Part shown: positions 1 to 64,000 of the stretch, in pieces
Position numbering within the stretch: position 1 is the stretch's first letter
How the letters are laid out: each line of letters opens with the position of its first letter
Assembly (NCBI GenBank): GCA_001781205.1
Contig: MFLE01000014.1
Coordinates: 26,107-90,106 of the forward strand
Origin: Candidatus Kaiserbacteria bacterium RIFCSPHIGHO2_02_FULL_49_34
Lineage (GTDB): Bacteria > Patescibacteriota > Minisyncoccia > Phycocordibacterales > UBA918
Length of the DNA: 64,000 bases
Reading direction: 5' to 3'
Notes under the pieces: generated by a model
What the model saw: the letters and a program-made list of their open reading frames with translations, nothing else
Told to the model about the DNA's origin: nothing
Database searches by the model: none
Position numbers and translations under genes: made by a program

Positions 1-348
1 AGCAACAATACGCTCTTTGACCTTGATGGTGAGTTTGTAGAATGATGGAGCTCCGCCTTCTTCGACTGCTATTTTGAAGGGTACCCCATTGAGTTCTTCG
101 AGAGAATCAACATATGCGCGGAATGCTTCGAAATTCTCCGTTGGCACATTCATCTGTGCATTGATGCCTTCCGATGCAATATAAATACGCCCCAAACATC
201 CAAACGCCTTGAGCTGCGCAAAAAACGCATCGCGAAACGCTTGCGGGTCTGCAATGCGGACATAGCGATAGAATGAAAGGGTTGTACGCGCGACACCATC
301 GCCCTGCACCGTCATTTTTCGCTCTTTTCGAGAAATTGCCTGTTCCAT
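1..348 (-). CDS. 5' part of a rhodanese-domain sulfurtransferase (TrhO/YceA, UPF0176-like); the gene continues beyond the window start
   Basis: Minus-strand frame from ATG at 346-348 translates MEQAISRKERKMTVQGDGVARTTLSFYRYVRIADPQAFRDAFFAQLKAFGCLGRIYIASEGINAQMNVP..., a typical YceA/TrhO N-terminus. The track ORF 107..358 is a different, overlapping frame. Confidence 0.55.
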   Translation of the reverse strand, partial: MEQAISRKERKMTVQGDGVARTTLSFYRYVRIADPQAFRDAFFAQLKAFGCLGRIYIASEGINAQMNVPTENFEAFRAYVDSLEELNGVPFKIAVEEGGAPSFYKLTIKVKERIVA

Positions 349-467
349 AATGGAACACTATACGAGAAAACGATGTAAATGCAACTGCCAGCCCAGGAAT
401 TGCTTGTATATGAATAGAAGGAACAGCCTTTACGGATCAAACTTCAATGTATCGAGTAAGTAGTTTC

Positions 468-600
468 GACTCTGGATCCTTACAGGATGACAAAATGAGG
501 GTGTGGCGCCTTAAAGAAAGTGATGGTTAAAATCGATTTTAACCATCACGTAATTTAAAACATACACTCAACTTTTTTCATCCAGGAGGCATCCAGAGTC
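468..600. repeat. Palindromic MITE-like intergenic repeat, family 1, copy A
   Basis: Left end gactCTGGATCCttacaGGATGACAAAA; right end TTTTTTCATCCaggagGcATCCAGAGtc; perfect central palindrome tgatGGTTAAAATCGATTTTAACCatca (521-548). Related copies at 38898-39028 and 44351-44481. Confidence 0.8.
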
Positions 601-709
601 AAAGCAGTGTTCACTAGTATTCTTTTGTCGTTCTGCAAAATAGAAACCTCCTAGTAGTGTTACATTTGATTTCTTAATTTAGTCCACCCATAGGTGTTGC
701 AAGAAATAC

Positions 710-1189
710 GTGTATAATGTTTCTATGTATATCATAGTCATTGGTTTGGTGTTTGCGGTTGTTGCCTATGCGGGGTATGCGGTTTTTGGGTCGTTTGCAC
801 CAAATTTTACGTCGCTGTCGAATGAGGCAGAGGGGGTTTCGATTACTGAAATGGCGAAAGAAGAGGTTCAGGAAACACGAATTCGTGTGACGTTTCCGGG
901 GCACGGCGCGAAAATTCGCTCGCCGCTCTTAATTCGTGGTGAGGCGATTGGACCATGGTTCTTTGAAGGCTCCTTCCCTGTTTCTATTCTCGATGGCAAC
1001 GGAAATGTGCTTGCGCAAGGCTCTGCGGTTGCGGAAGATGATTGGATGACGGAGGGTTTTGTGCCGTTTACCACAACGATTTATTTTGGAAAATCGCCGA
1101 CTGATGGTGGCAAGGTTCGATTGCATAAAGCGAATGCGTCGGGGCTGCCGCAACATGAGGCTTCGTTTGATGTGAATGTGCGGTTTTAA
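710..1189 (+). CDS. Membrane-anchored protein with a Gmad2-like immunoglobulin-like domain (hypothetical)
   Basis: N-terminal hydrophobic helix (YIIVIGLVFAVVAYAGYAVF), then a domain resembling Gmad2/GerMN-type Ig-like folds (IRSPLLIRGEAIGPWFFEGSFPVSILDGNGNVL...). Start may be the internal Met at 725. Confidence 0.5.
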   Translation: MYNVSMYIIVIGLVFAVVAYAGYAVFGSFAPNFTSLSNEAEGVSITEMAKEEVQETRIRVTFPGHGAKIRSPLLIRGEAIGPWFFEGSFPVSILDGNGNVLAQGSAVAEDDWMTEGFVPFTTTIYFGKSPTDGGKVRLHKANASGLPQHEASFDVNVRF

Positions 1190-1198
1190 CTTGAGAAA

Positions 1199-1364
1199 TG
1201 TCATCCTCGGGATTTAGAAAGTAAACGAGCGAGAGCGAGTATTACTTTCAAATACCCGGGGATCCAGGCGTTAGAGCAATAGCTTTTCAGCCTGGATCCC
1301 CGGGTATGTGAAAAAAAACACGGACTAGACGTCCGTGTTTCTTTTCTACATCCCGAGGATGACA
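1199..1364. repeat. Nested inverted-repeat element (rearranged relative of family 1) that embeds a bidirectional terminator
   Basis: Outer IR tgtcatcctcgggat (1199-1213) / atcccgaggatgaca (1350-1364). Inner perfect 18-bp IR atacccggggatccaggc (1252-1269) / gcctggatccccgggtat (1290-1307). Shares the GGATCC and GGATGACA motifs with family 1. Confidence 0.7.
1311..1347. terminator. Bidirectional intrinsic terminator between the Gmad2-like gene and tig
   Basis: A8 run, hairpin cacggac-taga-c-gtccgtg, then T-rich tttcttttct. Serves the convergent genes on either side. Confidence 0.7.
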
Positions 1365-1381
1365 GTTCTTTGAGGTATTTG

Positions 1382-2473
1382 CTATGCTTTTTCGAGCATG
1401 TTCATTACGGCGTCATTAGTCAGGAACGACGTAACGTATGCCCGCACGCGTGTTTCGTCGGCGTCTTTGAAGCGTGCGAGGAGTCCTTGCACTTCTACTT
1501 CGAGTGCTTCGGGGGTCGGCTTAATGTCGTCCTTCTTCGCAATTGCTTCGAGGATAAGCTGGAGCTTTGCGCGCTTTTGCGCCATCGGCAACCATTCTGC
1601 ACGCATGTCGTCACGTGTCTTCTTTACATGGCTGAGGTAGTCGTCCATCTTGAGGTTTGCACGAGTAAGGTCATCTTCCATCTGCGCAAACATCTGCTTG
1701 ATTTCTGTATCGATGAGAATGTCAGGGAGTTCAAGTGTTGTTGCTTCGACAATTGCATCGGTAATTGCTGCTTTGTGCTTTGAAGCAACTTCGTTTTTCT
1801 TTTCAATCTCGAGGTGTTCGCGGATTTTTGCTTTGAACTCTTCAACTGATGAGAATTGTCCTGGCGCGCCGAGTTCTTTTACAGTTTCTTCGGTGAGTTC
1901 AATCTTCACAGGCTCTGCATCAGCAATTGCTTTTGCTTCGTCGGTGTTGCCTTCTTGTTCTGCAGCCTGGAGCTTCTGCATCTTTTCCCATGCTGTTTTA
2001 CGGTGAAGAATGTCGTCGATTTGCTTCTGAACGTCTTCATCAGAAACTTCTACCGTTTCCTTCGTTTTATTGATACCAGCAGCGATACCCTTGTAGTCCG
2101 GAAGTTCGAATGTTGGCACGACTGACTGCACGATTGAGAAACCTACCGGGTTTCCTACTGCGAGCTTCGTAAGCGTAAGTGCTGGACCACCGAGGGCATC
2201 AATGCCTTTCGCCTTCAAGATCTCTTCGTATGCCTTAATAATCGTACGAAATGCCATTTCCTGAAGGAGTGCACCTTCGCCAATCTGCTTTACAAGCGCG
2301 GCCTCGGGAATGTTCCCCGGACGAAATCCGTCGAGCTTGATGCCCTTCCCAAGATGTGCAACCGCTGCTGCACGCTGTTTTTCTGCGAGTTCCCATGGGA
2401 GTTCGCCAACAATAGTCACCTGCGACTTTTCTGCGGGAGTCACCGCAATCGCGTCAAGAATTTTTATATCCAT
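1382..2473 (-). CDS. tig: Trigger factor (short form)
   Basis: MDIKILDAIAVTPAEKSQVTIVGELPWELAEK...GFRPGNIPEAALVKQIGEGALLQEM is a trigger-factor ribosome-binding N-domain. At 363 aa it is shorter than the canonical ~430 aa. Confidence 0.85.
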   Translation of the reverse strand: MDIKILDAIAVTPAEKSQVTIVGELPWELAEKQRAAAVAHLGKGIKLDGFRPGNIPEAALVKQIGEGALLQEMAFRTIIKAYEEILKAKGIDALGGPALTLTKLAVGNPVGFSIVQSVVPTFELPDYKGIAAGINKTKETVEVSDEDVQKQIDDILHRKTAWEKMQKLQAAEQEGNTDEAKAIADAEPVKIELTEETVKELGAPGQFSSVEEFKAKIREHLEIEKKNEVASKHKAAITDAIVEATTLELPDILIDTEIKQMFAQMEDDLTRANLKMDDYLSHVKKTRDDMRAEWLPMAQKRAKLQLILEAIAKKDDIKPTPEALEVEVQGLLARFKDADETRVRAYVTSFLTNDAVMNMLEKA

Positions 2474-2615
2474 ACTAATATTATTTATAGCCGCAGTCTA
2501 CTGAATTTGACAAAAAATGCAATGTTTCTGAACTATTCTGAGAAAATTGCTGAAACGGGGTGACCGTGCTACCATCGCAATGGTTTTGAACTTTTTTACT
2601 TCTTTGGAGGTATCT

Positions 2616-2789
2616 ATGGCTCGCAGACATAATAATTTTTCTGCAAACAAAATTCGGAAAATTTCCAAACAAATCAAAAGCTCACGGCGCATCTATCATG
2701 CAAAGAGTCATGCAGAGTTTTGCCTGCAGGACATGCCGCCTGAACTTTGGATTGCACTTGTGCGCATTATACTCATGAGGAACATGTAG
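2616..2789 (+). CDS. Small basic hypothetical protein (57 aa)
   Basis: ATG at 2616 preceded by tggaggt (SD-like) 7 nt upstream; MARRHNNFSANKIRKISKQIKSSRRIYHAKSHAEF...; followed by a terminator hairpin. Confidence 0.3.
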   Translation: MARRHNNFSANKIRKISKQIKSSRRIYHAKSHAEFCLQDMPPELWIALVRIILMRNM

Positions 2790-2805
2790 CAGCATGAACT
2801 ATAGA

Positions 2806-2838
2806 TGTATACACAAAAAACGACAGTACGCTGTCGTT
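2806..2838 (+). terminator. Intrinsic terminator
   Basis: aaaaaacgacagtacgctgtcgtttttctt: stem acgacag/ctgtcgt plus a T-run. Confidence 0.6.
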
Positions 2839-2864
2839 TTTCTTATGGTGTCTGTTGGAAGAAA

Positions 2865-3269
2865 TTATTGAATGGTATCCAAGTCAGAGGTAATTTCGTC
2901 GAGTTCTGCATCGATGCTCGAGAAGTCGAGTGACGCTTCGAGTTCGGCGCTTATGCCATCGAGATCGCGAATGGCACGCTCTTCATCGGTCTCAACCGGA
3001 ATGTTGACCACGGGGATTTCATCAGTTACATCAGGCTCCACAGTCGTCATATAGTAGTACGTGCCTGCGATAATCATGGCAACAAGGATAAGTCCAAAGC
3101 CAATCCAGACAGCGACACTGCTTTTGGCGCCACTTTGATTTTCAATGGGTGTTGCACCCATGATGTTTTCGGTGGTATTCATCTGAGCGCCGCCAACGGA
3201 AAATGTTGTAGGTGCTTGTGGGGGAGCTTCGTTTGCAGGGGCTCCTTGTGGGGTTGTGTTTTCTGGCAT
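2865..3269 (-). CDS. Hypothetical membrane protein (Pro-rich N-terminus, one TM, acidic C-terminus)
   Basis: ORF with TM segment VAVWIGFGLILVAMIIAGTYYYM; co-directional with, and 12 nt downstream of, the next gene. Confidence 0.45.
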   Translation of the reverse strand: MPENTTPQGAPANEAPPQAPTTFSVGGAQMNTTENIMGATPIENQSGAKSSVAVWIGFGLILVAMIIAGTYYYMTTVEPDVTDEIPVVNIPVETDEERAIRDLDGISAELEASLDFSSIDAELDEITSDLDTIQ

Positions 3270-3280
3270 ATATATAATGA

Positions 3281-4099
3281 TTATTCGCTAGTAGTTGTTG
3301 CTTCTGCGTCAACCTCGGCGTCTACCTCTGCCTCTGCCTCAACTGCGGGACGTGCACCTAAGCTACGCGCTGCTTCTTTAATTGTTGCAGCCGCTTCATT
3401 GATAAGTGCGCGAATCGCATGCACTTCAGCAATCACCGCGGCGAAATCTGCACGAGCAGTAGCCCATGCTTCAGCGGGAGTTGACGATGATACCGCAAGT
3501 TCAGCATCTTCTGGGAGGTCGACGAGCGATACCTTGAGTGTAGCAATACGAGCATCGACAGCAGTGAGCGCGGTCATTGTTGCAGACACATCGGCACCCT
3601 TTTCTTCGAATGCTTCGGCACGGGTACGGAGTAATGCTGATGCGTCAGTCAAACGTGTTGCAGCATCTTCGATACGTTGCGCTGCACGTCGAACGCGCTC
3701 AGCGATACGGGTAAACATTTCATTGGTAATCGCGAGCTTCTTTGCGGCGATACGCGCTTCAATTTCTGCGCGTTTTTCGTCGCGAGCAGCAAGGGCAGCT
3801 TCTCTGTTTTCTGCAACTTGACGCGTTGTGGTCTGCACGCGTTCTTGTGCAAGCACGCGAAGTTCAGCAGCTTGTGCTTGGCGCTCTGATGTAGTAGCAC
3901 TTCCTTGCGCACGTGTTTCCACTTGCGCTACCGCGCGACTTTCGGCCGAGGCTTCTGCCTGTAGACGCATATCAGTTTCCACCTGCGCACTGCGGGGTGT
4001 TTCGCGGATATAGCCCGCATTTGTCTGTGCATGCACCGACCCCACGGTGACGGCAAACATGGCGACGAGCGCCGTTCCTGTATATATATTTTTCTTCAT
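3281..4099 (-). CDS. Secreted Ala/Arg/Glu-rich coiled-coil protein (hypothetical)
   Basis: Signal peptide MKKNIYTGTALVAMFAVTVGSVHAQ, then long predicted helical low-complexity sequence. Confidence 0.5.
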   Translation of the reverse strand: MKKNIYTGTALVAMFAVTVGSVHAQTNAGYIRETPRSAQVETDMRLQAEASAESRAVAQVETRAQGSATTSERQAQAAELRVLAQERVQTTTRQVAENREAALAARDEKRAEIEARIAAKKLAITNEMFTRIAERVRRAAQRIEDAATRLTDASALLRTRAEAFEEKGADVSATMTALTAVDARIATLKVSLVDLPEDAELAVSSSTPAEAWATARADFAAVIAEVHAIRALINEAAATIKEAARSLGARPAVEAEAEVDAEVDAEATTTSE

Positions 4100-4145
4100 A
4101 CGTCCTATTGTATGCAGAACTCAAAAATGCGCAATGTGCACAACT

Positions 4146-4272
4146 CCGCACACCTGTTTTGGCACTGCTTCTTACTTTGCTTGACTGTCTTTCTAACAAT
4201 TATAGTGCAGCTGCTGCTTTGTATTGCGGTTATTGTGTAGTATCCGCATATGATGCCAAAACAGGTGTGCGG
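4146..4272. promoter_or_regulatory. Perfect 19-bp inverted repeat bracketing the pheT upstream/promoter region
   Basis: ccgcacacctgttttggca (4146-4164) and its exact reverse complement tgccaaaacaggtgtgcgg (4254-4272), enclosing 89 nt that contain TTGACT and TATAGT-like hexamers. It lies in the 250-bp divergent region between gene 3281-4099 and pheT. Confidence 0.5.
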
Positions 4273-4350
4273 ACTAGTCCCTTCACCATAGTCCTCACAT
4301 CATAGTGTATGGCTTGCACTCATCGAAAAAACAGCTATTATGCAGAGACT

Positions 4351-6243
4351 ATGCTTATTTCATACGCACGTTTGCAGACATTTTTTACCGAGCCACTACC
4401 AGCGGTAGATGAGCTTTCGGACCTTCTCACCTTTCATGCGTGGGAAATTGATGAGGTAATCCCCAAGCCAGAATTTAACGACACTATTCTTGATGTCAAA
4501 GTGTTACCTGACAAGAGCTCATGGGCGCTTTCGCATGTGGGTGTTGCGCGTGAAATTGCGACACTTTTAGGACGTAAGCTTGCTGTTGACCCTGTTACTC
4601 GCGGTGAAATCTCTACCTTCTTCCCTGTTCGTCAGTCGCAGACAAAAATGGATGCAAAGAACTGCGACCGCTACACGCTCGCACGTATTGACGGTGTCAA
4701 AGTTGCGCCATCTCCAAAATGGCTTGCGGATTTCTTGCAGTCAGTTGGGCAGCGCTCTATTAATAACATTGTCGACGCAACAAACTACATTCTCTACATG
4801 TACGGGCAGCCGACACATGTGTTTGATGCCAACAAAGTTTCGAGCATTCGCGTTCGTGAAGCTCGCGATGGCGAAACGATTACTCTTCTTGGCGGCACCG
4901 AGGCCACATTCACGGCAGCCGATGTGGTTATTGCAAACGCTGACACTGACGAAGCGCTCGCTGTTGGTGGTGTCAAAGGTGGCGCAGCTGCAGAACTCGA
5001 AAACACCACAACATCAATTCTTATAGAATCCGCACATTTCGACGCCGTCGCAACTCGCAAAACCGCGCAGCGCTTAAAGATTCGCACTGATGCATCGGCT
5101 CGCTATGAAAACGGCGTCCTTCACGACATGGCACCAATCGGTCGTGACGAGGTGGTGAAGCTTATCCTCGAACTTGCTGGTGGTGAATGTGTGTGGACGG
5201 AAGATTCATTCACCGGCACCGCAACACAGCAATCGGCAATCACCCTTCCCTTTGCAAAACTTTCTTCAGTTCTCGGTATTGAGATTAAAACAAACGAGGT
5301 CGAGAATATTTTTAAGCGAATGCATTGCACTGTCGAAACGGAGGGTGGAGCATGGCAAGTCACCCCACCTTACTTCCGCACCGATCTCCAGATTCCTGAG
5401 GACCTCATCGAAGACATCGCACGCATCCACGGTCTCGAACATGTGCATGCCGCAATGCTTCCGCAGGCAGCGCTCACGGAGATTAATAAAAATTTCTACT
5501 ACGCCGAAAAAATCCGCGAGGCACTCGCGAACGTCGGCTTCTCAGAAATACTCACCAGTTCATTCCGCAAAAAGGACGAAGTGAAACTTCAAAACTCTCT
5601 CGCAAGCGACAAAGGCTACCTCCGCAGTAATCTCTCAGAAAACATGCGCGAAGCGCTCACGAAGAACGCCCCGAACTGCGACCTTCTCGGCGTGAAAGAA
5701 ATCCGTATCTTTGAAATCGGCACCACCTTCACCGAAACCGCCGAAACACTTTCACTCGCAATTGGTGTCACTGGAGCATCGGGCTATAAAGCAAAGCTTC
5801 ATGATAAAGTTCTCGATGAAGCACGCACAGCACTCCGCGAAATCCTCGGTGACGCATCATTTGATGCAAAGGATGGCATAATTGAAATCTCGCTCGAGGG
5901 CATCATCACAAAATTGCCAACACCGACAGCATATGATGTTGCGCACGAACAAAACAACGCAACCTTCTCACAATTCTCGCTCTTCCCTGCCGTCTCACGC
6001 GACATCGCCTTCTGGGCAGAAAACCCCGACGCAGCGTTTATAGAAAAGGAGCTCCACGCATTCGCGGGGAGCAACCTCGTCCGTACCGACCTCGTCGACC
6101 GCTTTGAAAAGGATGGCCGTACATCGCTCGCCTTCCGCTTCGTCTTCCAGTCGTTTGAAAAAACACTCACCGATGATGAGGTGAACGCAGACATGGACAA
6201 CGTTTACCAGAAAGCACGAGACCTTGGTTTCGAAACACGCTAA
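4351..6243 (+). CDS. pheT: Phenylalanyl-tRNA synthetase beta subunit (short form lacking the N-terminal tRNA-binding domain)
   Basis: B3/B4 and B5-like regions; C-terminal FDX-ACB domain (FPAVSRDIAFWAENP...DEVNADMDNVYQKARDLGFE). Start chosen at ATG 4351 (MLISYARLQTFF...), preceded by TATTAT 9 nt upstream (leaderless pattern). The track ORF starts at 4309. Confidence 0.8.
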   Translation: MLISYARLQTFFTEPLPAVDELSDLLTFHAWEIDEVIPKPEFNDTILDVKVLPDKSSWALSHVGVAREIATLLGRKLAVDPVTRGEISTFFPVRQSQTKMDAKNCDRYTLARIDGVKVAPSPKWLADFLQSVGQRSINNIVDATNYILYMYGQPTHVFDANKVSSIRVREARDGETITLLGGTEATFTAADVVIANADTDEALAVGGVKGGAAAELENTTTSILIESAHFDAVATRKTAQRLKIRTDASARYENGVLHDMAPIGRDEVVKLILELAGGECVWTEDSFTGTATQQSAITLPFAKLSSVLGIEIKTNEVENIFKRMHCTVETEGGAWQVTPPYFRTDLQIPEDLIEDIARIHGLEHVHAAMLPQAALTEINKNFYYAEKIREALANVGFSEILTSSFRKKDEVKLQNSLASDKGYLRSNLSENMREALTKNAPNCDLLGVKEIRIFEIGTTFTETAETLSLAIGVTGASGYKAKLHDKVLDEARTALREILGDASFDAKDGIIEISLEGIITKLPTPTAYDVAHEQNNATFSQFSLFPAVSRDIAFWAENPDAAFIEKELHAFAGSNLVRTDLVDRFEKDGRTSLAFRFVFQSFEKTLTDDEVNADMDNVYQKARDLGFETR

Positions 6244-6246
6244 TAT

Positions 6247-6951
6247 ATGAAAGGACACATCCACCCTATTTCCCAAACTATCTCCGAAATCAACCGCATT
6301 TTTGCGGAGCTTGGTTTCGTGTTTGCGGAAGGTCCTGAGCGCGAGCTTGTAAAGTACAACTTCGACATGCTCAACGTCCCCAAAGACCATCCGTCGCGCG
6401 ACATGCAAGACACCTTCTACGTCAATGCCGAGACCGTTATGCGCACGCATACCTCGCCCGTCCAAGCGCGCTACATGGAAGCGCATCAACCACCGATTCG
6501 CATCATCGCCCCTGGCAAAGTCTTTCGTAACGAAACGACCGACGCTACCCACGAAGCACAGTTCTACCAGCTCGAAGGACTTGTTGTTGATAAAGATATC
6601 TCCCTTGCACACCTCAAAGGTACCCTCGAACACTTCATCAAAAAACTCTTCGGCGACTCTGCAGAAATCCGCTTCCGCCCGTCATTCTTCCCGTTCGTTG
6701 AGCCAGGTGTCGAAGTCGACATGCGTCTCACCTCTCCCGACGCACCCGCAAAACTAAAAGGTAAGTGGATTGAAGTTCTCGGCGCTGGTATGGTGCACCC
6801 GAATCTTCTCAAAGATGCCGGTATCGACCATACCCAATTCCAAGGCTTCGCCTTCGGCATCGGCGTTGACCGTATCGTCATGCTCAAACACGCCGTCGAC
6901 GACATCCGCCACTTCTACTCCGGCGACCTCCGCGTTGTGAATCAATTTTAA
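6247..6951 (+). CDS. pheS: Phenylalanyl-tRNA synthetase alpha subunit (catalytic core only, 234 aa)
   Basis: Class II aaRS motifs: DHPSRDMQDTFY, FRNETTDATHEAQFYQLEG, GAGMVHPNLL...FAFGIGVDRIVM. It lacks the usual N-terminal helical extension, and the gene order is pheT-pheS. Confidence 0.85.
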   Translation: MKGHIHPISQTISEINRIFAELGFVFAEGPERELVKYNFDMLNVPKDHPSRDMQDTFYVNAETVMRTHTSPVQARYMEAHQPPIRIIAPGKVFRNETTDATHEAQFYQLEGLVVDKDISLAHLKGTLEHFIKKLFGDSAEIRFRPSFFPFVEPGVEVDMRLTSPDAPAKLKGKWIEVLGAGMVHPNLLKDAGIDHTQFQGFAFGIGVDRIVMLKHAVDDIRHFYSGDLRVVNQF

Positions 6952-6976
6952 AGAAAGACAAAATGAGAAAGCATAA

Positions 6977-7004
6977 AACCAGAAGCAGGCTTCTGGTTTT
7001 ATGT
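6977..7004. terminator. Bidirectional terminator
   Basis: aaaaccagaagcaggcttctggtttt between convergent pheS and the PhnB-like gene. Confidence 0.7.
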
Positions 7005-7031
7005 TGGGTGATTTATTCCTGTTTGATCTTA

Positions 7032-7490
7032 TTAGAAATCTTCTATAATAATCTTTTTCATCTTCATCATTTTGGCAAAAGCATTCGGACGCTTCATTAA
7101 TTCTTCCATGTTTTTCGGTACTACTTGCCAGCTCAGTCCGTACTTGTCTTTGAGCCAACCGCATATCTCGGATTCTGGCACGGCCGAGAGCTTCTCGTAG
7201 TAGTAATCTATCTCTTCCTGATTCTCACAAGGGATTGAAAAGGAAACTGACTCATTGAACTTGAATTCTGGACCAGCGTTAATGGCTGTGAAATGATTGC
7301 CACTTAATTCGAAGTCAATCGCTAAAACTTTACCAGCGAGGTTGCGCTGAAAATCAGCCAACCCCTCTTCGGTACTGTTTGGATAGTAGACCGTAGAAAT
7401 AACTTTGCTGTTTGGAAATACTGAAATATAAAATTCGACAGCCTCCTTGGCATTGCCGTCAAACCATAAGTTTGGTGTGATATTTTTCAT
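7032..7490 (-). CDS. PhnB-like / 3-demethylubiquinone-9 3-methyltransferase-domain (VOC family) protein
   Basis: MKNITPNLWFDGNAKEAVEFYISVFPNSKV... is a typical PhnB/YjdN-family N-terminus. Confidence 0.65.
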   Translation of the reverse strand: MKNITPNLWFDGNAKEAVEFYISVFPNSKVISTVYYPNSTEEGLADFQRNLAGKVLAIDFELSGNHFTAINAGPEFKFNESVSFSIPCENQEEIDYYYEKLSAVPESEICGWLKDKYGLSWQVVPKNMEELMKRPNAFAKMMKMKKIIIEDF

Positions 7491-7863
7491 AAGTATTCTT
7501 TGTTGATTATTAATAGTGTTATTTTACCATATCTTCGCAGTATGCGTCACACAAATTTCCTGACTTCAGGATATTTCTCATTTTTACTTAGGGATTCAGA
7601 CTCATGTTCCTTGTGCATGCTATAGATATGTGCTAGGTTCGTTCTATTACTAATCCCAAAAAGGCTGAGGAATCTCCGGTTCTCTCTCCTTATTCTATCC
7701 ATTGATCCTGGTGATCTATGGTTGCAAAACATGTCCCCTCTCTGTTTTGTGTATAACTATTCGAATTTTCATGTATTCAACGAAAGCGGTTGTCCCTGGC
7801 GTATTTTCACAAGCTTCACATACTTCCTCACTTAAAAAGTCCGGTGAAGGAGTAAAAATAGCA

Positions 7864-8913
7864 ATGATTCATAATGAAAAACGAATCGCGACAGGCGCGC
7901 ATCATATCAATGAGCTTATGATGCAAGCCCTCGTACAGCACGGTGCGAAGGTGCGCAATTTCTTCCCTCGTATACAACTAACTAACACACCCATCCGAAT
8001 GCGTGGACTTTCAAGCATTCTTTTCTTTCACTCACTACTTGAACGTAAAAATGAAATTTTGCGGCATCATATCATACAGGGGACGACCTACACACCGCTT
8101 CCCTTTCTTTCGTTCAATACACCAATCGTGAGTCATTTTGGCTCGACAACGTCTGGCTTTCTCACGGATACACCGCGAACCTCAAAACTTTCGCCAAGCG
8201 AGCGAGCGATTTGGCGCGAGCTATGTGCGCTCCATATTATCCCTGAAATGGAGCTGCAAACCTTTCAGCCGCTCAGGGATATTGCTGATATGGAAGAACT
8301 TGTCGCAACACAAGTTACACGTTGTATTGCAACATCGGAGCACGTGCGTACGGAACTCGTCGATATGGGTGTGGCACCGGAAAAAATTGCGGTAATCCAC
8401 AACGCTATTGAAGACTACTGGTTCAAACGGGACAACACTCCTCCACTGACACCTCCGCACCTTGTGTTCCTTGGTCGTCTTGGGGGCGATGTGTTTACTC
8501 TCAAACTAAAGGGCCTCGACCGACTCATTGCACTCTATCGTTTGTTTCCTGCTATTCCAAAAGTCACCATTTGCATGACAGCAAATAAAAAGTTAAAGGA
8601 ATGGCTTCATGTTGCGTTCCCTCTGCATCAACTACATGCAAACACCCGTAAAGACCTTATCCCTAATCTTTTAACCAATTATTACGGAAGCATTCTTTTT
8701 ATTACATCTCGTTACGAAGGTTTTTCGCTAAGTCTTGTTGAGGGCATGTCGCAAGGACTCGTGCCAATATCGTATGCAGTTGGCGTTGCGCCTGAAATCA
8801 TTGAAGACGGAGTCAATGGATTCATTGTTTCTTCAATCGAAGAGGCACAAGAAAAAGTTGCGTTCCTGCTTGCACATCCAAACGAACGGCTTGCCATGGC
8901 ACATGCCGCATAA
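7864..8913 (+). CDS. Family-1 (GT4-like) glycosyltransferase
   Basis: C-terminal EGFSLSLVEGMSQGLVPIS...DGVNGF motif. ATG 7864 is preceded by aaggag. The track ORF starts at 7702. Confidence 0.75.
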   Translation: MIHNEKRIATGAHHINELMMQALVQHGAKVRNFFPRIQLTNTPIRMRGLSSILFFHSLLERKNEILRHHIIQGTTYTPLPFLSFNTPIVSHFGSTTSGFLTDTPRTSKLSPSERAIWRELCALHIIPEMELQTFQPLRDIADMEELVATQVTRCIATSEHVRTELVDMGVAPEKIAVIHNAIEDYWFKRDNTPPLTPPHLVFLGRLGGDVFTLKLKGLDRLIALYRLFPAIPKVTICMTANKKLKEWLHVAFPLHQLHANTRKDLIPNLLTNYYGSILFITSRYEGFSLSLVEGMSQGLVPISYAVGVAPEIIEDGVNGFIVSSIEEAQEKVAFLLAHPNERLAMAHAA

Positions 8914-9124
8914 AAAACTACCGAGCAGTTTCGCAGCGACACAATCGCCACTAAGTTACTTGCGCTCTATCGCGAAATACTCACACCACAGAAACAGACA
9001 ATGTCCGCTACTTGAAACTGGACCTCCTTACAGAAAAAGAGCCGCCTTGTAGTACTCTAAGACTTGTTTTCTTCAGTCCGTGCTATACTTTACTCATGAG
9101 ACGCTTGACGTTCCGTATATTTTT

Positions 9125-10075
9125 ATGCAGCAACATCATCACGCGCATACACGAATACTGAAACGCCTTTTCCTCTTGTTTTATATCTCAATTGGTCTTG
9201 TGGTGTTTTTGCTGAGTATTCCGTTGTGGAAGTCTATCGAGGAGAAGCAGAACGAAAAAGCTATCCATGCGGCGGATATGCTTTTTGCTCCTGTGGCTGA
9301 AAACATATACGAATACTCCGGACTCATTGTCGAGCAAGTCGAACAGATTAAGGAAAGGCATGCCACAAGCGAATTCTACCCCGAAAGCATCGCCACCATT
9401 ACACACTTCGACAAGGTACGTCCAACCAGCATCACTCGCTACCATGCGAGCACCTCTCTCTCATGGCATCGTATACAAGGTGCAGACGGAACATATACCG
9501 ACACTATCATAGAAGGTTCAGTTATTCGTAAAGAAATATACCTGCACGCGCTTAAGCTTCATAAGGGTGATATAACCATCATGTCCGCCCGCGAAGCGCC
9601 ACCATGTGAAGACATGCGCAACGTCCCGTCACTTCACTGTAATGCGAAAAACAGTATCGTCTATGTTATGGCAGTCTTCCATGATGCATCGGATAAACCA
9701 ACTGATATTCTCGCTATCGCCTACCCGATAGATATATGGATGACGGGGCTAATGCGTGGAGAGGTTTCACTCCCCGAAAATGCCTTCATCGTAGATGCGG
9801 AGGGGTACTATCTCTGGCATGGCAAAGATCCTAAAAAAGCCACCGAGCGAGCAGAGCGCGTAGACAGCAGTTTCTACAGCGACTTCCCCAAAACCTACAG
9901 TGCCATGATTGCAGGCGCAGGAGAAACATTCATAAAACAAAAACGCGAGCGAATACATCTTACTTCCCTCTACCCCGCCATCGAAAGACGATACGGTGGC
10001 GCGAACGTAAATATTCCAAACCCCTTCGTCCCCGCCGCGCTTAGATTTTTAATCATTGGTCTTAAAGAAAAATAA
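9125..10075 (+). CDS. Hypothetical membrane-anchored protein with a large extracytoplasmic (Cache/sensor-like) domain
   Basis: One N-terminal TM (LFLLFYISIGLVVFLLSIPLW); TATACT at 9085-9090 upstream. The track ORF begins at GTG 9080. Confidence 0.45.
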   Translation: MQQHHHAHTRILKRLFLLFYISIGLVVFLLSIPLWKSIEEKQNEKAIHAADMLFAPVAENIYEYSGLIVEQVEQIKERHATSEFYPESIATITHFDKVRPTSITRYHASTSLSWHRIQGADGTYTDTIIEGSVIRKEIYLHALKLHKGDITIMSAREAPPCEDMRNVPSLHCNAKNSIVYVMAVFHDASDKPTDILAIAYPIDIWMTGLMRGEVSLPENAFIVDAEGYYLWHGKDPKKATERAERVDSSFYSDFPKTYSAMIAGAGETFIKQKRERIHLTSLYPAIERRYGGANVNIPNPFVPAALRFLIIGLKEK

Positions 10076-10078
10076 CGT

Positions 10079-10747
10079 ATGAAAAAAACACAAAAGAAAG
10101 CAAGTTTATTAAAAATTAGTATTTTCAGTGTACTGTTCTTACTTCTAAGTGCCGCACCTCTCTATTTCATTGCAGAGAAAAGTGTTCGCAATACCATGCA
10201 GACACAAGCAGAAATGTTTGTACAAAAGATAGATACAAGACTTTTTACGTCGCTTACTGGAACACGCGACGATCTTGACACGCCTGCATATAAGGAACTA
10301 AAATCTGCATTCATAACATTGAAAGAACCACATGATAATATTGCGTTTCTTTATACCGCAGGAATCCGCAACGCAGCATACCGAGCAAAAACAGGAGACA
10401 TTCGCGATGAGAAAGAAGTATTTTTCTACCTCGACAGTGAACCTGAAGACTCGTACGATATCTCCCTCCCTGGCGATATTTACGATGATGCGAGCAGAGC
10501 GCTGTATAACTTATTTGAAACAGGAGAACCATACATTGTAGGACCAGAAACCGATGCATGGGGTACCTGGGTAAGTGTACTCTTACCTATTGGCGGCGAT
10601 ACGCTTGAAACACGTATAGCGTTTGGGGTTGATTACCACGCAGAAACATACACTCGTACGGTGCTTTGGCATCTCTTCAAACTTATGAGTATTCCTCTCC
10701 TCATTCTTTGTATCGGACTCGGTATCTATTGGCGTAAGAAAAAATAA
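10079..10747 (+). CDS. Hypothetical TM-periplasmic domain-TM protein
   Basis: N- and C-terminal hydrophobic helices flank a ~150-aa domain; 3 nt downstream of the previous gene. Confidence 0.45.
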   Translation: MKKTQKKASLLKISIFSVLFLLLSAAPLYFIAEKSVRNTMQTQAEMFVQKIDTRLFTSLTGTRDDLDTPAYKELKSAFITLKEPHDNIAFLYTAGIRNAAYRAKTGDIRDEKEVFFYLDSEPEDSYDISLPGDIYDDASRALYNLFETGEPYIVGPETDAWGTWVSVLLPIGGDTLETRIAFGVDYHAETYTRTVLWHLFKLMSIPLLILCIGLGIYWRKKK

Positions 10748-10748
10748 T

Positions 10749-12056
10749 ATGAAGATTAAGAAGCAGCACCGTATGAGGACTATTTTAATTGCTTTTGGCG
10801 CTTTTTGTGTAGTTGGCGCTAGTGTCTTTGTTTATTTCTTCATGCGTCCTGCGCCAATTCTTCGATTCTCATGGATTGAGAATTATCAAGGGAAAAATTT
10901 TCAAGCAGTACTTCGGGCATACGAGGAAGAAATGGGCGTGAAAACTACCTATACCCGCTATCAAGAAGAAGACTACACTGAATTTCTTGCAAAAACAGCA
11001 ACAGTGCCTGACGACGAAAAACTCGCCGATATCGTCATCGTTTCTCCTCGTTTCTTTAAACAAAATCCAGATATATTTCTCCCAATAACCGACTTTATCC
11101 ATGAACACAATGTTCGTGGCACCATGGTTGCGCAATTCGTTGATGCGGCAGCAAGTCATCCTGACCATGACAGTGAATACATTGGGCTCCCTTTGATGGG
11201 CGGCACGACAATTCTCGTCTATCGCCGAGACCTTTTTGAAGATGAGCGCCACAAAGCGATGTTTGCAGAGCGGTATGGCTACGAACTTGCTGTGCCACGA
11301 CTGTGGGGTGATATGCGTGATGTTGCGGAATATTTCACGAACCCCGAGCAAGGCATGGTTGGTTTCAGTATGCCGTTTAGTGATCATGATGGGTCACTTT
11401 CTAAAAGTTTAGAGTCATTTTGGTACACCTTTGCAGAGCCTTCAAATAAAAAGCATAGAAGTCTTAAGGAAATACTAGGATCCGACAACGCCATCCGTAC
11501 ATATATGCTTATCCATTCATGGGCACCCTTCCTTTCAAAGGAAGCCATTACTGGCGGCAGTGTGATTGCGCGCAAAGATTTCGCAGAAGGCAAGGCAGCG
11601 ATGGCGCTCCTTGACAGCGAGTATCTTATCCTCCTTGAAAATCCAGCGTTTAACGCCCATAAAGAAAACACTGGTTACGCCATCGTGCCTGCTGGTGAAT
11701 TCGGTCGCACAACATCAGCCTCTGGCGCAGTCATGGGAATAATCAACCATGACAAATCAAAAGAAGCACTTAAGTTCTTTGCATGGTTTAATACTTCCAG
11801 AGCACAGCAAATCTGGACAGATGCTGGCGGACTTTCCGTATTTAACAGAACACTCCAGTCCCAAAAATTCCTCCAAGATAAGCCGTACCATCCAATCTAC
11901 AAAGACGCACTCGCCCACACCGTTCCTATATCTCCTCTCAAAACAAATCTGGAAGAGCTCACGTTGGTCAATACGGAACTTCAAGACTTTCTCCTCAATC
12001 CCGAAAACCACACCCCCGAGACATCCATAGCGCGACTCCTTGAGGTACTTCAGTAA
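10749..12056 (+). CDS. Extracellular solute-binding protein (ABC-transporter SBP family 1-like)
   Basis: N-terminal TM anchor; ~430-aa SBP-sized protein with general SBP_bac_1-like features. Confidence 0.5.
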   Translation: MKIKKQHRMRTILIAFGAFCVVGASVFVYFFMRPAPILRFSWIENYQGKNFQAVLRAYEEEMGVKTTYTRYQEEDYTEFLAKTATVPDDEKLADIVIVSPRFFKQNPDIFLPITDFIHEHNVRGTMVAQFVDAAASHPDHDSEYIGLPLMGGTTILVYRRDLFEDERHKAMFAERYGYELAVPRLWGDMRDVAEYFTNPEQGMVGFSMPFSDHDGSLSKSLESFWYTFAEPSNKKHRSLKEILGSDNAIRTYMLIHSWAPFLSKEAITGGSVIARKDFAEGKAAMALLDSEYLILLENPAFNAHKENTGYAIVPAGEFGRTTSASGAVMGIINHDKSKEALKFFAWFNTSRAQQIWTDAGGLSVFNRTLQSQKFLQDKPYHPIYKDALAHTVPISPLKTNLEELTLVNTELQDFLLNPENHTPETSIARLLEVLQ

Positions 12057-12072
12057 AATGGAGCATCATTCA

Positions 12073-13275
12073 TTACTCCATCTCCTGTTCAAACACCCAC
12101 TTCTTATCTTGTAGTCGTGAGATATACAAGACTGGATCTCGTGGCGCACCATACTCATTAAAAGCAACTAATCCGTATGCGGTATTGATACTTCGCACGG
12201 TTCTGAGTGCATTGAGGAACTTTGTTTTGTCGGGACCTGTTTCTGCAGCGATACGAAATACGAGTGACGCGGCTTCATACCCAGCAAGAGTGAATCGTGA
12301 GGCTGGTTTTTCACCATATGCTTCGAAATAGTTCCTCTCAAACTCTTTTGCACGGACACTTACCAAATCTTCCTGATCTGGCAAGGGGTCAACTGAAAAG
12401 ATGTTCTCTGTATGTATAAATGTGCCAGGATTCTCGATAGTACCAGAAAACGAGGGGCCAATAATGTCACCCGTATAGCCATACTCACGAGCCGCGTTCA
12501 CAAATTCAAATAATCGAGGTGAGCCAAAGGAGCCAACAATAATAGCGTCTGGCCTTGTGGCAAATATCTCATCAAAGTTTTTTGTAGAGCTGGCAAATTC
12601 GGGGAGCGAGTAGCGTATGGTTGTCATCTGTTTTGTTGCTGCATACTCCCCTGCTGACTTAACAATACCCTCTCCAAACGCAATACCATCACTCAGGAGC
12701 ATAAGTGAATTGGCACCGCGACGCCACGCGAATTCGACTGCTACCTGTGATTGTCGCTCGCCATTTGCAGTCATACTAAAAAATGTTAACTCTCCTGTAG
12801 GAAAAAGATTTCTGTATTCATCTGCTGATGCATAGTTTGGTTTACTGAGCCCGGTATAGGTGACAGAAAAACCCATCTGTGCAACTCTCGCTCTGTTTAA
12901 AAGCGGTGCAATCGCAATGTGTACCGGACTTGCAATCGGCCCTATTGATGCGAGAAGCGCTGGGTCGTCCAGATGTTCTATGATGCTCGGTATTTTCTTC
13001 ACATCATCAAACGCTGCAGGCACCTCTGTATTAGAGATATCTACACGAACAAGCTCAATGAGGTACTTTCCCGCATATCCACCCATTTCGGCGAGTGCAA
13101 GATCAACACCAGCATACACACTCCGTGCCGACGCATGACTTGTTGAATAGGGGATTAGAAATTTCACTACCTGTTCTTCCTGTACCGTTTCCTCTTTCGA
13201 AAACCACAGATACCCACCACCAAGAAGCGCGAGAAAAAATACGCACACGCCGACCCATATAAAAATTCTTTTCAT
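12073..13275 (-). CDS. Periplasmic binding protein, type-1 fold (LivJ/branched-chain amino acid SBP-like)
   Basis: Signal/TM anchor followed by a Peripla_BP_6-like sequence (…LMLLSDGIAFGEGIVKSAGEYA…). Confidence 0.55.
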   Translation of the reverse strand: MKRIFIWVGVCVFFLALLGGGYLWFSKEETVQEEQVVKFLIPYSTSHASARSVYAGVDLALAEMGGYAGKYLIELVRVDISNTEVPAAFDDVKKIPSIIEHLDDPALLASIGPIASPVHIAIAPLLNRARVAQMGFSVTYTGLSKPNYASADEYRNLFPTGELTFFSMTANGERQSQVAVEFAWRRGANSLMLLSDGIAFGEGIVKSAGEYAATKQMTTIRYSLPEFASSTKNFDEIFATRPDAIIVGSFGSPRLFEFVNAAREYGYTGDIIGPSFSGTIENPGTFIHTENIFSVDPLPDQEDLVSVRAKEFERNYFEAYGEKPASRFTLAGYEAASLVFRIAAETGPDKTKFLNALRTVRSINTAYGLVAFNEYGAPRDPVLYISRLQDKKWVFEQEME

Positions 13276-13361
13276 AATTGAAATGACTGGTCGTCGTGCG
13301 ACTCTTCCTTGAAGTATACCCTAAAACACCAAAAGTCCTATCATGCCATTATGCAAACTGT

Positions 13362-13389
13362 TTGCATAATTTTTTGTGTATGCTAGAGT
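13362..13389 (+). promoter_or_regulatory. Sigma70-like promoter for a leaderless znuA transcript
   Basis: TTGCAT (13362-13367), 16-nt spacer, TAGAGT (13384-13389), then 8 nt to ATG 13398. Confidence 0.5.
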
Positions 13390-13397
13390 CTGTGCAT

Positions 13398-14330
13398 ATG
13401 AAATTTAAAATAAGTATCGCGTTGATTACTGTCGCGGGAGTCCTCGCACTTCTTTTTGCGCTGAGCACACTTAAAAAGAATGGGGGCGCTACAGAAGTTG
13501 CTGCAAGTTTTTATCCGATTGCGTTTTTGGCCGAGCGGGTTGCTGGTGATTCCGTTACGGTCTTTTCGGTCACACCATTTGACACGGAGCCGCACGACTA
13601 TGAACTTACACCAAGTATGGCACTTCGCCTCAGTAACGCAGCGCTCTTTATTCATACTGGTGCACACCTTGAGCCATGGGCGAATACGGTTATCACAACT
13701 AGAAATACACAAGAACTACCGTCACTTACGCTCCTTACCGAGGAAAACGCGCTTTTGCATGGGGAGGATACTGAAACAGACACACGCGGCGATGACGGAA
13801 GTGAATTCGACCCTCATTTCTGGCTTTCACCACTTCGCGCGATTGCGGCAGCCGATCAGATCGCCTTTACCTTGGCACATGTGTACCCTGAAGACGAAGC
13901 AGTGTTTACAGCAAATGCGCACGCCCTCACAACAACACTCAAGAAACTCGACGCCGCATATCGCACTGAACTTGCATCATGCACATCACGAATTCTTGTG
14001 ACCGACCACGATGCATTCGGCTACCTCGCTGCCGACTATGGACTCACCGTTCATGCAATTCGCGGTATTTCTCCTGATGAAGAACCTTCAATTGCAACAC
14101 TCGCCGCTATCACCGAACTTGTTCGCACGAACAACATCAAAACAATCTTTACCGAAGAGCTCGTCTCACCAACAATCGCGCAAACCATTGCACGAGAAAC
14201 AGGCGCACACGTTGCACTTCTTTCAACCATTGAAGGCCTCACGGAAGACGACATCAAAAACGGCAATGACTATATTTCCAAACTTCGTGGTAATCTAACT
14301 ACACTCAAGAAGTCTCTTGCATGTAACTAA
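13398..14330 (+). CDS. znuA: Zinc/manganese ABC transporter substrate-binding protein (TroA/ZnuA family)
   Basis: Signal peptide, then FYPIAFLAERVAGDSVTVFSVTP...EPHDYELTP...DHDAFGYLAADYGL. Confidence 0.8.
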   Translation: MKFKISIALITVAGVLALLFALSTLKKNGGATEVAASFYPIAFLAERVAGDSVTVFSVTPFDTEPHDYELTPSMALRLSNAALFIHTGAHLEPWANTVITTRNTQELPSLTLLTEENALLHGEDTETDTRGDDGSEFDPHFWLSPLRAIAAADQIAFTLAHVYPEDEAVFTANAHALTTTLKKLDAAYRTELASCTSRILVTDHDAFGYLAADYGLTVHAIRGISPDEEPSIATLAAITELVRTNNIKTIFTEELVSPTIAQTIARETGAHVALLSTIEGLTEDDIKNGNDYISKLRGNLTTLKKSLACN

Positions 14331-14331
14331 T

Positions 14332-15012
14332 ATGCTTTGCAATTCATCCGACCCAATCCTAACATTCAAGAACGTCTCCTTCGCCTACGACCGCGAGGCG
14401 ACGCTTTTTGATGTCTCGTTTACGATGCATCGTGGTGATTATCTCGTTGTAACGGGCGAGAATGGTTCCGGCAAATCGACCATCGCAAAGCTCGCCATCG
14501 GGCTTCTCGCTCCCGACACTGGCTCAATTATGTTTGATACGAAGCGTATCGGCTACGTTGCACAACACGCTGCACATATCGACCAGCTCTTCCCTGCAAC
14601 CGTGCGCGATATTGTTTCTATGGGGGTTCGCCCCTTCGACAAGCTCAGGGCAGGCCAAGAGGAAGAGCTCATCGCGAATGCGCTCGAACACGTCTCACTC
14701 GAAAATCACGCAACTGATCATATCGCCGAACTCTCTGGCGGCGAACGGCAACGAGTTATGATAGCCCGTGCGCTCGCGAGCAATCCAGAAATCCTCATTC
14801 TCGACGAACCAACCGTCGGCGTCGCCCATGCAGTCCGCGATGACTTCTATGCACTTCTCCACGAGCTTAATACCAAACATTGCGTCACTATTCTTCTTGT
14901 TACGCACGACAACAGCCGTGCACACCAAGATGCAACCCATGTTGTCTGTGTTGAAAACGGCGGGGTCCATTATCACGAAGACCCACACGAGTCGCACCAT
15001 CATGCACACTAA
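14332..15012 (+). CDS. znuC: Zinc ABC transporter ATP-binding protein with a His-rich C-terminus
   Basis: Walker A GENGSGKST, signature LSGGERQRV, Walker B ILILDEPT; C-terminal HEDPHESHHHAH. Confidence 0.85.
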   Translation: MLCNSSDPILTFKNVSFAYDREATLFDVSFTMHRGDYLVVTGENGSGKSTIAKLAIGLLAPDTGSIMFDTKRIGYVAQHAAHIDQLFPATVRDIVSMGVRPFDKLRAGQEEELIANALEHVSLENHATDHIAELSGGERQRVMIARALASNPEILILDEPTVGVAHAVRDDFYALLHELNTKHCVTILLVTHDNSRAHQDATHVVCVENGGVHYHEDPHESHHHAH

Positions 15013-15015
15013 TAT

Positions 15016-15807
15016 ATGTTCACCTACACATTTTTAGAACACGCGATTCTCGCCTCCCTCATTACCGCCATTGTTGCGCCAACCATTGGTTTCTTTCTCG
15101 TACTCCGACGCCAAGCACTTATGGCAGACACGCTTGCACACGTCTCACTTGCCGGTGTTGCCGCTGGTTTTCTTCTTGGTTTTAACCCACTTATTACCGC
15201 ACTTTTCGTCACAACTGGTAGTTCTCTCGCCATTGAACACCTGCGTGCCCGTCGCGTTGCTAGCGAATGGGCACTTGCGCTTTTCCTCTACGGATCACTC
15301 GCTGTCGCCATCATTCTCTTCTCGCTCGGCAAAAACGTCGGCAGTAGAGTAACCTCCTTCCTCTTCGGGAATCTTCTGACCGTCACGGAGAATGATCTCT
15401 TCTTTATGCTCACGCTCGGCGGCATCGTTATTGCAACCGTTGCTGTCTTCTGGAAACCCCTTCTCACCATCACCTTTGACGAAACCTTCGCTCACACCAT
15501 CAACCTCCCTGTCCGTCGTCTCACCACACTCCTTGCCGCACTCACCGCCGCCGTCATCACACTCTCTATCCCTACGCTCGGTGTTCTCCTTATCGGCGCC
15601 ATGATCTCAATCCCCGTCATCGCCGCCCTCCAGCTCCGCGCAAGCGCTGTCACCACTCTCTTTGCTGCAATCGCCATCGCCCTCATCAGCACCCTCTTCG
15701 GCCTCGCCTCCTCCCTCATGCTCAACATCGCCCCCGCCGGCACCATCGTCCTCACACTCATTCTAACTACCCTTCTCATCCGCCTCAGTCTCAGTATAAA
15801 AAAATAG
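15016..15807 (+). CDS. znuB: Zinc ABC transporter permease (ABC-3 family)
   Basis: Polytopic membrane protein immediately downstream of znuC. Confidence 0.8.
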   Translation: MFTYTFLEHAILASLITAIVAPTIGFFLVLRRQALMADTLAHVSLAGVAAGFLLGFNPLITALFVTTGSSLAIEHLRARRVASEWALALFLYGSLAVAIILFSLGKNVGSRVTSFLFGNLLTVTENDLFFMLTLGGIVIATVAVFWKPLLTITFDETFAHTINLPVRRLTTLLAALTAAVITLSIPTLGVLLIGAMISIPVIAALQLRASAVTTLFAAIAIALISTLFGLASSLMLNIAPAGTIVLTLILTTLLIRLSLSIKK

Positions 15808-15852
15808 CACAGAGAATAAATCTCTGTGCTATATATGCTTCATACTGCATTA

Positions 15853-16491
15853 TTAGACCTTCGCAACAGGGGGGAACGATCCTTGGATACGCACGAGCAC
15901 TGCTTCGATTTCGTGAATAAGAACAATCTCCTTCTCTGCAAGTTGCAGATAGAAGTCCTGCGTCTCGCGCACCTTGCGCCGTTGTTTTTCTTCAGGAACT
16001 GCCCAGAGCGTCAGTAGATTATGCAGTCGGTCGGCGAGCTTTATGATTATTGCCCACCGCGGCGCACATCCAAGATTTTGATGGTACGCACGATTCCGCG
16101 CCTCTTTATCTCCGTGATACAAATCGACTGACGGCTTAGTCACCCACCACACCAATTGCGCAACACCTTTATTGAACTCAAGTGCAAGACGCTCCTCATT
16201 CCATCCCTCGATATCCTCCATGATGTCATGGAGGAGTGCCGCCACTATCACATTCGCGTCACGAACACGCAGATATTCCATTAAAATCAAGGCGACACCG
16301 CGAAGGTGCTCAAAATATCGTGTCTCACCATCATCTCGAAAGTGCGGCCGGAAGGCGTTTTTCGCGGTGTCATACGCCTTTTCTATGAGAACATACTCTT
16401 CCGAAAAGATCGGAAAATGCCTCCCCACAATGGCAAAGAACTCTTTCCTGCTGCTATTCGCTACAAAAATGTTTTCAATACGAAGCAACAT
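15853..16491 (-). CDS. HD-domain (p)ppGpp hydrolase-like protein (RelA/SpoT-type HD, small alarmone hydrolase-like)
   Basis: RYFEHLRGVALIL...VIVAALLHDIMEDI...IKLADRLHNL motifs. The track ORF extends to 16554. Confidence 0.65.
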   Translation of the reverse strand: MLLRIENIFVANSSRKEFFAIVGRHFPIFSEEYVLIEKAYDTAKNAFRPHFRDDGETRYFEHLRGVALILMEYLRVRDANVIVAALLHDIMEDIEGWNEERLALEFNKGVAQLVWWVTKPSVDLYHGDKEARNRAYHQNLGCAPRWAIIIKLADRLHNLLTLWAVPEEKQRRKVRETQDFYLQLAEKEIVLIHEIEAVLVRIQGSFPPVAKV

Positions 16492-16618
16492 GGCGACCTC
16501 CTTCTCTAAGTAAGTTACAAGCGTATGCCGGCAGAGTATATGTTCCCACAACATTTGTCAACGAACGATACTACCTCTATGTCACACGTATTCATACGAG
16601 TTATGCTATACTCGTACC

Positions 16619-17092
16619 ATGTCAGAACGTCTTGCACGTATTGAATGGGATGCACTTCCGCACTTTCCACATGAACGTGGGGATGATTGGTATTGGGTTC
16701 TCGGCATCATTGGTGTCTCAAGCGCTATTGCGGCGTTCATTTTGAGCAATGTGCTTTTTGGTATTCTCATCATTCTCGGTATTCTGGTCATTAGTATCTA
16801 CACTGGCCTTGAAGTGCATGAACCAATCCCCTTCTCTATTTCGCAAGCCGGCATTCAAGTTGGCGACACCACCTATCCCTACGCAAAACTTACCTCATTC
16901 TTCATCGACCGTGAACATCGCCACGGCCCACACCTTCTTATCAGTAAGCCCGACGGCATCGACAACATCCTCATCATCCCTATCCCCGAAGATTACCTCG
17001 ACGAAATCGACGAAACTCTCTCGTACTACCTCCCCGAAGAACATCTCGAGGAGCCACTCCAAAACAGAATCATGGAACTTTTTGGATTATAG
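16619..17092 (+). CDS. Hypothetical membrane protein
   Basis: Two adjacent hydrophobic helices (VLGIIGVSSAIAAFILSNVLFGILIILGILVISIY). Confidence 0.4.
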   Translation: MSERLARIEWDALPHFPHERGDDWYWVLGIIGVSSAIAAFILSNVLFGILIILGILVISIYTGLEVHEPIPFSISQAGIQVGDTTYPYAKLTSFFIDREHRHGPHLLISKPDGIDNILIIPIPEDYLDEIDETLSYYLPEEHLEEPLQNRIMELFGL

Positions 17093-17157
17093 AAATCATG
17101 TCACGTCAGGTGATGTTTTTTCGTCTTTTTTGAAAACCAGCGTATACTGTACGCAGT

Positions 17158-18888
17158 ATGCAACTTACTGATGCTCAAATAAAACGGTTTGTGCTCGATA
17201 CGCACTTGGTAACACGCAAAGATGTGGATGCGGCTGCGGCAAAAGCGTCCGACCGTGGGATTTCTTTTGCGGATGCACTGCGCAGCCAAGGATCGCTCAC
17301 GCAGGACGACATCCGCCGCGCGAGCGCATATGTGCTTGGCGTACCATATGTCTCGCTCGTAAAACGCGCCATCGACCCGCACGTGATGCTACTTATGCCA
17401 GAAGCTATAGCCCGCACCTACAGCGCCATTCCCTATGCAATGACTGACGACACTATTGAGGTCGCCGTGCTTGACCTCGCGCATATCCCTGCACTCGAAG
17501 GACGTATGCGTACTGGCGGACGTCGCATGGTTGCACGACTTACCGACACCGCATCCATTCAATCGGCACTGAGCCGCTACCAGCGCCATCTCCACATCGA
17601 ATACAGCGATATCATCCGCAGCGCCTCCGACTCCCTCAAAAAAGCAATCACTCCTGATGAAGTAGAAGCAGGTGCGAAGAAACTCCTCGACACACTCATA
17701 AGTCACGCCCTCACCCAAGAAGCGCGTGTAATCCATATCGAACCAGGCGATGCATGCATTATCCGCTACCGCATCGGTACAACGCTCCATGATGCCATGG
17801 AGCTCCCGAAGCATGTCCTCGAACCGCTCGCTCGCATTGTCACTAAAGTGGCGCGTCTTGGTACAGCGACGGGAAGCGCGCACGACGGACGCTTCCGTAT
17901 TACTCGCCATGGTGAACGCATTGCGGTTCGCGTACGCACTATGCCAACACACACCGGCGTCACCACCGCACTCACTCTCGTACGTGGTAGTAGTCACGGC
18001 TTCACTCTCGACGGTCTCGGCTTCCACGGCGCAATGCTCGATGACTTCCTCCGTGCAAGTGCTGATCCGCACGCGAACATTCTCATCAGCGGCCCTGCAG
18101 GATCCGGCAAAACAACCACGCTCTATACCCTGCTCGACACGCTGCGCACACCAGCGACGAATGTCCTCACGGTTGAATCATCCATCAGTGCACCACTCGC
18201 GCGTATTGGACAGGTCAGTATCCGTCCCGATATCGGCTTCGACACCCGAGCAGCACTGCGCGCCGCACTTGCGCAGGACCCTGATGTGGTTGGTATCGAT
18301 GTCGCAAGTGACCAAACTGAACTTCTACAATTGCTTAGTGGCGCACGACTTCGCTCCATCCGCACCATCACCACCTCTTCACTCGGTGCTGCATGTGAGG
18401 CACTCGAGGTATTTGCAAAAGCTGCTGACGAGGCAACGCTTCCCCTCACCCACGTACTCGGCATCGCATCCGTCCGCATGCTCGGCGTAAACCGCGAAGC
18501 ATATCATCTCAGCGCACGCGAAATGGACAATCTTCGGAGCGTCGCCCGCATGAGCGACATTCTAGAAATACTCAAAGAAGAGCGTATCGTTCCTCCGAAG
18601 GCAACGTGGAGCAGTGTCCCCTTCTACCGTGCGCCACTCGAGACACCTGAACATGAAATCCATGCCGGCATGATTGGCGTCCATGAGCTTCTCACCGTCA
18701 CACCCGAACTCCTCACTGCATCGAAAAAACCCGACGCCTCGAACTACCTCGCCCACGCCGTCGAGCACGGCATGTTTACCCTCGTCGAGGACGCCATCAT
18801 GAAGGCCTCCATGGGAATCACCACCCTTGAAGAAGTCTGGCGCATCGTTGCCCTCTACTATGGCGAGAATGCAATTCCGACAAAATAA
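17158..18888 (+). CDS. GspE/PilB-family secretion ATPase (second paralog in the window)
   Basis: T2SSE_N-like N-domain; Walker A ILISGPAGSGKTTTLYTLLD. Confidence 0.75.
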   Translation: MQLTDAQIKRFVLDTHLVTRKDVDAAAAKASDRGISFADALRSQGSLTQDDIRRASAYVLGVPYVSLVKRAIDPHVMLLMPEAIARTYSAIPYAMTDDTIEVAVLDLAHIPALEGRMRTGGRRMVARLTDTASIQSALSRYQRHLHIEYSDIIRSASDSLKKAITPDEVEAGAKKLLDTLISHALTQEARVIHIEPGDACIIRYRIGTTLHDAMELPKHVLEPLARIVTKVARLGTATGSAHDGRFRITRHGERIAVRVRTMPTHTGVTTALTLVRGSSHGFTLDGLGFHGAMLDDFLRASADPHANILISGPAGSGKTTTLYTLLDTLRTPATNVLTVESSISAPLARIGQVSIRPDIGFDTRAALRAALAQDPDVVGIDVASDQTELLQLLSGARLRSIRTITTSSLGAACEALEVFAKAADEATLPLTHVLGIASVRMLGVNREAYHLSAREMDNLRSVARMSDILEILKEERIVPPKATWSSVPFYRAPLETPEHEIHAGMIGVHELLTVTPELLTASKKPDASNYLAHAVEHGMFTLVEDAIMKASMGITTLEEVWRIVALYYGENAIPTK

Positions 18889-18892
18889 AACT

Positions 18893-18925
18893 GAAAAATT
18901 CTCTCCGCTCGTGGAGAGAATTTTT
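18893..18925. terminator. Intrinsic terminator
   Basis: aaaaattctctccgctcgtggagagaattttt. Confidence 0.7.
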
Positions 18926-18943
18926 ATACCACTTGATCTGGCA

Positions 18944-18973
18944 AACAAAAAAAACTCCACGAATGGAGATTTT
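18944..18973. terminator. Terminator for rpsP (minus strand)
   Basis: aaaaaaaactccacgaatggagattttttt. Confidence 0.6.
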
Positions 18974-18974
18974 T

Positions 18975-19430
18975 TTACGCTGCTGCGGGAGTTTCCTGAG
19001 CTGCTTCTGCTTCTTCGGTAGGAGTTTCAGCTTCAGCTGCTTTCGCTGCTGCGGCTTCTTCTGCTGCCTTCGCTTCTGCTTCAGCCTTTGCTTTTGCATC
19101 TGCTTCGGCTTTCGCCTTTGCTTCAGCTTCAGCCTTAAGCTTTGCTTCGTCGATAATTGGTGACTTCTTTGGAAGGACGTTTACTTTTCGTCCTTCGAGC
19201 GTTCCCTGAGTGATAAGAAGGTTTCGTACGGTATCCGATACTTGTACCCCCTTCGCAATCCAGTCCTTGGCACGTGCACCATCGATTTCAATCCGATTTG
19301 TTTTCGGAGAGTATGAACCAATAGTATCTGCATGTTTGCCACTTTTAGGACCGTGACGCGAGTCGGTAACAACAACACGGAATGACGGATCATTCTTACG
19401 CCCAGTTCGCTGTAATCGCATTTTGAGCAT
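18975..19430 (-). CDS. rpsP: 30S ribosomal protein S16 with a long Ala/Glu/Lys-rich C-terminal tail
   Basis: MLKMRLQRTGRKNDPSFRVVVTDSR...; C-terminal ~60-aa low-complexity KAEAEAKA repeats. Confidence 0.9.
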   Translation of the reverse strand: MLKMRLQRTGRKNDPSFRVVVTDSRHGPKSGKHADTIGSYSPKTNRIEIDGARAKDWIAKGVQVSDTVRNLLITQGTLEGRKVNVLPKKSPIIDEAKLKAEAEAKAKAEADAKAKAEAEAKAAEEAAAAKAAEAETPTEEAEAAQETPAAA

Positions 19431-19436
19431 GGCTAG

Positions 19437-19464
19437 AAGATACCAGAAAATAAGGATAAGTCAA
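19437..19464 (-). promoter_or_regulatory. rpsP promoter (leaderless)
   Basis: On the coding strand: TTGACT, 16 nt, TATCTT, 6 nt, ATG. Confidence 0.55.
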
Positions 19465-19541
19465 CCATTTCACCCCAGCACACCATGTCTGCAAAAAAAA
19501 TGCCGCCCGGGTTGGGCGGCTGCGAAATGCGCTGTGGTGAG

Positions 19542-20117
19542 CTATGCGTCACTCTCTTCCTTAAATGCGTCGTACGGAAATGCTATCTGTTTCCAGTCGC
19601 TTCGTTTAAGGTAGAGATTGAGATCTGCCGCGTCTGCTCTTTGTGCAAGTACACGCGGCACAACTGCTTCCGATACCATGTGCGAGTGTGCGTTGATGCG
19701 AAATATCAGAGCTCTGCCATCCCCCGTTTCCACGTAATGGCATACTTTCTGCTGGAAGCCTGCCCTGAGGATACCTTCTTCGCCGACAACAACAGGCGCC
19801 CCTACTCCTGTCATCATCAGTCTTACTTTTGCAGCATCCTTGATGACAAAGAGCGTTCCGTCATCTGCAATACCCCACCCCCTCTGGTTATCGAGCCTTG
19901 CCTTAATAAGACGCCGCGATTCCTCTGCAAGGATGGTTTGTATCCGAATTGCTGCATCAAGGACTGCATCGTGAGTTTTTCCGTCCTCTTCCTTACTACG
20001 TTTCTTTGAACGCAGACTGCGAATAGCGAAAATGAGAACGACGAATGCTATGCATATCGCAATTATCGAAAGGTACATAAGGACGGTATCTACAGTTGGC
20101 ATGGTAAACCTCTGCAC
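19542..20117 (-). CDS. Hypothetical membrane-anchored protein
   Basis: N-terminal TM (LMYLSIIAICIAFVVLIFAI); terminator hairpin gccgcccgggttgggcggc at 19498-19530 downstream. Confidence 0.45.
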   Translation of the reverse strand: MQRFTMPTVDTVLMYLSIIAICIAFVVLIFAIRSLRSKKRSKEEDGKTHDAVLDAAIRIQTILAEESRRLIKARLDNQRGWGIADDGTLFVIKDAAKVRLMMTGVGAPVVVGEEGILRAGFQQKVCHYVETGDGRALIFRINAHSHMVSEAVVPRVLAQRADAADLNLYLKRSDWKQIAFPYDAFKEESDA

Positions 20118-20248
20118 TTCTATGATTGGGAACGAACTTCAGCACTGTACTACCTCGAAACAAAAAGTCAATATCGATTCTATTCTCCGCCATTGTTCGA
20201 ATATAGAAAAAGCCGCATCTGAAGATGCGGCAATTATGCAAGAACTTT

Positions 20249-20911
20249 CTATCCGAGCATAAACAGTACGAGAGAACACGTCATACAAGTGCCATATGCG
20301 GCGCAGCCGAACTCAGTTACCTGAGGAGTATTTCTTCCCAAGATACCAACGGCAGCAGCAGCGACGACCGCAATCGCAGCGCTTACGACAGCACCGACAT
20401 CGCCCCAGGACTCAGGCTCGGGTATACTCAGATACACAAGCTTCAGTGTAACAAGTGCCGCGAGAAACACTAAGGCGGTCGTGCCGTATGGCATCGATTT
20501 TCGAAAGAATACCGCAGCAACCATGAACGCTACCGCCACCATCCAGTACGAGCTAAAATTGTGGCCTACCTCCCACTTTTGTGGCGATGGACCGTTAATG
20601 ACTTGTATGCTAGGGACCGGGTCATTGCTATGGTATGCCATACCAATAGTGGCAACGTCTTCCAAAATATCTGCAAAAAAACCACGAGAAACCCTGCGTG
20701 TTTCTGGGCGTATAAGCACCGTTTTGCCAGGATTTTCGAGCGCGACAGCAAACTCAGGAATCTTCTCAAGGAGCACCTTGTCGACGAGAATGCTTTCGTC
20801 GGGGGTAATCTTCTCCATAGCAACCTCACGCTCTGCACCCACACTCATATCAGCAAGGTATGCGCCACTGAGTATTACAAACGAGAACAAACAAATCAAA
20901 GACCTTTTCAT
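20249..20911 (-). CDS. Hypothetical exported/membrane protein
   Basis: Signal peptide plus C-terminal TM helices; terminator aaaaagccgcatctgaagatgcggc downstream at 20199-20226. Confidence 0.45.
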   Translation of the reverse strand: MKRSLICLFSFVILSGAYLADMSVGAEREVAMEKITPDESILVDKVLLEKIPEFAVALENPGKTVLIRPETRRVSRGFFADILEDVATIGMAYHSNDPVPSIQVINGPSPQKWEVGHNFSSYWMVAVAFMVAAVFFRKSMPYGTTALVFLAALVTLKLVYLSIPEPESWGDVGAVVSAAIAVVAAAAVGILGRNTPQVTEFGCAAYGTCMTCSLVLFMLG

Positions 20912-21055
20912 TGTAGTTTCCTCTGACAGGTGGCACCGACATGGTACCGCTTCTCCACACGCACAGAATGTACAATATTAAATATGATATGTCAATTTCA
21001 ACAGTATGCGGATATGTACGTTGTGGAAATCGCACACGGGGTGTATATTCGCAGT

Positions 21056-21556
21056 ATGAAGAACAAGAAACCACACATACCCCATGTAATGAGCCCTATT
21101 GAGAAAATCACCTCATGGGTTGGTTCCTATACCTCACTTGCGGTACATACGACGGTATTTGCATTGTCATTTGTCTCGGTGCTCCTTGGACTTATTGAGC
21201 TTGACCTTATGCTCCTCGTACTCACAACGATTGTCTCGCTCGAAGCAATTTATCTAGCGATCTTCATTCAGATGTCAGTTAACAACCAAGCAACAATCCT
21301 CCATGAAGTTGAGCATGACATCGACGACATCGCCGAGGACATTGATGAGATTCAGGTTGACATTGATGAGATTCAAGAGGATGTCGATGAGATTCAAGAG
21401 GACATTGATGAGATTCAAGAGGATGTCGACGAAATGACGGAGGAAGAGAAAGCGGAAGAAGCACGAGAAACACATCATGCCGTCACGCTCGAAAAGCTCA
21501 CAAATGACCTTCATCGTCTCCTCAAGGACATTGAATCACTCAAACGGGCAAAATAG
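21056..21556 (+). CDS. Small membrane protein with C-terminal acidic heptad repeats (hypothetical)
   Basis: Two TM helices, then six 7-aa repeats DIDEIQE/DVDEIQE encoded by 21-bp tandem repeats at 21317-21442. Start uncertain; the track ORF starts at 20930. Confidence 0.4.
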   Translation: MKNKKPHIPHVMSPIEKITSWVGSYTSLAVHTTVFALSFVSVLLGLIELDLMLLVLTTIVSLEAIYLAIFIQMSVNNQATILHEVEHDIDDIAEDIDEIQVDIDEIQEDVDEIQEDIDEIQEDVDEMTEEEKAEEARETHHAVTLEKLTNDLHRLLKDIESLKRAK

Positions 21557-21603
21557 AAAAATAGAAAACAGTCTCCGCGAAATGGAGACTGTTTTTTAGT
21601 GTC

Positions 21604-22158
21604 TTACTTCTTGCGAACCTGGAGGAAGTCGAGTTCGACGGGGGTTTCGCGGCCGAACATGTCGACCGTGACGGTGATGCGGCTTGCGCGCGGATCCACC
21701 TTTGCAACCTGTCCTTCGAGGTCTTTGAAGGGACCATCGAGAATAACCACGTATTCACCAGGAACCATGTCGCCCGTATGTTTCTTTTCTTCGGTAATAC
21801 GGTTTGCGAGCTGGTTGAATTCGCCTTCGGTGAGCGGCACTGGTGTGGTACCTGCGCCAACGAAGCCTGTTACACGTGGCGTGTTACGCACGGTGTACCA
21901 TGATTCGTCGGTAACGATCATGTTTACGAGCACGTATCCCGGGAACACGGTGTCTGACTTTTCAATACGCTTGCCGTTTTTGATTTCGACGCGTTCTTCT
22001 GAAGGTACGAGTACTTCGAAGATGAGCTCCTTCATGCCAGGAATCGTATCGATACGCTGGCGAAGGTTGCGAGCAACAGCCTGCTCATAGCCGGAGTAGG
22101 TATGTACTACATACCAACGGGCGATGTTGTCACCGTGTTGTTTACGAATTTGAGACAT
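21604..22158 (-). CDS. nusG: Transcription antitermination factor NusG
   Basis: NGN domain WYVVHTYSGYEQAV...; KOW motif GEYVVILDGPFKDLEGQV. Confidence 0.9.
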   Translation of the reverse strand: MSQIRKQHGDNIARWYVVHTYSGYEQAVARNLRQRIDTIPGMKELIFEVLVPSEERVEIKNGKRIEKSDTVFPGYVLVNMIVTDESWYTVRNTPRVTGFVGAGTTPVPLTEGEFNQLANRITEEKKHTGDMVPGEYVVILDGPFKDLEGQVAKVDPRASRITVTVDMFGRETPVELDFLQVRKK

Positions 22159-22163
22159 AGTTT

Positions 22164-22343
22164 TTAACGAGTGAGTGACTTAATAAGTTCAAGCATACCA
22201 AAGTCAACAAATGCCGCAAAAAGAGCAACCACCACCGAGAGCACGACAACGATACCCGTGTAGGTAAGCGCCTCAGTGCGAGACGGCCAGGTAACGTGAT
22301 TCATTTCCTTACGCACATCGGTAAGGTACTTTGAGATATTCAT
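22164..22343 (-). CDS. secE: Preprotein translocase subunit SecE (59 aa; not in the ORF track)
   Basis: Manual translation MNISKYLTDVRKEMNHVTWPSRTEALTYTGIVVVLSVVVALFAAFVDFGMLELIKSLTR; 5 nt upstream of nusG. Confidence 0.7.
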   Translation of the reverse strand: MNISKYLTDVRKEMNHVTWPSRTEALTYTGIVVVLSVVVALFAAFVDFGMLELIKSLTR

Positions 22344-22364
22344 ACAAGAATTATTAACTTAATT

Positions 22365-22386
22365 AAAAGCCCCGTGGGGCTCTGGA
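22365..22386 (-). terminator. Terminator after gmk
   Basis: gccccacggggc hairpin followed by a T-run on the minus strand. Confidence 0.6.
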
Positions 22387-22455
22387 TACACCCACGATAC
22401 CACAGGCGCAGGCAAAGTCAAAGCGATGGATGTGCCATAGCCTCGGAAAAGGGGC

Positions 22456-23034
22456 TTATTTGCCAATCATATCTCGGACAACGCTTTCAATTGCTCGTTC
22501 TGCGGCAGCTACTTTACCATCTTCATTGACGATGACAGCGTCTGCTTCATGCTTGAGTGCCATTTCGATGTTGTAGCTTTCTTTGCGGAGAGCGAGCTCA
22601 TTCTCGCTCATGGGCGCGCGTCCGAGAATACGGCGCTTGAGATGTTCCCAATCACCCCCATCAACAAAGATGAGGCGATATTGATCGTGTGATACTGCTG
22701 CTTTAATTTGCTGGTAGCCTTTGTGTTCGATTTCGCGGAAAAGGATGTTGCCGTTTTTGAGCGCATCTTGCACAGCATCAAGCGGAATGCCGTAATAATT
22801 CCCTCCGTACTCTGCGGATTCAATAAACTTTCCTGCATCGCGCATAGTTTCAAACTCCCCACGTGAGACATAGTGATATGTCTTCCCTTCAATTTCTCCT
22901 GGGCGTGGCGCTCGACTCGTATACGAGGTCACAAATGAAAGCTTGTCACCAAACACCTTCTCAATATGCGCCTTGAGCGTGTTCTTCCCCGACCCTGATG
23001 GCCCCATGAGCATTAGCAACATCCCCTTTTTCAT
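22456..23034 (-). CDS. gmk: Guanylate kinase
   Basis: GPSGSGKNT P-loop...YTSRAPRPGEIEGKTYHYVS; TATACT 6 nt upstream of ATG. Confidence 0.9.
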   Translation of the reverse strand: MKKGMLLMLMGPSGSGKNTLKAHIEKVFGDKLSFVTSYTSRAPRPGEIEGKTYHYVSRGEFETMRDAGKFIESAEYGGNYYGIPLDAVQDALKNGNILFREIEHKGYQQIKAAVSHDQYRLIFVDGGDWEHLKRRILGRAPMSENELALRKESYNIEMALKHEADAVIVNEDGKVAAAERAIESVVRDMIGK

Positions 23035-23104
23035 GTTTGCAGTATACGTGAGAAATATCCGTTGTCTAATTTCTAAAGGAAGTATTACATGGTACCATCA
23101 TGAA

Positions 23105-23758
23105 ATGTCAAAGGAGTGGAAAGAACAACTTTCAGAAGAAATGAAGAAGCCGTACTTTGTGGCGCTTATGGATTTTGTGGATACTGCATACAAAAATGGT
23201 GATGTGTATCCTTTACGTGAAGATTTGTTTGCTGCTTTTGATGCCACATCATTTGATAATGTGCGTGTGGTTATTGTCGGGCAAGATCCGTATCATGGTG
23301 ACGGTGAAGCGCATGGGCTCTGCTTTTCAGTGCGTAATGGCGTGAAGACTCCACCCTCACTGCGGAATATTTTTAAGGAGATTACTGCTGAATATGGAAA
23401 TACACCGCAAAGCACCGACCTTTCAGGCTGGGCAAAGCAAGGCGTATTACTATTGAACGCAACCCTCACCGTTGAAAAGGACTGCGCGGGGAGTCATACC
23501 GGCAGAGGCTGGGAAACATTCACGGACGCTATTCTTCAAAAAATATCTGATAAAAAAGAGAATGTTGTCTTCCTTCTCTGGGGTAACTATGCTCGTAAAA
23601 AAGGCGCGCTTATTGACCACAACAAACACTTGGTCCTAGAATCCGCGCACCCCTCCCCGCTTTCTGCAAGTCGAGGATTCTTCGGCAACAATCATTTCAC
23701 TACAACGAATGAGTATCTGGAGGCCCACAAAAAAAAGCCAATCAATTGGCTTCTCTAG
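23105..23758 (+). CDS. ung: Uracil-DNA glycosylase, family 1
   Basis: VVIVGQDPYHG...GLCFSV...LLLNATLTVEKDCAGSH...HPSPLSA. The track ORF starts earlier at 22943. Confidence 0.9.
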   Translation: MSKEWKEQLSEEMKKPYFVALMDFVDTAYKNGDVYPLREDLFAAFDATSFDNVRVVIVGQDPYHGDGEAHGLCFSVRNGVKTPPSLRNIFKEITAEYGNTPQSTDLSGWAKQGVLLLNATLTVEKDCAGSHTGRGWETFTDAILQKISDKKENVVFLLWGNYARKKGALIDHNKHLVLESAHPSPLSASRGFFGNNHFTTTNEYLEAHKKKPINWLL

Positions 23759-24048
23759 AAAAATGCGCCCCGCAGGTAAGTGACCTGGGGACGCATGTGC
23801 GCATACATTACTTTCTTGCCAAAAAAGCAAGACCGAGTAGACAAAAAACTGCGGTGCTGACCACGCCTTTCCATCCAAAGAATGCAAAGGCGGTGCCGTA
23901 GACAGCGGCAGAGACCACGATAGTGACTGCGAAACCGAGGGCAAGATTTTTCGACGGACGAGTATTCATCTCTATCTCCAAAGAACGTTAAGAACCAAAG
24001 TGTACATCAAAATATCTATATTGTCAATAGTGTACGCACACCGTACTG

Positions 24049-25179
24049 TTATTCCTGTACTTGTTCAATAATGGGAAGTGTTCCTGTTTCTAGGAAGGTG
24101 AGCATGGCGCCGCCGGCTGTTGAGACGTGAGTGAAAGCGTCCGTTGTGTGTGTAACACCGAGTGCTGCGAGAGTATCACCCCCGCCGACTATAGTGATTG
24201 CGTTCTTGCGGATGGCAATTTTTTCGGCGCAAGCTTTTGTGAAGCGATCGAAGCCAGCTTCGAAGTAACCGAGCGGGCCATTCCAAACTATTTCTGCGGC
24301 TTCGTCGATATGCCGACTGAGCGTTTTGAAACTTTCTTCCCCGATGTCGACAACCATGTCTCCTGATGTAATCTCTGTTGCAAGCACATTGCGGACTTCC
24401 CCGTTTTGGTTTCGTACGAGGACATCAGTTGGTACGACGAGGTTTGGCAGTGCAAGGATTTCAGAATCAATTGCAGCATCAGAGGCAACTGACGTACCAA
24501 TTTCATACCCGCGCGCTTTATACACATCATTCATGAGGGCGCCGCCAATGAAAACATGGGTGTATTTTTGCGCAAGTGTTTTTATAAGCGGCGTTTTTGT
24601 GTCGAATTTTGCACCACCAATAATGGCAAGTGAGGGTGATTTTGGTTCGACGGCAAGCGAGAGGGCGTTGTATTCTTGCATGAATGCTTCACCGAATACG
24701 GTAGGGAGGATTTTTGCAATACCGGTGATTGAAGCGTGTTCGCGGTGCGCGTCAGCAAATGCGTCTACAACAAAGTAGTCACCGAGTGCTGCCATAGTCT
24801 CTGCATACTGCGCATCATTTTGTTCTTCGCGTTCATCATGTCGAACGTTTTCAAGCATGACAACTTCACCGTCTTGAAGCGCATCAATCCCCTGCACTGT
24901 CTCTGAAGCATCGTATGCGGTACCGATAAATGTTACCGGCACGTGTTTCGCAAGTGCTGTAGCCAAGACCTGTAGACTTTCGCCATTACGGCCGAGATGT
25001 CCGAGTAAAATAATTTTTGCTCCTCGCTCCTGCAGCACTTTGATGGTGGGAAGGTTTGCACGAAGGCGTGTTTCGTCAGAAACACGCCCGTCAATAAGTG
25101 GAACGTTCAGCGATGCGCGCACGAGCACCTTTTTGCCACGTACATCAGGCAGCGAAGAAATGTTAGGGAGAGTTTTCAT
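24049..25179 (-). CDS. pgk: Phosphoglycerate kinase
   Basis: KVLVRASLNVPL...ILLGHLGR...GGGDTLAAL motifs; start set to MKTLPNISSL. Confidence 0.9.
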   Translation of the reverse strand: MKTLPNISSLPDVRGKKVLVRASLNVPLIDGRVSDETRLRANLPTIKVLQERGAKIILLGHLGRNGESLQVLATALAKHVPVTFIGTAYDASETVQGIDALQDGEVVMLENVRHDEREEQNDAQYAETMAALGDYFVVDAFADAHREHASITGIAKILPTVFGEAFMQEYNALSLAVEPKSPSLAIIGGAKFDTKTPLIKTLAQKYTHVFIGGALMNDVYKARGYEIGTSVASDAAIDSEILALPNLVVPTDVLVRNQNGEVRNVLATEITSGDMVVDIGEESFKTLSRHIDEAAEIVWNGPLGYFEAGFDRFTKACAEKIAIRKNAITIVGGGDTLAALGVTHTTDAFTHVSTAGGAMLTFLETGTLPIIEQVQE

Positions 25180-25180
25180 A

Positions 25181-25957
25181 CTATGCAGTACACACCTTAA
25201 TAATTGCAGCGAATGTTGCTGGACTGAGTGACGCGCCGCCGACAAGGAACCCATCAATCATGCCGTTTTGCATGAAATCCGTAGCATTTTCATCGGTCAC
25301 CGACCCCCCGTAGAGTACGCGAACCTTGTTTGCAACTGAATCACCGTACTTTCCGTGCAGGTATTTTTTTATTGAAAGACGCATGGTCGAAACATCCTCC
25401 GCAGTTGGTGTAAGCCCCGTACCGATTGCCCACACTGGCTCATACGCGACAACAACGCGCGCAGCAGCGGTTGGTCCAAGCTCCGCAAATACCGCCTCAA
25501 GCTGCTCCGTCACGAGGTGATAATAGTCACCGTCAGTATCGCGCACTTTTTCACCAACACATACAATCGGTGTCATTTTCGCCGCGAGCACACCAGAAGC
25601 TCGTGCCCCAACCTGTGCATTATCTTCCCCGAGAGTGCGGCGCTCCGAATGCCCCACAATCACAAAGGCTCCGCGACGCTCTGCAATCATTCCTGCAGAT
25701 ACCTCACCTGTTTGCGCCCCTACGGCACCCGCTGCTGCATTTTGCGCACCAAGCATAATCGGCTTACCTTTGGTGATTTTACCAATCTCATCAAAATACA
25801 GCGTCGGCACAGCGATACCGACATCACACGCTTCTGTGCCCCGGGCACGAAGCGCCTTAGCGACCACTTCCTTGCCAAGCTTCTTTGCTGCCTCGAGGGT
25901 TGCTGGATGCATCTTCCAGTTTCCAATCACCAAGGGAATTCTTTTTACTTTTGCCAT
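25181..25957 (-). CDS. tpiA: Triosephosphate isomerase
   Basis: IGNWKM...VGHSERR...YEPVWAIGTG...GGASL. Leaderless-type TATACT 9 nt upstream. The track start is GTG at 25963. Confidence 0.9.
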   Translation of the reverse strand: MAKVKRIPLVIGNWKMHPATLEAAKKLGKEVVAKALRARGTEACDVGIAVPTLYFDEIGKITKGKPIMLGAQNAAAGAVGAQTGEVSAGMIAERRGAFVIVGHSERRTLGEDNAQVGARASGVLAAKMTPIVCVGEKVRDTDGDYYHLVTEQLEAVFAELGPTAAARVVVAYEPVWAIGTGLTPTAEDVSTMRLSIKKYLHGKYGDSVANKVRVLYGGSVTDENATDFMQNGMIDGFLVGGASLSPATFAAIIKVCTA

Positions 25958-26013
25958 ATGCACATGAGTATATCATGAAGTAGCGCAGCCTCCACGCAAA
26001 AGAAAAGCCGCAC

Positions 26014-26037
26014 CATGTGCGGCTTTTTCGCAGATAT
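26014..26037. terminator. Bidirectional terminator
   Basis: aaaagccgcaccatgtgcggcttttt. Confidence 0.65.
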
Positions 26038-26049
26038 GCTCTGCAACCA

Positions 26050-26310
26050 TTAGAAGTAGGTTTCGCCTTTGTTTTTCACATCCACCCACGTGGGGACAAG
26101 TTTGGCGCTGCGTAATGGCTTCATTGCTGCCGCAAGCGTTGGCCCCTCCGATGAGCGAAGCAGTTCACGCTTGCCGCCTTCGTGTACCTGGTACACAAAC
26201 ACACGCTTCCCCGTACTCTGTTGACGTCCTGAGCCAACCGCACCATTGCCGTGTTTCCGGTACGGCTTTACCACAACAACCCTTCCAAGCGACTCTCTTT
26301 GCGTACCCAT
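26050..26310 (-). CDS. Small basic protein (86 aa), hypothetical
   Basis: ATG at 26310 is preceded by aaaagggg; KHGNGAV...TGKRVFVY motifs weakly resemble the L21e/SH3-like fold. Confidence 0.35.
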   Translation of the reverse strand: MGTQRESLGRVVVVKPYRKHGNGAVGSGRQQSTGKRVFVYQVHEGGKRELLRSSEGPTLAAAMKPLRSAKLVPTWVDVKNKGETYF

Positions 26311-26416
26311 AGCATACCCCTTTTCAATGCATAACGAATTATACAAGACCAAACTCTGGAACTGTCCCTGTCACTCTAGCAAAATTCACCCCACTGTCAA
26401 ATGCTCTGCGGCGCAG

Positions 26417-27070
26417 CTATCGCACGCCATCCCATTCATCATAAAACTGCGCAAGAAACTTCTTCATGACATCATTTCTTTTTGTGGCGATTTTCTTCGC
26501 AGTTTTGGTATTCATCAAATCTTTGAGGAGAAGTAGCTTGTCCTCAAAGTGTTGACACGTAGCACTACCCGCATTTCTATAGCTCTTTGTCGATGTAATC
26601 TTCGGCGCCTTTCTCGTTGGATCATGCATTGCTCTTCCTGCACTACCGCCATACGTAAACGCTCGTGCGATGCCGATGGCGCCGATAGCATCCAATCTAT
26701 CTGCATCCTGCACCACATAATATTCCTTCGATGCGTGCTCTTTCTTTGTATTGAGCGTCTTACTGTACGACATATGTTCAATAATAAACATCACACTGCC
26801 TATCACTTCATCAGGAACTTTCTGAGACTTCAGAAAGTTCCTCGCAATCGAATAATCATCCTCGTCTTGTTTAATGACCTTGCGATCCCCAACATCATGC
26901 AGCAATGCCGCAAGCTCAATGATAAACGCATCCGCCTGTTCTGTCGCATTTATAAGACGCGCATTCTTCCGCACCCGTTCAATATGCCAGAAGTCATGCC
27001 CTGTTCCTTCATGGAGCAAGGCCTTCTTCACAAACATCTCAGTCTTCTTTAAGATTCTTTCTTTCTGCAT
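26417..27070 (-). CDS. HD-domain phosphohydrolase
   Basis: GHDFWHIERV...LLHDVGD...QDADRLDAIGAIG. Confidence 0.7.
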   Translation of the reverse strand: MQKERILKKTEMFVKKALLHEGTGHDFWHIERVRKNARLINATEQADAFIIELAALLHDVGDRKVIKQDEDDYSIARNFLKSQKVPDEVIGSVMFIIEHMSYSKTLNTKKEHASKEYYVVQDADRLDAIGAIGIARAFTYGGSAGRAMHDPTRKAPKITSTKSYRNAGSATCQHFEDKLLLLKDLMNTKTAKKIATKRNDVMKKFLAQFYDEWDGVR

Positions 27071-27143
27071 AGTGAAACTATACCACCGTCCACAAAAAAT
27101 CCCTCACTGAGGGATTTTAAGAAAATATTAAATACGTATATCT

Positions 27144-29090
27144 TTATGCTTTCGTCGGATCTGCAATTTCTTCTTTCGGGTAGGCGTTTTTGATTTCTAC
27201 GCCTTCTTTTTTGAGGATTGCTTCGTAGTCGTCGCGTTCGAGGGTTTCTACTTCGAGGAGACGTTTTGCTACTGCGTCGAGGGCTTTGCGGTGCTCTATG
27301 AGCGCCGCTCGGGCACGGTCTTCGGCTTCGCGCATAATACGTGAGACTTCTTCGTCGATTTCGCGTGCTTTCTCAGTTGAGTAGCCACGGTCTTCGGAGA
27401 GTCCACCGCCGATAAGGCGTCCGCCTGTTCCTTCAAGGGCTACAGGGCCAAACTTTTCGGACATACCGAAGCGAACCACCATATCGCGTGCGAGGTTGGT
27501 TGCAACCTGCAAGTCATTTGACGGGCCTGTCGTGAGGTCGTCGAAAATCATGAGCTCAGCAACATAGCCACCGAGTGACATCGCAATGTCATCAAGGAAT
27601 TCCTTGCGCGACTGCATCTTGCGGTCAGTGTCGGGGAGCTTCAAAGTGTAGCCTGCTGCACGTCCACGAGAAATGATGGAAATCTTCTGCACGGGGTCAG
27701 CATATGGAAGTACTGATGCAACGAGTGCGTGCCCTGCTTCGTGGTACGCAGTGATTTCTCGCTCTTCTTTCGTAAGCAAATGACTCTTGCGTTCAGGACC
27801 GAGCATGACTTTTTCAATCGAGCGAATAGCGTCGAACTGTGCAACTTCTTTGCGTCCTTCGCGTGCGGCAAGGATTGCTGCTTCGTTCATAAGTGACGCA
27901 AGGTCAGCACCTGAGAATCCTGGCGTACGCTGCGCAACAATTTCAAGGTTCACATCAGCCGTGAGCGGCTTCTTGCGTGCATGGATTTTAAGGATTTCAA
28001 GACGGTCGTCGCGGTCAGGAAGGTCGATCGTCACACGACGGTCGAAGCGTCCTGGACGCATGAGCGCCGTATCAATAACGTCAGGACGGTTGGTTGCGGC
28101 GATAACAATGAGTTTTTCTGTTGGTTCAAAGCCGTCCATTTCGGTAAGGATTTGGTTGAGAGTTTGCTCACGCTCGTCGTTGCCACCACCCATACCACTG
28201 CCGCGTGAGCGACCAACGGCGTCAATTTCATCGATAAAGATAATCGCAGGCGACATCTTCTTAGCGGTCTGGAAGAGGTCACGTACGCGTGATGCACCAA
28301 CACCCACAAACATCTCAACGAATTCAGAACCAGAAATTGAGAAGAACGGCACATTTGCCTCGCCAGCGATTGCGCGCGCAAGGAGTGTCTTTCCGGTACC
28401 TGGTGACCCCATCATCATGACACCCTTTGGTACTGCTGCACCGATATCGGTAAATTTCTTTGGATTCTTGAGGAAGTCAACGATTTCCTCAAGTTCGATT
28501 TTTGCTTCTTTGGCACCCGCAACGTCCTTGAACGTTACTTTCTGCTGTTCATCATCGGGATGAATCATGCGTGCTTTTGATGAGCCGAAACTGAGTGCCT
28601 GCGTACCCATTCCCCGCATTGAGCGTGAGAAGAAGAATACGATAAAGCCAAGGAGGAGGAATGGGAACAAGAATGGCGAGAATACACCGAGCCAATACGC
28701 AAAGCCTGTCTCTTCTTTGACCTCAAGGGCAATTGCACGGAGCTCTTCGGATGTTACGCCAAGATTAACGAGGGTTTCGGTAATCGGCGTTGCGTAGCCT
28801 TCCTTCTTTGCAATACCTATGAGACGTTTTTCGTCTTTGTGATACACCTCAACCTTATCTCCGCGCACGATAAGCCCCTTAACATCACCGGCATGAATTG
28901 CTTCGGCAACTTTTGTTAAGGTTGTTTCTTCGGTTTCTTTTTTATCGGTATTGTATCCGTACAAAAGAGTAAACATCATCAGCGAAAGTACGCCGACAGT
29001 GAGAATATTCCAAAGACTTTGCTCTCGCTGCTTCTTCTTTTTTGCTGGCGACATCTTCTTATTTGATGTGCCCTTTTTTTCTGTTGCCAT
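27144..29090 (-). CDS. ftsH: ATP-dependent zinc metalloprotease FtsH
   Basis: Walker [14 protein letters not shown]; SRH; HEAGHAL zinc motif. Start set at MATEKK (29090) with TATACT upstream. The track ORF runs to 29276. Confidence 0.9.
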
Positions 29091-29162
29091 AGTATGTGCA
29101 GTATACGAAAACAAGGGCGAATGTCCATAGCCAAGGGTGCAGACGTATGCTATATATAGTGC

Positions 29163-29600
29163 ATGTCTACTCTCGTAACCAGTCCGCGTGCGCGGTATGA
29201 TTTTGAGATTCTTGAAACGCTCACCGCGGGGGTTTCTTTGTTGGGTACGGAAGTTGCATCGCTCAAGAAAAACCAAGGAAAGCTCATTGGTTCGTATGTG
29301 AAGCTTATCAAAGGCGTACCAATGCTACTTGGTGCATATATTCCGCCATTCCAGGTTGCGAACGCACCAAAAGACTACTCCCCCACTCGCGACCGAGCGC
29401 TACTTCTCAATAAAAAAGAAATCGCGAAGCTCGAACGCGAACTCCACGAAAAAAACCTCACTCTCATCCCGCTCCGCTTCTTCCGCGGCGGCCCCCACAT
29501 CAAACTAGAAATCGCCCTTGCAAAAGGCAAAAAGAAATTCGACAAACGCGAAACCATCAAAAAGCGCGACATCTCCCGTGATATTGCTCGTAAAATTTAG
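29163..29600 (+). CDS. smpB: SsrA-binding protein SmpB
   Basis: ARYDFEILETLTAGVSLLGTEV...IPLRFF...GKKKFDKRE. Confidence 0.9.
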   Translation: MSTLVTSPRARYDFEILETLTAGVSLLGTEVASLKKNQGKLIGSYVKLIKGVPMLLGAYIPPFQVANAPKDYSPTRDRALLLNKKEIAKLERELHEKNLTLIPLRFFRGGPHIKLEIALAKGKKKFDKRETIKKRDISRDIARKI

Positions 29601-29645
29601 ATGGCTCGCGCCTCCTATTACAACCATCTTCCAAAAATAAATAAG

Positions 29646-29678
29646 CGTCAGAACAGTATGTCGTTCTGACGCTTTACT
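29646..29678. terminator. Bidirectional terminator
   Basis: gcgtcagaac-agtatgtc-gttctgacgc flanked by A- and T-rich runs. Confidence 0.6.
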
Positions 29679-29695
29679 TTTACTTGCAGGGAGTA

Positions 29696-30025
29696 TCATT
29701 GCGATAGTACCCTCCTTACCTGGGGAAACATGATAAGGTATGTGTGAAGCATCCCAAGATGCCACCACATCTGTCCTGCGAACATCTTTCCCGGCAACGT
29801 ATCTTGCCCGAACATATCGAGGATATCTCCGTACATATAGTCGAGCCATGGCAGAAGTGTGAGTAGGATACGGAAATCCTCTCCGTAGTGCTCTCCTTCA
29901 TCAGAAACATATTCAAGAAAAAACTGTGTGAATTCACTTTCCGTCGGCTCCCTGCCATGTATCACCATGAAAGAAACCTTGGCCACATCAGCCTGCGCAA
30001 TATTCCTCCTTAAAAAACTATCCAT
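29696..30025 (-). CDS. Hypothetical protein (109 aa)
   Basis: ATG is preceded by aaaggag; no recognisable family. Confidence 0.45.
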   Translation of the reverse strand: MDSFLRRNIAQADVAKVSFMVIHGREPTESEFTQFFLEYVSDEGEHYGEDFRILLTLLPWLDYMYGDILDMFGQDTLPGKMFAGQMWWHLGMLHTYLIMFPQVRRVLSQ

Positions 30026-30114
30026 CTCTTGTCTCCTTTCGTTATACTAGGTTACTCGAGGGTCAAAAAATCTTACACCTTTGCCGTACAATACACAACT
30101 ATACACAGCGACAA

Positions 30115-31083
30115 CTACAAGACTTGCTGAAGGACCAATACTGCAACATAGCCAAAGTACATGCCGAGGAAGATGAGTCCCTGCCAGTGCTTGAGCATGT
30201 CGCGCTTCCCGAGGAACATGAAAAGGAAGAGGAGGATGCTTGCAACAAGAGCGACAAGGAGGTCGCGGGTGAACATTGCTGCAAATGGGAGCGGCGTTAC
30301 GATTGCGCTCACACCGAGGATCCAGAAAATATTGAATATGTTGGAGCCGACGATATTGCCGATGGCAATGTCGCTGTGGCGCTTCATTGTTGCAATGACC
30401 GAGGTCACAAGTTCTGGCAGTGACGTACCAATAGCGACAATCGTGAGACCGATGATTGATTGCGGAACATTGAGTGCTATTGCGAGAATAATGGCGTTAT
30501 CGACCGCAAGCTTACCACCAAAACCAAGGAGTGCGGCACCAAAAAGTATTGCGACGGCTGCTTTTCCTCCGGTATACTTTTGTTCTACATCTTCGCCGAC
30601 AGCATCATCCTTACGTGCGCGACGGCTGAGTTCAAAGATGTAGTAGAGGAAAATGCTAAAGAAACAAAGCAGTGCTAATCCATCAGAGCGACTAATCATT
30701 GATACACCACCATCGAAGAACGCATCATTCGCTAAGAACCCCAACGCAATCGTCGCAAGTATTGCAAGCGGAATTTCTTTGCTGACTGTACCCTTTGAAA
30801 CGGAGAGTGGATAGATTGCCGAACAAATACCGAGCACAAGGAGGATGTTAGTAATGTTTGAGCCAAGGATGTTTCCAATTGCCAAGTCTGTGCTACCACC
30901 CCCTGCCGCAAACAGGTTCACCACAAGCTCTGGAAGCGAGGTACCAATCGAAACAAGAGTAAGTCCAATTACAATCGGCGGAATACGCCAAATCCGCGCA
31001 ATGCTTACTGATCCATCAACAAAAAGTCCGCCACCTTTCACAAGCAAAGCTAGCCCAACACAGAGTAATATAAAAGAAATCAT
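30115..31083 (-). CDS. Na+/Ca2+ exchanger (CaCA/YrbG family)
   Basis: Two alpha-repeat motifs GTSLPELVV...GNILGSNITNILLVLG and GTSLPELVTS...GNIVGSNIFNIF. Confidence 0.8.
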   Translation of the reverse strand: MISFILLCVGLALLVKGGGLFVDGSVSIARIWRIPPIVIGLTLVSIGTSLPELVVNLFAAGGGSTDLAIGNILGSNITNILLVLGICSAIYPLSVSKGTVSKEIPLAILATIALGFLANDAFFDGGVSMISRSDGLALLCFFSIFLYYIFELSRRARKDDAVGEDVEQKYTGGKAAVAILFGAALLGFGGKLAVDNAIILAIALNVPQSIIGLTIVAIGTSLPELVTSVIATMKRHSDIAIGNIVGSNIFNIFWILGVSAIVTPLPFAAMFTRDLLVALVASILLFLFMFLGKRDMLKHWQGLIFLGMYFGYVAVLVLQQVL

Positions 31084-31165
31084 GACGGGCAGTATAGCAT
31101 GGCGGCACCTATATATTCACTAGACAATTCGCAAAACACCCCCACTGAAAAATCCTTGACAATAT

Positions 31166-31191
31166 TTTATTTTGTGGGACAATGCGGGCAC
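31166..31191 (+). promoter_or_regulatory. Putative ssrA promoter
   Basis: TTGACA (31166-31171), 16 nt, GACAAT, ~8 nt to the mature 5' GGGG. Confidence 0.4.
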
Positions 31192-31591
31192 GGGGATGAC
31201 AGGCTTTGACGGTTACGGTCCGTGCGAATGGCGCGTGTCGAAGATGGTGTTGTGCTTCGTAAAAACACACCAACCCTTAATTGCAAAAGCAATCAAGAGT
31301 CCTTACGCTCCAGCGTACGGATACGCATACGCTGCATAGGTTGAGCCGTTAGGCTCCCTCGCACGTTGCGCGTTACGCTTCGTTCGTCATATCTCGAAGC
31401 AGTGGCGTTATATCGATATGACTCGGCAGGAGCACGGCGTTCTACGCGCTCCACTTAAAAAGCAAGAACTGCACTTCGCCTTCTCGTTCACTCTCTCGAA
31501 AGCGAAGTTAAGCCCCAAGAGTGTCCTACACACGTAGACACCCTCGCACACCATAATTCGGACGAGAGTTCAATTCTCTCCATCTCCACCA
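31192..31591 (+). ncRNA. ssrA: tmRNA (SsrA)
   Basis: 5' GGGGATG pairs with 3' CATCTCC-ACCA (the G3:U wobble alanine identity element is present); T-arm-like gagagttcaattctctc. Internal tag reading frame ...SPYAPAYGYAYAA followed by TAG (ending near 31347). smpB lies 1.6 kb upstream. Confidence 0.8.
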
Positions 31592-31592
31592 T

Positions 31593-31618
31593 AAAAAGCG
31601 CCTTACCAAAGGCGTTTT
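31593..31618. terminator. Bidirectional terminator shared by ssrA and ackA
   Basis: aaaaagcgccttaccaaaggcgttttttt. Confidence 0.75.
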
Positions 31619-31632
31619 TTTGTAACTATGTC

Positions 31633-32760
31633 CTACGCGTGTGACTGCCACGCATCGAGCATTGCTTCGTATTCGTTGATGTGGACGATGGCGATTTTTG
31701 TTTTGCTTGTTGCGGTGTTTAGAAGCGTATCGTTTTGATTGTCGGCGTGTGCTGTGTTTTTTTCTGTGTCGAGTTCGATGCCGATGCCTGCAAGCGGCGA
31801 AAGTATGCGCTCGCGCATTATTGTTGAACGTTCAGATACAGTGCCAGAAAATATGATGAGGTCAGCGCCACCGAGTGTAGCGAGTGCTCCGCCGATATAG
31901 TGGCGGACGCGGTACGCGTAGGCGTCGAGAGCTTCTTTTGCTTCTAGGCTGCCGTTCTCTTCGAGCGTTATGAGTGTGCGAATGTCGTCAGAACCTCCAA
32001 TTCCTTTGAGTCCTGATTCGGTATTGAGGTACGAACGCATAGATGCAGGCGTCATCCCCTTCGCTTCCATGAGGGCGAGCACGGCACCAGGATCAATAGC
32101 ACCAACGCGTGTTGCCATAATAAGCCCGTCGAGTGGCGTTGTTCCCATTGAGGTATCTACAGACGTTCCGTCACGCACAGCAGTCACACTTCCGCCGCCG
32201 CCGAGGTGACACACAATTACTCGTGAAGGGAGCGTGCCGCAAAGCAAAGTTCCCCGCGAGAGCGCAGATGAGATTGCTAATCCGTGGTAGCCAAACTTAC
32301 GAATATCATAGGTCTCAGCATCGCTGCGCGGAATTGCATAGCGTGCAATATATTCAGGAATCGTTGCATGAAAGGCGGTGTCGGATATGCCGATGAACTC
32401 TGCATCGGGAAGTATACTTTGCAGACGCGTCAATTCTTCGTGTTGTGCGTGCACATGCAGTGGCGCAACACGCTCTGCCTCCGTCAGCTTCATAATATAT
32501 TCGTCATCAATCACCCGATGCGTTTGAAAATAACGCCCCGATGCAACAATGCGCATGAGCACCGTATCAATAGAAGCCGCATGCACGCCTTCCTTTTCGA
32601 GCGACTCGATAAAAACATGATGCGCACGGTCATACTCCTGCGCAGGAAGCTCACTCGCCTCATAATGCGCCACGGTACGTACACGAAACACGCCAGCATC
32701 ATCTTTCTCCGCAAGCGCATATTTCTTTGACGCGCTCCCAATATTTGCAAGAAGTATCAT
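31633..32760 (-). CDS. ackA: Acetate kinase
   Basis: ASKHA motifs FGYHGLA, VCHLGGGGS, DTSMGTTPLDG, IIFSGTVSE. Confidence 0.8.
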   Translation of the reverse strand: MILLANIGSASKKYALAEKDDAGVFRVRTVAHYEASELPAQEYDRAHHVFIESLEKEGVHAASIDTVLMRIVASGRYFQTHRVIDDEYIMKLTEAERVAPLHVHAQHEELTRLQSILPDAEFIGISDTAFHATIPEYIARYAIPRSDAETYDIRKFGYHGLAISSALSRGTLLCGTLPSRVIVCHLGGGGSVTAVRDGTSVDTSMGTTPLDGLIMATRVGAIDPGAVLALMEAKGMTPASMRSYLNTESGLKGIGGSDDIRTLITLEENGSLEAKEALDAYAYRVRHYIGGALATLGGADLIIFSGTVSERSTIMRERILSPLAGIGIELDTEKNTAHADNQNDTLLNTATSKTKIAIVHINEYEAMLDAWQSHA

Positions 32761-32856
32761 GACACCATACTACCATTCTTTTTGGTAAGAACGGTAGTTG
32801 ACTTTCATGTGTTGTGCTATGCTTATCAACATATGTTACATACAAAAGCAAAAGGT

Positions 32857-33246
32857 ATGCTTGATGAATTCAAAGCATTCGCCATGAAGGGCGACGTTGT
32901 TGACCTTGCGGTGGCAGTTGTTATTGGTGGTGCGTTTGGGAAGATCGTCTCGTCACTCGCAAGCGACATTATCATGCCTGCAGTTGGTGTACTGGCAGGT
33001 GGTATAAACTTTACGGAGTTACGCTTGACCGTTGGCGCAGCAGAAATAAAATACGGCATCTTCATCCAGTCAATCATTGATTTTACCATCATTGCCTTTG
33101 CGCTCTTCTTTGCCATTAAGATACTTGCGCGCCTTAAGAAAAAAGAGGCAGTAGTACCTATGTCTGATACGGTGGCTGAAATTAAGGAGGAGGTACGTGA
33201 GGAAGTATTGCTTCTTCGAGAAATTCGCGATACTCTCCAGAAATAA
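32857..33246 (+). CDS. mscL: Large-conductance mechanosensitive channel
   Basis: MLDEFKAFAMKGDVVDLAVAVVIGGAFGKIVSSLASDIIMP... The track ORF starts at 32782. Confidence 0.85.
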   Translation: MLDEFKAFAMKGDVVDLAVAVVIGGAFGKIVSSLASDIIMPAVGVLAGGINFTELRLTVGAAEIKYGIFIQSIIDFTIIAFALFFAIKILARLKKKEAVVPMSDTVAEIKEEVREEVLLLREIRDTLQK

Positions 33247-33269
33247 CCGCAACGTTGACATTTCTTAGA

Positions 33270-33298
33270 AACAAAAACAGGAAAAATTCCTGTTTTTT
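33270..33298. terminator. Bidirectional terminator
   Basis: aaaaacaggaaaaattcctgttttttct. Confidence 0.7.
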
Positions 33299-33328
33299 CT
33301 CTATAGCATAATGACTATGTCCGCACAC

Positions 33329-34033
33329 CTATTCCTCCGAGTTATCTACACAGAGATTATTGATGTGCTCTATAAATATTTTGAAGGATGGAGATTTGCT
33401 ACATGCCAATTCTATGTTGATCTGACCGCCAAATAGCTGCCCTTGTCCTATTCTTTGTCCACAATATTCTGCTGTCAGAATTTCATCAAGGACACCTTTC
33501 GGATCTGGGATCTCGTCAGTATCTTGAAGTGCTCTTAAGCGTGTTAATTCAACATCTTTTGAAGCATCAAAACAATCCTCTTCAAATGTTGAACCTGCGA
33601 GAAACCATGATTCCACTTCTTGTTTTGCTATATGCACAGATTGGTTGATGTCGGCAAATGCGCTATTACATGCGTTTAGAAATGCTTGTTTTCTTTTTTC
33701 AATATCTCCCTCTGAAAGTGAGTCGCGGTCTGAGATAAGAATAACCTCTGCCTGATGGCTAGCAAGACCATACATGCTTATCTTTGAGTTCAAGAGTAGT
33801 CGCGCCTTTCTATATATTCTGGATTTCTCCATCTCGTTCCAGCCACCAGAACTATTACTTCCTGGATGTCCAATTACTGCATAGGAATCTGACGATGTAC
33901 TTTTAATTAAGAAATACTCATTCTTACTACCTGCATCAGTAAATCCGTAATGAGAAATGAGTAATGACTTAACAAATTCTCTCGTTGTTGCATCTTCCAG
34001 AATAAACAGTATGACTATTGGATTTTTTATCAT
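33329..34033 (-). CDS. Stand-alone TOPRIM-like nuclease partner of the upstream OLD-family ATPase (RloB/DUF4435/DUF4276-like); defence-system component
   Basis: N-terminal IVILFILEDATTREFV (TOPRIM Glu motif) and central VILISDRDSLSEGD (DxD motif). AT-rich codon usage; 5 nt downstream of the ATPase gene. Confidence 0.55.
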   Translation of the reverse strand: MIKNPIVILFILEDATTREFVKSLLISHYGFTDAGSKNEYFLIKSTSSDSYAVIGHPGSNSSGGWNEMEKSRIYRKARLLLNSKISMYGLASHQAEVILISDRDSLSEGDIEKRKQAFLNACNSAFADINQSVHIAKQEVESWFLAGSTFEEDCFDASKDVELTRLRALQDTDEIPDPKGVLDEILTAEYCGQRIGQGQLFGGQINIELACSKSPSFKIFIEHINNLCVDNSEE

Positions 34034-34038
34034 ACTGA

Positions 34039-35412
34039 TTATTTCTTATTTGTAGCATCTGTAGGAAATATGTCATCCAACGTGCCATCACTAAATAATT
34101 CAGAATTACGCATCTCTTCTAACCAGCTCGTATCTCCAGGAATTTTTGAGATAATATCTGCATACGTATACATATTTGAATTACAGCTCTCTCGCTTGCC
34201 GTTTACAAAATGTGTATCTTTAAGCCAAAACAATTCATCACGAGTAAACCTATCTATAAAATGCGGCGAATGCGTTGTGATAAAAATCTGTACTTTGGAC
34301 GCTATGCCACGCAACACCTCTACGTACTTTTCAGTAAGTGATGGATGAATTATTGATTCAACTTCATCAAAAAGCATCACGCTCGGCATTCTATAGCTCC
34401 TTGCAGAGGTATCTAAAAAAATCCAATTTTTAAGGGTTATGAAATAGAGGAGCACTACCGTACCTGCAGAAAGAGTTGCTATGCTCTTCGGCGATGCTGG
34501 TGACTCTATGAGAACTGTGCCTTTCGTGGGGAAGGAGCCCGATGTTGCAATTTCAACTTTTGTAAGAATATTTTCGGTATAAAGTGACAAATCGGAACAA
34601 TAACGCGCAAATGCTTTCTTGTCTCTCTGAATATCAGCGAGAAGATGTATAAACTTTGCTTTACTAAAACTAGATACAGACCAATCCTGTTCTTGTTTAT
34701 TTATTCTCTGCACAACCTGCTCTTGCTCTTCCTCTCCATATTTTTCAGTGACATAATTAAATATTTTGTTCGAACTAAATTCGTTATCGTTATCATCTAC
34801 CCAATTTGTATGGATTCTTTCACTGCATTCTTTATATATATCCATCAAAAACGGATTTCTAATCTCCTTCTCAGTCTCGCGAAGCTCATCTGCATTCTCT
34901 ATATTTTTCTTGAATTCACGCTGATACACCAACTCATTACTCACATTGAGTGCACTTTCTCTCATTTGCGAGACAATACCACTTCTTCTAGTCACTTCAT
35001 TAAAATCAGACTGATCGACTTCTTTCGTAGATTTTTTTCCACTATAGAAAAGTTCATATTTCTTTGAAGATCCTGTTTTTTCTATGGAATTAATAAATAT
35101 GAAGTCAGATATTGACATATGATCTAACTTAATTTTTGCGCTCTCCTCTATGCGATAATATGTTCTGGCTTCGCCTATATTACTCAATGTAATTTTAAAA
35201 TCAGTCTTCTTTTTTCCTGGACCATATGTCACAATATTATCGAAAAAGACATCAGTAAAATCATTACGGACCTCAGCTATATGTGAAAGCGCTTTAAGAA
35301 AGTTAGTTTTTCCGCTAGAATTTCTTCCTGTTATTATATTTATTGGACCAAACTCGCTTTCCACATTAAGCAAATTCCTAAAGTTCCTTATTTCAATATT
35401 TTTGATTTTCAT
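34039..35412 (-). CDS. OLD-family / AAA_15-AAA_21-type ABC ATPase (AriA/AbiLi-like); defence-system component
   Basis: MKIKNIEIRNFRNL...Walker A GRNSSGKTN; ABC signature-like LSAGTVVLLYF; Walker B VMLFDEVESIIHP; H-loop ITTHSP. About 30% GC. Start set to ATG 35412; the track ORF runs to 35472. Confidence 0.7.
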   Translation of the reverse strand: MKIKNIEIRNFRNLLNVESEFGPINIITGRNSSGKTNFLKALSHIAEVRNDFTDVFFDNIVTYGPGKKKTDFKITLSNIGEARTYYRIEESAKIKLDHMSISDFIFINSIEKTGSSKKYELFYSGKKSTKEVDQSDFNEVTRRSGIVSQMRESALNVSNELVYQREFKKNIENADELRETEKEIRNPFLMDIYKECSERIHTNWVDDNDNEFSSNKIFNYVTEKYGEEEQEQVVQRINKQEQDWSVSSFSKAKFIHLLADIQRDKKAFARYCSDLSLYTENILTKVEIATSGSFPTKGTVLIESPASPKSIATLSAGTVVLLYFITLKNWIFLDTSARSYRMPSVMLFDEVESIIHPSLTEKYVEVLRGIASKVQIFITTHSPHFIDRFTRDELFWLKDTHFVNGKRESCNSNMYTYADIISKIPGDTSWLEEMRNSELFSDGTLDDIFPTDATNKK

Positions 35413-35553
35413 AAATTTGAGCAGACCTATGTTTATATGTATAAAATGTACTCCTATATGTAGAAAAGTCAAGTTAAATATCCATATATCAATATTATCA
35501 TTCAGAAATCTTCGTTAAACCGCTGACATGCAGCGTTTTTTGTGGCTCTTCTA

Positions 35554-37920
35554 CTATTTTGTGCGTGGCGTCCATGTCCAGGCGTCGATTTCTTCGGGGT
35601 CGATCGCGTTTTCTATTATGTAGGCGCGGTGGTCGGTTAGTTTTTTTCGATACTGTTTTATGAGTTCGTCGGCTTTTGTTCGGGCGACGACGCCCGCGGT
35701 AACCATTTCTTCCCAGACTTCGATCGCGAGACTGTAGCGATCGGTGTTGTTGCGGATATGCATGTCGAACGGCGTTGTGGTTGAGCCGTTTTCTTCGTAG
35801 CCGTGTACGAGGAATCGTCGCCCACTCCCATTGCAGGCATAGTCGAAAAGCATTTGTTTGAGTGTTTGTGGGTATCCGTGGAAGTTGAAGAGGACTGGTT
35901 TGTCGTGCGTGAAATAGTCGTTGAAATTTGCGTGAGGAAGAGCGCATTCGCCCGAGCCGATACCGAGTGCGTTGAGGGTGATGATGTTCACAAAACGTAT
36001 GCGAACATTCGGTGTTTCTCGCTTCACGATGTCGAGTGCGGCGAGGCCTTCTTTGGTAAGGTAATCACCGATGGTTGCAATGATGATGTCGGGGCGGTCG
36101 TCGGATGCAAAGTCCCAGGTCATAATGCCGGCGTCGACTGCTTTCTGCGCCTCCGCGGGGGTGAGCCAGCGTGGTTCGAGCGTCTTCCCCGCGGTGATGA
36201 TGTTGATTTCTTGCGTTGAGGCGAGACATCGCTTGAGGCATGCGAGTGTGGTGTTGCCATCGGGTGGGTAGTAGGCATTCACGAAGCAGCCTTGGCGGTT
36301 GAGCATATCATCAACGAAGCCGGGGTTTTGATGCGAGAAGCCGTTGTGGTCTTGCCGCCAGCCTGATGAGGTGAGGATATAGTTGAGTGACGGAACTTTG
36401 CCACGCCATGAAACACTGCGGGCGATTTTCAAAAACTTTGCGTACTGGTCTACCATCGAGACAACGATTTGGATAAATGCTTCGTATGAGGCAAAGATGC
36501 CGTGACGTCCCGTAAGCACATAGCCCATGTACATACCTTGGAGGGTATGTTCGGAAAGCATTTCCATGACTCGTCCGTCGGGGGCGAGGTCCTTATCCCA
36601 CGCTTCGCGCTTTCCTACCCATGCGCGAGAGGTCTTTGTAAAGACTTCATCGAGTTTGTTTGAGTAGGTTTCATCGGGAGAAAAGAGGCGGAAGTTTTTT
36701 GCCTCGCTATTGCGTGCGAATACTTCGGTGAGGTAGGCGCCTGTACGACGCATTGATGAGGAGCCTACCGTTCCCGGAACATTTGCGTCTTCGGTGTAGG
36801 TCTCGATGTCGGGGAGTTCGAGTGGCGTGTATGCTGGCGAGCCGCCGCGCGCGTGTTTGCTTGAACCCATACGAAGTTCGGCAGGCGGAATTATTGCGCG
36901 AATATCTTCGGCGAATGTGCCATCAGTAAACAGCTCAGGGAAATTATATGAACGGAGCCATGTTTCAAGTGCGGTGAGATGTGCAGGGTTTGTCGCCGCT
37001 TCTTTGGCAATGACTTGGTGTGACAAGTGATTTCCCTCGAGCTTTTCGCCGTCGAGCTCGGCAATACCTGTCCAGCCTTTTGGAGTGCGCAAGATAATCA
37101 TTGGCCATTTTGGCACTTCCGCAACCTGCGCCTCGCTACCGCGTGCTGCTGTTTGGATTGTATGAATCTGTGCGTGTGCGGCACGGAGCGTTGCTTGCAT
37201 TACGGCGTACACGTCGCGCGTATCAGCAGCATCAACAATGTAGACCGTGTAGCCGTAGCCGGTAAAGAGGTGGGAGAGCTCAGCATCCGTCATGCGGCCG
37301 TAAATAGTTGGACCTGAGATTTTATAGCCGTTCACATGCACAATCGGGAGCACGGCACCTGAAGTTTTTGGATCGACGAATTTATTGCAGTGCCACGCGG
37401 TTGCGGTCGGCCCTGTTTCTGCTTCGCCGTCGCCGATGAGTACGGCGGTGATGAGGTCGGGGTTATCGAGCACGGTGCCGTAAGCTGTTGCAAGTGCGTA
37501 GCCAAGTTCGCCGCCTTCAAGAATAACGCCTGGCGCTTCAGGGTTGCTATGTGACGGGTAGCCATACGGCCAGCTGAAATTACGACAAAGGTGCATGATG
37601 CCTTCTGTGGACACAGGAAGGTTTGCATCAACATCGCCGAGCGAACCTTCAAGAAAAAGGTTTGCTTGGAGCGCAGGAAAGCCGTGTCCCGGGCCGAGTA
37701 CAAACATCATTTGTTGCTCTTTTTCGCTAATGAGCGCATTCAACTGTGCATAGGTAAAGTTAATACCAGGGCACGTTCCCCAATGCCCCAAAAGACGAGG
37801 CTTCACATCGATGTGCGCAAGCGGCTTTTCTAAGAGCACATTGTCGCGTAAATAAATTTGTGCCGCTGAAAGATAATTTGCAGCACGAACATAACGTTTT
37901 AGAGCATCAGTTGATATCAT
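35554..37920 (-). CDS. xfp: Xylulose-5-phosphate/fructose-6-phosphate phosphoketolase
   Basis: …GHWGTCPGINF…; the ~790-aa XFP family. TATACT 6 nt upstream of ATG 37920. The track ORF runs to 37962. Confidence 0.85.
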   Translation of the reverse strand: MISTDALKRYVRAANYLSAAQIYLRDNVLLEKPLAHIDVKPRLLGHWGTCPGINFTYAQLNALISEKEQQMMFVLGPGHGFPALQANLFLEGSLGDVDANLPVSTEGIMHLCRNFSWPYGYPSHSNPEAPGVILEGGELGYALATAYGTVLDNPDLITAVLIGDGEAETGPTATAWHCNKFVDPKTSGAVLPIVHVNGYKISGPTIYGRMTDAELSHLFTGYGYTVYIVDAADTRDVYAVMQATLRAAHAQIHTIQTAARGSEAQVAEVPKWPMIILRTPKGWTGIAELDGEKLEGNHLSHQVIAKEAATNPAHLTALETWLRSYNFPELFTDGTFAEDIRAIIPPAELRMGSSKHARGGSPAYTPLELPDIETYTEDANVPGTVGSSSMRRTGAYLTEVFARNSEAKNFRLFSPDETYSNKLDEVFTKTSRAWVGKREAWDKDLAPDGRVMEMLSEHTLQGMYMGYVLTGRHGIFASYEAFIQIVVSMVDQYAKFLKIARSVSWRGKVPSLNYILTSSGWRQDHNGFSHQNPGFVDDMLNRQGCFVNAYYPPDGNTTLACLKRCLASTQEINIITAGKTLEPRWLTPAEAQKAVDAGIMTWDFASDDRPDIIIATIGDYLTKEGLAALDIVKRETPNVRIRFVNIITLNALGIGSGECALPHANFNDYFTHDKPVLFNFHGYPQTLKQMLFDYACNGSGRRFLVHGYEENGSTTTPFDMHIRNNTDRYSLAIEVWEEMVTAGVVARTKADELIKQYRKKLTDHRAYIIENAIDPEEIDAWTWTPRTK

Positions 37921-38073
37921 GTGCGCAGTATACCACCAGACACCAAAATCAGTGAGATTCAAAAAAACCGCGAGCGCTATCTCGTGGTTTTTTAGAACAC
38001 TATTCAGAACAATCTAATTCTTTTAAAATTTACTTCAACCAGTGCAGATGGACCAATTTTGAAAGAATTAGGA

Positions 38074-38727
38074 TTAGTCGATGATTTGGAGATTAGTACC
38101 CACTTCGTAGAGGTCAGTACTGTTACCGCCATCAGTTGCCATCTTATTGGTGCCACCCTGGTCACCTGCAGTGTCGCCATAGGCAATACTTTCAAGACGT
38201 GCCGTCATTTCAAACGCAAGTGGTGCATTTGAACATGCGTAGCGGTAAACCATAGTCGTTGATGCAAGAGTACCGGTCGTGAGGGCTGTAGTATCCTGTG
38301 CGGGATCAAGCGGAAGTGCTGCAAGTGGCGAACCGCCAGCAATACCACCAAAATCTACAGGAATCCAACCAAGACCGGTGCCGTCTCCGTTTCCTACTGT
38401 TGTGTCAGCGCTTCCAACATAGGTTACGCCACTAACCGCTGCTCCTGTGATTGGCTTACTAAGATACACTTGCCCTGGCGCTGCATTTGGTGCTGGGAAA
38501 CAGGTGCCGAGCGATGGGTTTGGTGTCACTGTCATATACATCGCAATAGCAGTACGTACTGATGAGAGATCAGAGAGGCGCTGCACGTCACGTGCGCGGC
38601 GGAGTGTTTCCACTGGGTTAATAACAATAACGAGTATGGTCGCGAGAATGGCAATAATCGCGATCACAATGAGGAGCTCGAGCAGGGTGAAGCCCTTGGC
38701 TGTTGAAGTTGATGATGTTGAACGCAT
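38074..38727 (-). CDS. Type IV pilin / pseudopilin (prepilin with class III signal)
   Basis: KGFTLLELLIVIAIIAILATI N-methylation motif, with a Gly/Thr-rich C-terminal domain. Confidence 0.8.
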   Translation of the reverse strand: MRSTSSTSTAKGFTLLELLIVIAIIAILATILVIVINPVETLRRARDVQRLSDLSSVRTAIAMYMTVTPNPSLGTCFPAPNAAPGQVYLSKPITGAAVSGVTYVGSADTTVGNGDGTGLGWIPVDFGGIAGGSPLAALPLDPAQDTTALTTGTLASTTMVYRYACSNAPLAFEMTARLESIAYGDTAGDQGGTNKMATDGGNSTDLYEVGTNLQIID

Positions 38728-38771
38728 AAATATAGATTAATTAATAGTTGCCAGTTCGCGGCAATACAAAG

Positions 38772-38809
38772 AGTATACTACACCTTTCTAAAAATAACCT
38801 GTGGATAAC
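38772..38809 (-). promoter_or_regulatory. Pilin promoter carrying the shared upstream motif
   Basis: On the coding strand: GTTATCCAC, 23 nt, TATACT (plus-strand positions 38801-38809 and 38772-38777), ~45-nt leader. Confidence 0.5.
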
Positions 38810-38897
38810 GCCTTTAGCTGAGAAATTAAACGTAACACTACTGGGAGGTTTCTATTTTTCAGGACAACAAAAGAACAATAGTGAACACTGCTTAGCA

Positions 38898-39028
38898 GCC
38901 TGGATCCCGTCAGGATGACAAAAGTTTGATGCAATGTTTAAAATTAATGAATGGTTAAAATCGATTTTAACCATTCATTAATTTTAAACCACATTCCCTC
39001 CTTTTGTCATCCTGACGGGATCCAGCGC
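38898..39028. repeat. Palindromic MITE-like repeat, family 1, copy C
   Basis: gCCTGGATCCcgtcaGGATGACAAAAg ... cTTTTGTCATCCtgacgGGATCCAGc, with a 50-bp perfect central palindrome ttaaaattaatgaatGGTTAAAATCGATTTTAACCattcattaattttaa. Confidence 0.85.
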
Positions 39029-39097
39029 TAGGGCAAGAGGTGAGATAGCTCTCCATATGTTAGATTCATAATTCTCTAGAATTGTTACATTAATTTC

Positions 39098-40564
39098 TTG
39101 AGGTCAGAAGATATCCACACATCGTTTTTTCGAAATGACGGTATACTAGTCGTGATGAGTTTCTTTGCGCACTTTATACGAGACGAACGGATTACCGCAC
39201 TCCACATTGCAGAAGACGCAGTGTCTGCACTTTCATTTACGCATACCACAAAACAGCTCAGTGCTATCCGCATCACGCGCATCCCCCTTGCCGCAGGCGT
39301 AATTATCGAAGGTCGCGTCGCAGACCCGACGGCACTCTCTCGCGTCTTGCGCGACCTTCGTATCAAAAACAAGGCATACCGCCACGTTGTTGTCGCGCTT
39401 CCGCATGCGGCAATTTTCACCAAAGCAGTTATCTTTCCCGAAACACTCGACGCAGAAAATGACGCCGCACGCCTCCTTGAAACAGCAAACCTTTCACTTG
39501 AGTGGAATATCCCCTTCCATCCTAACGAACGCTTCGCCGATGTTGATATCCTCCATGAACCAGTCTCAGGCATGCATATTCATGCCATTGCAGCCGAACA
39601 TGCCACCCCCTATATTACCGCACTCGAAAACGCCGGCTTCAAACTTGTTGCCCTCGAATCTGAACACGACGCTATTGCACGTGCCGCAGAGCGGGGTGCA
39701 CACGTCATCACGTCCTTTACCAGTCCCACCTACGAAAATATCCTTGCCTGCCGCGACGGCTTTGCCCTCCTCTCAAGTACTCACGCACTGGGCGCATTCC
39801 CCACAAAAACCGCACGAACAAATGCAGTGAAGCGTGCCGCAGAATTTGTCGCATCACGGTTTGGCAAGCGTCCGGTGGTTAAGGTCTTCGAGAAACTCCC
39901 CCTTCTCGAAGAAGTGAAAAAGATTATCGATGCTCGCAACGATATCTCACTCATACCACTCCTTGGTGTCGCACTCCGTGCACGTACCGCACGCCGCGAC
40001 GATGTCGCTGCAAGCCTCCTCCCTATCGGCACGGAAGAAGCCTACGAATACCAAAAACTCGAAGCATTCATCGGCGGACTTGGCACACTTACCCTCCTCA
40101 CCGCACTCATCATTACCGGCGCCGCAATCTCTGCATGGTACGGTGTCCGTACACAGCTCGCGACAATTCCTCGAGGCGACCTCTTCACCGAAACATTCTC
40201 AGTCGACACCGCACTTACGGAAGAGCGTGCAAACTACGAACGATGGAGCGCGGTTATTGCCACCGTTGGCCCCCTTGCAACCGAAGAAACTTCCTTCGCA
40301 CGCATGACCGCCTTCATTCGAACATACGCCATCAGCGGCATCTCAATCCGTGATGTATCTGCCGACGCAACCACCGTTCGTCTTGGCGGCGTCGCTCGTA
40401 GTCGAACCCACCTCAACACATTCCGCGACGCGCTCAAGAGTGCGGAAGAAGTCGCAACCGTAGAACTCCCTATTACCGACGCCGAACTCCGCGGTGACAT
40501 CCCGTTCCAAATGACCATTACCTTTAAGCCTGCTGTTTGGCAATCCTGGGTACCCAATAACTAA
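39098..40564 (+). CDS. PilM-PilN fusion protein (actin-like pilus assembly ATPase-fold domain, TM, periplasmic PilN-like domain)
   Basis: The N-terminal ~320 aa resembles PilM; TM GLGTLTLLTALIITGAAISAWY; C-terminal ~140 aa. Start could be an internal Met near 39155. Confidence 0.6.
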   Translation: MRSEDIHTSFFRNDGILVVMSFFAHFIRDERITALHIAEDAVSALSFTHTTKQLSAIRITRIPLAAGVIIEGRVADPTALSRVLRDLRIKNKAYRHVVVALPHAAIFTKAVIFPETLDAENDAARLLETANLSLEWNIPFHPNERFADVDILHEPVSGMHIHAIAAEHATPYITALENAGFKLVALESEHDAIARAAERGAHVITSFTSPTYENILACRDGFALLSSTHALGAFPTKTARTNAVKRAAEFVASRFGKRPVVKVFEKLPLLEEVKKIIDARNDISLIPLLGVALRARTARRDDVAASLLPIGTEEAYEYQKLEAFIGGLGTLTLLTALIITGAAISAWYGVRTQLATIPRGDLFTETFSVDTALTEERANYERWSAVIATVGPLATEETSFARMTAFIRTYAISGISIRDVSADATTVRLGGVARSRTHLNTFRDALKSAEEVATVELPITDAELRGDIPFQMTITFKPAVWQSWVPNN

Positions 40565-40565
40565 C

Positions 40566-40685
40566 TTCTTTCAAAATGGGATGAAATTGCGTTGGTTGGA
40601 GCAAAATTTTGACGGAGCCGTACCCAATGTACGGTGAGGGCAAAATTTTGCGAAACCAATGCAAGTTTGCCCATTTTGAAAGAAG
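40566..40685. repeat. MITE-like repeat, family 2, copy 1 (perfect 16-bp terminal inverted repeats)
   Basis: cttctttcaaaatggg ... cccattttgaaagaag; internal conserved core gccGTACCcaatGTACggtga flanked by the self-complementary gcaaaattttg/caaaattttgc. Confidence 0.8.
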
Positions 40686-40699
40686 CATTAAAGCAAAAT

Positions 40700-41281
40700 A
40701 TGACACACACATCTCTCACACGTTCTATCCTCATCCGCATCACGGTTCTCGTGCTGCTTCTGTGTGTCATTGTGGGTGCAAAAGTATACGCGACACGCGA
40801 GATGAACATCACCCTGCAAGATATTCGCGCACACTACGAACAGGTTGCAAGCATTCGTGCCGCACGTGATTCCTCTATCGCGTTTCTCTCTTCGTTTACG
40901 GCAATCGCGGGCAACGAATCACGGATTCGCGCTGCCTTCCCTTCTGCCGACTACATCGTTCCTTTCCGTGACGCGGTCGAGGATGCTGCAGCACGCACCG
41001 ATGCAACCGTCACTGCAACCTACAGCAACCCGTCAGCGACGAATTTTACCCTTCCTGAACATCCGCAGGGTACCGCACGCGAACAGGTCTACCGCATTGA
41101 GACAACCTTTGTCGTTGAAGGCGATGCTCGTGCACTCGAACGCCTCCTCGCTGAGCTTGAAGCGCTTCCATACTACTTCACGGTCACGGGTGTAAAAAGC
41201 ACAAGTGCACAGCAAGACGGATGGGAGGCTGGCACGCGCACCACGATAACCGGCGTCTTGTACGCCATTCACGAAATATAG
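40700..41281 (+). CDS. PilO-like pilus assembly protein (hypothetical)
   Basis: Single TM (ILIRITVLVLLLCVIVGAKV), then a periplasmic domain; gene order after pilM/N. The track ORF starts at 40634. Confidence 0.4.
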   Translation: MTHTSLTRSILIRITVLVLLLCVIVGAKVYATREMNITLQDIRAHYEQVASIRAARDSSIAFLSSFTAIAGNESRIRAAFPSADYIVPFRDAVEDAAARTDATVTATYSNPSATNFTLPEHPQGTAREQVYRIETTFVVEGDARALERLLAELEALPYYFTVTGVKSTSAQQDGWEAGTRTTITGVLYAIHEI

Positions 41282-41284
41282 CCT

Positions 41285-41866
41285 ATGCATACTCGACCTT
41301 TCTACACCACCCAGACGTTCTACATCGTCATGACGACGACGTTTGTCTTGGTGCTTGCACTTATTTTCACCACCACAACGCGCGACCTTCGCGCCATCAT
41401 CGAGCAAACCTTCGTGGCCGAAACAGGCACCGTCCAAACTCTTACCGTTGAGAATGAGCACTACCTCGCGCTCAAAGCAAAACTGAGCCTCCCCGACATT
41501 GCACAGAGAGAAGCCCCCATTACTCCTGACGAAGCACAAGGAGCTGCTACTTCCACCGAAGAAGCTATCAGTACTACAGCACCTACACTCAATCTCCTCG
41601 ATTACTCCCTCGCCGTCCGCAATGGCACAACCATCCAGGGTCATGCTGGCAATCTTGCCACACTCCTTGAAGGAGCAGGTTTCGCAAAAGCAGCAACCGG
41701 CAACGCTTCACCGCAAACAGTCACCGAAATCTACATCAATGCTGACATTCGCACTGAGGTCTTTGCACTTCTCAAAGCCGCCGCTCCCGAGCTTCTCGCC
41801 GAAGCACAACTCATGCAAAACAATCCAACCAGCGCCGATATCGTTATCATCCTCGGTAGCAACTAA
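41285..41866 (+). CDS. LytR_C-domain membrane protein
   Basis: C-terminal LAVRNGTTIQGHAGNLATLLEGAGF...DIVIILGSN resembles the LytR C-terminal domain. Confidence 0.5.
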   Translation: MHTRPFYTTQTFYIVMTTTFVLVLALIFTTTTRDLRAIIEQTFVAETGTVQTLTVENEHYLALKAKLSLPDIAQREAPITPDEAQGAATSTEEAISTTAPTLNLLDYSLAVRNGTTIQGHAGNLATLLEGAGFAKAATGNASPQTVTEIYINADIRTEVFALLKAAAPELLAEAQLMQNNPTSADIVIILGSN

Positions 41867-41903
41867 AAAACTCGCAGAATAATTCTGCGAGTTTTTTTAT
41901 TAC
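41866..41903. terminator. Bidirectional terminator
   Basis: aaaaactcgcagaataattctgcgagttttttt. Confidence 0.75.
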
Positions 41904-42391
41904 TGAACCGTAAACGGAGTCATAACACCCTCAACCATTTCGAATGTTGTTTCGAAATCAGTTGCCTGTGTGTAGAACACAACCGCGTATGACTTACCTG
42001 CTTCAGTTGCGCGGTAGAGGTCTACCTTGCCTGGATACTTCCCGTCACTCTGTGAGTAGCGTGATGCACCGAGAACATTACCGAGAACGCCGTCAGTGTA
42101 GTCACGAATCGCAACCCAACCTTCGGTTGCAGGGTATTCAGTAACATTAACTGCTACCATCTCGCCTGCAACTGCACCCTCGACTGTAACCTTTCCTGCG
42201 CCAACCTTTGGTGCAGCTGTGTCTGCATTGACGGTGTCAATAACAGCTGCCTCGTTTGCATCTACTACCGCATCTGCTGGTGCCGCAGTCTCTCCTGTTG
42301 AGAAGACCCACACGAGGAGACCACCGATGAGGAGGCCTGCCACGAATGCGACAACGCTTTTCTGATAATCCTGATTTGTAACTGTGTTCAT
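41900..42391 (-). CDS. Hypothetical membrane-anchored exported protein
   Basis: N-terminal TM VVAFVAGLLIGGLLVWVF; C-terminal ~120-aa domain. Confidence 0.45.
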   Translation of the reverse strand: MNTVTNQDYQKSVVAFVAGLLIGGLLVWVFSTGETAAPADAVVDANEAAVIDTVNADTAAPKVGAGKVTVEGAVAGEMVAVNVTEYPATEGWVAIRDYTDGVLGNVLGASRYSQSDGKYPGKVDLYRATEAGKSYAVVFYTQATDFETTFEMVEGVMTPFTVQ

Positions 42392-42559
42392 GTTGGAACT
42401 CTATTATCTATTACCGTGTAATGTCACAAGTATACCACCTTGAAAATGAGGCACATCTTGACATGAACTGCATAATGCATGCCAGTGTTATTAGCCGTCT
42501 CCCCGTAAAAGCGACGACCATTGACTTTTTTCTTGTAGCACGCTACTACTAAACACAGC

Positions 42560-42994
42560 TTGTACTACACCATGCCGAGGATTATCCCTATGAGCAGTCG
42601 CCCATCAGCACAATGGCTCGTAGGTTGGTTCTATGAGCGGATGTTCTCTCTCTTGCACCAATCCGAATGGGAGGTCGTGTGGAAACAAAAATATATTTTT
42701 GGAAAAGGTCGTGTCAAACGTCCGCTCTGTGGACTTGTTGAGTTTGAAGACAGGTGCATGTATCTGAGCCCGTCGCTCAAAATACATCCTGACAACGAAA
42801 CTCTTTTACTCACAGTAATCCACGAATGTGCGCATGTACTTTTTGGTGAAGTCTCCGCAAATGAAAAAGGCTTTGTTCCTCACGCATCCATTTTCGAACT
42901 CGAAGCACTCGCGAACCATTTCACCCACCAGCAAAAGAAGGATCTCCTTGCACTCCTCCCCTTTCACCCCTCATGTCTGCTCCGCAAAAAGTAG
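42560..42994 (+). CDS. SprT-like zinc metalloprotease-domain protein
   Basis: HExxH motif VIHECAHVLFGE in a SprT-like context. Confidence 0.55.
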   Translation: MYYTMPRIIPMSSRPSAQWLVGWFYERMFSLLHQSEWEVVWKQKYIFGKGRVKRPLCGLVEFEDRCMYLSPSLKIHPDNETLLLTVIHECAHVLFGEVSANEKGFVPHASIFELEALANHFTHQQKKDLLALLPFHPSCLLRKK

Positions 42995-42996
42995 CA

Positions 42997-43030
42997 GACA
43001 TACAAAAGCCGCGCATGCGGCTTTTCTTTT
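42997..43030. terminator. Bidirectional terminator
   Basis: aaaagccgcgcatgcggcttttctttttt. Confidence 0.7.
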
Positions 43031-43045
43031 TTGTCGCAACTCCCT

Positions 43046-44320
43046 CTACTGAATGGTACCGAGGTATGGAATATTGAGAATCTTGTTGCTGTGGGGGATT
43101 TTAAGGAGTGGGGTGCCGGTGTCTTCTTCGGAACGTGTTTGCTTCGGACGGAGACTTGAGGCTCGCTCGAGGGGGAGTCCGCCGCTTCGATACATGAGTG
43201 TGTCGACAACGTCATTGAGCGTGTTGCGTTTTTCTTCAGTTTCGTCTTCCGCAGTTGTGAAGAGTTTTTGTTGCGCGGCACTCTCAAGCATTCCGTGTGT
43301 GCCGACATAGACGGCGCGGTAGCGGACGCCTTTGCGATACATGGCGTGCAAAGCTTCCTCAGCAAGCTGCATAATAGTGCCCGGATCATTTGTTGGTGAT
43401 GGACACTTTATGGTGTAAGTAACAAGTGTATGAATGTCAGGAAATGCTTTGTAGCCAATGGTTACCGCGTGCATACGAGCGTGTTGCGTGCGGAGTTTTC
43501 GGCACACGCGCTCAATGTTGCGCGAAAATTCAGTGAGGAGCGGAGCGAATGCAATGATTGGCTCCATGAATGCTTGGATACTACTGACGCTCTGCGCATT
43601 TTCTCTTGCTTCAATACCTCGCACCGAAGTGCCGCGGAGTTCATAGGCGAGTTCGACAAGTGGCTTATTGTAACGGCGTTCTATTTCGTGCGGTGCAAGC
43701 GCGAGGAGGTTGCCGATAGTAAGGATGCCCTGTTCTGCAAGTTTTTGTTCGGTCCGGCCGCCGATGCCGGGAACTTTTCGTAGCGACACACTATTGAGCA
43801 TGTCAAGATTTTCTGGTGTGACTATCGTAAGTCCTCGCGGCTTTTTAAAACCTGATGCAATTTTCGCAATCGTCATTGTTGGTCCAACACCAATGGAAAT
43901 GGTGAGTCCAAGTTTTATACAAAGTTCTTCTTGCAGTGCTTTCGCAAAACCTCGCACATCACTCCACGTAGTAACGCTCGACACATCCGCAAAACATTCA
44001 TCGATCGAACCTTCAGAGATATCTGATACATATCGCCGTACGATGCTTTTCATACGTTCTGAAAAAAGCTCATACTTACGATAGTCCGACGCAAGGAGTG
44101 CAACCTGCGGAAACTCGCGACTCAGTGCCGTCTGACTCATTGGACGCCGCACCCCGAGCGCCTTTGCCTCATACGAAATAGCCGTCACAATACCGCGCTC
44201 ACGCCCCACCGCAATCGGTTTCCCACGCCACTGCATATTGGTTGCCTGTTCACACGACGCAAAAAACGCATCGCCGTCGACGTGCATGAAAATCTTTGCG
44301 TTTTTTTGTGAGAATTGCAT
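43046..44320 (-). CDS. Y-family DNA polymerase (DinB/UmuC-like)
   Basis: MHVDGDAFFASCEQ...; typical Y-family palm, fingers and little-finger order. Confidence 0.85.
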   Translation of the reverse strand: MQFSQKNAKIFMHVDGDAFFASCEQATNMQWRGKPIAVGRERGIVTAISYEAKALGVRRPMSQTALSREFPQVALLASDYRKYELFSERMKSIVRRYVSDISEGSIDECFADVSSVTTWSDVRGFAKALQEELCIKLGLTISIGVGPTMTIAKIASGFKKPRGLTIVTPENLDMLNSVSLRKVPGIGGRTEQKLAEQGILTIGNLLALAPHEIERRYNKPLVELAYELRGTSVRGIEARENAQSVSSIQAFMEPIIAFAPLLTEFSRNIERVCRKLRTQHARMHAVTIGYKAFPDIHTLVTYTIKCPSPTNDPGTIMQLAEEALHAMYRKGVRYRAVYVGTHGMLESAAQQKLFTTAEDETEEKRNTLNDVVDTLMYRSGGLPLERASSLRPKQTRSEEDTGTPLLKIPHSNKILNIPYLGTIQ

Positions 44321-44350
44321 GGGTTATATACTCGAGGCTATTGCCCTAAC

Positions 44351-44481
44351 GCTGGATCCCTCTTGGATGACAAATGTTAGGTGCTATGTTCAAAAGAGAT
44401 TTATGGTTAAAATCGATTTTAAACTCTTATTAATTTAGAGCACACTACCCAAAATTTGTCATCCAGGAGGGATCCGGAGTC
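44351..44481. repeat. Palindromic MITE-like repeat, family 1, copy D (inside the umuD-like/polymerase operon)
   Basis: gCTGGATCCctcttGGATGACAAAtg ... aaaTTTGTCATCCaggagGGATCCgGAGtc; core ttatGGTTAAAATCGATTTTAAac. Confidence 0.8.
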
Positions 44482-44496
44482 ACAGCGAAAAACTTG

Positions 44497-44871
44497 TTAG
44501 TTCTCATACTTCCGAATACAAGCAATTACCTTACCTTCTATATTCAAAGACTCCTGCGGGATAAGCTTCGGATACATCTCATTCGCTGCTTCCAGATACT
44601 GTTCGCCTCGACCGTTCTTACGTAGAAATCGTACCACATAGTCGCCATCAATTTCTGCCACCACAATATCCCCTGCGCGCACACTTCGCGTGCGCTCAAT
44701 TAAAAGATAATCACCCGACGCAACCTGCGTATCAAGAAGCGCCTCACCTTCCATTCTCATAAGATACGTCGCATCTGGATCAGCCAAAAGCCACGCCTCA
44801 AGCGTCCCCACATCACTCCCATCATCAACAGGTGAACCAAAACCAGCCATGGAGCAAGTATACCACATCAA
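44497..44871 (-). CDS. S24 peptidase-domain protein (UmuD-like, no HTH)
   Basis: A Ser-Lys dyad context (CSMAGFGSP...RFLRKNG) and the LexA/UmuD C-terminal domain pattern; located upstream of the Y-family polymerase. Confidence 0.65.
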   Translation of the reverse strand: MMWYTCSMAGFGSPVDDGSDVGTLEAWLLADPDATYLMRMEGEALLDTQVASGDYLLIERTRSVRAGDIVVAEIDGDYVVRFLRKNGRGEQYLEAANEMYPKLIPQESLNIEGKVIACIRKYEN

Positions 44872-44875
44872 AAAA

Positions 44876-44903
44876 TCCCCTGGAGGGGATTTTTAAATGA
44901 TAC
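44876..44903. terminator. Terminator after surface protein gene A
   Basis: aaaaatcccctggaggggattttt. Confidence 0.7.
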
Positions 44904-44910
44904 TTGCATT

Positions 44911-46752
44911 TTAATCAGAGGTCATGACACGGCTGCCTGCAGATCCATTACAGAAATTATTTCCAACACCACAGGAGACAGCAACGAATATACCTCCACC
45001 ATATGTGACGCCCCTCCAGTTATTTTGAGCGGCTGAGGTTCGAGATGTCCAAGTGATGCCGTCTGGTGAAGTCATGACACGGTTGCCAGCACCAGTACGT
45101 GACACTGCAACAAAGAGGTCTTGTCCATAGGTGACGGATTGCCAGCCATTGTCTGGAGCACTTGTGCTAGTTGTCCAAGTGATGCCGTCTGGTGAAGTCA
45201 TGACACGGTTGCCAGCACCCGTAACAGCAACTGCGACAAAGAGTCCGTTGCCGTAGGTGACGCCGACCCAGCTATTATCTGCAGCACTGGTTTGAGTTGT
45301 CCAGGTGATGCCGTCGGGTGAGGTCATGACGCGATCGCCGGTACCGTTACTAGACACTGCGACAAAGAGTCCGTTGCCGTAGGTGACGGAGCTCCATTGG
45401 TTAGTTGTAGCACTGGTACGGGAAGTCCAAGTGATGCCGTCGGGTGAGGTCATAACACTGTTCACCGTACTGTCGTTAGACACTGCGACAAAGAGTCCGT
45501 TGCCGTAGGTGACGCCGACCCAGCTATTATCTGCAGCACTGGTTTGAGTTGTCCAGGTGATGCCGTCGGGTGAAGTCATGACGCGATCGCCAATACCATT
45601 CCCTGCAACGGCGACGAAGAGACCATTGCCATAGGTGACGGAGCCCCAGGCATTATCTGCAGCGCTGGTTTGGGATGTCCAGGTGATGCCGTCAGGTGAG
45701 GTCATGACGCGGTTGCCGAAGCCTGTGCTTGCAACTGCGACAAAGAGTCCGTTGCCGTAGGTGACAGAGTTCCAGAAGTTATCCGCAGCGGAGACACGAG
45801 ATGTCCACTCAACGCCTGCTTGCGCCTTCGCAATCACCGCAATGGTGTTTGCTCCTGTGCAGGTACCCTTCACTCCACTTGCAGGAATAGCAATGTTCCA
45901 GTAAAGGTTTGCGGAGAGCTCGTTAGATTCGTCGGTACGGAGGAGGATGTTTCGTTTTGCTGAAGCAGGAGTATCGGTAAGAACAATTGATGTGGCATGA
46001 TCGACATCGGTGAGCGCCCACGCCTGTGTTGAAGTAGCGAGTGTACCGAGTGCGCTGCAGCCCATATTCGAACCAGAGAGCTGCACATCAGCCTTTGTGT
46101 TGCCTCGCTGTGTGATGACTGTCTCTACGTTTGTGGTTGATGATGAAACTTCACCAAGTGAACGAGTGCCGTAATCAATAACATCGGGGAGATTGAGAGC
46201 AAGAAGTGAGTTAACTTCTACTGTTGCAGAAAGAGCACCTTGTGTTGACGCAAAATCTTGAACAGTAACATATGCGGTCCAACTATCGCTTGTATAGGCA
46301 CTTGCTGCATCAGTTGCATCAATCCAGTAAGCAAGCGGCACTTCACAGTTGTAGGCGATTTCTGTGTCGGAGCCTTCGGAGTAGTTCGTGGTACAAGAAT
46401 TAATTACGTAGCAGTCGTTGTTGTCGGCGGCGCAGGTGTTGGTACTGCTTGTTTTGTGGAAGACAAGAGCGAGTGTTGATGAAGCAATATCGTTTTCTCC
46501 GTTTGCATCAGAGATTTGTCCGTTGATGTGAATAGTTCTGTCAGTACCGACGTTCGGGAGAATACCTGAGCTTGTTAAATCATCTGTGCCGTACGCGGTT
46601 GTGGCGATACGGATGGTGTCGACGGTTGGTGCAACGTTAATAATTTCTGCAGTGGTTGCGACATCGGCTGCGCCAGTGTAGCGGATGATGATTCCTACGA
46701 TGAGGAGGAATGCGACGACAATCAAGGTGCCGAATATTTTTATATTTGTCAT
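44911..46752 (-). CDS. Membrane-anchored surface protein with 8 tandem ~38-aa Asp-box-like (SPDGITWT) repeats, paralog A
   Basis: N-terminal MTNIKIFGTLIVVAFLLIVGIIIRYTGA anchor; ~300-aa Thr/Ser-rich domain; repeats GNRVMTSPDGITWTsrTSAadNnWxSVTYGNGLFVAVs. The track ORF runs to 46824. Confidence 0.7.
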   Translation of the reverse strand: MTNIKIFGTLIVVAFLLIVGIIIRYTGAADVATTAEIINVAPTVDTIRIATTAYGTDDLTSSGILPNVGTDRTIHINGQISDANGENDIASSTLALVFHKTSSTNTCAADNNDCYVINSCTTNYSEGSDTEIAYNCEVPLAYWIDATDAASAYTSDSWTAYVTVQDFASTQGALSATVEVNSLLALNLPDVIDYGTRSLGEVSSSTTNVETVITQRGNTKADVQLSGSNMGCSALGTLATSTQAWALTDVDHATSIVLTDTPASAKRNILLRTDESNELSANLYWNIAIPASGVKGTCTGANTIAVIAKAQAGVEWTSRVSAADNFWNSVTYGNGLFVAVASTGFGNRVMTSPDGITWTSQTSAADNAWGSVTYGNGLFVAVAGNGIGDRVMTSPDGITWTTQTSAADNSWVGVTYGNGLFVAVSNDSTVNSVMTSPDGITWTSRTSATTNQWSSVTYGNGLFVAVSSNGTGDRVMTSPDGITWTTQTSAADNSWVGVTYGNGLFVAVAVTGAGNRVMTSPDGITWTTSTSAPDNGWQSVTYGQDLFVAVSRTGAGNRVMTSPDGITWTSRTSAAQNNWRGVTYGGGIFVAVSCGVGNNFCNGSAGSRVMTSD

Positions 46753-46760
46753 ATGTGCAT

Positions 46761-46797
46761 AGTATACCTTGATTTGTGAAATCAGATAGTGGACAAC
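46761..46797 (-). promoter_or_regulatory. Promoter of paralog A carrying the shared motif
   Basis: On the coding strand: GTTGTCCAC, 22 nt, TATACT, 8 nt, ATG. Confidence 0.5.
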
Positions 46798-46837
46798 CTC
46801 ACAGGAACTAGCACTACCATTCATGTGTATTAAAAAA

Positions 46838-46864
46838 TCCCCTGGAGCGGGATTTTTGATTAGG
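46838..46864. terminator. Terminator after surface protein gene B
   Basis: aaaaatcccctggagcgggattttt. Confidence 0.7.
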
Positions 46865-46872
46865 CCTTATTA

Positions 46873-48693
46873 TTAATCAGAGGTCATGACGCGGTTGCCG
46901 GTGCCGTTATATGAAACTGCAACAAAGAGTCCGTTATTGTAGGTAACTGAGACCCAACCATTATTTGCGGCGCTGGTACGAGACGTCCAAGTGATGCCGT
47001 CAGGCGAGGTCATGACGCGGTTGCCGGTGCCAGTGTTAGAAACTGCTACGAAGAGGCCGTCGCCGTAGGTAACTGAATTCCAGTTATTGGCAGCAGCACT
47101 CGTGCGGGAGGTCCAAGTGATGCCGTCAGGCGAGGTCATGACGGTATCATTCGTGCCCGTGAAATCAGAAACTGCAACAAAGAGTCCGTTGCCGTAGGTG
47201 ACACTGAGCCAGTTGTTATCTACAGCACTCGTGCGGGAGGTCCAAGTGATGCCGTCTGGTGAAGTCATGACACGGTTACCAGTACCGTTATACGAAACTG
47301 CTACGAAGAGACCGTTGCCGTAGGTGACGGAGCGCCAGTTGATATCTACAGCGTTGACGCGAGACGTCCAAGTGATGCCGTCAGGCGAGGTCATGACGCG
47401 GTTGCCGGTGCCAGAGTCAGAAACTGCTACGAAGAGACCATTACCGTAGGCGACGGAGCGCCAGAAGTTGTCTGCTGCTGAAGTTTGGGATGTCCAAGTG
47501 ATACCGTCTGGTGATGTCATGACGCGGTTACCAGCACCAGAGTCAGAAACTGCTACGAAGAGACCGTTACCGTAGGCGACGGAGTTCCAGCTGTTATTTG
47601 CAGCACTCGTGCGAGACGTCCAAGTGATGCCGTCAGGCGAGGTCATGACGCGGTTGCCGGTGCCAGTGTTAGAAACTGCTACGAAGAGGCCGTCGCCGTA
47701 AGTGACGGAGCGCCAGTTGTTATCTACAGCACTCGTACGAGACGTCCACTCAATACCTGCTTGCAACTTTGCAATCACTGCAATTGTGTTTGCACCAGTA
47801 CATGTCCCCTTCACGCCAGTTGAAGGAATAGCAATGTTCCAGTAAAGGTTTGCGGAGAGCTCGTTAGATTCATCAGTACGAGGTGCAACGTTTCGTTTTG
47901 CAGGAGTGAGTGTTCCTGTAAGTATAGTTGACGAAGCGTGGTTGATATCAGTAAGCGCCCAGGCTTGTGTATTCACAGGTAGCGTACCAAGTATACTACA
48001 GCCCATAACATCACCAGAGACTTGCACATCAGCTCTTGTGTTGCCACGTTGCGTGATGACGGTTTCAATGTTTGTTGTTGATGACGAGACTTCACCAAGT
48101 GAACGAGTGCCATAATCGATAGCATCGGGGAGATTGAGAGCAAGAAGCGAGTTCACCTCGATGGTTGCTTGTAGTGCTCCTGATGTTGAAGTCAAATCAG
48201 CGACGCTGACGTATGCAGTCCAATTGTCACTAGTGAATGCCGACCCTGCATCGGTTGCATCTATCCAGTACGCGAGCGGTACTTCACAGTTGTAGGCAAT
48301 CTGTGTGTCATCGCCGTCGGCGTAATTTGTATTGCAGGTTGTAATGCGATAGCAGTCGTTGTTGTCGGCGGCACACGCACCTGTTGCTGAGGTTTTATGA
48401 AAAACGAGACTGATAGTGCTTGAGGCAATGTCATTTTCTCCGTTTGCGTCGCTCATGACACCATTGATATGAATGGTTCTATCGGTACCTACGTTCGGGA
48501 GAATACCTGAGCTTGTTAAATCATCTGTGCCATACGCAGTGGTTGCAAAACGAATCGTATCAACGGTTGGTGCGGTATTCTGAATTTCTGCAGTTGTTGC
48601 GACATCGGCTGCGCCGGTGTAGCGGATGACGATTCCTACGATGAGGAGGAATGTGACGGCGACGAGTGTGCCGAATATTTTTATATTTGTCAT
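46873..48693 (-). CDS. Membrane-anchored surface protein with 8 tandem Asp-box-like repeats, paralog B
   Basis: Near-identical N-terminus and architecture to paralog A, indicating a tandem duplication. The track ORF runs to 48762. Confidence 0.7.
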   Translation of the reverse strand: MTNIKIFGTLVAVTFLLIVGIVIRYTGAADVATTAEIQNTAPTVDTIRFATTAYGTDDLTSSGILPNVGTDRTIHINGVMSDANGENDIASSTISLVFHKTSATGACAADNNDCYRITTCNTNYADGDDTQIAYNCEVPLAYWIDATDAGSAFTSDNWTAYVSVADLTSTSGALQATIEVNSLLALNLPDAIDYGTRSLGEVSSSTTNIETVITQRGNTRADVQVSGDVMGCSILGTLPVNTQAWALTDINHASSTILTGTLTPAKRNVAPRTDESNELSANLYWNIAIPSTGVKGTCTGANTIAVIAKLQAGIEWTSRTSAVDNNWRSVTYGDGLFVAVSNTGTGNRVMTSPDGITWTSRTSAANNSWNSVAYGNGLFVAVSDSGAGNRVMTSPDGITWTSQTSAADNFWRSVAYGNGLFVAVSDSGTGNRVMTSPDGITWTSRVNAVDINWRSVTYGNGLFVAVSYNGTGNRVMTSPDGITWTSRTSAVDNNWLSVTYGNGLFVAVSDFTGTNDTVMTSPDGITWTSRTSAAANNWNSVTYGDGLFVAVSNTGTGNRVMTSPDGITWTSRTSAANNGWVSVTYNNGLFVAVSYNGTGNRVMTSD

Positions 48694-48701
48694 ATATGCA
48701 T

Positions 48702-48739
48702 AGTATATCTCCACTTTGCGAAAACACGAAGTGGATAAC
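48702..48739 (-). promoter_or_regulatory. Promoter of paralog B carrying the shared motif
   Basis: On the coding strand: GTTATCCAC, 23 nt, TATACT, 8 nt, ATG. Confidence 0.5.
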
Positions 48740-48789
48740 GCTTGGTTTGACAGACTCACCACAAGTCGCTTCTTTCTTCACGGGTACTT

Positions 48790-48818
48790 TTGCATTCTAA
48801 TTTTCAAACAGGTATACT
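48790..48818 (+). promoter_or_regulatory. lepB promoter (leaderless)
   Basis: TTGCAT, 17 nt, TATACT, 6 nt, ATG 48825. Confidence 0.55.
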
Positions 48819-48824
48819 GCCTAC

Positions 48825-49424
48825 ATGGAGAATGTTGTACACAATGCGCCGCAATCGGCGCGCCGTGAGTCTTTTGGCGAAACGGCTCGCTTCGTCGCGA
48901 CAGCGATTATTGCGATTGTGCTCATTCGCACGTTTCTTGCGTCACCGTTCATCGTCGAAGGCGCGTCGATGGACGCGACCTTCCACGATAACGACTACCT
49001 TATTGTTGATAAACTTTCCTACCGCTTTATTGAACCACAGCGTGGCGATATTGTCGTCTTCCGCTACCCACACAATCCTTCAATCCATCACATCAAGCGC
49101 ATTGTTGGTATGCCTGGCGACACCATTTCCGTACACGATGGCAAGGTCACTGTTTCGAACGTACAATTTAAGGATGCTACCTTTGAGGAGACCTACGTGT
49201 TGCCTGGCAACAATCTCATGCTACTGAGCGATAGTCGCACGCTTGGCGAGAATGAATATTATTTCATGGGCGACAATCGCGACAACAGTCTCGACTCGCG
49301 CCGATATGGTGCGGTTTCGGGTGATTTTATTTCAGGACGTGTCGTGCTACGCCTCTTCCCTTTCGACATGGTAGGACTCTTCCCTGGTCGTGTTACACAC
49401 TACACGCTAACAACCTCACAATAA
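48825..49424 (+). CDS. lepB: Signal peptidase I
   Basis: GASMDATF (Ser box), KRIVGMPGDT, GDNRDNSLDSR. Confidence 0.85.
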   Translation: MENVVHNAPQSARRESFGETARFVATAIIAIVLIRTFLASPFIVEGASMDATFHDNDYLIVDKLSYRFIEPQRGDIVVFRYPHNPSIHHIKRIVGMPGDTISVHDGKVTVSNVQFKDATFEETYVLPGNNLMLLSDSRTLGENEYYFMGDNRDNSLDSRRYGAVSGDFISGRVVLRLFPFDMVGLFPGRVTHYTLTTSQ

Positions 49425-49425
49425 A

Positions 49426-50583
49426 ATGCCTATGACAAAAGCACAAGTTGTAAATCTTACGGGGCACGTGAATGCCGTCGCGCAGCACTTCGATTTCTTG
49501 CCGATTGCGGAGCACTGCGCTCGCGCTGCAGCCTTCCCCTCGCAAAAAGCACGTGCACCAAAACGCCCCACCGACCTTCCTGAGCACCCGCGATATCGCA
49601 CACTCGTCAAAGGCATTCACGACCTGTACACGCACGAGCTCAACGGCCGTCGTGGCAACCACCTCTTTTACACCTTCGATGACGCAGGCCGAGACGGCGT
49701 TACCATCACCTTCCATGCCATCGACACGACACACACGTTTGCCGACCCGCTTCTTATCCAAGTCGCCCGGTCACTCCTCTCGCAACTTGGCTATGAGCAC
49801 CGTATTCGTATCAATATGATTGGTGACAGCGAGGCAAAGCGACGTTTTATAAAAGAGCTCGCTGATTACTTTAAACGTAGTGGCTCACAAATCCCTGAAT
49901 CCATCAGAAGTATCAGCACGAAGGATGTGCTCACGGCATACCGCGCACTTCTCGCGACAAACGATGATGCAGCATACACAAGCCCCGTCTCAATCAATCA
50001 CCTTAATGAGAAAAGTCGTCGTTCGCTTCGAGAAACGCTTGATTATCTTGATTTGAGCGAGACACCATACGAGATTGACCCGCGCCTCACCGGAGATTAC
50101 GACTACCACTCAGGCTTCCTCTTCACCGTCGACGTAGCACCAACAAGGGAAACGATTACGTCCCCTTGCTCAGTCATCGGCGGCAGCTACGACGACTACG
50201 CACACAAACATCATGATGATCGCCACTCCTGTGCAAGTGTCACGTTTCGATTTACCAACCATACCGAAAAGCCACTTCCTCAAAAGAGCACGAACGGAAC
50301 TACCGTTGCCCTCGCAGCAATCGGTGCCACCCCAAAACTCTACAGTTACGGCATTCTCGACACCCTCCTTGCAGCAGGCATATCAGCGCACCACAACCCC
50401 ATCTCCCTGTCACTGAGCGATCAGCTGCGTCATGCACAGAAGAACAATGTCGACATTATCCTCATCGCCGGCACCCATGAAGCAAATCGAAAAGAAGTCA
50501 TCATACGTGACGTTCGCAAAGAAAAGCAAACAACCATTCCACTTGAAAAGCTCATAAAAGCGCTAAATAGCTGTACCTCATAA
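49426..50583 (+). CDS. Histidyl-tRNA synthetase-like class II paralog with a deleted motif-2 loop
   Basis: Aligns to HisRS (YTFDDAGRDGVTI ~ YTFEDRNGDSLTL; IGGSYDD ~ GGRYDGL; C-terminal DIILIAGTHEANRKEVIIRDV is anticodon-binding-like), but the FRxE...GRxRQF motif-2 segment is missing. Confidence 0.5.
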   Translation: MPMTKAQVVNLTGHVNAVAQHFDFLPIAEHCARAAAFPSQKARAPKRPTDLPEHPRYRTLVKGIHDLYTHELNGRRGNHLFYTFDDAGRDGVTITFHAIDTTHTFADPLLIQVARSLLSQLGYEHRIRINMIGDSEAKRRFIKELADYFKRSGSQIPESIRSISTKDVLTAYRALLATNDDAAYTSPVSINHLNEKSRRSLRETLDYLDLSETPYEIDPRLTGDYDYHSGFLFTVDVAPTRETITSPCSVIGGSYDDYAHKHHDDRHSCASVTFRFTNHTEKPLPQKSTNGTTVALAAIGATPKLYSYGILDTLLAAGISAHHNPISLSLSDQLRHAQKNNVDIILIAGTHEANRKEVIIRDVRKEKQTTIPLEKLIKALNSCTS

Positions 50584-50595
50584 TGTTCTCCAAAA

Positions 50596-50618
50596 CGCCC
50601 ACGGGCGTTTTATTATGC
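50596..50618 (+). terminator. Terminator
   Basis: aaaacgcccacgggcgtttt. Confidence 0.65.
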
Positions 50619-50643
50619 CACTAGTTTGGGGCGGGCATAGGTA

Positions 50644-50672
50644 TTGCTTTTTGACGTCTGGTCTGGTAGAGT
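50644..50672 (+). promoter_or_regulatory. rpsU promoter (leaderless)
   Basis: TTGCTT, 17 nt, TAGAGT, 9 nt, ATG 50682. Confidence 0.5.
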
Positions 50673-50681
50673 ACGCGCACT

Positions 50682-50924
50682 ATGGCAGTCAATATTCAAG
50701 TTGAAAAACATTCAGGCGAAAGCACCGCAAACATTTTGCGTCGTTTTAGCAAGCGCGCAAAGCAGTCTGGCATTGTTCAGCGCATGCGTGGCATCCGCTA
50801 CTATGTTCGCGAGAAGTCAGAGAACGTGAACCGTTTCTCAAAGCTTCGCAAAATCGCACGCACCGAGCAGTTCGAAAAGGACTACAAGCTCGGCAAGGTA
50901 GACAAAGGCTTCGTAAAGAAGTAG
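50682..50924 (+). CDS. rpsU: 30S ribosomal protein S21
   Basis: LRRFSKRAKQSGIVQRMRGIRYYVREKS aligns with the S21 consensus LRRFKR..GV....RRREFYEKP. Confidence 0.65.
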   Translation: MAVNIQVEKHSGESTANILRRFSKRAKQSGIVQRMRGIRYYVREKSENVNRFSKLRKIARTEQFEKDYKLGKVDKGFVKK

Positions 50925-50977
50925 GGATTCAATCAAAATTGAGTGAATCTTAAAAATCACCTTGCGGTGATTTTTTG

Positions 50978-51403
50978 CTATTGTATTGCGCCTGATGCTG
51001 TTATGTTTATCGAGGTGCTCGCTTGCGATGATGAGAGTGTAATGGTTACCGGATTGCTCGCTCCACTGATTGACTGGAACATAATTATCCCTGGAGTTGC
51101 AGCAATGCCTGTTGGCAACTGTTCGCTGGCTATTGTTGTGGTTGCGCCGTCTATAACCTTAAGCGATGTGTATGCGGTCGGGGTGATTTCAAGCCCAAAT
51201 ACTGCGCGGTCTTCACCAGAACGTGCACGTGAACGCACTGTTGCAAGCTCTGTGCGAATCTGCTGCGCAACAAGCTGTATATCCCCTTCGCTACCGCTTC
51301 GCGGTAGCATAACAAATACCGTACTTGCAAGAAGCCCAAGGAGTGCAATCACCAAGAGCATTTCAAGGAGGGAGAACCCACGATTTTTTGAATAAGTTTT
51401 CAT
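50978..51403 (-). CDS. Type IV pseudopilin / minor pilin
   Basis: RGFSLLEMLLVIALLGLLAS prepilin N-terminus. Confidence 0.75.
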   Translation of the reverse strand: MKTYSKNRGFSLLEMLLVIALLGLLASTVFVMLPRSGSEGDIQLVAQQIRTELATVRSRARSGEDRAVFGLEITPTAYTSLKVIDGATTTIASEQLPTGIAATPGIIMFQSISGASNPVTITLSSSQASTSINITASGAIQ

Positions 51404-51405
51404 AC

Positions 51406-52632
51406 CTAACGAACGGCACCCACAAGCTGATAAATCGGCAAGAGTACCGCAAGCGCAATCGCACCTACCACGAGTCCGAGAATAACAAGCATGATTGGCT
51501 CAATCAGTGAGGTAAGTCGCTTAAGACGCTCGTCAATGTCTCGTTCGTAGAAGTCAGCGACGGACTTGAGTGTATCGGCAAGCTTACCCGTGCGTTCACC
51601 AATCGCGAGAAGTCCAATAAAGAGCTTCGGGAAATACTGCGACTCTGCACTAAATGCGGTTGCAATTGGCTGCCCCGCCATCACTGCGTCTTTGATACGG
51701 AGGAGTGCTGCATTATATACTGCATTGCCACCTGCACGCCCGGCGAGCGTAAGTGCATCGAGGATACTCACACCACTTGGCAACAGCGTGGCGAGTGTAC
51801 GGGTAATACGTACGGTGATGGTTTTGCGAACAATATCCTTCGTGAGCGGCGCACGGACAGCGACCGTGTCGAATACATGACGCCCTCGGTCTGTTTTTAA
51901 AGCCCAGACAATCGTCGCAATGAGTGCAACGAGCACCACAGCATCGAGTGTGTAGCTGTACGTGAGTGTGTCAGAAATGCTTACCAGAAGACGTGTAATG
52001 AAGGGGAGCTCAACTTGCGCATCGGTGAAAATCCTTGAGAGACGCGGCACCATAAACACAATAACCAGGAGTGATACAAGAATCGAACCTGTCACCACCA
52101 CGAGCGGATACATGAGCGCCGAGCGCACTTTGCCGCGAAATTCATGCGAACGCTCGACATAATCAGCAAAGAGCATGAGTGTTTGATCAAGCTGTCCAGA
52201 ACGTTCACCTGCCTCGAGCATACCGAGAAACATCGGTGGGAAATGCTTTTCATACGGACGAAACGCTGCGGTGAACGAGCTGCCGCCACGAATAGAGGTA
52301 AGCACCGCACGGAGCATATCTTGCGTGATGTGCTTTTCGGTATCTTCGATAATAAGCGCAAGCGCTTCCGTTGCTGGCACACCCATACGAAGTGAGGTGG
52401 CAAGGTTTCGTGCAAAAAAGAGAACATCTTCAAGCTCAATGCGTTCAAAAAGGCGAATATCGGAAAGTCCGCGCGCATGTGCATCCTCTTCGATATTCAT
52501 CGGCTTAAGCCCTTTGCTCAAAATATGGTCAAGCACTTCCCCACGCCCCTTTGCAGAAAACACCCCTTTCACCAAAACACCCGCAGCATCATAGGCGGTG
52601 TAGTTATAGATGGTGAGTTGTTTCTTTTTCAT
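51406..52632 (-). CDS. pilC: Type IV pilus / T2SS platform protein PilC/GspF
   Basis: Two GspF repeats; typical three-TM topology. Confidence 0.85.
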   Translation of the reverse strand: MKKKQLTIYNYTAYDAAGVLVKGVFSAKGRGEVLDHILSKGLKPMNIEEDAHARGLSDIRLFERIELEDVLFFARNLATSLRMGVPATEALALIIEDTEKHITQDMLRAVLTSIRGGSSFTAAFRPYEKHFPPMFLGMLEAGERSGQLDQTLMLFADYVERSHEFRGKVRSALMYPLVVVTGSILVSLLVIVFMVPRLSRIFTDAQVELPFITRLLVSISDTLTYSYTLDAVVLVALIATIVWALKTDRGRHVFDTVAVRAPLTKDIVRKTITVRITRTLATLLPSGVSILDALTLAGRAGGNAVYNAALLRIKDAVMAGQPIATAFSAESQYFPKLFIGLLAIGERTGKLADTLKSVADFYERDIDERLKRLTSLIEPIMLVILGLVVGAIALAVLLPIYQLVGAVR

Positions 52633-52670
52633 AGTTGTGTTTTAGGAACACGTAATCTAAACCGAGTGTA

Positions 52671-52790
52671 ATTCTTTCAAAATTGAGTGCAGTTGTGCTG
52701 ACTGGAGGGAGCGAGTGACTGAGCCGTACCTAAGTACGGTGAAGAAATGAGTGACTGAAGTCAGTACAAATGTGCCAATTTTGGAAGAAT
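52671..52790. repeat. MITE-like repeat, family 2, copy 2 (abuts the pilB stop codon)
   Basis: attctttcaaaattgag ... ccaattttggaagaat TIRs (14/16 match); core gccGTACCtaaGTACggtga. Confidence 0.75.
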
Positions 52791-54463
52791 TACTCTTGGA
52801 CTACACGTAGGACTTCCTCAATCGTCGTAACCCCCCTCTCGACTTTCTGCAATCCATCTTCAAACATTGTTGTCATACCGCCTTTAATTGCTTGTTTACG
52901 AATGACTGCAGCACCTGTTTGTTTCTGGGCAAGTTCGCGGAGCTCGTCATTCATTGCCATAATTTCAAAGACCGCAACCTGTCCAAGGAACCCACTGCCG
53001 CCACAGACAGAACATCCTTTGCCGCGATATAGAGTTTCGGGAACCGTTTTAATATGGGTATCTCCAAGCGCCTTTTTCTGTGCGGTTATCGCGCGTTTAA
53101 TTTCGGGAGAGATTTTATACGAATAAATACAGGTTGGGCAAATTTTACGTACCAGTCGTTGCGCGACAACCGCATTTATCGTCGACGCAAGCAGGAATGG
53201 CTCGACACCCATATCAACAAGTCGAGGCAGTGCTGACGGCGCGTCGTTGGTGTGGAGTGACGAGAGCACGAGATGTCCGGTAAGCGCAGCATGCACGGCA
53301 ATATCAGCAGTCTCTTCGTCGCGGATTTCTCCCACCATGATAATGTCAGGGTTTTGACGCAAGAGTGAACGGAGTCCGTTAGCAAAGGTAATGCCAGCGC
53401 GCGCGTTGACCTGTGTTTGGTTCACGTGGGGAAATTCATACTCGATAGGATCTTCGATGGTGGTAATATTTACCTTTGGAGAATTAAGTTTATGCAAGAT
53501 AGCATAGAGGGTAGTGGTTTTACCGTGCCCCGTTGGTCCGGTGACCAAAATCATGCCGTGTGGTTTATGTACTTCTGCCTCAAGAAGTGCTTCTTGCACG
53601 GGTGCGAGACCAATGTCGCGGAACGTGATAGGGCGCGATGTTGATCGAAGCAAGCGCATTTCTGCCTTTTCACCATGAAGCACCGGCATAATGTTCACGC
53701 GAATATCAATAGTGCCTGCGGCGTCAGCATTTGCACGGAAACGTCCATCTTGCGGCGCATTATGTTCATCAACTTGGAGGTTGGCGATAACTTTGATACG
53801 TGCAACCAGTGGTGCAGAAAATGATTTCGGAAACGAGGCGATTTCTTGCATAATACCGTCGATACGGGCACGTACTACAAGCATGTTTTCGAGAGGCTCG
53901 ACATGAAGGTCGCTCGCACCAAGTGTAATAGCGTGCTCGAGCAACGCATCGAGTGTTTCAATAATTGACGCACTTTCGCCATCTTGCGCCTCGACTGCAG
54001 CACGATGTGCGTCGAACACAACTCCCTGTGCCGCGCGGTATTTTTTGAGCGCATACGCCACGGATGACATCGTCACCACGGCCGCATTTACCCACTTCCC
54101 TGTCATTGCGCGAACTTCGGCAATGGTATCCGCATCACCCGGGTCAACCATACCGAGCGTCACGGTCGTGTCGTCTTCGGCAGTAATGAATACTCTGTGC
54201 GTTTTAATAAAAGCTTGGGGCAAACGCATGAGCGCGTCGTCCTCTGTCTCGCTTCGCTTTGCATCAAAAATTGGCACTTCGTAGTATGTGGCAAGCACTT
54301 CAGCAAGGTGTGCTTCTGAAATTTTACCCAATGAAATAAGAGTATCAAACGGCGACTTCCCTTGCTTTTTCGCTTCATCACGAGCGAGAGAAAGATCATC
54401 CTTCGTAACAAGTCCCGATGCAATAAAAAGAGAGTCGAATGTTTCTTGAGAAAGGTGCATATG
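52790..54463 (-). CDS. pilB: Type IV pilus assembly ATPase PilB/GspE
   Basis: GSPII_E N-domain; Walker A VTGPTGHGKTTTLYA; Asp/His boxes. Start set to ATG 54463 with TATACT 8 nt upstream. The track ORF runs to 54532. Confidence 0.85.
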   Translation of the reverse strand, partial: HMHLSQETFDSLFIASGLVTKDDLSLARDEAKKQGKSPFDTLISLGKISEAHLAEVLATYYEVPIFDAKRSETEDDALMRLPQAFIKTHRVFITAEDDTTVTLGMVDPGDADTIAEVRAMTGKWVNAAVVTMSSVAYALKKYRAAQGVVFDAHRAAVEAQDGESASIIETLDALLEHAITLGASDLHVEPLENMLVVRARIDGIMQEIASFPKSFSAPLVARIKVIANLQVDEHNAPQDGRFRANADAAGTIDIRVNIMPVLHGEKAEMRLLRSTSRPITFRDIGLAPVQEALLEAEVHKPHGMILVTGPTGHGKTTTLYAILHKLNSPKVNITTIEDPIEYEFPHVNQTQVNARAGITFANGLRSLLRQNPDIIMVGEIRDEETADIAVHAALTGHLVLSSLHTNDAPSALPRLVDMGVEPFLLASTINAVVAQRLVRKICPTCIYSYKISPEIKRAITAQKKALGDTHIKTVPETLYRGKGCSVCGGSGFLGQVAVFEIMAMNDELRELAQKQTGAAVIRKQAIKGGMTTMFEDGLQKVERGVTTIEEVLRVVQE

Positions 54464-54562
54464 CCAACAGTATACGTCATTTTCAAAAAAACTATCTGTG
54501 GACTTCCCTCCCCGTTCGGGAAAATTTTGCAAAGTAAAAAGGCCATCCGTGGCCCTTTGTCG

Positions 54563-55006
54563 TCATGACGAAAATCTTTCTGCTACCGACAGGGGCGTCC
54601 CATCTGCACTCATAATAATAAGAAGGTGATTCTCTCCCCATTGATAATGTATAGCCCATCTACCAAGAGATTTTCCGCGACAGACCTTCCATCGATTGTA
54701 TTCCATTCCAGTCAGTTCAAGACGGAAGTAGGTAAAAGGGGCTTTATCGCTGGTTTTGCCTATTGCAAAAATGTTCGACTCATCGCTGTCTGACTCACGA
54801 AGCTTTGTCTCCACCTCCACATACGCCAGGTTCGCATGAACTTTTGTTTCGTGTAGTAAGTGCGCGGGCGACTCCGCAATACTTTCAAAATCAATCTCCT
54901 CATCTCCCACAAGAACCAAACGAATCATTGGTATGTCTACCGAGATATCCCCGAAGAGCACGGGGACAATTCTAACGCCAGCAGTGAAAGCAACTTGATG
55001 CGTCAT
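54563..55006 (-). CDS. Hypothetical protein in the pilus cluster
   Basis: GGAGG SD 7 nt upstream; terminator hairpin ggccacggatggcc downstream. Confidence 0.4.
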   Translation of the reverse strand: MTHQVAFTAGVRIVPVLFGDISVDIPMIRLVLVGDEEIDFESIAESPAHLLHETKVHANLAYVEVETKLRESDSDESNIFAIGKTSDKAPFTYFRLELTGMEYNRWKVCRGKSLGRWAIHYQWGENHLLIIMSADGTPLSVAERFSS

Positions 55007-55120
55007 GGTGCAGCCTCCAAGAACAAAGGAACATGCATTCCTTCCCAGAGTAACAATATATTGCTTATATTGTCAAGAGTAGTGCAGTCCAACAGTATCT
55101 ATCTTTTAAATGAGTGAGCG

Positions 55121-55879
55121 TTACACAGCAAGCGTTGCAGTATATGCAGCGATAGTTGCGCTGAAGAGAAGGGTTGCGATTGCGGCAGCGATAATGCCAG
55201 GAAGCATACGTGTCCGGGCTGCTGCGCCATGCCGAACATGCGCCCAAACTGCATACACAAGCGAAAGCACGAATGCAAGCGAAACAAAGGCAACCATATT
55301 GGGCCATCCAGCAAGAAAGGCAATACCGCTCACGAGGAGCACTTCTTCGCGTCCAACCGCAACAGGCTTCCGATGTTGCAAAAAACGAAAGATACCATAC
55401 AGTACAAGCGTACCAAGAAGCGCAAGCATGAGCGGCACCCAAAAGCGGCTATACGCATAGAAAACATAATACCCACCACTTCCTTCGAGAAAAAGGGAAA
55501 TCGGTGCATGGAGCAGCATCCGCGGCACCTCTTCACCCAGCGGCGTTGTCACGAGTTCACGAGTAATTTCGTTCGCGTTCCACATACGATACTGTGCCAC
55601 CGTAAGCACGGTTGCGTAAAAGATATGCCATCCAAGAGCAATACCCCACCACATCCGCATCGACATCACCGCAAACGCGCCGCGCCACAAAACAACCAGC
55701 GCCAAAAGTGCCGCAAGTGCGAGGGTAACGCCATACCCCAGCCAATGTGCCCACCCCATGAGCGCAACCGTAAGAGAATCCATACTCACCATCATACTGA
55801 AAAAGTGCGAAAGTACAAAAAACCCACAGCGTACTGTGGGTTGCATATATGAACTAGCGTGCCTTGGGACGACAGACAA
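55121..55879 (-). CDS. Polytopic membrane protein, possibly a divergent prepilin peptidase (A24-like)
   Basis: About 7 TM helices; VGREEVLLVSGIAFLAGW resembles the G-G-D-V-K-L...G-W motif, but Glu sits where the catalytic Asp is expected. Confidence 0.3.
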   Translation of the reverse strand: MSVVPRHASSYMQPTVRCGFFVLSHFFSMMVSMDSLTVALMGWAHWLGYGVTLALAALLALVVLWRGAFAVMSMRMWWGIALGWHIFYATVLTVAQYRMWNANEITRELVTTPLGEEVPRMLLHAPISLFLEGSGGYYVFYAYSRFWVPLMLALLGTLVLYGIFRFLQHRKPVAVGREEVLLVSGIAFLAGWPNMVAFVSLAFVLSLVYAVWAHVRHGAAARTRMLPGIIAAAIATLLFSATIAAYTATLAV

Positions 55880-56120
55880 ACGGTGTATTGTTTGCCGTTT
55901 TTCCTGAAACGCTGCCGTCGCTATTTTTAGTTACGGCGTAATCGCCGCCTTTTCTGAAGGATTTCAGATGCACGTACGCACGAGAACCGCCATTATAGCG
56001 AGCAGTTTTAAGACCTTTCGCTTCACAGACCCACTGCTGGTCAATGTTTTCCGCCATTGCTGGGGCAGTCGTCAGAAATGCAAGCATGACCACCAGTAGA
56101 GTGAGCCTATTCGACTTCAT
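55854..56120 (-). CDS. Small secreted hypothetical protein
   Basis: Signal peptide MKSNRLTLLVVMLAFLTTAPAMA. Confidence 0.35.
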   Translation of the reverse strand: MKSNRLTLLVVMLAFLTTAPAMAENIDQQWVCEAKGLKTARYNGGSRAYVHLKSFRKGGDYAVTKNSDGSVSGKTANNTPFVCRPKAR

Positions 56121-56294
56121 GGGATGTTACCTCGCGAGAATGTAAGGAACGTATCCAGAAAAACATACCACATATTACGAGAATGGCAATACCTCTCTCT
56201 CGAATGACAAAACATTGACATTCTTGTCCAACACGGTACTGTTACACGAACACTGTTCCCTTTCGTTCCTTGACTATACAAAGGAGTACTTGCC

Positions 56295-57011
56295 ATGAGA
56301 TTCTTCTCGAAACCTGGCGATTCACGTTATGCGTTAATTCTTCGCGCGCTGATCGTATGCACGACCTTCGTGTGCCTCATCACTCTTGCGTGGCGGTCAA
56401 CCCCCATTGTCAACGTGATCTACGCCGCAGACCGATACTACATCGCCTACGGCATTACGCTGTATTTTGCGATATTACTCGTTCGAACACTCCGCTACAT
56501 TATGTTCGTCGGAGGTGAACTCGAGCTTGTGAAAAAACACCTCGCCTATAAAGAACACAGCACCGCACAAGGCATACATGCCCCTGCACCCGCAGACTCG
56601 CTTGTACGTGAAGTGTACGATGCACTCAAGCGCCACGGCGGCAATCACAACCACGACGAGATTTTGGATATTGTATATGACACGCTCGACCGCAAGGTCG
56701 CGCACGTCGCACAACATGCAAAAACGCTGATACACCTTGGGTTTATCGGCACACTCGTCGGCATCATGATGGCACTCACCGAAGCGGATCTTACGTCGCT
56801 TTTCCAGCCAAACGCAAATGTTGGCGCGATACTCGACGCGGTTATCGGTGGCATGAAAGTAGCCATCGGCACCTCAATCGTCGGCATTGTTGCAAAAATC
56901 TGGATTGACCACCTCGGAATTATTCTTGAGGAAGGCAGCCATCATCTCGCCAACAATATTGTTAAAATGGAGCTCCTCGATGAAACGCAATCGGAATTCC
57001 CACTTTCGTAA
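56295..57011 (+). CDS. MotA/TolQ/ExbB-family proton channel protein
   Basis: LGFIGTLVGIMMAL...AIGTSIVGIVAKIW; SD aaaggag upstream. Confidence 0.6.
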   Translation: MRFFSKPGDSRYALILRALIVCTTFVCLITLAWRSTPIVNVIYAADRYYIAYGITLYFAILLVRTLRYIMFVGGELELVKKHLAYKEHSTAQGIHAPAPADSLVREVYDALKRHGGNHNHDEILDIVYDTLDRKVAHVAQHAKTLIHLGFIGTLVGIMMALTEADLTSLFQPNANVGAILDAVIGGMKVAIGTSIVGIVAKIWIDHLGIILEEGSHHLANNIVKMELLDETQSEFPLS

Positions 57012-57603
57012 CGACGACGCCTTGGGTGTTGCCCTCGGCGACCTCACCATGAACCCGCTCATGATTTTCTTCTTTCTCTTTGTGCTCATGGCCGCACTCT
57101 TGGTCCCGCGCGCAAAGCTGAACGACGATACTGAGCCACCACCACAGCTTGGGAAGCTCCACGTCGAAATCGAATGGCCTCCAGGCAATACCGATATCGA
57201 TCTGTGGATTCTTCCGCCGGGCGCAGCAAAACCTGTCGGTTTTTCAAATCGTGGCGGGCCTGCCTGCGACCTTTTACGTGATGATCTCGGCACGGCCAAT
57301 GACCCCATGCCGAGCAATCGCGAAAGCATTATGTGTCGAGCAGCACCCGCTGGTGAGTACACCATAACTGCGTACTATTACGCGAGCTCTATATTGGAGG
57401 GACCTGTTCCTATTTCCGTAATCGCCATTATCTCTCTCTGGAACGATAGATTGAACCGCTACGAACGTGTACATACTACAACCGTCGAGCTCGCAAAGCC
57501 GAAGGAGTATGCAACCATTGCATCATTCCTGATGCAAGATGACGGCACAATCGATACCGGCTCGTTTAATACCATTGAACGCAACATCTTCGAAAAGAGG
57601 TAG
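56980..57603 (+). CDS. ExbD/TolR-like protein
   Basis: Short cytoplasmic N-terminus, TM NPLMIFFFLFVLMAALLV, then a periplasmic domain; overlaps the previous gene by 32 nt. Confidence 0.45.
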   Translation: MKRNRNSHFRNDDALGVALGDLTMNPLMIFFFLFVLMAALLVPRAKLNDDTEPPPQLGKLHVEIEWPPGNTDIDLWILPPGAAKPVGFSNRGGPACDLLRDDLGTANDPMPSNRESIMCRAAPAGEYTITAYYYASSILEGPVPISVIAIISLWNDRLNRYERVHTTTVELAKPKEYATIASFLMQDDGTIDTGSFNTIERNIFEKR

Positions 57604-57606
57604 CCT

Positions 57607-58170
57607 ATGAACTGGCTCGATATGTTGATGTGGGAGAATGTACTGACCATGCCGTTTACCGGTATGCGACTGACACTCTTCCTGGTGATACTGGCAATAC
57701 TCTTGCTGATGTGCACGAAAATTGCCATCTCTCGACTGCCGCTTTCGACGCGAACGCTCTTCTATATTGGCACGATTGCACTCATCCCGCTCGTGTTCGT
57801 TACAGAGCTCTCGCTCCTCTCGCGACCAGGAACCATTCAACCTTCCCGTTTGCGCGATGGATCACTGTGCCTCACTGTGCTTTCTGCAACCATTAAGTAC
57901 GGCAAAGGCGTCTACTTGCTCATTGAGGAGCCGAAACAGGAACCTCGCTACATACATGTCGTCTGGGAAGTACGCTTCGCACAAGCGATGAGTCGCGCAC
58001 TGCAAGCAAAAGGCATGAGTAAGCAGGCTATTCTACTTGGGGATGCAGCTTGTGCCGCACAGAGAGGAGCCAATGTTTCACACGGCGGCGCGAATGGTAG
58101 TAGCGAAGGTGTTCTGGTTGTTGATAACTTCCCTGCACCCTACCCCGACAAAGTTGATCTTGAAGAATAA
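57607..58170 (+). CDS. Hypothetical membrane protein
   Basis: Three N-terminal TM helices. Confidence 0.4.
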   Translation: MNWLDMLMWENVLTMPFTGMRLTLFLVILAILLLMCTKIAISRLPLSTRTLFYIGTIALIPLVFVTELSLLSRPGTIQPSRLRDGSLCLTVLSATIKYGKGVYLLIEEPKQEPRYIHVVWEVRFAQAMSRALQAKGMSKQAILLGDAACAAQRGANVSHGGANGSSEGVLVVDNFPAPYPDKVDLEE

Positions 58171-58225
58171 GAAAAGCCCTTACCAATATTCGGTAAGGGC
58201 GATTTTTTTGCGCAGAGTGCATGCG

Positions 58226-59053
58226 CTATTCTATGAAAGAACGAATCTGTTTGGCTGACGCCGCACAGGTGATATTGAGGAACAAGGCTGCTGAATGCCC
58301 CTCGCCGAGTGTCCTTACGGTCGACGTAATACCGACAACCGCACCTGTCCCGACATCAAGTAGTGCCCCACCTGAATTGCCCGGTGCAACGGCAAGTGTG
58401 GCGCGAATCTTCCCACCTTTGCACACCTCATCATTATCGACAGCGTTCGACACAATCCCGAGAACTGCCATGTTTGCACTACCAAGCGGTATCCCGTTGA
58501 CAAGCACTTCACGACCTTCGAGCTTTGCATCAAACGATACATCTATCACAGGCACTAGGGTGAAGCGTTCGTCTTTCTCCTTTGGAATGATGCGTAAATG
58601 GGCAAGGTCGTCTTCTGCATCGAGCTTCAAGAGCTTCGCTCGGTACACCTGCGTGTGTCCAGTCATTACGACTGCGCAGTACACTTCTTCTATGGTGATT
58701 TGCTCCTCAGGCATACACATACCTCGCACCACATGCTCGGCAGTCAACATGTCACCCTCAGGCGAAATAACCACACCCGTACCAAAGCTTCTCCCATCAC
58801 GAAATGCGTCGGGAGTTGTCGGATCATCATAGAGCCGTTTGTCAGGTATATCTGCATAGACAAAGACCGTCGCCGCACGCAGCTCGCGCAAACGTTCAGC
58901 ACGCTCTTCATTGAGTTGTGCGAGAAGTGGTGTTGGCAGCACGTATGCCGTCATTGGTTTTTGTTGCACGATATAGGCGAGAGCAGCGATAAGCAGTGCG
59001 GTTATGCCAACACCGTACACAGCTGGCCATACCCATTTTTTGAGAGAGCTCAT
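58226..59053 (-). CDS. Trypsin-like serine protease (S1 family, membrane-anchored)
   Basis: TAEHVV (His), DLAHLRI (Asp), GNSGGAL (Ser). Confidence 0.75.
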   Translation of the reverse strand: MSSLKKWVWPAVYGVGITALLIAALAYIVQQKPMTAYVLPTPLLAQLNEERAERLRELRAATVFVYADIPDKRLYDDPTTPDAFRDGRSFGTGVVISPEGDMLTAEHVVRGMCMPEEQITIEEVYCAVVMTGHTQVYRAKLLKLDAEDDLAHLRIIPKEKDERFTLVPVIDVSFDAKLEGREVLVNGIPLGSANMAVLGIVSNAVDNDEVCKGGKIRATLAVAPGNSGGALLDVGTGAVVGITSTVRTLGEGHSAALFLNITCAASAKQIRSFIE

Positions 59054-59134
59054 GGTAAACCCCTTCTAATGAACAATGTTATCGATAACACTACTACGTC
59101 CGCCCTCATTGTCAACATGAAAATACGTTAGAAG

Positions 59135-59329
59135 CTGTCTAAAGTCACACGCCGAGCTAAAAGCTTCAGATTTTAAGGCAAATAACACGCTGGAGGAGGA
59201 GGCGAACCTTTGTTCGGTGACGACGAAGTGTGTTATTTGACCAAAATATGGAGGTTTTAGACGGCGAGTTTTCTCTTGTCTACTGATATCCTTATTTTAC
59301 AACACTACATACGGTGAGACTTTAGACAG
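59135..59329. promoter_or_regulatory. Divergent promoter region with a symmetric GACTTTAGACAG element and a nested hairpin
   Basis: ctgtctaaagtc (59135-59146) and gactttagacag (59318-59329) are a perfect 12-bp IR. The right copy overlaps the -35 (TAGACA, 16 nt, TATACT, 7 nt, ATG) of the SET gene. There is an internal 10-bp stem caaataacac (59179-59188) / gtgttatttg (59230-59239). Confidence 0.5.
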
Positions 59330-59351
59330 TTTCTTATGCTGTGGTATACTC

Positions 59352-59783
59352 GTGCGCATGAAGCAGAGCGAAACTCATACTGAAGTTCCCGCACCTACAC
59401 GCGTCGGTCGCGGCTCGTCGGGGCTAGGGCTTTTTGCAGAAACGTCAATTGCAAAGGGCGGTTTCATTATTGAATATACGGGCGAGCGCATTACCGTCGA
59501 TGAGGCCGATATGCGTGGCGGACAGTACCTTTTTCAGGTCACGGACACTCTCACCATTGATGGTCGTGACCGCTCTAATAAGGCCCGCTACATCAACCAC
59601 TCCTGCAAACCAAACGCCGAAGCCGAACATCTCGAAGACGGTGACCGTATCTTCATCCGCGCCAAAAAGTCCATCAAACCCGGCGAAGAAATCACCTACC
59701 ACTACGGCAAAGAATTCTTCGAAACCTACATCAAACCCAAAGGCTGCCGCTGCATAAAATGCGCCACACCCGGAAAGATATAG
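59352..59783 (+). CDS. SET-domain protein (lysine methyltransferase-like)
   Basis: RYINHSCKPN and GEEITYHYG SET motifs; C-terminal Cys cluster CRCIKC (post-SET-like). Confidence 0.8.
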   Translation: MRMKQSETHTEVPAPTRVGRGSSGLGLFAETSIAKGGFIIEYTGERITVDEADMRGGQYLFQVTDTLTIDGRDRSNKARYINHSCKPNAEAEHLEDGDRIFIRAKKSIKPGEEITYHYGKEFFETYIKPKGCRCIKCATPGKI

Positions 59784-59786
59784 AAA

Positions 59787-59812
59787 AACGACCTTTAAAG
59801 GTCGTTTTGTGT
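59787..59812. terminator. Bidirectional terminator
   Basis: aaaaacgacctttaaaggtcgtttt. Confidence 0.75.
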
Positions 59813-59813
59813 T

Positions 59814-60161
59814 TCAGGCAATGCAAATATTTTTACATTCTGCTTCGTAGAGAGGAGCAAGGGATTCCATGGCTTTGACTACCTTTTTGAATTCTTTGCC
59901 CTTCTTGGTGAGTGAGTATTCGACGCGTGGCGGAAGTTCGGCAAATACGACACGTTCGATGAGTCCTTCGAGCGCAGCGCGGTCGAGTTTTTGTGAGAGC
60001 GTCCGGCTTGAGATGCCGGAAAGTTCTTTATGAAGCTCAGAAAATCGCTTCGTGCCCTCAAGAAGCGCACGAATAATAAGGATGAGCCAAAAATCCCCCG
60101 CGACACGTGCAACACGTGACGTAGGACAATCAATACACACTGCAGGCATTTTTTCTTGCAT
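59814..60161 (-). CDS. HxlR-family winged-helix transcriptional regulator
   Basis: CPTSRVARVAGDFWLILIIRAL...FSELHKELSGISSRTLSQKL...RVEYSLTKKG. Confidence 0.8.
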   Translation of the reverse strand: MQEKMPAVCIDCPTSRVARVAGDFWLILIIRALLEGTKRFSELHKELSGISSRTLSQKLDRAALEGLIERVVFAELPPRVEYSLTKKGKEFKKVVKAMESLAPLYEAECKNICIA

Positions 60162-60181
60162 ATGCAGAAGCCTAGCACACT

Positions 60182-60466
60182 TTACAAAGGAAAGGAATAG
60201 ATATTTTTAGCCATATCGGTACCTTTGCTTCTTGCAGAGAGACCTTTTTTGGAGTATAACGAACCTGCACCATCAACCATTGGAGATTGTGTATGTACAG
60301 CAGCAGATATCCTCTTGCATGCTTCATGCAGATAGCTCGTCACACCCGTGAAAAACGAATGGCGGTAAATACCCGCAAACGCAAGCGTCAAAGCATAGCA
60401 ACGCGCGAGCGGTATCAGCGGCGACGCGCCGCACATCGATAAACCTTCCTGTTCTTGCTCCTTCAT
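60182..60466 (-). CDS. Hypothetical protein (94 aa)
   Basis: ORF only; 20 nt downstream of the HxlR gene. Confidence 0.25.
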   Translation of the reverse strand: MKEQEQEGLSMCGASPLIPLARCYALTLAFAGIYRHSFFTGVTSYLHEACKRISAAVHTQSPMVDGAGSLYSKKGLSARSKGTDMAKNIYSFPL

Positions 60467-60518
60467 ACACCGCTGCGCACACGCGTAGCGGTTTTACTTT
60501 GCAGCACACACAAAAAAA

Positions 60519-60549
60519 TGCGACACCCGTAGGTGTCGCTTTTAAGAAA
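60519..60549. terminator. Bidirectional terminator after spoVR
   Basis: aaaaaaatgcgacacccgtaggtgtcgctttt. Confidence 0.7.
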
Positions 60550-60560
60550 GAACTGATATG

Positions 60561-62141
60561 TCAGCGTTTAAAGAACTCAACGCGATCGACGCGTGCGAGG
60601 AGGCTCGTTGTGCCATCGCCATGATTCATGACAAGCTCAACGGGACACGTCCACAAATACGCGAGGAAGTACGTTGTCGAGTACGCCTCATCCGGCTCGA
60701 GTTGGCGTCCGCTGTGAGGCTGATACTCAACCCGAAGCGTTCGGTCACCCGTCACGTCAACCTCCGTCGCAACGATAACCGCCTCACGATGTGAGAGGCT
60801 GTACTGCTGCGAAAGATTCTCTCGGACAGTATGATAGCCGTCTTCGTCGTGAATTGCTTGCACGAGCGTATGATCAACTCCCTCCTTATTCAAGGTTGAG
60901 AACAGTTTCATGTCGCGCATGACTTTCGGCGAGAGGAATTGCGCAACAAACGAGTCGTCGCGGTAGTTCCGCATCGCCTCGTCGAGCACCTCACGCCAAT
61001 CCTTGCCGACAAGCTTCGGGAACCACTCGGCATCTTCGCGTTGTTGCGTAGCAGTGTCCTTATGGAACGTGCCGCCACGCCACACCCCTCCTTCAGCAAT
61101 GCGCCGAATATCGGTATACATCGACAGCCCGAGGTAGTACGGATTGATACCGCTGTAGTACGGATGGTTGTACGGCAATTGCCGCACGACCCCTGCATGT
61201 GACTTCAAAAACTCGAACATGAAGGGGTCGCCAACAACACCCGTGTCGTACAAACGCTGGAGAATCGTGTAGTGCCAGAACGTTGCCCAGCCTTCATTCA
61301 TCACCTGCGTCTGCCGTTGTGGCCAGAAATACTGTGCCACTTCGCGAACGATACGGATAATCTCCCGCTCCCATGCCTCCAAGAACGGCGCCTTTTCTTC
61401 GCAGAACTTCAGGATATTTTCCTGCGGTTCGTCGATGATGTTTTTGTTGCGTGATTCAACGGAGATATGCGAGTGATACCCGGGAATCGTATGCGCCCAC
61501 AAGTCGTTCACCTGTGATTGCCGATACTCTTCTCGTTCTTTGCGTGCCTCCTCTTTTTCGCGTTTTGTCTTCTCATGGGGGCGCTTCACCCGATCGACAC
61601 CATGCATCATAAGTGCATGGCACGCATCGAGCAGCCGCTCAACACGTTCGACCGTGTACTTCGTCTCACACTCCTTAATGTAGGCGCGCGCCGCAACCAG
61701 AAAGTCCACAATAATGCTCGGCTCTGTCCACATTTGGAACAGATAGTTGCCTTTGAAAAAGCTGTTGTGGCCATAGCACGCGTGTGCGATAACCAGGGCC
61801 TGCATCGTATTACTGTTTTGCTCCATGAGATACCCGATGCACGGGTCAGTGTTGATAACAATCTCGTACGCGAGCCCTTGTTGTCCGCGCTTGTATTGCT
61901 CGGACTCATGCACGAACTGCTGACCGCGCGACCAATGGTCGGCGTAGTCGACAGGGAGCCCGACCGATGAATACCGGTCGAGCATCTGTGCACTCGTGAT
62001 GTACTCGATTTGGATGGGATAGATGTCGAGCGCAAACTCGCCGCGTGCGACATGATCGATTGCCGCATGGTGACGCTCGACAGATTCGAACGTCCACTCA
62101 TGCGTATACGGCAACAGTGCATTCTGCTTGTAGCCACTCAT
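60561..62141 (-). CDS. SpoVR/YcgB-family protein
   Basis: Long conserved SpoVR-like sequence (…AHACYGHNSFFKGN…NEGWATFWHY…). Confidence 0.8.
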   Translation of the reverse strand: MSGYKQNALLPYTHEWTFESVERHHAAIDHVARGEFALDIYPIQIEYITSAQMLDRYSSVGLPVDYADHWSRGQQFVHESEQYKRGQQGLAYEIVINTDPCIGYLMEQNSNTMQALVIAHACYGHNSFFKGNYLFQMWTEPSIIVDFLVAARAYIKECETKYTVERVERLLDACHALMMHGVDRVKRPHEKTKREKEEARKEREEYRQSQVNDLWAHTIPGYHSHISVESRNKNIIDEPQENILKFCEEKAPFLEAWEREIIRIVREVAQYFWPQRQTQVMNEGWATFWHYTILQRLYDTGVVGDPFMFEFLKSHAGVVRQLPYNHPYYSGINPYYLGLSMYTDIRRIAEGGVWRGGTFHKDTATQQREDAEWFPKLVGKDWREVLDEAMRNYRDDSFVAQFLSPKVMRDMKLFSTLNKEGVDHTLVQAIHDEDGYHTVRENLSQQYSLSHREAVIVATEVDVTGDRTLRVEYQPHSGRQLEPDEAYSTTYFLAYLWTCPVELVMNHGDGTTSLLARVDRVEFFKR

Positions 62142-62165
62142 GATGTCTCTCCTTCGTGAACGTAA

Positions 62166-63464
62166 TTACTTCTCAATAAGATTGTGACGTTTGAAAAGCG
62201 AACGGAATGCCGGATAGATATCCGGGTAATCCATCACGCGTGCCATGCCAAACATTTCAGAATGATCATACTGCAAGTCAACGTACGACGCCCACAGATC
62301 CTGCGGGTTCTCCGCGATTTCAATGTACGCGAAGTACTGCAGGAGCGGCAGGAGCTCTTCTTCCATGATTTGCTCGCATACCTCCGTGTCGTCATTCCAG
62401 TTGTCACCGTCAGACGCTTGGCACACATACGCATTCCATGCATCGCCGGCATACTCTGCCTGAATAATTTCAGACACCAGCTCGAGCCCCGACGACACAA
62501 TCGTGCCGCCCGTTTCCTTCGAGTAGAAGAACTCATGCTCATCGCAGCGAACTGCTCTGGTATGATGGCGAATGAATTCAATCTTCACCGCATCCTTACC
62601 ATACGCACGCCGCAGAAAGAGATAGAGCAGAATATAGAACCGCTTCGCGATTTCTTTATCCTTCTCCGTCATCGAGCCTGAAACGTCCATAAGGCAGAAC
62701 ATCACCGCCTTCGCCGAAGGTTTCGGCACATCAATCAGTGACTTAAAACGCAAGTCAACCGTATCGAGCGCCACGGGATGCCGACTTTTAAGCTTCTCAA
62801 GCTTCTCGGCAAGTTCGCGTGCACGTGGATGCAATGCGCCGTGTGCGGCGATAACGTCAGCGAGCTCACGCTCACATTCGGCAATCGCCTCGTTCAGCAC
62901 GCCGCGCGCCGCGACTTTCCGCATAATGCTCTGCTTTTTGGTACGGAACACATGCAGCGCCGACGGATTACCGCTTGTTGCGACACCGCCACGGCGCTTC
63001 AGGGTTTCATGCACCAGGTCGATGTTCATCTTCGTAAGGTTCGGCAGTTCGAGATCTTCAAAGAAGATATCGAGTACCTCGTCCTCGCTCAGATGCATGA
63101 AGACAAAATCGTCTTCACCTCCACCGTCTTTACTTGCCTTTTTGCCACCTTTGCCGCCACCTTGCTTCGGATGTGGCACTTTGTCACCAGCATGCCACTT
63201 GTCGTTGCCGGGATGCACACCTTTGTGTGTACCGCCAACAGGGCGATAGTGCGGCTGCTGGAGGTCACGTTTCGGAATCTTTACATCTAAACCATCAGCA
63301 AAATCCTTAATATCACGTTTCTGTACTGAGTCGCTCACCTGCTCGCGCAGATAGTCCTTCATACGCCTGCTGAAACGTTCACGTAGAATCGGGCCGCGAG
63401 AATTATGTTCACCGCGACGGTCGATATACGTACCGTTTTGAGCACTGAATAATTTCTTATCCAT
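62166..63464 (-). CDS. YeaH/YhbH (DUF444, vWA-like) family protein
   Basis: …FCLMDVSGSMTE… MIDAS-like motif; start set to ATG 63464 preceded by aaggaga. The track ORF runs to 63665. Confidence 0.8.
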   Translation of the reverse strand: MDKKLFSAQNGTYIDRRGEHNSRGPILRERFSRRMKDYLREQVSDSVQKRDIKDFADGLDVKIPKRDLQQPHYRPVGGTHKGVHPGNDKWHAGDKVPHPKQGGGKGGKKASKDGGGEDDFVFMHLSEDEVLDIFFEDLELPNLTKMNIDLVHETLKRRGGVATSGNPSALHVFRTKKQSIMRKVAARGVLNEAIAECERELADVIAAHGALHPRARELAEKLEKLKSRHPVALDTVDLRFKSLIDVPKPSAKAVMFCLMDVSGSMTEKDKEIAKRFYILLYLFLRRAYGKDAVKIEFIRHHTRAVRCDEHEFFYSKETGGTIVSSGLELVSEIIQAEYAGDAWNAYVCQASDGDNWNDDTEVCEQIMEEELLPLLQYFAYIEIAENPQDLWASYVDLQYDHSEMFGMARVMDYPDIYPAFRSLFKRHNLIEK

Positions 63465-63489
63465 TATGATTCTCCTTGCAATGTAATTC

Positions 63490-63610
63490 CTCGTTCTAAA
63501 CTGAGTGCAGTTGCGTTGGATGGAAGACATTTTTAACTGTAGGCGTACCCAATGTACGACGGAAGTTAAAAATGTCTGAAGCCAATGCAAATGCGCCAGT
63601 TTTGGGCGAG
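63490..63610. repeat. MITE-like repeat, family 2, copy 3
   Basis: Conserved left end ctaaactGAGTGCAGTTGcgTTGGatGGA; core ggcGTACCcaatGTACgacgg flanked by the complementary 14-bp arms agacatttttaact / agttaaaaatgtct; right end gccagttttgggcgag. Confidence 0.75.
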
Positions 63611-63612
63611 GC

Positions 63613-63647
63613 TCAAAGAAAAGAGGGGTGCCGCTGTGGCACCCCTC
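63613..63647 (-). terminator. Terminator after prkA
   Basis: aggggtgccgctgtggcacccct hairpin followed, on the minus strand, by cttttctttg. Confidence 0.6.
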
Positions 63648-63665
63648 AGGTTTACGAACAGGCAA

Positions 63666-64000
63666 TTACGACTGCTTGCGCGCCCGCAGGTACCACTCGC
63701 TGAGCATTTTCACTTGTTTTGCGGTGTAGCCCTTCGCCATCATGCGCCCGACGAAATCGTCGTGCTTTTTCTGGTCTTCCTTGGAGGCCTTGGTTGTTGC
63801 CGTGATAACCGGCAGCAGCTCTTCGGTATTCGAGAACATCTTTTTCTCGATAACCGTGCGCAGCTTCTCGAAATCGGTCCATGCGGGCATTTGGCCTTCA
63901 TGGCTCGACTTCGCGCGGAGAATCCAGTTGACTACCTCGTTACGGAAGTCTTTCGGATTCGACACACCTGCAGGTTTCTCGATTTTCTCGAGCTCCTTGT
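63666..64000 (-). CDS. C-terminal part of a PrkA/YeaG-family serine protein kinase (gene continues beyond the window end)
   Basis: The C-terminal segment …DFRNEVVNWILRAK… and synteny with YeaH and SpoVR downstream. Confidence 0.6.
   Translation of the reverse strand, partial: KELEKIEKPAGVSNPKDFRNEVVNWILRAKSSHEGQMPAWTDFEKLRTVIEKKMFSNTEELLPVITATTKASKEDQKKHDDFVGRMMAKGYTAKQVKMLSEWYLRARKQS

Follow-up and report, generated by a model that had tools for sequence, protein, structure and literature searches.

The analysed DNA, a stretch of 64,000 nt hereafter called the window, belongs to Candidatus Kaiserbacteria, an ultrasmall groundwater bacterium of the Patescibacteria/CPR. Two tandem genes lie on its minus strand, i.e. 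gene A, the downstream paralog (44911-46752, 613 aa), and gene B, the upstream paralog (46873-48693, 606 aa; stop codons included). Both open reading frames start with MTNIKIF, and for B both the alignment of homologues and a TATACT box 8 nt before the ATG support this start. Protein A is identical over residues 1-613 to the NCBI hypothetical protein A3C87_00680 from a Candidatus Kaiserbacteria genome bin. A preliminary description had noted two adjacent minus-strand genes of about 610 aa, and A and B are indeed 78% identical at the protein level and 76% at the DNA level. The DNA alignment showed that the two copies of the duplicated unit (44867-46797 and 46829-48739) extend from about 45 nt 5′ of the ATG to the hairpin past the stop codon.

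Residues 1-28 (A, 46669-46752; B, 48610-48693; minus strand) are a candidate signal peptide or possible anchor. In B, the n-region MTNIK is followed by an 18-residue h-region and the c-region RYTGA, with a putative cleavage site TGA↓AD; residues 4-24 form a helix of 21 residues in the AlphaFold model. Near-identical N-terminal anchors had been proposed. The near-identity is borne out (24 of 28 positions), but membrane anchoring is doubtful because the small-x-small site is conserved, being retained as SQA↓D in distant relatives, and because a gene for signal peptidase I with intact catalytic motifs lies next to the pair. This gene, lepB (48825-49424, plus strand, divergent from B), matches Peptidase_S26 with an E value of 3e-45, and its translation contains the motifs SM...KR...GDNR..S.DSR. 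We infer that LepB is the processing enzyme for A and B, with TGA↓AD as the most likely cleavage site, so that both proteins would probably be cleaved and not membrane-anchored. With 18 residues (family median 21), however, the hydrophobic stretch is long enough that it may instead be an uncleaved anchor. No class III signal peptide was found in A or B, and the Pfam model N_methyl, which matches both true pilins of the window, matches neither of the two. An extracellular location fits the hydrophobic N-terminus, six Cys residues, the lack of an enzyme-family match and the pilin-like composition (Gly/Ala/Ser/Thr content of 44-45%, compared with 43% in pilin and 30% in PilB and the polymerase). 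A mechanism of retention after cleavage is not evident, as neither protein contains an LPXTG motif, a lipobox, or an SLH or T9SS domain; the C-terminus reads ...NRVMTSD.

The following 284 residues (29-312; A, 45817-46668; B, 47758-48609; minus strand), here called Nmod, are modelled as two beta-sandwich domains and are 81% identical in A and B. The Ser+Thr content is 23-24% (PilB and Y-family polymerase, 12-14%), in agreement with the Thr/Ser-rich domain of about 300 aa described before. Nmod has conserved Asp/Asn clusters and six near-invariant Cys, which may stabilise it by three putative disulfides. Past the putative cleavage site follows a conserved Thr-rich strand of alternating pattern, and residues 24-36 are disordered in the monomer model (pLDDT <50). 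No family matched Nmod in Pfam and NCBIfam searches. Its named matches are exclusively from Patescibacteria, with 2,111 cluster representatives; judged by these matches, Nmod is the lineage-specific part of A and B and less ordinary than the C-terminal half. The best PDB match found with Foldseek is a donor-strand-complemented CfaE-CfaB pilin fusion (E 4.8e-5, TM only 0.32), and MSCRAMM adhesins and integrin domains match as well as pilins do. Kaiserbacteria have at least 6-7 Nmod paralogs per genome (at least six loci in one reference genome), which share the signal peptide and Nmod (62-81% identity) and carry swapped C-terminal heads, i.e. the A/B-type propeller, RCC1, Kelch-like, LamG, or Fib_succ_major. 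In other Parcubacteria, Nmod is a stand-alone gene that adjoins signal peptidase I, often near type IV pilus genes, and may occur in 2-3 tandem copies; these proteins have no head at all.

The C-terminal halves comprise residues 313-613 of A (44914-45816) and 313-606 of B (46876-47757; both minus strand). Eight repeats of about 38 aa had been reported; we found seven of 42 aa, since the earlier consensus omitted a four-residue linker. In each protein W..V.Y occurs seven times and the complete motif SPDGITW six times; the seventh blade has one part at each end of the propeller, the N-terminal strand IEWTS and the C-terminal NRVMTSD. The AlphaFold model of B (mean pLDDT 84.5, mostly >90 for residues 313-606) has seven four-stranded blades, with strand 317-319 completing the last blade in a 1+3 "velcro" closure; A is assigned from its repeats and its alignment with B. 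Thus, a closed seven-bladed beta-propeller is a high-confidence prediction for the repeats; that they form a propeller had been surmised in the preliminary description. The last blade of A contains a 7-residue insertion with Cys (C594, C601). The most variable parts are the B-C loop (1.53 bits) and the D-A loop (1.63 bits), where the differences between A and B within the propeller are found; strand B (0.46 bits), strand C (0.35 bits) and the SPDGIT hairpin (0.60 bits) vary little.

The proposed likeness to BNR/Asp-box repeats holds in part. The Asp-boxes of sialidases and sortilin sit between strands C and D of a blade, and in A and B a Ser-x-Asp-Gly-x-Thr-Trp hairpin occupies this position (strand 3-4) once per blade. 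However, the motif S-P-D-G-I-T-W is one residue shorter than the canonical S-x-D-x-G-x-T-W, which has zero occurrences in A and B, and catalytic features are absent. The families that the preliminary description had named for an HMM check (PF02012, sortilin, Ycf48-like) were not recovered by HMM searches, in which the BNR, Ycf48 (PSII_BNR) and sortilin models did not match. At the level of the fold, Ycf48 is nevertheless the best seven-bladed PDB match: Ycf48/HCF136 (2xbg, 5oj5, 8am5_S) aligned over ~315 columns with a TM of 0.67-0.69 and an rmsd of ~4.3 Å, although sequence identity is 14-16% and the host here is non-photosynthetic. Kelch and designed propellers also matched in Foldseek, and no PDB sequence relative was found. 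The sole Pfam models scoring on A and B were EPTP (PF03736; A 45.6, B 56.3, B propeller alone 63.9 bits; cut-off 21) and DUF6242 (PF19755; B 31.9, B propeller alone 36.7 bits; cut-off 29). These matches cover only profile positions ~11-37 (EPTP) and 124-217 (DUF6242), and neither model describes the whole 42-aa unit. EPTP is an animal family that occurs with LRR domains, and in LGI1 its repeats likewise build a seven-bladed propeller; DUF6242 proteins are Bacteroidota lipoproteins.

The propeller type is very widespread and is found, among others, in phage tail-fibre-type proteins and T9SS cargo. With identities of 40-78%, it is fused to fn3, a T9SS sorting domain, Peptidase_S74 (the phage tail-fibre chaperone), Sipho_tail/Dit, YadA, and Big_2. 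Among the annotations of the phage homologues are tail fiber, GTA host specificity protein and baseplate protein, and several are called "Ycf48-like". An uncultured-phage protein with a tail-fibre chaperone domain is 58% identical to the propeller; a protein of the giant virus Hokovirus and M1PQ47 are 58-63% identical, with an rmsd of 1.2-1.3 Å.

With a dS of ~1 the duplication is old, and a dN/dS of 0.13-0.18 indicates purifying selection. Divergence mainly in the repeat linkers had been claimed, which is true within the propeller only, whereas Nmod is 19% divergent and dN is similar in the two halves (0.145 vs 0.185). Because of these dS and dN/dS values and a longest identical DNA stretch of 48 nt, a surface-variation locus, as suggested earlier, is not supported; we found no sign of active variation. 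In the signal-peptide segment (residues 1-28), synonymous divergence is 0.21, compared with ~1 elsewhere. The GC content of both genes is the same as that of the surroundings.

Both genes are preceded by promoter-like elements on the minus strand, TCCAC-N22-TATACT for A (46761-46793) and TCCAC-N23-TATACT for B (48702-48735), which end 8 nt from the ATG; that of B includes an inverted repeat, CCACTT...AAGTGG. As no Shine-Dalgarno sequence was found upstream of B, its mRNA is probably leaderless. Of the promoters described as almost identical, the TATACT-N6-8-ATG part is generic and occurs at 17 genes of the window. TCCAC-N20-26-TATAMT has 6 occurrences in the window compared with 0.18 expected. 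The TCCAC...TATACT element lies 5′ of A, B, a pilin gene, pilM and pilB, the last with the same N8-ATG spacing as A and B; in other loci, uppP-like and LOG-like genes likewise have the TCCAC element upstream. A and B are each followed by a separate terminator-like hairpin with a U-run, as had been described (A, 44866-44899, −15.7 kcal/mol, z −2.6; B, 46833-46857, −10.2 kcal/mol; both minus strand).

The neighbours named in the preliminary description, i.e. pilus genes, lepB and a UmuD-like/Y-family pair, were confirmed as signal peptidase S26, Peptidase_S24, the polymerase, a pilin (38074-38727, minus strand), a PilM-like gene (39155-40564, plus strand), a minor pilin (50978-51403), PilC (51406-52632) and PilB (52790-54460; the last three on the minus strand). 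The UmuD-like and polymerase genes are not conserved with the A/B family. The lepB gene adjoins Nmod genes in at least eight loci besides that of A and B, and in four of these pilin, PilB or PilC genes are clustered with them. The gene order in distant Parcubacteria is X1-X2-lepB-small membrane protein-IG[ILV]SP protein-Nmod (one to three copies)-(histidine kinase-response regulator)-pilin/pilB/pilC; of this wider cassette, the window lacks the IG[ILV]SP proteins and the small membrane protein. In Kaiserbacteria, the link to pili is partial: orthologues and a third paralog have a conserved position between rpsL-rpsG and rpoB-rpoC, without pilus genes, and PilB/PilC is found within 10 kb in only ~3 of ~17 well-flanked loci.

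We favour, with some reserve, the view that the paralogs A and B are exported binding proteins of modular build, in which a stalk carries a propeller head for attachment to a host or substrate. The Sec-type hydrophobic segment, followed by the short conserved Thr-rich strand, would direct export and be cleaved by LepB. In a large family of such proteins, Nmod would serve as the constant stalk or means of attachment, with the distal propeller as the ligand-binding head. The binding face is expected to be that of the B-C and D-A loops, because these positions differ between the paralogs, while the strands and the opposite-side SPDGITW hairpins are fixed; the placement of the loops follows from the general topology of four-stranded blades. 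The target could be a glycan or protein of a host cell or substrate, and the type IV pilus encoded in the surroundings may take part in the attachment. A binding role fits since the same propeller occurs in phage tail-fibre-type proteins and T9SS cargo, and since heads are swapped on Nmod. A and B probably serve attachment, as would suit the epibiotic lifestyle known from cultivated Patescibacteria.

Other readings seem less probable. That A and B are abundant S-layer-like proteins, which would tile the cell surface without a specific ligand, is improbable, although the rpsL-rpsG/rpoB-rpoC neighbourhood of the orthologue and third paralog is presumably highly expressed, A and B have separate promoter-like elements and terminator hairpins, and the composition is acidic and Ser/Thr-rich. 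Cryo-EM of groundwater CPR cells has reportedly revealed an S-layer-like envelope, which also counts in favour. However, numerous paralogs with unrelated heads suggest diversified binding and not a lattice, none of the S-layer or SLH families matched, and stand-alone Nmod proteins are headless. A secreted sialidase-like enzyme or other glycoside hydrolase, which the preliminary description had named as the counter-case, is very improbable and disfavoured. The SPDGITW hairpins resemble sialidase Asp-boxes and share their position, and a putative xyloglucanase (5jwz) is among the weaker Foldseek matches. Yet no enzyme family was found in Pfam profile searches, and the BNR, BNR_2, glycoside hydrolase and sialidase models did not match even at E values up to 10; moreover, the canonical Asp-box and a PDB sequence relative are lacking, the blades are near-identical consensus repeats without blade-specific catalytic residues, and the top structural matches (Ycf48, Kelch, designed proteins) are non-catalytic. 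Least credible, and likewise disfavoured, is a remnant of a prophage receptor-binding protein or mobile-element gene, as the close phage and giant-virus propellers might suggest. In those proteins the partners of the propeller are fibre, collagen-like or baseplate modules, and the signal peptide and the Patescibacteria-specific Nmod are missing; moreover, phage structural and integrase genes are lacking on both sides of the pair, the GC content does not deviate, and orthologues have conserved chromosomal positions.

A further possibility, unlikely but deserving more weight, is that Nmod is built into a surface filament with the propeller as tip adhesin. Nmod might be placed at the type IV pilus tip, like PilY1 or PilX2, or might self-polymerise through its conserved N-terminal strand (donor-strand exchange) into a LepB-dependent filament, comparable to TasA, archaeal threads or the sortase-pilus islands with a SipA/LepA gene. 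Such an arrangement would agree with the conserved lepB-Nmod-pilin/pilB/pilC order in distant Parcubacteria, tandem stand-alone Nmod genes resembling major and minor subunits, the alternating yet disordered post-cleavage segment, the CfaE-CfaB match despite its low TM, the upstream element shared with pilus genes and the pilin-like composition. It is opposed by the missing class III signal peptide, a helix of 21 residues compared with ~50 in pilin, the weak pilin match, equalled by MSCRAMM adhesins and integrin domains, and the many Kaiserbacteria paralogs away from pilus genes. PilY1/PilC shares a Sec rather than a prepilin signal peptide, a C-terminal beta-propeller and pilus-gene surroundings, but its propeller model did not match, PilY1 is not among the best 50 fold matches, and conservation is reversed: in PilY1 the propeller is conserved and the N-terminus variable. 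SipA has lost its catalytic residues, whereas LepB at the A/B locus keeps the catalytic motifs. Here, as in the TasA/SipW and streptococcal sortase-pilus SipA(LepA) systems, a signal peptidase I gene adjoins genes of secreted Ig-like/beta-sandwich surface subunits (PMC7900414), but no sortase, LPXTG or TasA/camelysin model is found at the A/B locus.

PilX2 of Nanosynbacter lyticus TM7x (Saccharibacteria) is a precedent both for the favoured reading and for a pilus-borne head. This putative adhesin, which belongs to the thin type IV pilus, has a hydrophobic N-terminus without prepilin-peptidase site and a C-terminal seven-bladed propeller, and its deletion halves host binding (ISME J 2025, PMC12206443). 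A and B match its description in the Patescibacteria host, pilus locus, hydrophobic helix, high Gly/Ala/Ser/Thr content and a propeller proposed as lectin-like head. In contrast to its "lollipop" pilin fold and RCC1 propeller, they have a 21-residue helix, two beta-sandwich domains and a non-RCC1 propeller of 42-aa repeats. The RCC1 and LamG (L-type-lectin-like) heads of other Kaiserbacteria paralogs parallel PilX2 and PilX1.

In both proteins of the tandem pair, an N-terminal module (Nmod, residues 29-312) is fused to a C-terminal head, which is predicted to be a seven-bladed beta-propeller. The two neighbouring minus-strand genes claimed in the preliminary description are present as open reading frames with the conserved start MTNIKIF, i.e. 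gene A (44911-46752, 613 aa) and gene B (46873-48693, 606 aa). A is a 100% match to the NCBI hypothetical protein A3C87_00680, which stems from a groundwater Candidatus Kaiserbacteria genome bin, and this places the window in a CPR/Patescibacteria genome. The identity between A and B is 78% at the protein level and 76% at the DNA level. The duplicated unit of ~1.93 kb extends from ~45 nt 5′ of the ATG to a hairpin past the stop codon, and no further copy of it exists elsewhere within the 64-kb window. A hairpin with a U-run follows both genes, in agreement with the claim that each has its own terminator. The earlier finding is real, though imprecise in its description, as detailed below.

To characterise the divergence of the two genes, we calculated substitution rates for their parts. 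The dS values are 1.10 for the Nmod and 1.02 for the propeller, with dN/dS values of 0.13 and 0.18, respectively, and no identical stretch of DNA exceeds 48 nt. A dS of about 1, a low dN/dS and such short identical runs characterise the pair as an old duplication that has been kept under purifying selection. The divergence pattern speaks against an active variation or gene-conversion locus, and the earlier proposal of a surface-variation locus was thus given up. For the first 28 codons dS is 0.21 (dN/dS was not used there). Together with the 45 nt upstream, this segment (46669-46797 compared with 48610-48739) is far less diverged than the remainder, which indicates local gene conversion or a constraint at the nucleotide level. 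Metagenome assemblies contain variants of B (P0001) with one and two blades deleted in frame. Others of the proteins concerned (P0001, P0006, P0013, and P0100) are chimeras, in which the N-terminal part of A or an orthologue is joined to the propeller of another paralog or to a different C-terminus. These variants could be genuine recombinants or artefacts of short-read assembly.

Both proteins contain seven W..V.Y units with a spacing of 42 residues (43 once in B), and six complete SPDGITW motifs are found in A as well as in B. The domain opens with an orphan strand, IEWTS, and closes with a partial unit, ...NRVMTSD, i.e. in the 1+3 “velcro” arrangement that is usual for propellers. The in-register count, the orphan N-terminal strand, and the incomplete last unit lead to seven repeats of 42 aa, instead of the eight repeats of ~38 aa that had been counted before.

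An AlphaFold2 model based on a 25-sequence alignment (A1) has a mean pLDDT of 84.5, with values of about 90 or higher, mostly >90, from residue 313 onwards. It comprises a helix (4-24), a low-confidence linker (24-36), and two beta-sandwich domains (~42-180 and 185-310). The 28 strands between residues 317 and 605 form seven four-stranded blades, and the strand 317-319 closes the last of them. The seven repeats, the four-stranded blades, and the closed ring of the model are those of a seven-bladed beta-propeller, the fold for which the preliminary description had proposed this prediction. In a Foldseek search of the PDB, only propellers were among the matches listed, many of them with a probability of 1.0. 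Among the seven-bladed structures, Ycf48 (2xbg, 5oj5, 8am5_S; TM 0.67-0.69) matches best, and Kelch domains and designed symmetric propellers match as well. A phmmer search of the PDB sequences gave no meaningful match, i.e. no sequence-related PDB chain. Neither of the two results that had been named as speaking against the propeller proposal, i.e. a lack of a propeller fold or a clear match to an enzyme, was obtained.

We estimated the variability of the repeat positions from 51 aligned repeats. It peaks in the B-C and D-A loops (1.53 and 1.63 bits), and the position right behind the blade-initial Trp is also among the most variable ones. The A-B and SPDGIT hairpins have low values of about 0.6 bits, and strands B and C are the least variable (0.46 and 0.35 bits). 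In the topology of four-stranded blades, the B-C and D-A loops make up one face of the ring, which is the usual ligand-binding face. If this general topology is applied to the model, the variable loops that distinguish A from B would lie on the putative binding face.

The core motif had been described as Asp-box-like, and this holds for its position in the blade. In the model, SPDGIT (353-358) connects the strands 349-352 and 359-361, and it occupies the same C-D (3-4) hairpin in each blade, which is the Asp-box site in sialidases. The resemblance does not extend to the motif itself, as no instance of the canonical S/T-x-D-x-G-x-T-W/F was found by regular expression in A or B, and S-P-D-G-I-T-W is one residue shorter than S-x-D-x-G-x-T-W. 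Nor does it extend to the profiles. The models suggested earlier (BNR PF02012, Sortilin-Vps10, Ycf48-like) do not match, and with the isolated propeller as query BNR, BNR_2, PSII_BNR, and Sortilin-Vps10 fail even when E values as high as 10 are allowed. At the same limit, there is no match to the Pfam models of Kelch, WD40, RCC1, PilY1, and glycoside hydrolases.

The only Pfam models that match A or B are EPTP and DUF6242, both partially. For EPTP (PF03736, cut-off 21) the scores are 45.6 bits for A, 56.3 for B, and 63.9 for the propeller of B alone. Even the best stretches are confined to profile positions ~11-37 of 42, and the number of stretches that pass is zero on the full proteins and five on the isolated propeller. 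In contrast to EPTP/EAR proteins with their LGI/ADGRV1-type context, A and B are bacterial and devoid of LRRs. DUF6242 (PF19755, cut-off 29) does not match A; it scores 31.9 bits with B and 36.7 with its propeller alone, again only in part (positions 124-217 of 217). Ycf48/HCF136 is similar in fold, but A and B lack a PSII_BNR match and the organism is a Kaiserbacterium. NCBIfam yielded a weak “hypothetical protein” match only, and the PHROGs matches were weak and of unknown function. The whole 42-aa unit is not covered by any Pfam model. As a module, the propeller is common.

A search of 5.8 billion proteins was saturated, with 7,845 significant matches among the 8,000 candidates that were scored. 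Matches with 40-78% identity to the propeller occur in fusion with fn3, the T9SS sorting domain, Peptidase_S74 (the tail-fibre chaperone of phages), Sipho_tail/Dit, YadA, and Big_2. Annotated phage homologues are named tail fiber, GTA host specificity protein, baseplate wedge initiator, Ycf48-like, or BNR protein. In a viral structure library (BFVD), a Hokovirus protein and M1PQ47 are among the best matches (60-63% identity, rmsd 1.2-1.3 Å), and an uncultured-phage protein with a tail-fibre chaperone domain has 58% identity. The broad range of fusions and the phage tail-type homologues mark the propeller as a widely shared, distal, non-catalytic module deployed where binding is needed. The Hokovirus match (A0A1V0SF56_2, from the giant virus HKV1) is a collagen-repeat protein with 63% identity in the propeller and an rmsd of 1.2 Å. 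From bacteria to phages and a eukaryotic virus, the conservation of the 42-aa repeat is unusually high. The 42-aa propeller merits a family model of its own, even if the adhesin reading is wrong.

The more unusual part of the proteins is the Nmod. A word-indexed search with residues 29-312 retrieved only 21 proteins, and another homology search with an 89-sequence profile, limited by the word index, gave only 54 matches, without any Saccharibacteria names. When 1.84 billion cluster representatives were searched with a profile, 2,111 matched with E≤1e-3, and for 698 of them E was ≤1e-30. Most of them are stand-alone proteins of about 300-340 aa, which are not matched by any Pfam model, and all named matches belong to Patescibacteria, i.e. 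Kaiserbacteria, Uhrbacteria, Falkowbacteria, or unclassified members. The Nmod is a lineage-specific family of more than 2,000 protein clusters without a database model. In the alignments A1, A2, and A4, A and B share the features of the family, i.e. ~285 aa, an N-x-x-P-x-V start, six Cys, and DxNGxxD/DATD/QxGN. The six cysteines are near-invariant, and together with the Asp/Asn clusters (e.g. DxNGxxD, NDCY, DATD) they fit an extracellular, possibly metal-stabilised module. A separate model of the Nmod has a pLDDT of 75.8, and its Foldseek matches are weak and lead to tandem Ig-like adhesin and pilin structures. The best one, CfaE-CfaB, has an E value of 4.8e-5 but a TM score of 0.32, followed by MSCRAMMs, integrin calf domains, and RbmA.

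The N-termini of A and B consist of an n-region (MTNIK), an h-region of 18 residues, and a c-region (RYTGA), followed by ADV. The uncharged stretch, with a median length of 21 residues among 115 family members, leads to a strongly conserved site, [NRK]-S-Q-A|D or T-G-A|A-D. After this site come about 10 Thr/Ser-rich residues in an alternating pattern and then N-x-x-P-x-V. The conserved small-x-small site and the adjoining signal peptidase gene argue for cleavage of a putative signal segment. An uncleaved membrane anchor is possible because the hydrophobic stretch is long. A lipobox, an LPXTG motif, or a T9SS domain (Por_Secre_tail) was not found in A and B, the C-termini of which read ...NRVMTSD; in this respect they differ from the Bacteroidota propeller homologues, which carry Por_Secre_tail.

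The pair is embedded in a spread-out type IV pilus region, with genes for a pilin (38074-38727, minus strand) and a PilM-like protein (39155-40564, plus) on one side and a minor pilin (50978-51403, minus), PilC (51406-52632, minus), and PilB (52790-54460, minus) on the other. A signal peptidase I gene, lepB (48825-49424, plus), is encoded divergently from B at a distance of 131 nt and is followed by a gene for an HGTP_anticodon protein (49426-50583, plus). Genes for a Peptidase_S24 protein (44497-44871, minus) and a Y-family polymerase (43046-44320, minus) are located beyond A. As these neighbours are not conserved with the family, a functional partnership with the UmuD/polymerase pair was dropped.

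Apart from the window, lepB is found within a few genes of Nmod in the loci L008, L014, L017, L063, L064, L065, L066, and L067, and the LepB motifs SM, KR, and GDNR..S.DSR are kept in all copies read (window, L008, and L014). These loci belong to distant Parcubacteria (Nmod ~31-44% identical) and share a recurrent, conserved cassette. Its genes encode, in this order, two large proteins, LepB (on the opposite strand), a membrane protein of ~113 aa, a protein of 430-466 aa with an IG[ILV]SP start, and one to three Nmod proteins. Next in line are often a histidine kinase and a response regulator, and then pilin, pilB, and pilC. Apart from LepB, no cassette component has a Pfam model, and no homologue of the small membrane protein or the IG[ILV]SP protein was detected in the window or in Kaiserbacteria loci. 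The cassettes span 3013-10100 in L014, 2656-10954 in L065, 2904-10918 in L066, 757-7020 in L067, and 7977-12185 in L008, and the large proteins of the IG[ILV]SP type bear C-terminal membrane anchors.

The survey of related loci used a closer alignment and is biased towards Kaiserbacteria. One Kaiserbacteria reference genome contains at least six Nmod loci, several of them at contig ends, and large metagenome contigs carry three to five copies each. The paralogs have the signal peptide and Nmod in common (62-81% identity), and their heads are the 42-aa-repeat propeller, an RCC1 propeller, a Kelch-like propeller, LamG, or Fib_succ_major. An A/B orthologue in a second Kaiserbacteria genome is located between rpsL-rpsG and rpoB-rpoC, as is a third paralog in the genome of the window (A3C87_02430). 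Such a position of Nmod genes within a core housekeeping cluster is unusual (L001, 10001-11818; L005, 10001-13477, with an additional Nmod-Fib_succ_major gene after it). A lepB neighbour is absent from the rpsG-rpoB locus and from most other Kaiserbacteria loci examined. No pilus genes were found at the rpsG-rpoB loci, and other paralogs lie beside a second pilB/pilT/pilC set (L027, L037, and L052) or beside pilD and a pilin (L020); the pilus link is thus recurrent but not universal.

A TATACT-like box that ends 6-9 nt before the ATG precedes 17 genes of the window, including housekeeping genes, without a Shine-Dalgarno motif (sites include 23034, 25957, 37920, 44850, and 48825). Leaderless-type promoters thus seem to be the norm in this genome, and TATACT-N8-ATG was rejected as a special promoter of A and B. 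Of the nearly identical promoters described earlier, this part is generic, and an additional TCCAC...TATAMT element is less frequent. TCCAC-N20-26-TATAMT occurs six times in the window, compared with 0.18 expected, i.e. before genes for a Gmad2-domain membrane protein (683-718), a pilin (38772-38805), pilM (39114-39147), A (46761-46793), B (48702-48735), and pilB (54469-54502). It is also present upstream of most Kaiserbacteria Nmod paralogs. This distribution is compatible with co-regulation of A and B with the pilus genes. At other loci the element precedes uppP-like and LOG-like genes, and it is therefore not pilus-specific. Upstream of B, an inverted repeat, CCACTT...AAGTGG (48705-48731, minus), lies between TCCAC and the −10 box, and at the same place other paralogs have TTTTGCG..CGCAAAA (repeats were seen in L021, L022, L037, L046, and L047). 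These repeats could be operator sites. The repeat of B folds at −14.1 kcal/mol (z −3.2) and is absent in A, so a conserved RNA structure was rejected.

On balance, we slightly favour the reading of A and B as exported binding proteins of modular build, with a Patescibacteria-specific stalk and a propeller head, differing in the loops of a putative binding face. The Nmod would serve as stalk or attachment module, and the neighbouring LepB would probably process both proteins. Both would be modular surface adhesins. The closest experimentally studied analogue is PilX2 (TM7x_02980), a putative pilus adhesin of the Saccharibacterium TM7x, which combines a hydrophobic N-terminus without a prepilin-peptidase site with a C-terminal seven-bladed propeller, and the deletion of which halves host binding (PMC12206443). 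In a more specific alternative, which we regard as rather unlikely, A and B may be parts of a filament, with the Nmod at the tip of a type IV pilus or in a LepB-dependent polymer joined via the conserved N-terminal strand. PilY1/PilC resemble A and B in the Sec signal, the C-terminal propeller, and a gene within a pilus cluster, but in architecture only; the PilY1/PilC propeller profile has no match in A and B (E up to 10), and PilY1 is absent from the top 50 PDB fold matches. The pilin N_methyl model does not match A and B, though it matches both pilins of the window. With regard to the type IV pilin motif G|F-x-x-x-E, the sequence MTNIKIFGTLVAV lacks Glu at +5, and in place of the long “lollipop” helix the model has a helix of residues 4-24 only, followed by the low-confidence linker and beta-sandwiches.

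Three further readings are less well supported. An S-layer-like role of these putatively exported proteins appears quite unlikely. Searches of the literature on DUF6242, Kaiserbacteria surface proteins, and CPR S-layers with propellers yielded nothing specific. An enzymatic role, as might be read from the sialidase-like position of the motif, is very improbable: sialidase or hydrolase catalytic domains or residues were not found with Pfam and NCBIfam, and the blades are near-identical consensus repeats. A prophage remnant, with phage tail homologues of the propeller on one side and a Patescibacteria-specific Nmod on the other, is extremely improbable.

A wider reading, which is possible but on the whole doubtful, concerns the Nmod and the cassette. 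The Nmod would define an undescribed Patescibacteria-specific surface system with a conserved cassette for LepB, the ~113-aa membrane protein, membrane-anchored IG[ILV]SP proteins, and one to three Nmod proteins, often coupled to a two-component system and type IV pilus genes. Once processed by LepB, the Nmod subunits would build a filament or surface scaffold or attach to one. In Kaiserbacteria, the subunit would have given rise to at least six to seven head-swapped adhesins (42-aa propeller, RCC1, Kelch, LamG, and Fib_succ_major), the heads would set the attachment target of the epibiont, and A and B would represent two variants that differ in specificity.

Host recognition and attachment by ultrasmall Patescibacteria are understood mainly from a few cultivated Saccharibacteria, and the locus points to candidate attachment proteins of uncultivated Parcubacteria. 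Its interest lies in the unannotated Nmod family, the link to the LepB/pilus cassette, and the head-swapped expansion in Kaiserbacteria. Three features are useful: the constant Nmod, the interchangeable binding heads, and the repeated genetic association with signal peptidase I and the pilus. If the reading is true, the heads could allow prediction of host or substrate specificity from genomes, and the Nmod would be a handle for locating the surface machinery of these organisms. If it is wrong, the Nmod proteins remain abundant uncharacterised exported proteins.

Several other features of the window were observed. A second, divergent PilB-like ATPase (T2SSE and MshEN; 17158-18888, plus strand) is encoded far from the main pilus genes and has an upstream T-run/GAAA/TATACT region similar to the one of pilB. 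A two-gene island of low GC content (0.38; 33329-35472, minus strand) encodes an AAA_15/AAA_21 ATPase and a DUF4276 protein and matches both components (A and B) of the PADLOC candidate defence system HEC-01; the ATPase also resembles AriA and PtuA. A tmRNA gene (31192-31591, plus strand) encodes the tag peptide AKAIKSPYAPAYGYAYAA.

What the first reader, a model, noticed from the sequence alone, without database searches (positions are those of the whole stretch)
46761..48739. Shared upstream motif GTT(A/G)TCCAC-N22/23-TATACT in front of a type IV pilin gene and both tandem surface-repeat protein genes
On the coding strand, the pilin gene at 38074-38727 and the two paralogous surface-protein genes (starts 46752 and 48693) each have the 9-mer GTTATCCAC or GTTGTCCAC. 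It ends 23, 22 and 23 nt upstream of a TATACT -10 hexamer. That places it at about -32 to -40, directly abutting the -35 position.

In the two surface-protein genes TATACT is 8 nt before ATG (leaderless). The pilin has a ~45-nt leader. A fixed-phase upstream element common to a pilin and two putative adhesins suggests co-regulation by one transcription factor or an alternative sigma factor.
Basis: seen in the sequence. Interest (0 to 1): 0.65.

Follow-up and report, generated by a model that had tools for sequence, protein, structure and literature searches.

The report
DnaA-box-like element before pilus promoters
The shared upstream motif is real: it is a conserved promoter element with the same sequence as the binding site of the replication initiator DnaA. 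It sits in front of type IV pilus genes across the ultra-small Patescibacteria, hinting that pilus production is tied to one regulator, possibly DnaA itself.

Summary
The window comes from a Candidatus Kaiserbacteria-like genome (Patescibacteria/CPR). TCCAC-N22-23-TATACT occurs five times against 0.02 expected. Besides the pilin and the two surface-protein genes, it precedes the PilM-PilN gene and the pilB-pilC pair.

From 28 T4P-linked sites in about 20 Patescibacteria genomes the consensus is aG-TTATCCACA-g, the canonical DnaA box. It lies upstream of 16 of 57 T4P genes against 5 of 225 others (p~1e-8), and is almost absent from pilin genes of other phyla.

The -10 hexamer and the T-rich spacer are generic to this lineage's mostly leaderless promoters; only the box is specific. 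Box-to--10 distance is about 22 nt in Kaiserbacteria, where there is no -35. Elsewhere it is about 30 nt, with TTGACA in between. That argues against an alternative sigma factor and for a DNA-binding regulator.

A metagenome scan found the same architecture before lexA, recA, mraZ, dnaA/dnaN, envelope genes and in a putative phage. DnaA is the best candidate but is untested. The box at the surface-protein genes is lineage-specific.

The parts
38800..38808 (-). Box TTATCCACA (a perfect DnaA-box sequence), 22 nt upstream of the pilin -10
   Evidence: The box and its 21-22 nt spacing are conserved in Kaiserbacteria relatives L088, L090 and L091 while the spacer sequence diverges.
38772..38777 (-). 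TATACT -10 hexamer of the pilin promoter, followed by a 44-nt leader containing a conserved hairpin
38074..38727 (-). Type IV pilin gene (prepilin N-terminal methylation motif)
   Evidence: Pfam N_methyl; NCBIfam IV_pilin_GFxxxE
39111..39119 (+). Box ATATCCACA before the PilM-PilN gene, divergent from the pilin box; the two boxes with their flanks form an imperfect inverted duplication
   Evidence: inverted repeat I3. L088 has a perfect inverted duplication that includes the box.
39142..39147 (+). TATACT -10 hexamer of the pilMN promoter, 4-7 nt before the start codon (GTG 39152 or ATG 39155)
39155..40564 (+). PilM-PilN fusion gene, heading a cluster with a weakly GspM/PilO-like ORF (40634-41281) and a LytR_C protein (41285-41866)
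   Evidence: Pfam PilM_2 with a weak PilN match
54497..54505 (-). Box AAGTCCACA before pilB
   Evidence: Conserved as TCCACA-N22-TATACT in the Kaiserbacteria relative L001.
54469..54474 (-). TATACT -10 hexamer of the pilB promoter, 8 nt before the ATG
51406..54460 (-). pilB (T2SSE/MshEN ATPase, 52790-54460) and pilC (T2SSF, 51406-52632)
   Evidence: Pfam
48730..48738 (-). Box TTATCCACT before surface-protein gene 2
48702..48707 (-). TATACT -10 hexamer, 8 nt before the ATG of surface-protein gene 2
46873..48693 (-). Surface-repeat protein gene 2: N-terminal membrane anchor and EPTP/DUF6242-type beta-propeller repeats
   Evidence: Pfam; homologues
46788..46796 (-). Box TTGTCCACT before surface-protein gene 1, with spacing one nt shorter
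46761..46766 (-). TATACT -10 hexamer, 8 nt before the ATG of surface-protein gene 1
44911..46752 (-). Surface-repeat protein gene 1, tandem paralogue of gene 2
   Evidence: Pfam. The pair is absent from the syntenic position in L088 and L090.

Best explanation
The motif is the local form of a Patescibacteria-wide upstream promoter element. Its consensus, aG-TTATCCACA-g, is the sequence of a high-affinity DnaA box.

A sequence-specific DNA-binding protein, most likely the replication initiator DnaA acting as a transcription factor, binds it and influences RNA polymerase at ordinary housekeeping-sigma promoters. In this Kaiserbacteria-like genome the box is centred near -39 and takes the place of a missing -35, a class-II-activator-like geometry. 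It is found at five promoters: pilA, pilMN(O), pilBC and two lineage-specific surface-protein genes. These promoters would therefore be expressed together, on command of that protein. In most other Patescibacteria the same box sits about one helical turn further upstream, just before a normal TTGACA -35.

Shown: the element, its specificity for these promoters, its conservation, its geometry, and the kinds of genes it precedes.

Inferred: that a protein binds it, that the effect is activation, and that the protein is DnaA.

The confidence given (0.55) is for the whole statement, including DnaA as the factor. That the element is a real, conserved protein-binding regulatory site of these promoters I put at about 0.9.
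For: 1. Non-randomness in the window. There are 5 composite sites against 0.02 expected. All five lie at T4P or surface-protein promoters. None of the other 12 leaderless-type promoters in the window has TCCAC at that position.

2. The five promoters lack both a -35 and the TGG extended -10 common in housekeeping promoters here. They therefore look factor-dependent.

3. Conservation. The box precedes the main pilin gene in about 16 other Patescibacteria loci, pilB in about 8 and PilM in 2, always in the same orientation. ATCCAC lies upstream of 16/57 T4P genes against 5/225 others outside the window and its nearest relative, p=1e-8. It precedes 14/74 Patescibacteria pilins against 1/89 pilins of other phyla.

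4. Footprinting within Kaiserbacteria. The box and its 21-22 nt spacing are kept at pilA in four lineages while the spacer diverges. Where palindromic insertions split the pilA/pilM intergenic region, the box is present twice, once per promoter.

5. Site matrix. Positions not fixed by the search are strongly conserved: T1 82%, T2 89%, A3 75%, and flanks a, G and g about 60% each. Position 5 is the only variable core position (C/A), as in TTATNCACA.

6. Gene-blind metagenome scan. The spacer peaks sharply at 29-32 nt (67/122), with TTGACA 6-8 nt after the box. Downstream genes include lexA x6, recA, mraZ x3, dnaA, dnaN, plus envelope and surface proteins. The contigs are mostly CPR-affiliated (54 against 10 best matches).

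7. Known DnaA regulons include dnaA, the ftsL/mraZ promoter and DNA-repair genes (PMC8203912).

8. No DNA-binding regulator gene is linked to the T4P clusters. DnaA is present in Patescibacteria (PMC12102498).
Against: - No binding data exist and no transcription starts are mapped. The -10 assignments are by consensus only.
- I could not obtain a dnaA/oriC region or a DnaA protein that is demonstrably from Patescibacteria, so I could not check that DnaA in this phylum uses this box.
- DnaA usually acts through several boxes. Most sites here are single boxes with strict orientation and position, which is more typical of a dedicated activator.
- The scan pattern was itself a perfect DnaA box. 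The dnaA/dnaN/origin hits are therefore expected from any phylum, and some are clearly not CPR (L099, L110).
- Some hits are phage promoters, which could equally point to a general host factor.
- At the surface-protein genes the box is poorly conserved between Kaiserbacteria: degenerate in L085, inverted in L081 and L084, absent in L087.
- Activation rather than repression is inferred only from promoter weakness and geometry.
Confidence: 0.55

Rival explanations
1. The same cis-element is bound by a dedicated, still unidentified Patescibacteria transcription factor whose site merely resembles a DnaA box. Spo0A boxes resemble DnaA boxes in this way in Bacillus (own knowledge).
For: Orientation and distance to the -10 are strict within a lineage. 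Most sites are single boxes. The targets are functionally coherent T4P and surface genes in the window.
Against: No candidate regulator gene is linked to T4P clusters in 38 loci or found in the window. The site is identical to the DnaA box in the full 9-mer and in the flanks, and shares its degenerate position. The wider target set (lexA, recA, mraZ, dnaA, dnaN) looks like a DnaA-type regulon. A phylum-wide motif needs a phylum-wide factor in genomes that have few regulators.
Confidence: 0.27
2. The box is recognised by RNA polymerase itself, as a lineage-specific UP-like or extended upstream element read by the alpha C-terminal domain or an extra sigma-A domain. It would simply mark strong promoters, which phages copy.
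For: The position at -43 to -52, directly upstream of the -35, is where UP elements lie. A putative phage contig carries at least five such promoters.
Against: Only about 2% of non-T4P promoters carry it. It is absent from ribosomal-protein and rpoB promoters in L081 and L085. It is G+C-containing and sequence-specific, unlike A/T-rich UP elements. It can replace the -35 at a different distance in Kaiserbacteria.
Confidence: 0.08
3. The box is the -35 element of an alternative sigma factor dedicated to pilus and adhesin genes.
For: The five window promoters lack a normal -35 and share a fixed 22-23 nt phase.
Against: The -10 is the same TATACT used by housekeeping genes. A 22-nt gap is too long for -35/-10 recognition. 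In other lineages a canonical TTGACA-N17-TATAAT lies downstream of the box, and the distance varies from 21 to 32 nt.
Confidence: 0.03
4. The motif is a chance match, or a leftover of the tandem duplication of the surface-protein genes, with no function.
For: The 9-mer alone is only marginally enriched. The two surface genes are paralogues with near-identical sequence from the -10 onward.
Against: The composite occurs 5 times against 0.02 expected. Three sites are at unrelated T4P genes. The element is conserved across the phylum. Upstream of the -10 the two paralogues have diverged, except at the box.
Confidence: 0.02

Closest known systems
DnaA box and DnaA acting as a transcription factor (E. 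coli dnaA, nrdAB, uvrB; B. subtilis dnaA, sda, ftsL operon; Caulobacter gcrA, ftsZ, podJ)
   Same: The 9-mer consensus TTATCCACA is identical and has the same degenerate position 5 (PMC8203912). The G...G flanks match those of E. coli R1 and R4 (own knowledge). The wider target set found here (dnaA, dnaN, mraZ/ftsL operon, recA, lexA) overlaps known DnaA regulons.
   Different: Type IV pilus genes have not been reported as DnaA targets; the 2021 review does not mention pili or competence, and searches found nothing. Sites here are mostly single, strictly oriented and phased to the promoter, and in Kaiserbacteria they replace the -35. DnaA binding is not demonstrated.
Class II (about -41.5) and class I activator-dependent sigma-70 promoters, such as CRP/FNR or PhoB pho-box promoters
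   Same: The box is centred near -39 at promoters without a -35, or near -48 just upstream of a -35. The two positions differ by about one helical turn.
   Different: The site is an asymmetric 9-mer, not a dyad or a direct-repeat pair. The factor is unknown. Transcription starts are inferred, not mapped.
Regulons that couple pilus or competence genes to one factor: CtrA-pilA in Caulobacter, ComK or ComX/SigH-comG in Firmicutes, Sxy-CRP in Gammaproteobacteria (own knowledge)
   Same: One cis-element is shared by the pilin, assembly-platform and ATPase operons.
   Different: The motif sequence is unrelated. None of those regulators was detected near the clusters. Here the element also precedes replication, repair and division genes in related organisms.

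Membership tests
DnaA box (DnaA-binding site) | 9-mer matching TTATNCACA, consensus TTATCCACA | tested here: met
   The 28-site matrix gives TTATCCACA, with C/A at position 5. The window sites score 9/9, 8/9, 8/9, 7/9 and 7/9.
DnaA box (DnaA-binding site) | Bound by DnaA domain IV | not testable with these tools
   Needs EMSA, DAP-seq or ChIP. No verified Patescibacteria DnaA sequence could be retrieved.
DnaA box (DnaA-binding site) | The same box type is used in clusters at oriC or the dnaA promoter of the same organism | tested here: inconclusive
   No dnaA or oriC lies in the window or in the Patescibacteria loci. Origin-like clusters next to dnaA-dnaN occur among the metagenome hits, but their taxonomy is unknown or not CPR.
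DnaA box (DnaA-binding site) | Targets overlap known DnaA regulons (dnaA, dnaN, division operon, DNA repair) | tested here: met
   lexA x6, recA, mraZ x3, dnaA and dnaN lie downstream of box+promoter in mostly CPR-affiliated contigs. Compare PMC8203912.
Activator-dependent sigma-70 promoter (class II-like) | Regulator site overlapping or abutting the -35 position at a promoter with a poor -35 | tested here: met
   The box spans -43..-35 relative to the inferred start. The hexamers at the -35 position are AGATAG, ACATCG, AGGTTA and TTCGTG. There is no TGn extended -10.
Activator-dependent sigma-70 promoter (class II-like) | Transcription depends on the factor | not testable with these tools
   Needs reporter assays or in vitro transcription.
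Alternative sigma factor promoter | Its own -10 and -35 elements at a fixed spacing of about 15-19 nt | tested here: not met
   The -10 is the housekeeping TATACT or TATAAT. The gap is 21-23 or 28-32 nt, and a TTGACA -35 lies between box and -10 in the long form.
UP element | A/T-rich tract at -40 to -60, present at strong promoters generally | tested here: not met
   The box is a specific G+C-containing 9-mer, is present at about 2% of non-T4P promoters, and is absent from ribosomal and rpoB promoters.
Leaderless mRNA promoter | -10 hexamer about 5-10 nt upstream of the start codon, no Shine-Dalgarno | tested here: met
   This holds for pilMN, pilB and both surface genes, and for 13 other window genes. 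The pilin has a 44-nt leader. 5' ends are not mapped.
Type IV pilus gene set | Prepilin with N-methylation motif, PilM/N platform, PilB ATPase, PilC platform protein | tested here: met
   Pfam N_methyl, PilM_2 (plus a weak PilN match), T2SSE+MshEN and T2SSF; NCBIfam.

The most novel reading that the evidence does not exclude
In Patescibacteria the replication initiator DnaA has been recruited as the master transcription factor of the type IV pilus, acting through single, promoter-phased DnaA boxes. These pili are thought to serve host attachment and DNA uptake in these epibionts. DnaA would control the pilus genes together with lexA, recA, the mraZ division operon and lineage-specific adhesins. 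Surface attachment and DNA or nucleotide scavenging would then be coupled to the replication state of the cell. Their phages would exploit the same boxes.
Probability: 0.45. Interest if true: 0.85.

Novelty: new variant of a known kind. Interest (0 to 1): 0.7.

Why it matters
Patescibacteria make up a large share of bacterial diversity. They have tiny genomes and few recognisable regulators, and they depend on type IV pili for their epibiotic life. How they regulate those pili is unknown.

A phylum-wide cis-element in front of pilA, pilB and pilM gives a concrete, testable handle on that regulation. If the binding protein is DnaA, pilus production, and probably DNA uptake, would be tied to replication control. 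That would be a new role for one of the most conserved bacterial proteins, and an example of regulatory economy in minimal genomes.

The motif also gives a practical way to predict co-regulated surface proteins, which are candidate adhesins, in uncultivated lineages. It may also help to recognise phages that infect them.

Tried and rejected
- **T-rich TTTTnGAAA spacer.** I first took it for part of the specific motif. Aligning 33 Kaiserbacteria leaderless promoters showed it is generic: T at -15 in 78%. It also occurs at a box-less second ATPase promoter (17143).
- **dnaA/oriC search.** I looked in the window by Pfam on all 62 ORFs and in all loci by tblastn. There was none in verified Patescibacteria sequence. 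Origins turned up only in metagenome contigs of unknown or non-CPR origin.
- **Linked regulator gene.** Clustering proteins from 38 loci found only a stand-alone CheY-like receiver and a sensor-like protein, with no DNA-binding output domain. Relaxed Pfam and NCBIfam searches of the window's unannotated ORFs found nothing.
- **Surface-protein orthologues.** I fetched them expecting conservation. The box was degenerate, inverted or absent, so this part of the claim is weakened.
- **P0002 look-up.** It returned nothing.
- **Rfam scan of 20 metagenome loci with no ORF downstream of the box.** It gave no RNA gene at the right position.
- **RecA homologue search, meant for taxonomy.** It gave only two named Patescibacteria relatives, and the genomic context turned out to be phage-like.
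- **Other motifs compared from memory.** CodY-box, ComK-box, cin-box, Spo0A-box, MraZ-repeat and LytTR motifs do not fit the conserved core.
- **Literature.** Searches found no prior description.
Full report
**1. The observation**

They are the only matches in the window. They end 23, 22 and 23 nt before a TATACT hexamer. That hexamer is 8 nt before the ATG of each surface-protein gene and 44 nt before the pilin ATG. The 9-mer alone is only marginally enriched: 3 observed, 0.87 expected, and 4 of 100 shuffles reach 3.

**2. More sites than reported**

Printing the context of every TATACT showed two further promoters with the same architecture. One is at 39111-39119(+), ATATCCACA. The other is at 54497-54505(-), AAGTCCACA.

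- Pfam identifies the downstream genes as a PilM-PilN fusion (39155-40564) and the PilB ATPase (52790-54460), which is followed by PilC (51406-52632).
- The reduced composite TCCAC-N22-24-TATACT occurs 5 times against 0.02 expected, with a maximum of 1 in 200 dinucleotide shuffles.
- Every one of the five sites lies at a type IV pilus or surface-protein promoter.

**3. Generic features and specific features**

The window is from a Patescibacteria genome. The closest relative is a Candidatus Kaiserbacteria MAG, with 87% PilB identity.

- TATACT is enriched genome-wide (35 against 14 expected). It usually sits 4-11 nt before start codons.
- In 33 such promoters from the window and four Kaiserbacteria relatives, the spacer T-tract is common: T at -15 from the hexamer in 78%. 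So is GG just before the hexamer.
- Leaderless starts, the TATACT hexamer and the TTTTnGAAA-like spacer are therefore lineage habits.
- TCCAC at -28..-24 from the hexamer is seen only at the T4P and surface promoters, plus one site just upstream of a pilin gene in L087.
- The five promoters have no recognisable -35 and lack the TGG extended -10.

**4. Conservation**

- In pilB-anchored loci from about 38 Patescibacteria genomes, the box precedes the main pilin gene in about 16 loci. It also precedes pilB in about 8 and PilM in 2. It is always on the coding strand.
- Outside the window and its nearest relative, ATCCAC lies upstream of 16/57 T4P genes against 5/225 others, Fisher p=1e-8.
- In pilB loci of other phyla, only 1 of 89 pilin genes has it, against 14 of 74 in Patescibacteria.
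- A matrix of 28 sites gives aG-TTATCCACA-g. Positions 1-3 and the flanks were not fixed by the search, yet they are 60-89% conserved. Position 5 is the only variable core position, C or A.

This is the DnaA-box consensus TTATNCACA/TTATCCACA (PMC8203912).

**5. Footprinting within Kaiserbacteria**

Syntenic relatives were found through PilM-N homologues.

- They keep TGTGGAYAAY at 21-22 nt from the pilin -10, while the spacer sequence diverges.
- L090 and L091 have a short pilA/pilM intergenic region with a single box.
- The window and L088 have regions expanded by palindromic insertions and carry two boxes, one per divergent promoter. In L088 this is a perfect inverted duplication.
- This argues that both promoters need a box nearby.

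**6. The surface-protein genes**

- They are tandem paralogues. Their sequences are nearly identical from the -10 onward but diverged upstream, except at the box.
- They are missing from the syntenic position in L088 and L090, between the S24 and S26 peptidase genes.
- Their orthologues elsewhere in Kaiserbacteria have a degenerate box (L085, TATCTACA), an inverted one (L081, L084) or none (L087).
- Their membership in the regulon is therefore plausible in this genome, but it is lineage-specific and rests on less evidence than for pilA, pilM and pilB.

**7. Geometry**

- The distance from the end of the box to the -10 is 21-23 nt in Kaiserbacteria and a few others. It is 28-32 nt in most lineages.
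- In the long form a TTGACA-like -35 lies 5-8 nt after the box.
- With the -10 at -12..-7, the box centre is near -39 or near -48, about one helical turn apart.
- This fits a DNA-bound factor touching RNA polymerase. It does not fit an alternative sigma factor.

**8. Gene-blind scan**

I searched the metagenome collection for AGTTATCCACAG-N14-32-TATAAT.

- The spacer shows a sharp peak at 29-32 nt (67/122), with TTGACA in place.
- Only one hit preceded a canonical pilin.
- Recurrent targets were LexA (6), MraZ (3, with the known GTGGG repeats after the -10), a conserved TM-helix family (4), RecA, MscL, HPF and many signal-peptide proteins. True dnaA and dnaN genes also appeared.
- Proteins on these contigs match my Patescibacteria reference loci far more often than loci of other phyla, 54 against 10.
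- The RecA contig and its relative look like phage genomes. One carries at least five box-TTGACA-TATAAT promoters.
- Several short-spacer hits are genuine origins, with 3-7 boxes next to dnaA-dnaN.

So the element is not exclusive to T4P genes. In the genomic neighbourhoods sampled it is about 14-fold more frequent at T4P promoters. Phylum-wide, it also marks replication, repair, division and envelope genes.

**9. Which protein binds it**

- No DNA-binding regulator gene is linked to the T4P clusters.
- DnaA is present in Patescibacteria (PMC12102498).
- The site is indistinguishable from a high-affinity DnaA box.
- DnaA is known to regulate dnaA, the ftsL/mraZ promoter and DNA-repair genes elsewhere.
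- I therefore favour DnaA, at about 45-55%.
- I could not retrieve a verified Patescibacteria dnaA/oriC region, and nothing here shows binding.
- A dedicated factor with a DnaA-box-like site remains a serious rival.

**10. Novelty**

Searches found no report of this motif, nor of DnaA control of pilus genes. The 2021 review of DnaA's transcriptional roles does not mention pili or competence.

I class the finding as a new variant of a known kind: a DnaA-box-type operator used in a new, promoter-phased way for a new class of targets.

Noticed in passing
window 472-598, 38900-39025, 44353-44475; L087 ~13295-13415; L081 ~9780-9895: A family of ~125-nt palindromic MITE/REP-like elements. The termini are CTGGATCC...GGATGACAAAAG / CTTTTGTCATCC...GGATCCAG and the core is ATGGTTAAAATCGATTTTAACCAT. 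The copy between pilA and pilMN is a perfect nested palindrome: a 54-bp core plus 25-nt arms.
   Followed up: partly
window, whole (e.g. 16607, 23046, 31096, 37932, 44862, 48813, 59345): Leaderless-type promoters are the rule. TATACT is 2.5-fold enriched and lies 4-11 nt before the start codon of at least 17 genes. There is a T-tract at about -17..-13 from the hexamer and GG just before it, and little -35 signal.
   Followed up: yes
window 38728-38771 (-); L088, L090, L091 pilin leaders: The pilin 5' leader carries a conserved hairpin (ATTGCC-N5-GGCAAT, about -6 kcal/mol) followed by an A/T-rich stretch. There is no covariation, so structure cannot be separated from sequence conservation.
   Followed up: partly
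window 17158-18888 (+): A second, more divergent T2SSE/MshEN ATPase, preceded by an unannotated 157-aa ORF (16619-17092). Its promoter has the generic T-tract but no box, so not every pilus-type ATPase belongs to the set.
   Followed up: partly
window 44497-49424: The two surface-protein genes are inserted between a umuD-like S24 peptidase/Y-family polymerase pair and the signal peptidase gene lepB (S26). The syntenic relatives L088 and L090 lack them.
   Followed up: yes
window 683-718 (+), gene ~725-1189: TTAGTCCACC-N25-TATAAT lies before a secreted Gmad2 Ig-like domain protein. This is a weak, off-phase candidate sixth member.
   Followed up: no
window 33329-35472 (-): An AAA_15/AAA_21 ATPase next to a DUF4276 protein. 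The pair looks like an anti-phage or abortive-infection module.
   Followed up: no
window 59352-63665: A SET-domain protein next to an HxlR-type regulator, followed by SpoVR and a DUF444 (YeaH-like) protein. This is an unexpected stress-module remnant in a reduced genome.
   Followed up: no
L213 5380-6000 and 9929; L122; L134: Putative phage contigs (DnaB-like helicase, primase, RecA, methylase, endolysin-type glucosaminidase) carry several aaGTTATCCACAgg-N8-TTGACA-N17-TATAAT promoters, including a divergent cluster.
   Followed up: partly
L027 ~6415-6480: Four tandem ATTCCAC heptamers lie immediately upstream of the perfect box at a pilin promoter. This suggests multiple binding sites for the same factor.
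   Followed up: no
L134, L155, L165, L183, L192; L045, L067 (just after the -10): A recurrent AAAGGTCGA motif near the predicted 5' end of transcripts from box promoters in several Patescibacteria-like contigs. Its function is unknown.
   Followed up: no
L003-L033 (22 loci): A stand-alone CheY-like receiver (~128 aa) and a sensor-like protein recur next to Patescibacteria T4P clusters. L084 has a receiver gene directly after a surface-protein homologue. The window has none nearby.
   Followed up: no
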